Of a DNA stretch of 20,000 nucleotides, positions 1-20,000 are shown piece after piece. Both the position numbers and the translations under genes were made by a program. The stretch is taken from the NCBI GenBank assembly GCA_963848135.1, contig CAWKCK010000002.1, positions 489,684 to 509,683 on the forward strand, read 5' to 3'. Every line of letters begins with the position of its first letter. The first letter of the stretch is position 1. This DNA comes from an uncultured delta proteobacterium. Lineage in GTDB: Bacteria > Desulfobacterota > Desulfobacteria > Desulfobacterales > SG8-13. Below the pieces are notes generated by a model that saw nothing but the letters and a program-made list of their open reading frames with translations, was not told the DNA's origin and searched no databases.

Positions 1-1
1 C

Positions 2-799
2 GAAGGATGCCACGATTTCTTCGGTGGTAGATTGCAGTTTGTTGAGATCGTGGCTCCGGACTTCTCCATGGACCTCAACCGTATCGGGAACAATATTTAC
101 CGCGCTGCCGCCGGCTATTATCCCGATATTGCAAGTTGTTTCGCGATCAATGCGTCCCAGAGACAAGTTCGCAATCGCCCGTGCCGCCAGTTCAATGGCA
201 TTGATGCCCTTTTCAGGGGCAGACCCGGCATGGGCCGATTTTCCGTGAATGATAAATTTCAATCGGTTGGCAGCCGGCGCACGAACCACAATACCATCGG
301 TGTCCGTGGCGTCCAGTACATAGCCATAGGATGCACTCAGGAAGCCACTATCGAGGTGCTTGGCTCCCAACAGACCGATTTCCTCGCATACCGTAAAGAC
401 CAGTTCCAGCGCACCATGCGGAACGCTGTTTTCTTCAAGCACATGTAAAACTTCCAGCAAAACGGCTATGGCACTCTTGTCATCGGCCCCGAGAACCGTG
501 GTTCCGTCGCTGGTGAACACGCCGTCCTTCAATATGGCCGTCACCCCTTTTCCCGGTTGCACCGTATCGAGGTGCGCGCTTAACAACAACGGCGCAGCCG
601 GCGTATTCCCCGGCAATCTGGCAAGAAGGTTCCCCGAATCACCACCGATTTGTTTGTCGGCATCATCGATTCTAGTTTCGGCACCCATAGATTCAAGCAT
701 CTCGACAAGCGTGAGCGCCAGACGGCCTTCCTCTTTGGACACACTGTCGATGACTACCAGGCGTTGAAATGTTTGGGCGAGCCGGTTGTGATCGATCAC
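2..799 (-). CDS. M20 family metallopeptidase, peptidase T-like (YqjE type); runs off the left edge of the window
   Basis: Hand translation (absent from the ORF track because there is no stop in the window): GTG at 799 preceded by AGGAGG; MIDHNRLAQTFQRLVVIDSVSKEE...LLLSAHLDTVQPG...LGADDKSA...VFTVCEEIGLLGA...HGKSAHAGSAPEKGINAI...NIVPD. HxD, ADD and EE metal-binding motifs of M20 are present. Confidence 0.93.
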   Translation of the reverse strand, partial: MIDHNRLAQTFQRLVVIDSVSKEEGRLALTLVEMLESMGAETRIDDADKQIGGDSGNLLARLPGNTPAAPLLLSAHLDTVQPGKGVTAILKDGVFTSDGTTVLGADDKSAIAVLLEVLHVLEENSVPHGALELVFTVCEEIGLLGAKHLDSGFLSASYGYVLDATDTDGIVVRAPAANRLKFIIHGKSAHAGSAPEKGINAIELAARAIANLSLGRIDRETTCNIGIIAGGSAVNIVPDTVEVHGEVRSHDLNKLQSTTEEIVASF

Positions 800-851
800 G
801 GGACCCTCCTATCCATCGTTAACAACCACAGCTGATTTCCCGACAAAGTGG

Positions 852-879
852 TTGACAAAACGCACGGCCTCTATATTAT
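852..879 (+). promoter_or_regulatory. sigma70-type promoter for tRNA-Sec
   Basis: TTGACA (852-857), 16-nt spacer, TATTAT (874-879), ending 11 nt before the tRNA. Confidence 0.65.
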
Positions 880-890
880 TAGGGCTCCAC

Positions 891-988
891 GGAAGTGCGC
901 AGCTCACTGGTGGGGCTCCCGGGCTTCAAACCCGGTGTGGGGCGCTAAAACCGTCCCGGGTGGGTTCGATTCCCATGCACTTCCGCCA
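891..988 (+). tRNA. selC: tRNA-Sec (anticodon UCA)
   Basis: 8-bp acceptor stem GGAAGTGC/GCACTTCC, extended D arm, anticodon arm CCGGG-CTTCAAA-CCCGG (TCA at 926-928), long variable arm GGGGCG/CGTCCC, 5-bp T stem with TTCGATT loop, 3' GCCA. This is the bacterial 8/5 tRNA-Sec fold. Confidence 0.97.
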
Positions 989-1211
989 TTTTATTATTTA
1001 TTTCAGACAGTTAAATTCCAACACCCCTACTCTATTACAGCCAAAACCTGACCTATATTATTAACAAGTAAAGCATCCTTCTGACTAAACTGTTACAATA
1101 TCTTGCAAGCTCAAATTCACTCTTTTTAGCCTCTTTATGTTTTTCACACTTTCGAACCATTCCAGGTTCCAGACCGATAATATCAATACAGTTGCCTTTG
1201 GTCCAGAAGTG

Positions 1212-1239
1212 TTGACACCAGTGATTTTTTTCCTATTAT
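1212..1239 (+). promoter_or_regulatory. sigma70-type promoter for the glycosyltransferase gene
   Basis: TTGACA (1212-1217), 16-nt spacer, TATTAT (1234-1239); about 225 nt upstream of ATG 1465. Confidence 0.55.
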
Positions 1240-1464
1240 TCTCTGCACTGATTTAAAACTCGAAGCGTTGTTCAGCGCTTGATCACCTTACATATCCTGC
1301 GATAGACACTTTCTGCCGAACTATCGCAAGCAGGGCCCGTTGGTGCACTTGCACGTTAACTTAAATGATATATTCAATATGGCATTCGTATTAAATTTGG
1401 ATATTTTTCTTTTTAAAAACGTATTGTGTCCATAAAAAAACTGCCTCAATAGCAAAGGAACATT

Positions 1465-2811
1465 ATGAAGGATGGACGCAAAGAGAGTAATATTAGGAAA
1501 GTTTATTCTATTCTAAAGCAACCATTATCTATTTTATTGCCTATAAAAATAAATAAAAAAAACCATTTGTTCATAATTATCTTCATTTTATTAAATTGTT
1601 TGATTCTTTATAATATAATTCTTTTGTCAAACGATATTATTAATGGAGACTTTACGGCCAAAAATCTATTTCCCTCACCTCGCTATGAATTTATGAGAGT
1701 TCCTGAGAACCCTCTCACGCTAAAAGTTAAAGCTGAAAACAGATTAGCAGCTGACTTTGCCCAAATATATTTCCCATCCCAAAAGTTTTCTTCTTTAACC
1801 CAGGCCTATACGAGAGAGAGCCTTGACCCATGGCAAAGGCCATCAAGATACGCGCCACTCATACATGCCATCTGTTCGATGAGTATTTGCAAATTGAATT
1901 ACGGTTATGCAAGTTTTCTCCACATAACGATCCAACTGTTTATGTTCTATCTATCTTTTATATATGCTTTTAAAATTTTACATTTAGAAAGATACATATT
2001 TTATAGTATTTTACTTGTGAATTTTTGTCTTTTTTTAACGCCTGCTGGCCTTTCATGGTTTGAGCGCGGCCAATTTTCTCTCTATGTTTCCATAAGTTAT
2101 TTATGGTTAATGTTGGGAATTATAAATAGAAGTAAACTCTATATATTCTTATCAGCACTATTTGCTTATGTGAAATTGACATCCCTTCCATTAATCTTCG
2201 TGGTTTTTTTCATATGGATGCTTAATTCAAAAAACCTTAAAGAATTAAAGCAGAGTATATTTACAGCATTAGTTTTCTTGTTAACCATTGCACTTTTATT
2301 CTTACTCTATCCAGAACTTGGTGTTGACTTTATTTCTGGTATTTTTGAACAGGAGCTAGGTTATAATCCCGGCGGGATTAGCCTATCGAATCTACTCCCA
2401 AAATATCTTGTAAAAGCACTACCGATTATTTTGATAATTCTGGGCTATTCGCATATTAAAAGGTACAAGAATGACTTTATCTTTCTTGTCCCATATTTAA
2501 CTGGTTGTGCCATCATCCTTATAACCTATCCAACATTGGCATACGATTACAGTGTGCCTTGTTTGTTTTGCTTCATCCCATTAGTAATTTATTGGTCTAA
2601 ACAAACATTAATCCACGATAATTTTGCTATTCATATGATCAAGTATTTTTTCCCTTTTTTTATAATTGCTGCTTCTTTTTCAAAATTTTTCATCATGTTT
2701 TTTTATTCACAGTCAATCATTACCATATTTTACATATTGTCATCATTAGTTTTCTTTGTTTTACCTGTGTTACCCAAAATGCACAGAATTAAAATAAAAG
2801 ACATTCAATGA
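1465..2811 (+). CDS. Polytopic membrane glycosyltransferase, GT-C fold (GT87/DUF2029-like)
   Basis: 448 aa with many hydrophobic segments; AAAGGA RBS; GT87-like motifs ADFAQIY in the first loop, SRYAPL, FERGQFS, AYVKL and AYDY. Confidence 0.7.
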   Translation: MKDGRKESNIRKVYSILKQPLSILLPIKINKKNHLFIIIFILLNCLILYNIILLSNDIINGDFTAKNLFPSPRYEFMRVPENPLTLKVKAENRLAADFAQIYFPSQKFSSLTQAYTRESLDPWQRPSRYAPLIHAICSMSICKLNYGYASFLHITIQLFMFYLSFIYAFKILHLERYIFYSILLVNFCLFLTPAGLSWFERGQFSLYVSISYLWLMLGIINRSKLYIFLSALFAYVKLTSLPLIFVVFFIWMLNSKNLKELKQSIFTALVFLLTIALLFLLYPELGVDFISGIFEQELGYNPGGISLSNLLPKYLVKALPIILIILGYSHIKRYKNDFIFLVPYLTGCAIILITYPTLAYDYSVPCLFCFIPLVIYWSKQTLIHDNFAIHMIKYFFPFFIIAASFSKFFIMFFYSQSIITIFYILSSLVFFVLPVLPKMHRIKIKDIQ

Positions 2812-2951
2812 TAACCTATTGATACCGAGATTTGCTATAGGGGTGGGTAAAGACGATCAAGCATTCAATGGTGGCTGCATGTTGGGCAGCTGTAGGAATC
2901 ATCGATAGGGAATCGGTGAGCAAAAAAGCCGTGAAACATTATCCCCAATTT

Positions 2952-3290
2952 TTAACCATACTCGTCAGAGAAGGGTTGAAAGGAAAGTTCAATGGCAAAT
3001 GATGTCATAATCGTCACAACCATCATAAATTGTTCGATTTTAATTCTTTCTGCCAATGGCAAAGTTTTTAGCCAATAACCCGCAATGACTGCAAATGAAG
3101 GCATCAGGAACAGCCATATTCTCTCAGTCTCCAAATAAAAAAGACCGGAAAAACTAAATATTAATATGGTTAAGAAAAAACTTGAAGCATAGTTGCGCAT
3201 TACAACGTTTCTTGTATGCTTTAACTCTTTCATTGCCTATAACGATAAAATTGCAGCTGTAAAATTGGGCAGTATAAAAAACGCCGCAAT
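2952..3290 (-). pseudogene. C-terminal remnant of a membrane protein (possibly GT-C-like)
   Basis: 93-aa hydrophobic ORF with LETERIWLF. The same frame continues upstream as hydrophobic IAAFFILPNFTAAILSL across a TAG at 3237-3239; there is no room for an N-terminus before the feoB stop. Confidence 0.55.
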
Positions 3291-3296
3291 GCGCGG
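3275..3296 (-). terminator. Possible weak intrinsic terminator of feoB
   Basis: Minus strand CCGCG-CAT-TGCGG followed by CG and T7, just after the feoB stop. The stem is short. Confidence 0.3.
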
Positions 3297-3301
3297 ATGG
3301 A

Positions 3302-5485
3302 TTAGCTGAAACCGATCAAGCGTCCGACCTGATATACGCTAAAGGATGCCAGCCATGCCAGTGAGGTACTGTAGAATATACTAAAGAGCATCCACTTAAC
3401 AGACCCCGTTTCGCGTCGTATGGCGGTTACCGTGGCAAGACATGGCAGGTACAAAAGCACGAAAATCATCATCGAAAGGGCAGAGAGGGGTGTCATTCCG
3501 GAAGCCCTGAGTGCCGTTCGCAACCCTTCCGCTTGCTTATCCTCATCGGCAGCATAGAGCACGCCCAGGGTGCTGACGACGATTTCCTTGGCCACGAAAC
3601 CGGTCACCAGGGACACCCCCCCACGCCAGTCGATTCCTATCGGTGCGAACAGCGGGGCTATGGCCTTACCGATCCGCCCCATAAAAGAGTGTTCCATCTT
3701 TTCCGCTTGACGGGTCCGTTTCAGTTCCGTAATCGCGGCCTTTTTGCGCGCTTTCAGCAACCGTTTGTCGGTTTCGGCAGCATTTTGGATCTCGGCATCA
3801 TATCCTGCGCCGATGCGTGCCAATTCCCCTTCGTAATCCTTTGAATAAGTAACATCGCGAGGAAACGCCGAAAGACACCAGATAACCACCGATCCGACCA
3901 GAATGATGCCGCCCATTTTTTTCAAGAAAATTTTGGAGCGATCCCACATGTGAATCAGCAGGCTCCTTAACATCGGTGCTCTGTAAGGTGGGAGTTCCAT
4001 GACAAAAGGTGCATCTGCTCCTTTCAAGAGGGTTGATCTGAACAAACGGCCGGTTATCATCGAGAGGCCGATGCCGAGCAGGTAGACAGCAAAAATGACG
4101 TTGCCGGCCCGCGCACCGAAAAAAGTGCCAGCCAGAGCAATGTAAACCGGGAGTTTGGCCGAACAGGACATGAAAGGCGTAATTAAAATGGTCAGGATGC
4201 GATCTTTTTCACTCTCGAGGGTTCGGGTGGCCATAATGGCCGGTACGTTGCAGCCGAAGCCCATCAACATCGGTATAAAAGATTTCCCATGCAATCCGAT
4301 CAGATGCATGATTTTATCCATCAGAAAGGCTGAGCGTGCCATGTAACCGGTATCTTCGAACAGGGCGATACAGAAAAAAAGGATGAGGATATTGGGCAGA
4401 AAAACGATGACACTACCGACCCCCGCCACAATACCTTCCAATACGAGATCCTTAAAAAGGCCATCGGGCAGATAGTCCGCAAGAATGGCCGATGTTCCGC
4501 TGACGACACGATCGATCCCGCTCATCGGATAATCGCCCAGCGTAAAGGTCAGTTGGAACATGGCCCAGATAAAAAAAACGAATATCGGGAAACCGATAAA
4601 CCGGTTGGTCAACACCAGGTCGATATTTCGCGACATGTCGACACGCTGACGGGTGGTACTGACGAGGACCTCCTTGACGATACCGGCAATGAACCCATAG
4701 CGTTCGTCTGTCATCACAATTTCCGGTTCATCATCGAAACGGTCCCGCAGAAGCTCTCTCAAGGTCTGGGTGTGTTGGAGGATATCCGCCTTGAAGTGGC
4801 CGGCTTTTTCATCAATCCTCTCTTTAACGATCTTGTCATCTTCGAGGAGCTTTATAGCGGTCCATCGGAAATTATAAGGAAATCCATGGCCGACCCTAGC
4901 GTCTATAAGGTGCTCAAGTTCGGTAATCGCTTCTTCGATATCCTTGCTGTATTTCACCCTTCGTTTCGGGCCCCTGGGGATGTCCGCTTCTGCCAATTCG
5001 ATCGCCATTTTGAGCAGCGTGTCAATACCCTCGTTTTTGTTACCGATGGTAAAAGCCACGGGGACATTCAGCAGCTCGGACAACTTGAGGGCATCTATTT
5101 TATTGCCCCTGGCACGGGCCAAGTCAGCCATATTAAGGGCATAGAGGACTTTGCAATCGAGTTCTCTGATCTGGGTGGCAAGATAGAGGCTGCGTTCGAG
5201 ATTGGAGGCATCGATGATATCGATGACGACATCGGGTGTCTCATCGAGAATATAGTTGCGGGCGACGATTTCTTCGATGGAAAAAGGCGTGAGGCTGTAA
5301 GTTCCGGGCAAGTCGATTATTTTTAATTGGTAGCCGTGTTTGAGGACTGTCCCCTCTTTTTTTTCCACGGTCACACCGGGCCAATTGCCGACTTTCTGCC
5401 TTGTTCCGGTCATTCTGTTGAATATCGTCGTTTTACCGGAATTCGGGTTACCAGCCAGTGCGATCGTCAGGCGCTTTGAATTCAT
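3302..5485 (-). CDS. feoB: Ferrous iron transport protein B
   Basis: GTPase motifs GNPNSGKT, VGNWPGVTVEKK, DLPGTYSL and NMAD; membrane gate motifs GFGCNVPA, PFMSCSAKLP, FVMELPPY and LYLPC. Confidence 0.98.
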   Translation of the reverse strand: MNSKRLTIALAGNPNSGKTTIFNRMTGTRQKVGNWPGVTVEKKEGTVLKHGYQLKIIDLPGTYSLTPFSIEEIVARNYILDETPDVVIDIIDASNLERSLYLATQIRELDCKVLYALNMADLARARGNKIDALKLSELLNVPVAFTIGNKNEGIDTLLKMAIELAEADIPRGPKRRVKYSKDIEEAITELEHLIDARVGHGFPYNFRWTAIKLLEDDKIVKERIDEKAGHFKADILQHTQTLRELLRDRFDDEPEIVMTDERYGFIAGIVKEVLVSTTRQRVDMSRNIDLVLTNRFIGFPIFVFFIWAMFQLTFTLGDYPMSGIDRVVSGTSAILADYLPDGLFKDLVLEGIVAGVGSVIVFLPNILILFFCIALFEDTGYMARSAFLMDKIMHLIGLHGKSFIPMLMGFGCNVPAIMATRTLESEKDRILTILITPFMSCSAKLPVYIALAGTFFGARAGNVIFAVYLLGIGLSMITGRLFRSTLLKGADAPFVMELPPYRAPMLRSLLIHMWDRSKIFLKKMGGIILVGSVVIWCLSAFPRDVTYSKDYEGELARIGAGYDAEIQNAAETDKRLLKARKKAAITELKRTRQAEKMEHSFMGRIGKAIAPLFAPIGIDWRGGVSLVTGFVAKEIVVSTLGVLYAADEDKQAEGLRTALRASGMTPLSALSMMIFVLLYLPCLATVTAIRRETGSVKWMLFSIFYSTSLAWLASFSVYQVGRLIGFS

Positions 5486-5496
5486 GCAGAAAAAAC

Positions 5497-5724
5497 CTAC
5501 CTTACATTGTCAACCGTAATGTTTCCGGCTTCCTCAACCCGCAGAGACATGTGGTATCCCTTGACGATGAGTTCCAGCGGATCCTTTAAGGGTGCATATT
5601 TTTCGACGATCACCTCGGTGCCCTTTATAAGCCCCATTTCATGCAGTCTGCGTCTCAAGGCACGATTCCCGCCGATGTGGTTGATTGTTGCCGTTTGCCC
5701 TTCTTTGACTTCACTCAAAAGCAT
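5497..5724 (-). CDS. feoA: Ferrous iron transport protein A
   Basis: 75 aa with RRRLHEMGL..GT.V...APLKDP..L.VKGYHMSLR..EA; 11 nt upstream of feoB. Confidence 0.96.
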   Translation of the reverse strand: MLLSEVKEGQTATINHIGGNRALRRRLHEMGLIKGTEVIVEKYAPLKDPLELIVKGYHMSLRVEEAGNITVDNVR

Positions 5725-5789
5725 TCCGCCACCTTGTCAAAAAATTTGCAATGTTATCGGAACGTATCCCGTAGCTCAGGATTATACCG

Positions 5790-5829
5790 AAAAAAATTTG
5801 CGACGGGCGAGAGTGTCGCCTGTCGCAAT
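5790..5829 (-). terminator. Intrinsic terminator-like hairpin upstream of feoA
   Basis: Minus strand TTGCGACAGGCGA-CACTC-TCGCCCGTCGCAA (13-bp stem, 1 mismatch) followed by A and T7. Confidence 0.75.
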
Positions 5830-5874
5830 CAGACCCGTACACTTCCGGTCGGCTGTCAGAAACATAAGCAGTTG

Positions 5875-5903
5875 AATTTAATGATATATGAAAGCGATGT
5901 CAA
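5875..5903 (-). promoter_or_regulatory. sigma70-type promoter facing feoAB
   Basis: Minus strand TTGACA (5903-5898), 17-nt spacer, TAAATT (5880-5875). Confidence 0.65.
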
Positions 5904-5978
5904 CAAACGTTCGTCGATCTATGGGTGGCGCTTGGCAAACCACCGCTACGCGCTCGAAAGGATACTGGCACCATAATA

Positions 5979-6896
5979 TCAACCCCAAAAAATGATAAAT
6001 ACCGTTCCGATGAGCATGAATACCGCCCCTGCCAGACGCACCCCGATGTTATGTTCCTTGAAGATAACTGCACCGAAAATGACGCCGAAGAGGATGCTGA
6101 GCCGTTTTATGGCGATCATGTATGCGGCTTTGGTTAAGAAAATGGCATACCCGTGACAAACCGCATGCACAAAGAGAAGTGTACCCGCGACCAGGCCTTT
6201 GCCCGGTTGAACAGTGTAAGTCTGGAGGTGGATTCTGCGCATAGCCAGAAGGGCAAGCAAAATCGTCAGATTGAATGCAACAAAAAAGGAAATTGTAAAA
6301 TATAGCGGTGAAGAATGCAATATGCCCTGTTTGCCAACAACAGCGGCAAAACTAAAAATAAAGGCGACGATCATCATCAGCCAGGAACCTTTTTCCTTGA
6401 AAACGGCCGTTAATGGATCCAGAAAGCTTGGTCGGGCAGGATCGAGATTGAGAATGTAGCCGCCGACACAGGTGGTAAGGATACCGATAATACCCCACCG
6501 ATTGGGAATTTCTCCCAGGATCACAGACCCGGTTACGATCATGAACACTGGCGTAAACGCCAGATATGGCACGGTCAGTGATAGGGGTGAAATCCTTATG
6601 GCCTGCATATAAAGCAGGAAACTGACGGCATTGAGTGGCAGGCTGATCAAAAGTGACCACCAGTAGACGGCATCGAGAACCGGACGAGGTGCGAGATAAA
6701 GGCCGATGATGAACATGGGCAGGCTGTATAGCGCCGGATAGGCCACCATGTCATAGGGACTAAGGTGGGCAAAATATTTTTTTACCCATACGTCCTGGGT
6801 AGCGACCGTCAAAGCCGTTAGAAGCGATAGGATAAGCCATAGCATCGGGAAGCCTGAGTGATGGCGATTCATTCGGAACTTTTTCGCGGCATTCAC
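5979..6896 (-). CDS. EamA/DMT family transporter
   Basis: About 10 TM segments in two repeats; AIRISPLSLTVPYLAFTPVF, ILGE and IFKE motifs. The true start may be ATG 6845 (MLWLILS). Confidence 0.9.
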   Translation of the reverse strand: MNAAKKFRMNRHHSGFPMLWLILSLLTALTVATQDVWVKKYFAHLSPYDMVAYPALYSLPMFIIGLYLAPRPVLDAVYWWSLLISLPLNAVSFLLYMQAIRISPLSLTVPYLAFTPVFMIVTGSVILGEIPNRWGIIGILTTCVGGYILNLDPARPSFLDPLTAVFKEKGSWLMMIVAFIFSFAAVVGKQGILHSSPLYFTISFFVAFNLTILLALLAMRRIHLQTYTVQPGKGLVAGTLLFVHAVCHGYAIFLTKAAYMIAIKRLSILFGVIFGAVIFKEHNIGVRLAGAVFMLIGTVFIIFWG

Positions 6897-6910
6897 GGTT
6901 TCGTTCCGCG

Positions 6911-8299
6911 TTATAATTTCTCCAGCTTGACCACCACTTCGATATGATAGGTGTGAGGAAACATGTCCACTGGTTGAACGTTTTCGACGCGATAGTATTC
7001 TTTCATCAGGTCGAGATCTCTGGCAAGGGTGGCCGGATTACAGGAGACGTAGACGATCCTAACCGGCGCCATATCGAGCACCTGTCGCAAAACATGCTTG
7101 TGCATCCCGACCCGGGGTGGATCGATGACGATCACATCTACCGGTGTTGTGATTTGATGAAGCTCCTCGGCAATGTCGCCCTGAATAAATCGACAATTTG
7201 ATATTCGATTTCGACGGCAGTTTTCAATAGCGTCGGACACCGCGCTATCTACAATTTCGATACCGATCACTTCTCTGGCATCTGGCGATAGGCAGATGGC
7301 AATGGTTCCGGTTCCGCTGTAAAGATCGACCACCCGTTCACTTCCCGTTAAGCCGGCAAATGATCGCACAGTTGCGTACAAACGCTCGGCCCCGGCGGTA
7401 TTGGTCTGAAAAAAACTGTTGGCGGAAATGTGGAATTCGTACGTACCGATGCGGTCCCTGATAAAACGATCCCCGGCCAGCAAAAACTCGCTTTCACCCA
7501 GAGTTATGGCCGCCTTGCGGGCGGTGACGTTGTTGACCACCGCGACGATATTCGGGTGGGCGGTCATCAGCTGGGTGGCAAGGGGCAGAAGTGTCTGCCG
7601 TTTTTCGGTGGCCGTAACAATATTCACCATCCATTGGTCCGCAGCCAGCGAATGGCGCAACATCAGGAATCGCCAGAAACCGAGATGGCTTTTCAGCCCA
7701 TAAACCGGTTCACTGGAGGCTCTGACAAATTCCCTGACATGCTCGAGGATGGCATTTCCCAAATTCGGTTGAAGAAGGCACGCCCGGGTGTCGAGCACTT
7801 TGAAAAAGGTCCCGGGGACATGCAGCCCAAGAGCCATCCCGACCTCGACATCCGGTTTGCCCAATTCCTCGGGCATCAACCAGCGCCGGTCGGAAAAAGT
7901 AAACTCCATCTTGTTACGGTAGTGGAAGGTGCAATCCGAGGCGATCGTTTCCCGGACGTCAACGTCCCCGAGATGGCCGATTCGAGCCAAAGTTTCAGCC
8001 ACTTGCCGTTGTTTGTATTCGAGCTGTTTATCGTAGCGGAGAAATTGCCACTTACATCCACCACACGTGCCGCTATACGGACAGGGCGGCGTTATCCGGT
8101 AGGGTGATGACCGCAGCAATTCCATAAGGATGGCTTCGGCGTAATTTTTACGCTTTCGAACAATCCGGATGCGCACCTGATCCATAGGTGCGACCTGGTC
8201 GACAAACACCGCCATATCCTCCACACGCAGCAGGCCACGACCACCGTAAGCCAGATCCGCGATTTCCCCCTCGATAACTTGTCCTTTTTTAATTCCCAC
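6911..8299 (-). CDS. rlmD: 23S rRNA (uracil(1939)-C5)-methyltransferase
   Basis: N-terminal TRAM domain, CPYSGTCGGC Fe-S motif, YRNK, SFFQTN, DLYSGTGTI, DPPR, catalytic YVSCNP, DMFPHTYHIE. Confidence 0.95.
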   Translation of the reverse strand: MGIKKGQVIEGEIADLAYGGRGLLRVEDMAVFVDQVAPMDQVRIRIVRKRKNYAEAILMELLRSSPYRITPPCPYSGTCGGCKWQFLRYDKQLEYKQRQVAETLARIGHLGDVDVRETIASDCTFHYRNKMEFTFSDRRWLMPEELGKPDVEVGMALGLHVPGTFFKVLDTRACLLQPNLGNAILEHVREFVRASSEPVYGLKSHLGFWRFLMLRHSLAADQWMVNIVTATEKRQTLLPLATQLMTAHPNIVAVVNNVTARKAAITLGESEFLLAGDRFIRDRIGTYEFHISANSFFQTNTAGAERLYATVRSFAGLTGSERVVDLYSGTGTIAICLSPDAREVIGIEIVDSAVSDAIENCRRNRISNCRFIQGDIAEELHQITTPVDVIVIDPPRVGMHKHVLRQVLDMAPVRIVYVSCNPATLARDLDLMKEYYRVENVQPVDMFPHTYHIEVVVKLEKL

Positions 8300-8414
8300 A
8301 ATGTCCTCTCCCGGTCCTGTTTATCCGTATACTCCAGGTCGTGTTAAATTGAAAGTGACAACGGTTGCTTTATGTTTAATATTATCAACAAATATTTGAA
8401 TTTAAGGATAAAAT

Positions 8415-9137
8415 GTGGTTATGATTCATTCAGGACAACGTTTTCAGAATATCTGTTTTACCAGTAAAGGTTATCGGCTCAAAGGCGTTCTGCACCTGCC
8501 GGAGGTAGAATCCCCGCCAGTGGTCATCGGGGTGCACGGTCTGTTGAGCAACAAAGAATCTGCAAAACAGCGCGAACTCGCCCGGTTATGCATTGCGGCA
8601 GAAATAGCCTATTTGAGGTTCGATCACAGGGGCTGCGGCGGCAGCCAGGGCTTTTTCCCGGAGGTCACCACGCTGGAGGCCCGTGTGGATGACCTTATCG
8701 CCGCCGTTTCGTATATCCGGGCCCAACTGAATAAGGGCCGTATCGGCATTTTTGGCAGCAGTATGGGGGGAACCGTTTGCCTATCCGCAGCCAAACACAT
8801 TTGCCCCGATGCAATGGTGATATATGCCGCGCCACTGCAGAATCGTTCCATTCGAGGAGTGGAAAACGAAAGCGGTGAAAATGCCGTTCCCAGTTTACAC
8901 CGCCACCCATTTAATATTTCCAACCACATAGCGGGCCTGCGCAACCTTCTGATATTTCATGGGGACGCCGATAAGGTGGTCCCTTTCTCAGACGGACTCA
9001 GAATATACGATCAAGCCACCGCGCCGAAACGGTTTGTACGACAGCCAGGGGGCGATCACCCCATGAGCCATGAAAAGCACCAAAAAGCGTTCACCCGAAT
9101 AACCGTTCGGTGGTTTGAATCTTACCTGAATAGATAA
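8415..9137 (+). CDS. Alpha/beta fold serine hydrolase
   Basis: HG oxyanion motif, RFDHRGCGGSQG, nucleophile elbow GSSMGG, HGDADKVVP (Asp), GGDH (His). The start may be ATG 8421. Confidence 0.9.
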   Translation: MVMIHSGQRFQNICFTSKGYRLKGVLHLPEVESPPVVIGVHGLLSNKESAKQRELARLCIAAEIAYLRFDHRGCGGSQGFFPEVTTLEARVDDLIAAVSYIRAQLNKGRIGIFGSSMGGTVCLSAAKHICPDAMVIYAAPLQNRSIRGVENESGENAVPSLHRHPFNISNHIAGLRNLLIFHGDADKVVPFSDGLRIYDQATAPKRFVRQPGGDHPMSHEKHQKAFTRITVRWFESYLNR

Positions 9138-9240
9138 TCCATCAATACGTTTACGGTAAAACACTTAGTGTCTGCTATCGTCAAATAATTGCATTATTAT
9201 TAACTGTATCGAAAACCGGCCGTTAACGTGAGGAGATTAG

Positions 9241-10194
9241 ATGACAGACAATCATAGCAAAAAGTTTTTCCGGCGGGCGTTTGTCAAAACGGTCCTTCGG
9301 CGAACATTCGCCCTGCTCGCTCTCGCCGGCTTGATCTATGGACTGACGGCACTGATCTATGCCACCCGCACGATATTCAAGGTCAAGATGAATTATGCGG
9401 TCGTGCTGGAACGATTCGGTGGCAAACGCGAAGCCGTCACCGCGGTGGGATGGCATGTACGATTGCCCTATTTTACTCGTATCGAGCAGGAAGTCTCGTT
9501 GATGAATCAGCGCCTTTTTCTGGGAGGCACGATCGAACCGATTCGGATTATCTCCAAGGAGAATGTCGCTTTGTGGACATCAGCCCTGTTGACCTACCGT
9601 ATACGCGACCTCAATACCTGGGCCATCGAAAACCTCGACCCTCTGAATCTACTCCAGGGAGATTATGACGGCATCGTCAAAGACATCCTTCAGGCACAGC
9701 AGGTCAACTTGCTGATCAGTGACCGGGAATCGATCAAGGAGGATATTTTCAGCGCGCTGAAATCCCGTCCGATCAACGAAGGCGGTCCCACTTTGGAGGA
9801 AAAATACGGCATCGACGTCGTCAGCTTCGTTTTAAAAGATACCCGCTTTGGTGACAAACTGGTGGAAGCCACCGAAGAAAAGAAACGCCGGGAGTTGATC
9901 GCGGAGGCCGAAAATTATGCCGCTGACCAGGAAGCCAGCCGAATTCGCAAACTATACGCGGCCTACCTCGAGAGTATTGAATCGCTGCAGAAGGCCATCG
10001 GACGCTCGGATGGTGTCACCGATGTCGCCATATTTGAATTCTTGAATCAACAAAAATGGGCGGCGGCTTACGAAAAAAACCAGGGCGATCAACAGACCAT
10101 CGTTATCCAGAACACCCAGGGTTCACCGGCACTGACCATTCCGCCGATGGCCTCCGATTCGAAAGATCGCCAGGAGAAAGAGAATGCCCCGTAG
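9241..10194 (+). CDS. SPFH (band 7/stomatin/HflC-like) membrane protein
   Basis: GAGGAG RBS (9230-9235); one N-terminal TM segment, then the SPFH signature YAVVLERFGG...GWHVRLPYF, SKENV, YGIDV..F.LKD, followed by a charged coiled coil (EEKKRRELIAEAE). Confidence 0.9.
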   Translation: MTDNHSKKFFRRAFVKTVLRRTFALLALAGLIYGLTALIYATRTIFKVKMNYAVVLERFGGKREAVTAVGWHVRLPYFTRIEQEVSLMNQRLFLGGTIEPIRIISKENVALWTSALLTYRIRDLNTWAIENLDPLNLLQGDYDGIVKDILQAQQVNLLISDRESIKEDIFSALKSRPINEGGPTLEEKYGIDVVSFVLKDTRFGDKLVEATEEKKRRELIAEAENYAADQEASRIRKLYAAYLESIESLQKAIGRSDGVTDVAIFEFLNQQKWAAAYEKNQGDQQTIVIQNTQGSPALTIPPMASDSKDRQEKENAP

Positions 10195-13100
10195 GCTGAC
10201 CAAAGAAATCAAGTATATCCGCTTGCCGGAAGAACGTATTCATGAGATCCATGACCTCGTTTCCTCATGGCCATATGAAATTATGGTTTTTATGCGGGCC
10301 CGCCTCAACCAGTACCGACCACCATCGGATGTCGTCAACACCGTGCTGGAATTGATCTTATCCCTGTTCATGTCAGCGCCTAAGAAAAAATTCGATGTCC
10401 TCAAGAATCCGGATATCCTGACTGATTGGCAGAAACGATTCGAAATTTCGGGGCAGACTAATCCCCAGGAGGCATGGAACAAGATTCTGGAAAAGGAGAT
10501 ATCCGCCAAGGATTACATCTATCTGCTGTCACTGTTGGATCTCGAATTGACTAACGTGCATATCCCCGATGATCTGCGCACTCTTTTTGAAAAAATATAC
10601 CGGGCGCATATCCGCAAGGAATACATCTCCGATCCCTCGGTCCCCAAAGTGCCCTTGCTGTTAGTCATTGGTCCGAGTGGTAGCGGAAAAACCTCCACCG
10701 TCATCGAGGCCATCGAAAAGGTGATATTTGCCAATGAAATCCGGCCTGAAGTCGACTTGAAACAAAAAAAAGAAGAACTATTGGCCGGTGAACCCTTTTG
10801 GAAAACAATTGAGGAAATCGACCCCACCCTGTCGATGGAAATCGCCCGCCGAAAAAAAATAAAACTCTACAAACGGCTGACAAAAATCCCTTTGATTCGC
10901 AGCGTCTTCAAAAAAAGAATCGGCCGCGGCCTCTCCGACCTTCAGGAACAAGGCCTGATGGTCGACTGGTCAATGGTCACCCCAAACGATTACCAGACTG
11001 CCTTGGCGGGCGAACCCGGGAATTATTTCAAGAAAGCCCTTGGCGACCCGCGCAAGACCGCCATCCGGCACATCGAGGAAGCGCACAGTGCTTTCGGTAA
11101 ATCAAACGGACGTCAATCGGGAGTTGAACGTCAGCAGAGGTCATTGATCGATACCTCCAACATTATACTGGACGAAATCATCAACGGACGTCGCGATTGC
11201 CTGTTGATTGCCACCACTGATCAACCGGAACATTTCGACGCGGCTATTTACCGCCGTTTTGTAGAAAAAGGCAAGATCATCAAGGTGGCTGACTTTTGGA
11301 AAGCGCCCAAAAATCTGCGTGCAGTCGTACGCTTAGAACTACTGCGCCATGATATCCGGGTTGCCACCGCCCCTGACAACCGATGCCACCGGACAACCAT
11401 TTGCCTGGACCCTGTGGCTTTGGATCAGGCGGTGGAAAAACTCTATGTCGTTTTCGATGAGCGCTCATTAAAAATTATCCCCTCCTATGTCCGCAAACTT
11501 GTCGATTCAATCATTGAAATCAAAGGGGGGTTTGTGCCGGAGTACTTAGACGATGCGTTACTTGTCCGCCATGCATTCGAGCTGGTGGCCATGAATTCCT
11601 ATGGTGACCTCTTCGGCAAAGTTGTCGACCGCATGGACCGTAAAGTCAAATGGGAAGAATACCTCGGCGAGATTAAAAACGTCTTTTCAGAAATGGCCAA
11701 CAACTGTCTCCACTATGGCGTCAGCGAGGAAAAAGGCGTGGTGCTGAACGGCCCTCCCGGCAGCGGCAAAACGTTTCTGGCCCGTACCTGGCTGAGCGAG
11801 AATCAAGACATCCATGATATCTCGGCCAGCCCGAGTATGCTCCAGGATCCGGTCAATCCCATTGACGGGGCCATAGAAAACCTCGAGAAGCTCTACGATA
11901 TCGCCAAGATGATTGCCCCAACAGTGGTCTTCTTCGACGAGGGGGATTCTCTGGCACCCAAACGCAGCCCTTCAGGAGGTTCGCCTTCCGACAAGCTGAC
12001 CAACAAATTCCTGAACATCATCGATGGGGAAATACCGTTCAACCGGGTCTTCACTGTACTGACCACCAACCGGATCGACATACTCGACCCGGCCCTTATT
12101 CGCTCGAAGCGCCTGAAAGTCATGGAGGTGTCGGGCAACCTCCGCAAAAAGGACATCATCGGTATCATCCAACGTTCCCTCGATGGGGTCCCTTTGTCTG
12201 AGGGTCTCGACGCCAATACCATCCTTGATGTGGCGCAGCCCCTGTGCAACACACCGGCAGATTTCACGGCTTTTATAGAAAAGGCCTGCTCCCTGCGCAG
12301 CACCGAATATGAAGTCCTGGTGCGATTGCGTAATCTCGCAACCGGGGAACGTGAAATCATGACCAACTTTATCAAATTCAACTTTAAAACCCTGATCGGC
12401 ATCTTGGATGCCGTCAAGGCACCCCAAGACATACGGACCGTTGTAAAGGAGGATCCGGACGGTTTTCTCGACCACTACGAGAAAATAATCGAATTGCTGG
12501 ATACGATCAGGGATGTCAAAGAATATCCTCTGATGCCGTCGCACCTGCAGTCGGCCCGGCAGGAAATCTCACAGAGCCCTACGAAAAAGGGCAAGGTCCA
12601 GCTTGACGAATTTCTGGAAGCCGAATTAAGCCAGGAACCGCAGGTCGGTTTTATTATCGGTGTCGGCGCCAACGATGTTTCGGGTGTTCTGCTGCCGATT
12701 GCCACCAGCCTGACTTACAACCTGGGCCCAGAAAAGGTTATCGTTACTGGTGCGGTATCGACCGCAGCACCGGGAGCGGCCGAATTGGACATGGCGGTTA
12801 AGATGACCCAACAATCGGCGCAAGAAGCCCTCACAATGGTCAAAAACTATTTACAGGATCTGCAACCGAAGGTCAGCACCTCACGCCTGTTGGGTGACTT
12901 TCTGGATCACTACACGATTCATCACCAGCTCCTGAGTGCCTCATACAATGTCGGCGGTCCGTCCGCCGGCTACGCACTGGCGTTGAACACGCTCTCCACG
13001 CTTCTCTTGATGCCGGTTTACAACGATTTCGGTATTACCGGCGCACCGTGGACCAAAGGCGTCAAACGCGGCGAAGTCGGGGGTTCGGTCATCATCGGCG

Positions 13101-13603
13101 GCCACAAGAAGAAGACCCAAAAAGTTCTCCTGCACCTGCGGCGCATGTACATGCCGTTGCAGAATTATAAAGATCTGGAGTATGAATTCCTGGATAACTA
13201 CTGGGAACACGGCAAGGACATACTGGGCGTGACCCATTTCGGCGAATTGGTTCCGGAAGTGATCTATCTCGGCCCGGATTACGAACAAATTCTCCAGGAG
13301 CTGATCGCCCTTCGGATCGACTACAAGCGCCGCAAATTCAAGGGCCAACGCCCGCCGGATTCACAAAAAGAAAAAATACTGCATAGCAAGGACGTCTTGA
13401 AGATCCAAATGGAAAAGGAAATCGTCGCCCGTCTGGAAGCCTTACGACATTACCTTCGCTCGCCAACCCGTGATCCGCACCTCTCACTGGAAGAAATATT
13501 TCGAAAAAAACGGTCGCGCTTCGGAGGCTTCAGACCGCTGATGACTTTCCTGAAAAAACGGGGTGAGAAATTTTTCCGTACGGATGGGGATCGACTCCCC
13601 TGA
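10184..13603 (+). CDS. Tandem classic-AAA ATPase fused to a C-terminal Lon (S16) protease domain
   Basis: Two Walker A motifs (GPSGSGKT aa163, GPPGSGKT aa523), Walker B motifs HIEE and VFFDE, two SRH-like motifs, and a Lon-type region from about aa818 with GPSAG (S927) and GGHKKK (K977). AGGAG RBS; overlaps the SPFH stop by 11 nt. Confidence 0.88.
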   Translation: MPRRLTKEIKYIRLPEERIHEIHDLVSSWPYEIMVFMRARLNQYRPPSDVVNTVLELILSLFMSAPKKKFDVLKNPDILTDWQKRFEISGQTNPQEAWNKILEKEISAKDYIYLLSLLDLELTNVHIPDDLRTLFEKIYRAHIRKEYISDPSVPKVPLLLVIGPSGSGKTSTVIEAIEKVIFANEIRPEVDLKQKKEELLAGEPFWKTIEEIDPTLSMEIARRKKIKLYKRLTKIPLIRSVFKKRIGRGLSDLQEQGLMVDWSMVTPNDYQTALAGEPGNYFKKALGDPRKTAIRHIEEAHSAFGKSNGRQSGVERQQRSLIDTSNIILDEIINGRRDCLLIATTDQPEHFDAAIYRRFVEKGKIIKVADFWKAPKNLRAVVRLELLRHDIRVATAPDNRCHRTTICLDPVALDQAVEKLYVVFDERSLKIIPSYVRKLVDSIIEIKGGFVPEYLDDALLVRHAFELVAMNSYGDLFGKVVDRMDRKVKWEEYLGEIKNVFSEMANNCLHYGVSEEKGVVLNGPPGSGKTFLARTWLSENQDIHDISASPSMLQDPVNPIDGAIENLEKLYDIAKMIAPTVVFFDEGDSLAPKRSPSGGSPSDKLTNKFLNIIDGEIPFNRVFTVLTTNRIDILDPALIRSKRLKVMEVSGNLRKKDIIGIIQRSLDGVPLSEGLDANTILDVAQPLCNTPADFTAFIEKACSLRSTEYEVLVRLRNLATGEREIMTNFIKFNFKTLIGILDAVKAPQDIRTVVKEDPDGFLDHYEKIIELLDTIRDVKEYPLMPSHLQSARQEISQSPTKKGKVQLDEFLEAELSQEPQVGFIIGVGANDVSGVLLPIATSLTYNLGPEKVIVTGAVSTAAPGAAELDMAVKMTQQSAQEALTMVKNYLQDLQPKVSTSRLLGDFLDHYTIHHQLLSASYNVGGPSAGYALALNTLSTLLLMPVYNDFGITGAPWTKGVKRGEVGGSVIIGGHKKKTQKVLLHLRRMYMPLQNYKDLEYEFLDNYWEHGKDILGVTHFGELVPEVIYLGPDYEQILQELIALRIDYKRRKFKGQRPPDSQKEKILHSKDVLKIQMEKEIVARLEALRHYLRSPTRDPHLSLEEIFRKKRSRFGGFRPLMTFLKKRGEKFFRTDGDRLP

Positions 13604-13631
13604 TGCCTACCCTGCCCTTCCGCTTTGGCAT

Positions 13632-14882
13632 TCAAGTGGGTTCAGTCCGCTTCAAAAGACGGCGCCGTAAATTGTTCAGGGCCGTGTAGGCAAACATTTT
13701 TTTGTTCAACTCACGGTCGTCGAAGCGAAAATTATACCGTCGCGCCTGACTGCCGGTAGGTCCCGATAGACCGATGCACACGGTCCCAACCGGTTTGCCC
13801 GTGGTACCGCCGGTCGGTCCGGCAATTCCGGTGGTCGACAGCCCGTAATCGGCGTCGGCTCTCAGGCGTACCCCTTCGGCCATCTCGATCGCCGTGTCTT
13901 CATGCACCGCTCCACAGCGATCGATCGTACGGGAATCCACCCCAAGGATATCAATTTTAGACTGATTGGAATATGTCACCGCACAAAATTTGAAATAATC
14001 CGAGCTGCCAGAGACATCCGTCAGCATATTGGCAATCAGTCCACCGGTGCAGCTTTCAGCCACTGCGATCGTCGATTCCAGTTGTCGCAGCAGATTCCCG
14101 ACCACCTCAGCCATCGATTCGCCGTCAATTGAAAGAATCCGATGCGCCAGTCGTTCTTTTATCCATGCGTCGGCATCTTCGGCATTCTTATCCGCATCGC
14201 CGTCGTATCCACTACGGATGCTGACCCTTACGCTTATTTCCGGAAAAACGGCGCAAAGCCCCAGACGCAGCTGTGGAAAAACCGTTTCGAAGCCGGAAAG
14301 CTGTTCAGCGACGGCCGCCTCGGTCATTCCAAATACGGTCAAATGTTTTTTAAGAGCGGATCGGCCTGAAGCTGAACGGATCATCGGCAACACATCATCT
14401 GAAAACATATGCCGCATTTCGATCGGAACACCAGGAAGGCAATATACGGTGCAGCCGTCGAGTTTGATATGAAATCCCGGAGCCGTGCCGATTGGATTGG
14501 AAATACATACTGATCCGATCGGCAACTGGGCCTGTTTGCGGTTGGCCGGACTATAGAGTCGCTGCCGTTTATTGAAGAAGGCGTTTACGGATTCAAGGGC
14601 TTCGCTGCTCAACGCCAATTCCACGCCAACGGCAAGGGCAACAGCCTCTGCGGTAACATCATCCTCGGTCGGACCAAGACCGCCGGTCACTATGGCCACA
14701 TCCGAGCGTTTAGAAATTTCTTTGAGTACGGCTGCCAACTCGTCAATATCATCACCCACGCAACAGTGACGCCGGACTTCGATTCCCGCCTCTTCGAGAC
14801 GCAGCGCGATAAAGGCGGAGTTTGTATCGATCACTGAACCGCTGCGAATCTCCTCACCGGTCGCAAGGATTTCTGCTCTCAC
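13632..14882 (-). CDS. cinA: CinA-like protein (MoCF-like pyrophosphatase domain plus NMN deamidase PncC domain)
   Basis: TGEE...DTNS, TGGLGPTEDDVT, NPIGTAPG, LPGVP; AVAESCTGG, GSSDYF, YSNQSK, TGIAGP.GG..GKPVGTV. Confidence 0.95.
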   Translation of the reverse strand: MRAEILATGEEIRSGSVIDTNSAFIALRLEEAGIEVRRHCCVGDDIDELAAVLKEISKRSDVAIVTGGLGPTEDDVTAEAVALAVGVELALSSEALESVNAFFNKRQRLYSPANRKQAQLPIGSVCISNPIGTAPGFHIKLDGCTVYCLPGVPIEMRHMFSDDVLPMIRSASGRSALKKHLTVFGMTEAAVAEQLSGFETVFPQLRLGLCAVFPEISVRVSIRSGYDGDADKNAEDADAWIKERLAHRILSIDGESMAEVVGNLLRQLESTIAVAESCTGGLIANMLTDVSGSSDYFKFCAVTYSNQSKIDILGVDSRTIDRCGAVHEDTAIEMAEGVRLRADADYGLSTTGIAGPTGGTTGKPVGTVCIGLSGPTGSQARRYNFRFDDRELNKKMFAYTALNNLRRRLLKRTEPT

Positions 14883-14942
14883 TGGAAAAACCTCCTCATT
14901 GCGGAATTTATTCTTGAAAAGCGGTCTTCTGGGTTGAATTTT

Positions 14943-15743
14943 TCACGGATTCGGGGAATCCGGCGGGTGGAGAATAAACATGGCGGGTGTTACGGGCACG
15001 TTGGCCACGAACCGTTCGATATCGAGTTGCAGAACGGTTCCGGAATCGGTACTGAAACGCAGGCGCGCCGGGACCAGGTATCCCTGAATCGTCTGCATGT
15101 CAATGATGTCAACCTGGTAACGACGCGTACCGTCAGTACCGAAGATGTCGAATCGCAAAACAGTCTGCCGGTCTTTGCTCAAGTAAATTTTTTGCCTAAC
15201 AGACCACCACTTCTCCAGCACGAGAATATCGCCTTCACCGGACGCCCCTTTCTGCAGGAAGACCCGGCTGTGATCACGAATCGGCGTACGACCGGCCAGA
15301 ACCGCGGCGATGTCGCCGACAGTCGCCGGAATCCGAATAAGTCTGTCGAGGCGAGGCTCAGAGGTTTTAATCTTCCTGTAGGAACCGCCAGGATCCTGGA
15401 GATCGACGGCATAAAAATGACGTCCATCGGCCGCAATTTTTACAACTGGCCGACCTGAGACAAGAACAGCGATAGCGAGTTTATCCGGCAACGATGCGAT
15501 CCAGGCCGCCCTCTCCGATAGAGTTGGCGTATCAGAATCCCACAGCCGTATATGGCCGATGCCTTTGAAGGATGACAAGTTCGAATTGGTATGCGTAATC
15601 TCCTGCAATACTGACTCAGCGTCGCGCTGCGCTAAAACACTGTCGGCCGGTGGCATCGGTTTCAAGGTGGAACAGGCCGACATCAGGGGCAACAAAGCGG
15701 CAAGGGCAGCAGCAATGATACCGCGGTGAGACACGGAGATCAT
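14943..15743 (-). CDS. Lipoprotein, LolB-like/DUF4292-type
   Basis: Signal peptide with lipobox LMSAC; beta-rich body ending GYLVPARLRF...LQLDI; 4-nt overlap with the TPR gene. Confidence 0.6.
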   Translation of the reverse strand: MISVSHRGIIAAALAALLPLMSACSTLKPMPPADSVLAQRDAESVLQEITHTNSNLSSFKGIGHIRLWDSDTPTLSERAAWIASLPDKLAIAVLVSGRPVVKIAADGRHFYAVDLQDPGGSYRKIKTSEPRLDRLIRIPATVGDIAAVLAGRTPIRDHSRVFLQKGASGEGDILVLEKWWSVRQKIYLSKDRQTVLRFDIFGTDGTRRYQVDIIDMQTIQGYLVPARLRFSTDSGTVLQLDIERFVANVPVTPAMFILHPPDSPNP

Positions 15744-17449
15744 GGTTGCTCCAGCAGTTTCTTTATCTTCTCCTCTATTACCGGTCGATCCTTGTGTTTC
15801 TTTTCTAATGACCGCTCATATGCCTGGCGGGCGTTCTTCCTGTCTCTGGCTTTAAAGTACGCGTCACCAAGGTGCTCAAGGATAATCGGATCATCCGGTA
15901 CGAGTTCAACCGCTTTTTTAAGTGTTTCCAGAGCCTTGGCATAGTTGCCCTTTTTGTAGTAGACCCACCCGAGGCTATCGGTAATGTAACCGTCGTCGGG
16001 CTTATATTTGAGGGCTTCTTTGACTAACCGCTCGGCCTCATCCAGGTTTTTACCGAGATCGGCATATGTATACCCGAGATAGTTCAAGGCATTGGCATCC
16101 TCTGGATCGAGTTTGATGACGGTCTTCATGGCTGTAATCGAGTCTTCTTTGCGACCCCATTTGTCATAAACAACCCCTAATCGGAAGTAGTATTTGGGAT
16201 CCTCCGAATTGATCTGTATCGCTCGTTGTAACAGCTGCTCCGCTTTATCATACTCTTCACTATCTTCGTAGAATGTACCGAGGTAATACAAGAATTCCGC
16301 ATTATCCGGGTACTTTTTAATTACTTCCTCCATCAGATCGACAGATTCCTGCATCTGCCCCTTCTCGCGATAAAGAAAAGCCAGATGAACCACAGCATCC
16401 TGGTAGAAGCGGGATTGCGGCGTTACTTTTGAAAAGTGCGCCAAGGCCTTGTCAGGGTCCTTAATACCATAGTATGCAACTCCGGCAATATGGTGAAGGT
16501 CGGGGTTGTCCGGTGCGCCTTTTAGGAGTCCTTCCACTACGATAATGGCGTCTTGATACCTGTCAGGTTCGAGATAGGTCTGGATGACTTTAAGAACGAC
16601 ATCGAATTCATTACTGCTTCTGAGGCCCAAATCCTGAAAAGTCTTTTCAGCATCCTTCCGCCGCCCTTCCTTCCAATAGATTAGGCCAAGCTCGAGCGCT
16701 GCGCGTATATTTAAGGGGTTCTTTTTTAGTATGTCTTCGTAAGTACGGACGATAATGTCGGTTTTACCCTGGTCTTTATAGAGTTCGAGAAGTTCGAAGC
16801 GAGGTTCGAGCAGAGAGGGTTCGATCTCCAGAGCTTTCTTAAACGCCTGTTCAGCTTGGGCATCCAGGCCCTGCTCGGCGTAAATTTTACCCAGAAACAA
16901 ATTCCCCGTATACGAATCGGGAAAGTTTTTGACCAGTTCTTCGAATACCCCGCGAGCGTCCTCAATACGATTTTCGCGCAGATAAATGCCGCCGAGGAGC
17001 AAATAGGCGTTTTGTTGGCTTTGGTCGATCGCGATTACTTTTTTGTATGCCCGGATAGCATCGTCGAGTTGGCCCTGAGATTGACGAATTCGACCGTACA
17101 GGATCAGCATCTCCACATCTTCCGGATAATCTTTTAAAATATCCTCGATGACGGACAATGCGCTCTGTTGATCCTTCAACTGGACAAATTCCATGGCGAT
17201 CTCTTTTTTCAAGTAGAGCGATTCCGGATCGAGTTCAATGGCTTTTTCCAGCAATGCCGCCGCCTGCTCCCTCTCGCCGTTCTGTTTCGCCAGCTGTGCT
17301 TCGGTGTAGTAATAATATGCATTATCGGGCCGATCGATCTCAGCGGTCTGCACCCTCTCCCTGCGGTGCGGGCCTTCTGTGGTAGCGCACCCTATTATTA
17401 ATGCCCCGGCTATTGTAGCAGCGGCCAGCCGCTGTAGTAATTGTCGCAT
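15740..17449 (-). CDS. Tetratricopeptide-repeat lipoprotein
   Basis: Lipobox LIIGC; many TPRs; conserved C-terminal NALNYLGYTYAD, GYITDSLGWVYYK and ILEHLGD motifs. Confidence 0.92.
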   Translation of the reverse strand: MRQLLQRLAAATIAGALIIGCATTEGPHRRERVQTAEIDRPDNAYYYYTEAQLAKQNGEREQAAALLEKAIELDPESLYLKKEIAMEFVQLKDQQSALSVIEDILKDYPEDVEMLILYGRIRQSQGQLDDAIRAYKKVIAIDQSQQNAYLLLGGIYLRENRIEDARGVFEELVKNFPDSYTGNLFLGKIYAEQGLDAQAEQAFKKALEIEPSLLEPRFELLELYKDQGKTDIIVRTYEDILKKNPLNIRAALELGLIYWKEGRRKDAEKTFQDLGLRSSNEFDVVLKVIQTYLEPDRYQDAIIVVEGLLKGAPDNPDLHHIAGVAYYGIKDPDKALAHFSKVTPQSRFYQDAVVHLAFLYREKGQMQESVDLMEEVIKKYPDNAEFLYYLGTFYEDSEEYDKAEQLLQRAIQINSEDPKYYFRLGVVYDKWGRKEDSITAMKTVIKLDPEDANALNYLGYTYADLGKNLDEAERLVKEALKYKPDDGYITDSLGWVYYKKGNYAKALETLKKAVELVPDDPIILEHLGDAYFKARDRKNARQAYERSLEKKHKDRPVIEEKIKKLLEQP

Positions 17450-17506
17450 GAATCCATTGCCTGTTTGATTGGGTTGTAGGGTTAAGATGGCAATCCGTTG
17501 CCAAGG

Positions 17507-18490
17507 TCAGTCGGCAGTACTTTCTTCGGTATAGGAAGCAAAATCGGGTATTTCCTTTTTAAAAAACTCCCGCATCTTTTTAACGATGTTCTTTTCTACC
17601 TGCCGAACACGTTCTCGGGAGATCCCGTATCGATCGCCAATCTCCTGCAGGGTCACCGGATTGTCGGAAAAAATTCGCAGGTCGAATATTTCTTTCTCTC
17701 GGGGTGTCATTTTTTTCCGAAACTCGGCAATCTTGTTATGCAACAGCGCTTCGATCTCTTTTTTTGCAACCTTATCTTCGATCGATTCGGTAGTGGTGCT
17801 CAGAAACTCAATGCGCTCCGTATCAGAATCGTCTTTGAAAGGCGCATCCAGCGAAAGATCCCATCCGTCGAGGCGCTGGTCCATGTCCACGATTTCTTTT
17901 TCAGAAACGCCGAGGCGTTCCGAGAGCAATTTCGGTTTGGGGTCAAACCCCTGGTCGATGAGCTTTTGTTTTTCCTTTTTCAGTTTGAAAAAGAGTTTTC
18001 GTTGCCCTTGGGTGGTTCCGATCTTCACCAATCGCCAGTTGTCCATGATAAATTTCAGAATGTATGCTTTTATCCAAAATGACGCATAGTAGGAAAACTT
18101 GACGTTTTTATAGGGATCGAATTTACGCACGGCCTGCATGAGACCGATGTTGCCTTCCTGAATCAAGTCCAGCAAGTTCTGCATCCATACTCTCTGGAAT
18201 TCCAAGGCGATTTTCACCACCAGCCTTAAATTGGAAGTCACCAAAGCATACGCGGCCTCTCGATCGCCATATTCCTGAACGCGAATACCGTATTCTTTTT
18301 CCTCTTCGCGTGTCAGCAGTCTATAGCGGCTGATTTCAGTCAAGTACCGTTGGAGAGGATCATACTTGGCCAAAGCCTTATCGGCGGAATGCCCTCCCGC
18401 CGGTGGTTTCTGCCGGTTGTCTATCGGTTTGAGAGGCTTTTTAGGTTTTTTGTATTCCGTTTTCTTCTCGGTCTTATTTTGCTTGCTCAT
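17507..18490 (-). CDS. rpoH: RNA polymerase sigma-32 factor
   Basis: Region 2 NLRLVVKIA, DLIQEGNIGLMQAV, FSYYASFWIKA; RpoH box QRKLFFKLKK; region 4 TLQEIGDRYGISRERVRQVE. ATG 18490 is preferred over the track's start at 18526. Confidence 0.93.
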   Translation of the reverse strand: MSKQNKTEKKTEYKKPKKPLKPIDNRQKPPAGGHSADKALAKYDPLQRYLTEISRYRLLTREEEKEYGIRVQEYGDREAAYALVTSNLRLVVKIALEFQRVWMQNLLDLIQEGNIGLMQAVRKFDPYKNVKFSYYASFWIKAYILKFIMDNWRLVKIGTTQGQRKLFFKLKKEKQKLIDQGFDPKPKLLSERLGVSEKEIVDMDQRLDGWDLSLDAPFKDDSDTERIEFLSTTTESIEDKVAKKEIEALLHNKIAEFRKKMTPREKEIFDLRIFSDNPVTLQEIGDRYGISRERVRQVEKNIVKKMREFFKKEIPDFASYTEESTAD

Positions 18491-18692
18491 TTGGTCCGCC
18501 TTGCTACGAATAGTCCGGGTTAACAATGCTGAACGACAGGTTGGATAATTTTCTACCCTTGTATTATTCAGGTGACGCTATTCGTGAAATTTCGGCTTCT
18601 CCTCATCTCGAACGGTTTGAGGCCGCTCATCAAATTGATCTTTTTATTGTGGACATCAAATGGTTCTTATGCTAAGCACCCTCTGGACTTGT

Positions 18693-18769
<77 letters not shown>

Positions 18770-19063
18770 TATTCGGTTCGGCAAATGTTGAAAGAATATC
18801 GGAGTTTTTATACAAAGGCATGTGGTGTCGCTGCGTATAGATTCACTCCCCATAACGATCGTTAGCCTCCGATTGGATATGTTGCGTGCAAATCTTATTT
18901 ACTAACAGGTATCGATTTGAACTACAAGGGCTATTTTCGCAATAAACCGCTACACAGCCATCGGTCGATCCGCCGATTTTCATAACGACCGGCGGCTGAC
19001 TGAAAGCCCGTGGACGACAAATCCGATCCCCAACCCCGGTTATGCATCAGTGGAAAATATGAC

Positions 19064-19264
19064 ATGGGATTGTTGAAGAACTTATTGATCCTTTGTTGCA
19101 CCCTGCTGGTTGCCATCACCCTCGGCAACCTTTTTATGCGCGAAGTTGTAAAAGCGCGCGATAACCAATCTCCCTGGTATACTCCTTATTTCACCCTGCC
19201 CGGCCTTACGGTGCTGGCCGCTGTTCTGGGTGCACCCTTAGTTATTTGGTTGATCAGAAAATAA
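19064..19264 (+). CDS. Small two-TM hypothetical membrane protein (66 aa)
   Basis: From ATG 19064: two hydrophobic helices flanking LGNLFMREVVKARDNQSPWYTPYFTLPG; composition resembles neighbouring genes. Confidence 0.65.
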   Translation: MGLLKNLLILCCTLLVAITLGNLFMREVVKARDNQSPWYTPYFTLPGLTVLAAVLGAPLVIWLIRK

Positions 19265-19510
19265 TTTCCGTTTTTTGCGCTTAGAAAAAAAACGGTCAAG
19301 GGTGCACATGACGATAAAAGGCGCTTCGATTAAAAACTCCATTAAAAAACCAAAAACAATCAAAATTAAAATACAGGGTAACTCCAATAAATAATATTCT
19401 ATCTTTCCTTTCATGCTGCTCCCGAGTCGAAATCCGCCTGGTGATGTCATAACCTTATTTCAACAGATATCACAGGCTGATTCAAAAATACATTATGATA
19501 TCATGCTGCC

Positions 19511-19539
19511 TTGCTTTACTTTTTATCAAATGTTAACAT
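19511..19539 (+). promoter_or_regulatory. Candidate promoter for nagZ
   Basis: TTGCTT, 17-nt spacer, TAACAT with an extended -10 TG. Confidence 0.45.
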
Positions 19540-19634
19540 ACTGTATTTATTGTCTTAAGATATCTGTCATCATTCAGCGGCCCCGATCTTGAACGGAATT
19601 AACAGTGATGCACCAGCGGAAAAGAGGATCTATG

Positions 19635-20000
19635 ATGGCTAAACCCTTGAGCGACCAGCAACTTGCCGGTCAAAGACTGATGGTCGGCTTTGACGGCACG
19701 GCTTTCAACAGCGACCTGCAATTCCTTATCGAACAGCTTCAGGTCGGTGGTGTTATTCTCTTTACCCGCAATATCCTCGATCCGCGACAATTGCAGAACC
19801 TCTGCGCAGATATTCAGCGATGCGGCCATCGGTCGGGTCAGCCGCCCCTTTGCATCGCCATAGATCAAGAGGGTGGTGATGTCGCCAGGCTAAAAAAACC
19901 GTTTACCCAACTCCCGGGTGCCTCTCAAATGAAAAACGAAGCGGACGCCGCCGAATTTGTCCGCATTACGGCAGCCGAATTGCGCTCCGCCGGTGTCAAC
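19635..20000 (+). CDS. nagZ: GH3 beta-N-acetylhexosaminidase; runs off the right edge of the window
   Basis: Hand translation: AGAGGA RBS, MAKPLSDQQLAGQRLMVGFDG...VGGVILFTRNI...IAIDQEGGDVARL...AELRSAGVN. Alternative ATG at 19632. Confidence 0.92.
   Translation, partial: MAKPLSDQQLAGQRLMVGFDGTAFNSDLQFLIEQLQVGGVILFTRNILDPRQLQNLCADIQRCGHRSGQPPLCIAIDQEGGDVARLKKPFTQLPGASQMKNEADAAEFVRITAAELRSAGVN

Follow-up and report, generated by a model that had tools for sequence, protein, structure and literature searches.

SPFH proteins are known as partners of proteases, as described in the available portions of two sources (PMC2636767, PMC13086221). In HflK/HflC-FtsH of bacteria and prohibitin/m-AAA of mitochondria, a membrane-anchored SPFH protein is combined with an ATP-dependent protease carrying a classical-clade AAA motor, while in stomatin-NfeD operons (Pyrococcus PH1511/PH1510; QmcA-YbbJ) a stomatin-like SPFH gene and the gene of a serine protease partner form a two-gene operon, according to the same portions (PMC2636767, PMC13086221). 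Here, we analyzed a 20,000-nt stretch of DNA (the window) containing a locus that resembles both arrangements, in which the partner of the SPFH protein is predicted to be a soluble tandem-AAA Lon protease (AAA-Lon). The genes of the membrane-anchored SPFH protein and of this enzyme are invariably neighbors, an arrangement suggesting a so far undescribed membrane-linked machine for protein degradation.

Results

Organization of the locus

The SPFH and AAA-Lon ORFs share 11 nt (10184-10194), such that the ATG of the second (10184-10186) precedes the TAG stop codon of the first (10192-10194). These coordinates, as well as the AGGAG preceding the ATG, match those proposed in a first-pass annotation of this DNA, which had also seen the unit as closed by a convergent cinA; this gene indeed lies on the minus strand, 28 nt past the stop of the AAA-Lon gene (Table 1). 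An alignment of the upstream region in eight close loci showed that the AGGAG ahead of the SPFH start codon is invariant while the remaining intergenic DNA is variable. The flanks within the window consist of housekeeping genes.

Table 1. Positions of genes, signals and protein regions in the window
Feature	Position	Strand	Details
alpha/beta-hydrolase gene	8415..9137	+	Hydrolase_4 E 9.8e-18; upstream of pair
Shine-Dalgarno-like GAGGAG	9230..9235	+	5 nt ahead of SPFH start codon; read directly
SPFH/Band-7 gene	9241..10194	+	ORF, 317 aa, ATG start
Basic N-terminal tail of SPFH protein, residues 1-22	9241..9306	+	7 K/R, 1 D/E
Sole hydrophobic anchor of SPFH protein, residues 23-41	9307..9363	+	Kyte-Doolittle mean 2.08 across 19 residues
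SPFH domain proper, residues 47-232	9379..9936	+	Pfam envelope
Helical region after SPFH domain, about residues 213-280	9877..10080	+	DSSP helices 213-253, 261-280 in low-confidence model
AGGAG ribosome-binding site of AAA-Lon gene	10172..10176	+	within 3' end of SPFH gene; read directly
Tandem-AAA Lon protease gene	10184..13603	+	ORF, 1139 aa, ATG start
AAA-Lon N-terminal domain, residues 1-149	10184..10630	+	beta hairpin then helices (secondary structure of model)
D1 divergent AAA, residues 150-490	10631..11653	+	inserted, mostly helical segment at about residues 185-265
D2 classical-clade AAA, residues 491-760	11654..12463	+	PF00004 E 2.4e-27, residues 519-646
Lon S16 peptidase domain, residues 809-1030	12608..13273	+	Lon_C 27.4 bits (cut-off 21.1), residues 809-999
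S927 codon, predicted nucleophile	12962..12964	+	invariant in 33 sequences; Pro precedes, LonA-type context
K977 codon, predicted general base	13112..13114	+	sole invariant lysine after invariant G972, G973 (33 sequences)
C-terminal helical extension and basic tail, residues 1031-1139	13274..13600	+	net charge +12; model helices 1031-1052, 1059-1092
cinA	13632-14882	minus	CinA Pfam E 3.4e-53

The pairing is conserved across loci and genomes

Adjacency was judged for homologues of the 1139-aa protein with upstream DNA available. Thirty-nine loci were fetched, of which 11 were cut by contig ends and 28 were informative for the upstream gene. In 28/28 of these, the gene immediately upstream, in the same orientation, encodes an SPFH protein; the same is true of 11/11 more distant loci (52-68% identity, G+C 52-71%), where the two genes either overlap or are separated by a gap of at most 52 nt. 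At the genome level, of 401 genomes sampled from the phylum, the same 10 carried each of the two genes, 391 had neither and none had one alone; among 41 relatives, 24 carried both, 16 neither, and one just an SPFH fragment at a contig end. This fragment is the only instance of the SPFH subfamily without the protease in 442 genomes. Moreover, no SPFH match in the phylum sample fell between E 3.9e-116 and the 1e-30 limit, suggesting that this SPFH protein is a dedicated partner. The check called for in the first-pass annotation, whether the SPFH neighbor is conserved beside homologues of the large protein, was thus passed strongly in both sets of loci, and co-occurrence in genomes adds to it.

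Pairwise identities of the two proteins correlate with r = 0.96 (190 pairs, 20 loci), a value which, the loci being kin, indicates joint inheritance and no more. The pair alone is conserved, the remaining neighbors differing between clades: the alpha/beta-hydrolase gene precedes it in 20 of the 28 informative loci (manual count of listed rows) and in 0/11 distant ones, and is a lineage-specific neighbor outside the conserved core. An HSP20 gene immediately follows the pair, in the same orientation, in two of the nine distant loci that were scanned; these two, L107 and L108, belong to different families. Such a neighbor fits a role in protein quality control. Among the relatives of the large protein that share 33-39% identity with it are two groups labelled as DPANN archaea. 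These results show that the pairing is far beyond chance and that the conserved adjacency reflects a functional link, whatever its nature.

AAA-Lon combines two AAA domains with a Lon peptidase

The 1139-aa protein comprises, in order, an N domain, a divergent AAA domain (D1), a classical Cdc48/Rpt-like AAA domain (D2), a Lon S16 peptidase and a basic C-terminal tail, and contains a pair of Walker A motifs (residues 163 and 523); its AlphaFold2 model has a mean pLDDT of 82.1. The N domain (residues 1-149) gave no Pfam or NCBIfam match, and its L25 and R85 are invariant, archaeal-type relatives included. By sequence alone, just the P-loop of D1 was detected (Walker A, residues 163-170; K169 and T172 invariant). 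The glutamate at the Walker B position, E299, never varies, and R357 and R358 are nearly invariant; comparison of D1 with D2 by hhalign (probability 72%, E 3.3e-5) aligned Walker B, sensor 1 and the arginine region, and tandem-AAA chains align to residues 123-832 of the model. For D2, the best NCBIfam matches were CDC48, PAN and FtsH, the comparison with PDB sequences gave p97 at E 3e-40, and the model superposed on Rpt subunits (Z 22, rmsd 2.5-2.7 across about 255 residues); K529, E586, N629, R640 and R643 are invariant. The D2 pore loop contains no aromatic residue and that of D1 carries Leu in this clade, versus Trp in archaeal-type and 53%-clade relatives, so strong unfolding activity is not assured.

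The peptidase domain matched Lon P domains in the PDB (E 1.9e-4 to 0.03) with the GPSAG serine aligned, and a motif scan found this serine at S927, the position assigned to it previously. The D2-peptidase part of the model superposed on Yersinia pestis Lon 6on2_D (Z 20.2, 406 residues) and on LonB 3k1j (Z 19.8, 405 residues). The first K of the GGHKKK run is not the invariant lysine; that is K977, a detail which the first-pass annotation did not give. The peptidase and both ATPase sites keep the same catalytic residues in all 33 sequences, down to 33% identity. In the C-terminal extension, E1077 and R1083 are invariant and residues 1115-1132 form an amphipathic basic window; the final basic tail is absent from the 53% clade and the archaeal-type relatives. 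Judged by sequence and model, the protein unites the parts of an ATP-dependent protease in a new build, with a recognition-type N domain, two stacked AAA rings and a Ser-Lys Lon chamber. The two AAA modules and Ser-Lys Lon peptidase read from the DNA at first pass are backed by sequence, profile comparison and a confident model.

The SPFH protein and its predicted topology

The 317-aa protein matched Pfam Band_7 (E 1.1e-15, 58.6 bits, cut-off 23.6, residues 47-232) and no NCBIfam or PADLOC family, the HflK/HflC models of NCBIfam included. The solved chains nearest to its family profile are stomatin (E 0.0037-0.014) and QmcA (E 0.052). Its orthologues, at 54-96% pairwise identity, adjoin every AAA-Lon gene, and in 14/14 aligned sequences a tail of 21-25 residues with 4-7 K/R and an invariant R12 is followed by the anchor, with Y33 and Y40 invariant. 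From E212 to K279, the 14 sequences show many invariant columns and long invariant stretches, and in 13/14 the last helix is followed by a short hydrophobic motif whose final residue is Pro. Given the poor model (pLDDT 51.9), an SPFH cage is an assumption taken from the family rather than something seen here.

In 14/14 orthologues, the 15 residues before the anchor contain 4-6 K/R and the 15 after it 2-4. Under the positive-inside rule, this excess would assign the SPFH domain to the periplasm and separate it from the protease. Stomatin and QmcA, in the available portions of their descriptions, face the cytoplasm. Sequence analysis of the 1139-aa protein found no membrane segment or signal peptide, and its top 19-residue hydropathy (1.66) falls within the Lon domain. 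A soluble protease and a predicted periplasmic SPFH domain would together pose a topology problem, which the first-pass annotation had not raised.

Discussion

We propose, with about an even chance of being right, that the two genes encode a dedicated, co-translated two-component proteolysis module, in which an SPFH assembly would localize the AAA-Lon hexamer to the membrane or gate it there. The SPFH protein, held by its one hydrophobic segment, would form a ring or cage on the membrane, as is usual for SPFH proteins, and would recruit, confine or gate the soluble protease there, whose hexamer would unfold substrates and feed them into the Lon chamber. Contacts may involve, on the SPFH side, the basic N-terminal tail or the invariant helical region and, on the protease side, the N domain or the basic C-terminal tail. 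By analogy with HflK/C and FtsH, or prohibitin and m-AAA, the two proteins together would remove damaged or unassembled membrane-associated proteins. The overlapping or closely spaced junction, constant adjacency, co-occurrence and exclusive conservation of the pair count for such a module, as do the joint inheritance, the unchanging catalytic residues, the fold evidence for tandem AAA plus a Lon-like unit, the HSP20 neighbors, the known SPFH-protease partnerships and the housekeeping context of the window; the protease lacking a membrane segment or signal peptide, the K/R bias and the non-aromatic pore loops count against it. The earlier idea of an SPFH protein serving a protease is therefore partly supported, standing as regards the gene pairing and the double-AAA/Lon architecture.

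One-to-one co-occurrence and translational coupling would suit an enzyme and its dedicated substrate as well as they suit an enzyme and its scaffold. The SPFH protein could thus be the main client, the AAA rings disassembling or remodeling its polymer and Lon trimming or degrading it, thereby setting the lifetime of a membrane domain, in the manner of a Vps4-type ATPase acting on a polymer or of the Pyrococcus NfeD protease cutting the C terminus of its stomatin. D2 belongs to the classical AAA clade, home of disassembly enzymes, the Pro-ending motif after the last SPFH helix could be a recognition or cleavage site, and the available portions of two sources describe an SPFH protein cut by its operon partner (PMC13086221) and a contextual link of SPFH proteins with Vps4-type ATPases in archaea (PMC11188069). 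We nevertheless consider this unlikely: spending a complete 1139-aa tandem-AAA protease on one client would be costly, the HSP20 neighbors better suit general proteostasis, and the topology problem is equally present if the SPFH domain is periplasmic. Alternatively, the proteins could serve one stress response without contact, the SPFH protein organizing the membrane, possibly at its outer face, and AAA-Lon acting as a cytosolic quality-control protease, co-expressed only through shared need. The absence of a membrane segment in the protease, the charge bias predicting an outward-facing SPFH domain, and HSP20 within the same operon at two loci all agree with this possibility, which we rate as quite unlikely, since co-regulation rarely preserves adjacency, order and mostly overlap across 52-100% identity and G+C of 52-71% while all other neighbors change, and since the SPFH subfamily, the contig-end fragment aside, never occurs without the protease.

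Among the roles suggested earlier (membrane protein quality control, stress response, defence), defence is the least supported, and we regard it as very improbable that the pair is an accessory system for anti-phage defence or other conflicts, in which the SPFH protein would be the membrane sensor and AAA-Lon the effector. The patchy distribution (10/401 genomes of the phylum), the DPANN relatives, which suggest transfer between domains, and weak PADLOC matches to the IetA ATPase (best E 1.8e-11) speak for such a system. However, these matches span no more than the generic AAA core (residues 504-646) and none involves the SPFH protein, plasmids and phages hold no copy at E 1e-20, and the flanks are housekeeping, with no mobile or defence genes. 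Within the order, moreover, many genomes have the locus at the same place, flanked by the hydrolase gene and cinA, and the proteins are 67-98% identical, unlike fast-turning defence islands.

Comparison with known systems

We found no description of the SPFH/AAA-Lon pair in the literature searched, curated families, defence models, plasmids or phages; the first-pass statement that no described system combines an SPFH protein with a double-AAA/Lon enzyme agrees with that literature and with three curated libraries. As in the Lon proteases (MEROPS S16: LonA, LonB, LonC, LonBA), Lon_C carries an invariant Ser and Lys, with Pro preceding the catalytic Ser as in LonA, and the D2-peptidase model superposes on Lon chains (Z about 20, 405-461 residues). 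Unlike in Lon, this unit of AAA-Lon is preceded by a further AAA domain (D1) and a novel N domain, and the protein lacks the LON substrate-binding N domain and a membrane-anchoring insertion; D2 is matched by CDC48, PAN and FtsH models, those of Lon matching the peptidase part only, and the Ser-Lys spacing is 49 residues versus the 42 given for LonA and LonB in the available portion of PMC9569914. The best Foldseek matches of the whole model are type II classical AAA unfoldases (Cdc48/p97/VAT, NVL, Rix7; E 1.4e-20, 650-730 columns), and the tandem D1-D2 aligns with this group (Z about 20, 470-490 residues). In contrast to these unfoldases, AAA-Lon lacks a CDC48_N domain, scores 84.5 against the CDC48 model TIGR01243 (cut-off 802.65), has a divergent D1 with an insertion of about 80 residues, has a peptidase fused at its C terminus, and in this clade has pore loops without aromatic residues.

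Regarding the SPFH partnerships, there is one SPFH gene here rather than the two of HflK/HflC, and its product is closer in sequence to stomatin and QmcA than to HflK/C. Compared with FtsH and m-AAA, the protease lacks transmembrane and periplasmic parts, carries two AAA domains where those have one, and has a Ser-Lys Lon peptidase in place of the M41 zinc peptidase. NfeD had no match among the scanned neighbor genes. The likeness to stomatin-NfeD operons extends to stomatin and QmcA being the nearest solved relatives of this SPFH protein, whereas the partner here is an ATP-dependent AAA-Lon rather than an NfeD/ClpP-type membrane protease, and the SPFH gene comes first.

The SPFH Gene Overlaps a Gene for a Lon-Type Protease with Two AAA Domains

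The gene pair is a real feature of the window: the SPFH ORF and the ORF behind it, whose product we refer to as AAA-Lon, overlap by 11 nt, and 28 nt separate the AAA-Lon stop from the convergent cinA. ORF, sequence, Pfam and motif checks showed that all coordinates and named features of the first-pass annotation are correct. A promoter and terminator scan gave nothing above shuffled expectation: the 103 nt that separate the hydrolase and SPFH genes contain neither a promoter-like nor a terminator-like site, and in an alignment of upstream regions the ribosome-binding site is the sole conserved element. The alpha/beta-hydrolase gene and the pair may lie on one transcript in this lineage.

Features of the window, of the two encoded proteins and of two distant loci (L107 and L108, from different families)
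Feature	Position	Strand	Basis or remark
Alpha/beta-hydrolase gene (Hydrolase_4, Peptidase_S9-like)	8415-9137	+	103 nt upstream of SPFH gene
SPFH gene (Band_7, 317 aa)	9241-10194	+	ORF and Pfam
AGGAG before AAA-Lon start	10172-10176	+	Read in sequence; ATG begins 8 nt on
AAA-Lon start codon ATG	10184-10186	+	Ahead of SPFH stop TAG, 10192-10194
AAA-Lon gene (1139 aa)	10184-13603	+	ORF and Pfam
cinA	13632-14882	minus	ORF and Pfam; convergent
266-aa ORF	14943-15743	minus	Lipoprotein-like N-terminus; no Pfam family
TPR-repeat gene (569 aa)	15740-17449	minus	End overlaps the 266-aa ORF by 4 nt
SPFH protein, basic tail	first 22 residues		
SPFH protein, hydrophobic segment	residues 23-41		N-terminal anchor
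SPFH protein, SPFH domain	residues 47-232		Pfam
SPFH protein, post-domain helices	residues 213-253, 261-280		Low-confidence model
AAA-Lon, N domain	residues 1-149		Beta hairpin and helices; no family match
AAA-Lon, D1	residues 150-490		Divergent AAA domain
AAA-Lon, D2	residues 491-760		Classical-clade AAA domain
AAA-Lon, helical linker	residues ~761-808		
AAA-Lon, Lon peptidase	residues 809-1030		
AAA-Lon, C-terminal helices	residues 1031-1092		Two, both long
AAA-Lon, basic tail	up to residue 1139		Net charge of 1031-1139, +12
HSP20 gene	L107:1197-1727	minus	Abuts AAA-Lon gene
HSP20 gene	L108:4464-4919	minus	9 nt from AAA-Lon gene

The SPFH Gene Accompanies AAA-Lon Across the Phylum

Species-representative genomes yielded 39 loci with AAA-Lon, 28 of which take in the start of the gene and no less than 950 nt ahead of it, the remaining 11 being cut by contig ends. 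The SPFH gene lies directly upstream, on the same strand, in all 28 informative loci. It is also upstream of AAA-Lon in 11 of 11 distant loci (nine from other families of the phylum and two metagenomic; 52-68% identity, G+C 52-71%), where the two genes either overlap or stand no more than 52 nt apart, and the SPFH neighbour on which the first-pass annotation built its proposal is thus conserved in both sets. An even sampling of the phylum (401 genomes) has AAA-Lon in 10 and the SPFH orthologue in exactly those 10; from E 3.9e-116 down to the limit of 1e-30 there are no further SPFH matches. Among 41 close relatives, both genes occur in 24 and neither in 16, while the remaining genome, 83% complete, shows just a piece of the SPFH gene where a contig stops. 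Pairwise identity in one protein correlates with that in the other (r = 0.96; 190 pairs, 20 loci); the loci being kin, this shows joint inheritance without partner swapping and nothing beyond. The functional link of the pair is strongly conserved, and the data show that the two genes make up a dedicated module, with joint production and joint inheritance of its products.

The 120 closest matches listed for the SPFH protein in the large protein database are 80-100% identical, too similar to bear on distant partners. SPFH-protease fusions, sought as a sign of binding, are absent from the 120 best listed matches of AAA-Lon and from the 150 best representatives. At one locus (L031:5801-7995) the SPFH ORF is shortened to 79 aa (the first 58 residues, then a different frame), and the 659-aa ORF behind it begins within the end of D1 and retains D2 and the Lon domain only; this deletion variant may reflect decay of the locus or a fault in the assembly. 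A genome of the same genus (G001) carries two full copies of the pair (G001:C28:15172-18588 and G001:C7:65965-69381), 81-82% identical to the protease of the window, which may represent two strains in one bin, given a contamination estimate of 9%.

Neighbours other than the pair itself are not conserved and vary in the distant loci. Within the order, 20 of 28 loci have the alpha/beta hydrolase upstream of the pair (by row count), and 0 of the 11 distant ones do. Two of the nine distant loci scanned have an HSP20 gene directly behind AAA-Lon on its strand, which hints at a proteostasis role. At another distant locus, a second, distinct Band_7 gene (L106:9595-10623, E 7.6e-28) stands divergently upstream of the pair.

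AAA-Lon Has Relatives in Thermodesulfobacteriota and Archaea

AAA-Lon has at least 773 relatives in the large protein database. The 120 of these among the matches listed are 1107-1154 aa long and 69-98% identical, and their named hosts are Desulfobacterales and other Thermodesulfobacteriota. A search of 1.84 billion cluster representatives added only a few full-length groups, with identities of 35-40% by its own table, two of them named as Candidatus Woesearchaeota and Nanoarchaeota; these archaeal-type groups have the AAA plus Lon_C architecture and the invariant residues in common with AAA-Lon. The Woesearchaeota protein MBR9683063.1 is encoded on a contig of 14,280 nt and the Nanoarchaeota protein MCG2719043.1 on one of 24,483 nt. 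Eight other multi-AAA proteins from the cluster-representative search (860-1019 aa) had a Lon domain in none of the eight. With an alignment of the archaeal-type relatives, a metagenome scan returned 44 loci, of which only L052, L053 and L054 are family members, all of bacterial type. A scan of viral contigs returned generic AAA matches only. A language-model search of a protein atlas retrieved archaeal AAA plus Lon_C clusters of 909-919 aa from Thermoproteota and Bathyarchaeota (118 and 110 members), which may be a shorter sister family. The pair was also seen on a 6.7-kb contig (L042, protease 77% identical) in a bin labelled Gammaproteobacteria, a label that is probably a binning error and not a wider host range.

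AAA-Lon Combines Two AAA Domains with a Lon Peptidase

We modelled AAA-Lon with AlphaFold2 on a 33-sequence alignment (mean pLDDT 82.1, pTM 0.63). It contains two Walker A motifs, at residues 163 and 523, and Pfam detects AAA at residues 519-646 (E 2.4e-27). Membrane-helix hydropathy is reached nowhere in the 1139-aa protein outside the core of the Lon domain. D2 is a typical AAA domain of the classical clade: among curated models, CDC48, PAN and FtsH match it best, its top PDB sequence match is p97 (E 3e-40), and in the model it superposes on proteasomal Rpt subunits with Z 22 and rmsd 2.5-2.7 over ~255 residues. In D1, only the P-loop is detected by sequence alone. An hhalign comparison of D1 with D2 (probability 72%, E 3.3e-5) aligned Walker B, sensor 1 and the arginine region, the tandem-AAA proteins NVL, Rix7 and p97 superpose on model residues 123-832 over 470-490 residues (Z ~20, albeit at rmsd 9-10), and p97 and Cdc48 head the Foldseek list for the model (E 1.4e-20); these three results support D1 as a genuine AAA domain. 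Between its Walker A and pore-loop region, D1 has a charged insertion that is mostly helical (residues ~185-265, net +5).

Across the 33 sequences, down to 33% identity, the invariant residues are K169 and T172 (Walker A) and E299 (Walker B position) in D1, K529, E586, N629, R640 and R643 in D2, and S927 and K977 in the peptidase. Judged by this invariance, both AAA sites and the peptidase look active. The aromatic pore-loop position of D1 is Leu in this clade (TALAGE) and Trp in the 53% clade (TAWAGE) and in most archaeal-type relatives (e.g. TMWYGE); the D2 pore-loop position lacks an aromatic residue in every aligned member.

The Lon_C family matches residues 809-999 (27.4 bits vs the Pfam cut-off of 21.1). 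S927 is the serine of a GPSAG motif, aligns with the serine of solved Lon domains, and is separated from K977 by 49 residues. In the model, D2 and the peptidase as a unit superpose on Yersinia pestis Lon 6on2_D (Z 20.2, 406 residues), LonB 3k1j (Z 19.8, 405 residues) and yeast PIM1 (Z 19.9, 461 residues). The two AAA modules and Ser-Lys Lon peptidase claimed in the first-pass annotation are supported by the Walker A pair, the hhalign comparison, the superpositions, the Lon_C match and the invariant S927 and K977.

The SPFH Protein Is Remote from Solved Relatives

Band_7 (PF01145) matches the SPFH protein over profile positions 2-176 of 176 (E 1.1e-15, 58.6 bits vs a cut-off of 23.6). The monomer model is poor (pLDDT 51.9). 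No NCBIfam model matched, those for HflK and HflC included. With the family profile, the nearest solved chains among PDB sequences are stomatin (E 0.0037-0.014) and QmcA (E 0.052), and a cut-off of E 1 lets in no chain of HflK, HflC, prohibitin or flotillin; in sequence the protein is remote from every solved SPFH protein. Within the family conservation is very high: alignment columns average 68% identity over 14 sequences, and the helical region contains long invariant stretches. All 14 orthologues carry 4-6 K/R in the 15 residues before the anchor and 2-4 in the 15 after it, a charge bias which predicts an N-in, C-out protein with only the 22-residue tail in the cytoplasm. Excerpts of PMC2636767 place the SPFH proteins stomatin and QmcA on the cytoplasmic face.

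A Candidate SPFH-Localised Protease and Its Alternatives

SPFH proteins occur in all domains of life, but to our knowledge a clear molecular job is established for only a few of them. Their best-understood role is the gating of AAA proteases of the FtsH type. Were another, unrelated ATP-dependent protease to depend on an obligate SPFH partner, compartmentalised proteolysis at SPFH assemblies would be a recurring design and not a peculiarity of FtsH. Because this SPFH subfamily is found with a sole partner, the SPFH-client relationship is unusually easy to test here.

We propose that the SPFH protein would form the usual membrane assembly of its superfamily, and that at the membrane this assembly would localise or gate AAA-Lon, putatively an ATP-driven hexamer with two rings and a Lon-type protease, so as to keep membrane-associated proteins under quality control; we hold the chances of this inferred mechanism to be about even. 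The proposal is made by analogy with the SPFH partners of AAA proteases described in excerpts of PMC2636767 and PMC13086221, namely HflK/C with FtsH and prohibitin with the m-AAA protease, and both the HSP20 neighbours and the housekeeping context fit it. Its main difficulty is topology, since AAA-Lon is soluble and the charge bias predicts that the SPFH tail alone reaches the cytoplasm. This bias would be reconciled with the topology of stomatin and QmcA by a monotopic hairpin like that of stomatin, which would keep tail and domain in the cytoplasm, but the hydrophobic segment is only ~20 residues long. A broader joint reading, possible but somewhat doubtful in our judgment, would make the pair an undescribed protease class, in which a type II (two-ring) classical AAA unfoldase with a Lon peptidase has an obligate stomatin-like SPFH assembly, and which would be a third independently evolved alliance of SPFH cage and AAA protease, in Thermodesulfobacteriota and DPANN archaea. 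In this reading, if the anchor is a hairpin of the stomatin kind, both the tail and the cage would lie in the cytoplasm, where the soluble hexamer would dock on the cage.

The conserved pairing can also be read in other ways. The SPFH polymer might be a client of the AAA-Lon unfoldase-protease, a relationship that we think rather unlikely. The two genes might also be co-regulated while their products never make contact, an account that seems to us slightly less likely still. A defence system, an option raised in the first-pass annotation, is very improbable: in PADLOC-DB 2.0 the SPFH protein matches 0 families and AAA-Lon matches only through AAA cores or P-loops (IetA, TRIP13, mad8, MkoA), plasmids and phages hold no copy at E 1e-20, and the window context is housekeeping, on which grounds we rejected both the defence and the mobile-element readings.

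Comparison with Known SPFH, Lon and Tandem-AAA Systems

Full-text searches of the literature outside subscription journals returned neither an SPFH protein paired with an AAA-Lon enzyme nor a two-AAA Lon protease, although an earlier description may exist elsewhere, in agreement with the first-pass annotation, which knew of no described system with this pairing. In its way of working, the module may be likened to the alliances of SPFH proteins with AAA proteases. HflK/C-FtsH has two paralogous SPFH subunits, whereas the module has one SPFH gene; FtsH spans the membrane and joins one AAA domain to an M41 zinc peptidase, whereas AAA-Lon has no membrane segment and carries Lon_C instead. Pfam finds no Peptidase_M41 in AAA-Lon, and its scores with the FtsH models are 56.4 and 54.5 bits, where the cut-offs are 600 and 1008. 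Lacking a second SPFH paralogue, FtsH features and an M41 domain, the module falls outside HflK/C-FtsH. The SPFH domain of HflK/C faces the periplasm; for the partner of AAA-Lon the signs are divided, its charge bias favouring N-in, C-out in 14 of 14 orthologues and its nearest relatives, stomatin and QmcA, facing the cytoplasm. The stomatin-NfeD operon differs in its NfeD-type partner: the neighbours here are the alpha/beta hydrolase, the AAA-Lon gene and cinA, and the 26 neighbours scanned at distant loci include no NfeD family member.

AAA-Lon has its tandem D1-D2 AAA domains in common with Cdc48/p97/VAT, but those proteins begin with a CDC48_N double-psi barrel, for which AAA-Lon gives no Pfam match, and the CDC48 family model TIGR01243 matches D2 alone, with a score of 84.5 that is far short of the 802.65 required. 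With the Lon family (MEROPS S16) it shares the P domain and Ser-Lys dyad. LonA combines an extended N-terminal LON substrate-binding region with a single AAA+ module, whereas AAA-Lon has two AAA domains, and it is not a LonA because the LON N domain is missing (this family is absent from its 16 Pfam matches); the lon equivalog TIGR00763 reaches 34.3 bits against a cut-off of 608, over residues 805-999 only. It is not a LonB, since the membrane-anchoring insertion with a transmembrane segment that LonB has in its AAA+ module is absent. Nor is it a LonC, in which the ATPase-like domain is without the essential ATPase residues: AAA-Lon retains K169, K529, E299, E586, N629, R640 and R643. Its Ser-Lys spacing also differs from that of LonA and LonB, which is exactly 42 residues in excerpts of PMC9569914, and within the Lon family it is set apart by a proximal AAA domain of the classical clade. 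AAA-Lon is therefore a member of the Lon peptidase family that fits none of the described subfamilies, and it would give this family a new architecture, with two AAA rings of which the second is of the Cdc48/Rpt type.

Follow-up and report, generated by a model that had tools for sequence, protein, structure and literature searches.

Lon proteases (MEROPS S16: LonA, LonB, LonBA and LonC) combine an ATPase and a protease in a single chain, and their AAA+ module belongs to the HCLR clade. In E. coli Lon, the catalytic residues are S679 and K722. Lon-fold domains are also present in RadA/Sms and ComM, where they possess no protease function. FtsH is built from a single AAA ring and a zinc metalloprotease domain and has transmembrane helices of its own. 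For A-type Lon, a Pro is described as preceding the catalytic Ser in the active centre, and a Ser-Lys spacing of 42 residues is given for LonA and LonB (PMC9569914). Cdc48, VAT and Cpa are presented as acting with a separate 20S proteasome (PMC6017811). For SPFH proteins, the reported partners include FtsH and NfeD serine proteases, the latter having a protease part that is ClpP-like and ATP-independent (PMC2636767).

Here, we analysed a window of 20,000 nucleotides from an uncultured delta proteobacterium (GCA_963848135.1 CAWKCK010000002.1:489684-509683). One of its genes encodes two Cdc48-type modules and a Lon-type protease domain, a protein referred to below as AAA-AAA-Lon. This combination, always placed after an SPFH gene in the loci counted, points to a kind of energy-dependent protease not yet described; no description of an AAA-AAA-Lon/SPFH system was found in the literature searched.

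Results

The AAA-AAA-Lon gene occupies 10184..13603 on the plus strand, an open reading frame uninterrupted over 1139 codons. A first-pass annotation, made from the sequence alone, had read it as D1 and D2 ATPase modules fused to a Lon peptidase. All motifs that it quoted were found in the translation, and their coordinates agreed: GPSGSGKT corresponds to residues 163-170 (10670-10693) and GPPGSGKT to residues 523-530 (11750-11773), and TALAGEPGNYFKKAL, ATTDQPEHFDAAIYRRF, APTVVFFDEGDSLAPKR, NKFLNIIDG and TTNRIDILDPALIRSKRL are present as well. The annotation had expected two AAA matches and one to Lon_C. A Pfam scan returned both: AAA (PF00004, E 2.4e-27) matched in two stretches, the best at 519-646, and Lon_C (PF05362) matched at 809-999 with 27.4 bits, above the gathering cut-off of 21.1. 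An AlphaFold model of the full protein had a mean pLDDT of 82.9 and a pTM of 0.64. The D1-D2-Lon architecture is supported; unfoldase and protease activities are what we infer from it.

Among 8000 candidates scored, 773 database proteins matched at E <= 0.001, and the 120 homologues listed span 1107-1154 residues with a query coverage of 97-100%. Recurrence on this scale is far beyond chance. Hundreds of assemblies contain the full-length protein, among them complete genomes of cultured Desulfosarcina species, with loci in the chromosomes of Desulfosarcina alkanivorans, D. widdelii and D. variabilis. An artefact of assembly or gene calling that joined a Cdc48-like and a Lon gene is thus vanishingly improbable: it is refuted by the length and coverage of the homologues, by the complete chromosomes and by the position of the window, about 490 kb into a contig of a 98.65% complete genome. 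We found no support for a misassembled chimera, but internal deletions or frameshifts in 2 of 80 related loci kept (L034 and L086) show that errors can occur when this locus is assembled from metagenomes. All 36 aligned sequences, down to 33% identity, have ten invariant residues in common (K169, E299, K529, E586, N629, R640, R643, S927, T952 and K977).

At the N terminus, residues 1-150 (10184..10633, plus strand) are predicted to form a beta-hairpin and a helical bundle. No Pfam family among those listed (25 of 29 matched) covers residues 1-140, and matches by Atlas features were at chance level (0.85, with 84 of 256 features in common). The next module, D1 (residues ~150-480; 10631..11623, plus strand), contains the GPSGSGKT motif as its Walker A, a helical insert of ~75 residues (residues ~185-258; 10736-10957), the sequence TALAGE at the pore-loop-1 position (10997-11014) and a Walker-B-like IEEAH with the invariant E299 (11075-11080); R357 and R358 are nearly invariant in aligned family sequences. 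The D1 and D2 profiles matched each other in hhalign (E 3.6e-5), while a sequence search of D1 against PDB gave no match beyond the P-loop. In predicted models, Foldseek ranked p97 N-D1 and Cdc48 highest for D1 (E about 1e-6), and the best 25 VIA-align rows were all classic-clade AAA (Z 14.1-17.2), compared with 13.9 for ORC/Cdc6 and 13.2 for ClpA. Its profile scored 5-21 bits on Cdc48-type domains. D1 is thus modelled as a classic AAA fold with a strongly diverged sequence. The pore-loop-1 position carries Leu-Ala, as in p97 D1, in 8 of 14 sequences (the window's clade) and Trp-Tyr or Tyr-Tyr in 6 of 14. As the first Walker B acidic residue and the sensor-1 residue vary in this 14-sequence alignment, D1 may bind ATP but hardly hydrolyse it.

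By comparison, D2 (residues ~495-760; 11666..12463, plus strand) is a complete classic-clade module, with GPPGSGKT as Walker A, D585-E586 as Walker B (11936-11941), N629 as sensor 1 (12068-12070) and R640 (12101-12103) and R643 (12110-12112) as Arg fingers. Its best solved match in a phmmer search of PDB was p97 D2 (E 3e-40). With the NCBIfam CDC48 model TIGR01243 (cut-off 802.65), the score was 84.5 bits, with D2 alone matching (model positions 481-711). The D2 profile gave 77-99 bits on Cdc48-type proteins bearing Cdc48_N and 70-73 on FtsH-like proteins of the genome. On the LonA ATPase of the same genome, this profile reached 3.5 bits and that of D1 0.7 bits, in line with the earlier view that neither module is Lon-type. 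Likeness to the classic clade, claimed for both modules, held for D2 by sequence and for D1 by fold, whereas the D1 sequence is weakly AAA-like. In the D2 model, no beta-hairpin precedes sensor 1 between helix 601-612 and strand 622-628. The pore-loop-1 position, placed by reading the alignment together with model secondary structure, is occupied by the non-aromatic NPIDG in the window and by an aromatic residue in 0 of 14 aligned sequences. Processive threading is not assured, given this non-aromatic loop and the Leu-Ala of D1 in 8 of 14 sequences.

The Lon-type (S16) protease domain comprises residues ~809-1029 (12608..13270, plus strand), as delimited by Lon_C, a PDB profile, fold matches and alignment. 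Consistent with the Lon fold claimed for this region, its family profile matched Lon P domains in 9 of 9 PDB hits (best E 1.4e-5), and the predicted model superimposed on those of BsLonBA (8dvh; Z 18.4, 181/188 residues), AfLonB (1z0e; Z 18.1, 193/195), MjLonB (1xhk; Z 17.9, 181/187) and EcLonA (1rr9; Z 17.9, rmsd 2.5, 178/182). The catalytic Ser927 lies in GGPSAG (12962-12964, plus strand) and aligns with GPSAG of BsLonBA and of a LonA; the catalytic Lys977 is the fourth residue after GG in GGHKKK (13112-13114, plus strand). T952-G953 is conserved in the domain, and the GGPSAG, TGAP and GGxxxK contexts of S927, T952 and K977 are as invariant as the residues themselves. There are 49 residues between S927 and K977, with an extra 7 between T952-G953 and G972-G973. 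The C-terminal extension (residues 1030-1139; 13271..13600, plus strand) was modelled as long helices (1031-1052 and 1059-1092) followed by a basic, weakly conserved tail. Residues 1005-1139 carry a net charge of +9 and residues 1100-1139 one of +7, and E1077 and R1083 are invariant in the aligned sequences; the tail is absent from the most divergent family members. A Kyte-Doolittle scan of AAA-AAA-Lon revealed no membrane segment, the peak 19-residue value (1.66 at 821-839) falling in the protease core.

Immediately upstream, 9241..10194 on the plus strand encodes an SPFH/Band 7 membrane protein of 317 aa (Pfam Band_7, E 1.1e-15). This neighbour did not figure in the first-pass annotation. 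The SPFH stop codon (10192-10194) lies beyond the AAA-AAA-Lon ATG at 10184, so that the genes overlap by 11 nt, and AGGAG stands 8 nt ahead of that ATG. In locus counts that leave out the most divergent AAA-AAA-Lon members (33-39% identity, one in a Woesearchaeota MAG), the SPFH gene was directly upstream in 9 of 9 loci of one set and in 67 of 67 of another; 65 of these 67 passed a stricter position test, and the remaining two were deletion variants. Among 401 sampled genomes of the phylum, AAA-AAA-Lon and the SPFH orthologue occurred in the same 10, with no orthologue at E <= 1e-20 in the others. Within the same order, 0 of 13 further genomes possessed AAA-AAA-Lon. This patchiness indicates an accessory rather than a housekeeping system.

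The SPFH protein comprises a basic N-terminal tail, a hydrophobic segment at 23-41 (hydropathy peak 2.08), an SPFH domain at 47-232 and a helical C-terminal part that is strongly conserved (for example QQKWA..YEK and PALTLP). It represents a separate, divergent subfamily, with stomatin as its best PDB match at E 0.05 and no match to an NCBIfam model. In 14 of 14 sequences, 4-8 Lys/Arg flank the hydrophobic segment on its N-terminal side and 2-4 on its C-terminal side. This positive-inside count mildly favours a periplasmic SPFH domain, which would leave a tail of ~21 residues alone to meet a cytoplasmic protease. Further upstream, 8415..9137 (plus strand) encodes an alpha/beta-hydrolase of 240 aa (Hydrolase_4, E 9.8e-18; S33, S9, S15-type peptidase families). 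Of 62 loci with 2000 nt or more of DNA upstream, 31 have a homologue ahead of the SPFH gene, so that the hydrolase gene is a facultative first member of the cluster. Promoter-like hexamers, as judged by consensus match only, are grouped at 8349-8425.

Discussion

AAA-AAA-Lon shares with Lon proteases the single-chain design, the P-domain fold of the predicted model (Z 17.9-18.4), the Ser-Lys dyad and the Pro ahead of the Ser. The geometry of its D2-to-protease part is also similar to that of whole LonA-type chains in the model (MtaLonA 7fid, Z 18.1, rmsd 4.5, 408 residues; BsLon 3m6a, Z 17.6, rmsd 4.5, 390 residues). By contrast, its ATPase is classic-clade and duplicated, whereas Lon has a single Lon-type module; the modelled D2 lacks the pre-sensor-1 hairpin, and the sequence similarity of the P domain is no more than remote. 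It lacks the LON substrate-binding N domain of LonA (among the 25 of 29 matched Pfam families listed) and, by hydropathy, the membrane insert of LonB in either D1 or D2, while a C-terminal extension of ~110 residues is added and the Ser-Lys spacing is 49 rather than 42 residues. Two tandem classic-fold modules are likewise found in Cdc48/p97/VAT and other type II classic AAA proteins (NVL, Rix7, Pex1/6), and the Cdc48/p97/NVL/Rix7 group supplied the best sequence and fold matches: p97/Cdc48 aligned with both modules of the full model over 640-760 columns (E down to 7.5e-21), NVL over 462 residues (Z 20.7) and Rix7 over 466 (Z 20.2). Unlike this group, AAA-AAA-Lon has no CDC48_N or CDC48_2 match among the Pfam families listed and remains below the TIGR01243 threshold. 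Its D1, with the ~75-residue insert, is hardly recognisable by sequence, its D2 is devoid of an aromatic pore loop, and its protease resides in the same chain, not in a separate 20S particle as for Cdc48, VAT and Cpa.

In function, the closest analogy would be FtsH-HflK/C, together with mitochondrial m-AAA/prohibitins, which also join a classic-clade AAA protease to an SPFH protein; the coupling in our locus is genetic only. Unlike FtsH, AAA-AAA-Lon has two predicted rings and a Ser-Lys Lon domain and is free of membrane segments, and Peptidase_M41 is not among the Pfam families listed for it. With NfeD/STOPP-stomatin it shares a conserved operon of SPFH protein and serine protease (PMC2636767), whereas its own protease is Lon-fold and fused to two AAA modules. 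We favour, with moderate confidence, a single-chain ATP-dependent protease, probably hexameric, that works with an SPFH scaffold in a manner analogous to FtsH-HflK/C. In such a hexamer, the unassigned N-terminal domain would be followed by a diverged, nucleotide-binding D1 ring, a fully equipped classic-clade D2 ring, a Lon-fold Ser-Lys ring and the helical extension. The stacked D1 and D2 rings would, by analogy to Cdc48/p97, FtsH and Lon, thread substrates into a self-compartmentalised Lon chamber for cleavage. The genes of the protease and the divergent SPFH protein form a strict two-gene module. Most likely, a membrane SPFH assembly recruits or confines the protease, so that the pair may survey or process membrane-associated proteins. 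If so, it would be a Lon-based counterpart of FtsH-HflK/C and prohibitin/m-AAA protease.

Alternatively, the SPFH protein could be the main substrate, its subunits being extracted and cleaved by AAA-AAA-Lon as a dedicated processing or turnover protease. This would amount to regulation of an SPFH assembly rather than general quality control, comparable to NfeD/STOPP acting on stomatin. In favour are the one-to-one co-occurrence and the translational coupling, as would suit a dedicated pair, and the strong conservation of the C-terminal part of the SPFH protein; NfeD-type proteases are also reported to act on the SPFH proteins with which they share conserved operons (PMC2636767). However, these data are compatible with substrate and scaffold alike, roles that could coexist, and a two-ring unfoldase seems heavy machinery for tail cutting; we regard a main role as substrate as unlikely. 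It is very unlikely, in our estimate, that the Lon domain serves assembly or gating without being an active protease, in which case the protein would be a Cdc48-like remodeller, associated with SPFH and working as a disaggregase or extractase. RadA/Sms and ComM do appear among the fold matches (Z 14.5-16.7), and the Ser-Lys spacing departs from that given for LonA and LonB (PMC9569914), but invariance of Ser927, Thr952, Lys977 and their motif contexts in all 36 sequences is hard to explain without catalysis.

The patchy distribution would also suit a conflict or anti-phage module, in which an SPFH membrane sensor is coupled to an AAA protease as effector and, upon infection, cellular or viral proteins are destroyed. 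In one protein (P0154), the Lon-plus-extension module of the family is joined to a caspase-like domain, and such combinations are typical of conflict systems. PADLOC gave weak matches to AAA models, those of IetA and TRIP13 (E 1.8e-11 to 2e-4), but these were confined to the generic AAA core, with none for the SPFH and hydrolase proteins. We consider a defence role quite improbable, as the chromosomal neighbours are ordinary genes (for FeoB, CinA, an EamA transporter, a TPR protein, a sigma-70 factor and a tRNA methyltransferase), with no integrase, transposase or other defence gene seen in the window. Moreover, AAA-AAA-Lon and SPFH identities track each other across loci, both genes losing identity in parallel across taxa as in vertical descent.

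Architecture of the AAA-Lon protein

The AAA-Lon open reading frame (10184-13603, forward strand) comprises 1139 codons, and its translation contains every motif string cited in the first-pass annotation, which had described two Cdc48/p97-like AAA modules fused to a Lon peptidase. The P-loops lie exactly where they had been placed, at residues 163-170 (nt 10670-10693) in D1 and 523-530 (nt 11750-11773) in D2. An HMM scan recovered both expected families. Pfam AAA (PF00004) matched two stretches of the protein with an E-value of 2.4e-27, the better stretch being residues 519-646, and Lon_C (PF05362) matched residues 809-999 with 27.4 bits, above its curated cut-off of 21.1. The top NCBIfam model was CDC48. 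The match covered the D2 part (model positions 481-711 of 733), and its 84.5 bits fall far short of the 802.65 set as the family cut-off. This model was followed by the proteasome-activating nucleotidase and FtsH models and then by several weak Lon models over residues 805-1030.

A search of 5.8 billion clustered proteins, with 8000 candidates scored, gave 773 matches at E <= 0.001. Among the 120 matches listed, lengths were 1107-1154 residues, query coverage 97-100% and identity 69-98%; their database names, where given, were only 'AAA family ATPase', 'SpoVK/Ycf46/Vps4 family' or 'transitional endoplasmic reticulum ATPase'. Searching 1.84 billion representatives yielded 163 proteins at E <= 1e-30. 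Of these, the AAA-Lon family accounts for only about nine full-length clusters (down to 35% identity); below them came plain Cdc48-like proteins matched through D2 only. In 185,579 species genomes, we found 335 stretches coding for a relative. The 80 loci kept include the complete chromosomes of Desulfosarcina alkanivorans PL12, D. widdelii PP31 and D. variabilis, as well as the D. cetonica draft genome and a Desulfatitalea MAG. The window itself comes from a genome of 6.03 Mb with 98.65% completeness, where it sits about 490 kb into contig C2. A misassembled chimera, the artefact considered in the first-pass annotation, is refuted by the full-length homologues and by the intact AAA-Lon genes in complete Desulfosarcina chromosomes.

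Two of those 80 loci, L034 and L086, represent deletion variants. Both are MAG-derived, so the deletions may be real or may stem from faulty assembly. In L086 (3440-6037), the SPFH frame fuses at about its residue 238 into AAA-Lon at about residue 511 and is followed by a frameshift. In L034 (3840-5995), a 659-residue D2-plus-Lon ORF follows a 58-residue SPFH remnant. Another homologue, in a sampled genome (G333:C4:53746-57069, locus L011), carries one in-frame TGA that may reflect a sequencing error, a pseudogene or recoding.

D2 is a complete classic-clade AAA module. Its best PDB sequence matches were p97, VAT, Cdc48, NVL, AFG2 and Rix7 (E 3e-40 to 1e-23), the best stretch being residues 502-708 aligned to p97 D2. 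We compared family profiles with proteins by bit score, the E-values relating to a nine-sequence database. With the D2 profile, every AAA domain in five proteins bearing Cdc48_N scored 77-99 bits. In the window's genome, three FtsH-like proteins scored 70-73 bits and LonA 3.5 bits, the latter through the P-loop only, indicating that D2 does not group with Lon-type ATPases. Walker A Lys529, Walker B Glu586, sensor-1 Asn629 and both SRH arginines (Arg640 and Arg643) show no variation across an alignment of 36 sequences with identities as low as 33%. A beta-hairpin ahead of sensor 1 is the hallmark of the clade that holds Lon's own ATPase, and the predicted structure of D2 lacks one. The pore-loop-1 position reads P-I-D-G, with an aromatic residue in none of 14 aligned sequences.

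D1 is a real AAA module that has diverged very far. D1 alone gave only P-loop matches against PDB sequences (best E 0.026). Alignment of D1 with D2 by hhalign (E 3.6e-5, probability 71%) began at Walker B, spanned the SRH and reached the lid, and the family D1 profile found the same segment in Cdc48-type domains with 5-21 bits and nothing in LonA of the window's genome. Fold searches used a separate model of residues 1-490 (pLDDT 81.5, pTM 0.77). The top Foldseek matches of this predicted fold were p97 N-D1, Cdc48, MSMEG_0858, FIGL-1 and Rubisco activase, at about E 1e-6. When the model was aligned exhaustively to 48,161 chains, the top 25 rows were all classic-clade ATPases (Z 14.1-17.2), in keeping with the clade assigned to D1 in the first-pass annotation: Trip13, Ycf2/FtsHi, p97, Rix7, Yta7, NVL, VAT, FtsH, Yme1, Pex1/6, Mpa, spastin, Vps4, ATAD2, Rpt, ATAD1 and Msp1. 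ORC/Cdc6 (Z 13.9), ClpA (13.2), DnaA and RFC ranked lower, Lon was absent from the best 50 rows, and the classic-clade margin of about 3 Z units is moderate.

Walker A Lys169 and Glu299 of a Walker-B-like IEEAH are invariant in D1, and Arg357 and Arg358 nearly so. The acidic position before Glu299 varies (E, D, L or V), as does the sensor-1 position, and a helical insert of about 75 residues is predicted between the Walker A helix and strand 2. Pore loop 1 of D1 is Leu-Ala in the window's clade (8 of 14 aligned sequences) and Trp-Tyr or Tyr-Tyr in divergent members (the other 6), so that the window's protein has an aromatic pore loop in neither D1 nor D2. We infer that D1 in the window's clade forms a nucleotide-binding ring with weak hydrolysis or none.

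Against the PDB, the family P-domain profile matched Lon P domains only (9 of 9), the best being M. jannaschii LonB (1.4e-5), T. onnurineus LonB (2.3e-5) and B. subtilis LonBA (7.7e-5); E. coli LonA was matched at 5e-3. The full-length model (pLDDT 82.9, pTM 0.64) supports the C-terminal Lon fold proposed in the first-pass annotation. Its predicted P domain aligned to BsLonBA with Z 18.4 over 181 of 188 residues, to the isolated P domains of AfLonB (Z 18.1) and MjLonB (17.9), and to that of EcLonA with Z 17.9 and rmsd 2.5 over 178 of 182 residues. D2 plus protease, as modelled, aligned to the whole Lon chains of MtaLonA (Z 18.1, rmsd 4.5, 408 residues) and BsLon (Z 17.6, rmsd 4.5, 390 residues); the same fold list has the type II AAA proteins NVL (Z 20.7) and Rix7 (Z 20.2) over D1 plus D2. 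All 36 aligned sequences share Ser927 (in GGPSAG), Thr952-Gly953 and Lys977 (the fourth residue after GG). The proline of the active site is that of the A type among the Lon types in the available part of PMC9569914. A 7-residue insert puts 49 residues between Ser927 and Lys977, against the 42 given for LonA and LonB in PMC9569914.

Beyond the P domain, two long helices (1031-1092) precede a basic tail, with a net charge of +7 for residues 1100-1139, that is absent in divergent members. The N-terminal 150 residues had no family match in Pfam and only chance-level matches in the ESM Atlas. A Pfam scan of 14 further representative-search matches for other AAA-plus-Lon_C architectures found none: 13 lacked Lon_C and were plain Cdc48-like or multi-AAA proteins, and the last was a caspase-domain fusion. 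This protein (P0154, 595 aa) has an N-terminal caspase domain (Peptidase_C14, E 5.5e-18, residues 4-234), and its residues 273-584 are 42% identical to query residues 808-1120, the Lon domain plus C-terminal extension. The Lon-plus-extension module therefore also occurs with another N-terminal partner. Shorter proteins with the Lon region were mostly fragments from short contigs, with no clear stand-alone form among them.

The SPFH partner gene

Directly upstream lies a gene missed in the first-pass annotation, encoding a 317-residue SPFH/Band 7 protein (9241-10194, forward strand; Pfam E 1.1e-15) with a basic N-terminal tail and one hydrophobic segment (residues 23-41). The two genes overlap by 11 nt at the SPFH stop codon and the AAA-Lon start, with an AGGAG 8 nt ahead of the AAA-Lon ATG. 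The protein is divergent: its only PDB match was stomatin (E 0.05), and it had no NCBIfam match.

All 9 loci from other phylum genomes, with AAA-Lon identity of 53-68%, had a Band 7 gene in this position, as did all 67 genome-collection loci with at least 1000 nt of upstream DNA. A stricter position test was passed by 65 of these 67, the other two being the deletion variants L034 and L086. A metagenome scan for divergent members (33-39% identity) gave three usable loci, all of the main clade and all with the SPFH gene upstream. Across 401 genomes, AAA-Lon (E <= 1e-50) and the SPFH orthologue (E <= 1e-20) occurred in exactly the same 10, once each and adjacent, and the orthologue was absent from the rest; as these genomes are one even sample of the phylum in which kin are not independent, this co-occurrence is a count and not a test. 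One SPFH homologue (G226:C97:35545-36453) carries a single in-frame TAA, which may be a sequencing error, a pseudogene or recoding.

In 14 of 14 sequences, the N-flank of the hydrophobic segment holds 4-8 Lys/Arg and the C-flank 2-4. This positive-inside count slightly favours placing the SPFH domain outside the cytoplasm, an HflK/C-like topology in which the conserved basic tail alone could contact the enzyme.

Proposed mechanism and alternatives

With domain order, catalytic residues, predicted folds and obligate gene pairing established, a mechanism can be suggested by analogy with Cdc48/p97, FtsH and Lon. AAA-Lon would form a hexamer and pass substrate through D1 and D2 into the Lon chamber. 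The SPFH assembly may recruit or enclose the enzyme at the membrane, a role suggested by the gene pairing and by the documented association of other SPFH proteins with FtsH or NfeD proteases (PMC2636767). D1 may be inactive, which is a possible weakness of this mechanism; other weak points are the non-aromatic pore loops in both rings and the topology hint from the positive-inside count. A Lon domain without catalytic activity is unlikely given the invariant Ser-Lys dyad.

The strict pairing could also mean that the SPFH protein is a dedicated substrate of AAA-Lon. We consider this rather unlikely, and it is compatible with recruitment or enclosure by SPFH. That the gene pair is a conflict system seems very unlikely to us. 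Such a role would suit its patchy distribution, the caspase fusion of the Lon module in P0154 and IetA/TRIP13 matches in a PADLOC scan, which cover the generic AAA core only; it is opposed by the housekeeping gene neighbourhood and by the parallel divergence of the AAA-Lon and SPFH genes.

Returning to a membrane-recruited AAA-Lon protease, we tentatively suggest, as a distinct possibility, an undescribed class of bacterial ATP-dependent protease: a self-compartmentalised fusion of a two-ring classic-AAA unfoldase and a Lon chamber, in obligate pair with its own SPFH membrane cage. If this is true, the SPFH-AAA-protease pairing arose independently on a Lon chassis. AAA-Lon is classed among the AAA+ proteases. 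The textbook bacterial energy-dependent proteases are ClpXP/ClpAP, HslUV, Lon, FtsH and Mpa-proteasome, and to our knowledge a given protease fold pairs with a given ATPase clade in each of them. The predicted Cdc48-like double ring on a Lon chamber would imply that these modules are interchangeable.

Lon subfamilies A, B, BA and C all have one Lon-type ATPase module, according to the available part of PMC9569914. Literature searches outside subscription journals and supplements yielded no account of a Lon with a classic-AAA double ring, nor of an operon joining SPFH and Lon genes, and the available parts of PMC2636767, PMC11237479, PMC7159879 and PMC9569914 make no mention of the AAA-Lon architecture. 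Databases list the proteins under generic names, and AAA plus Lon_C is already assigned to them by automatic clustering. The sequences are thus known, and the architecture and SPFH partnership appear uncharacterised.

As a natural single-chain 'Cdc48 plus protease', AAA-Lon could serve mechanistic work, for example on substrate movement by a ring that lacks aromatic pore loops and on the contribution of a degenerate D1. Its strict pairing offers a compact two-gene system for testing why SPFH scaffolds associate with proteases, a question that bears on HflK/C, prohibitins and stomatins. Because both genes occur in cultured Desulfosarcina species, experiments are possible.

A divergent full-length member of 37% identity (P0127, MBR9683063.1) is annotated to a Candidatus Woesearchaeota MAG. 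The aromatic D1 pore loops of the divergent branch, which includes this MAG, and the best P-domain matches to archaeal LonB allow an archaeal origin of the AAA-Lon module, with later transfer into sulfate-reducing Desulfobacterales. Archaeal clusters from Thermoproteota and Bathyarchaeota also appear in the ESM Atlas; their proteins, about 910 residues long, combine PF00004 with Lon_C (feature score 0.97). LonA itself matches PF00004, so this combination is no proof of a classic-clade ATPase. These clusters and P0127 are only leads to an archaeal branch.

Other genes in the window

The SPFH gene is preceded by an alpha/beta-hydrolase gene of peptidase-type families (S33/S9/S15 profiles; 8415-9137, forward strand), and a gene of this kind stands ahead of the pair in half of the related loci (31 of 62). 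Speculatively, the hydrolase could trim peptides freed by the AAA-Lon protease. The genes at 2-8299 and 13632-20000 are ordinary chromosomal genes. On the reverse strand, they encode an M20/M28-type peptidase (2-799), FeoB (3302-5485), an EamA transporter (5979-6896), a tRNA U5-methyltransferase-like protein (6911-8299), CinA (13632-14882), a TPR protein (15740-17449) and a sigma-70 family factor (17507-18526); a glycoside hydrolase family 3 gene starts on the forward strand (19605-20000). Positions 1001-3000 form a low-GC island, with GC 0.33-0.34 against about 0.46-0.54 elsewhere in the window, and may be recently acquired DNA. The island contains a forward-strand ORF (1465-2811) of 448 residues with no Pfam match.
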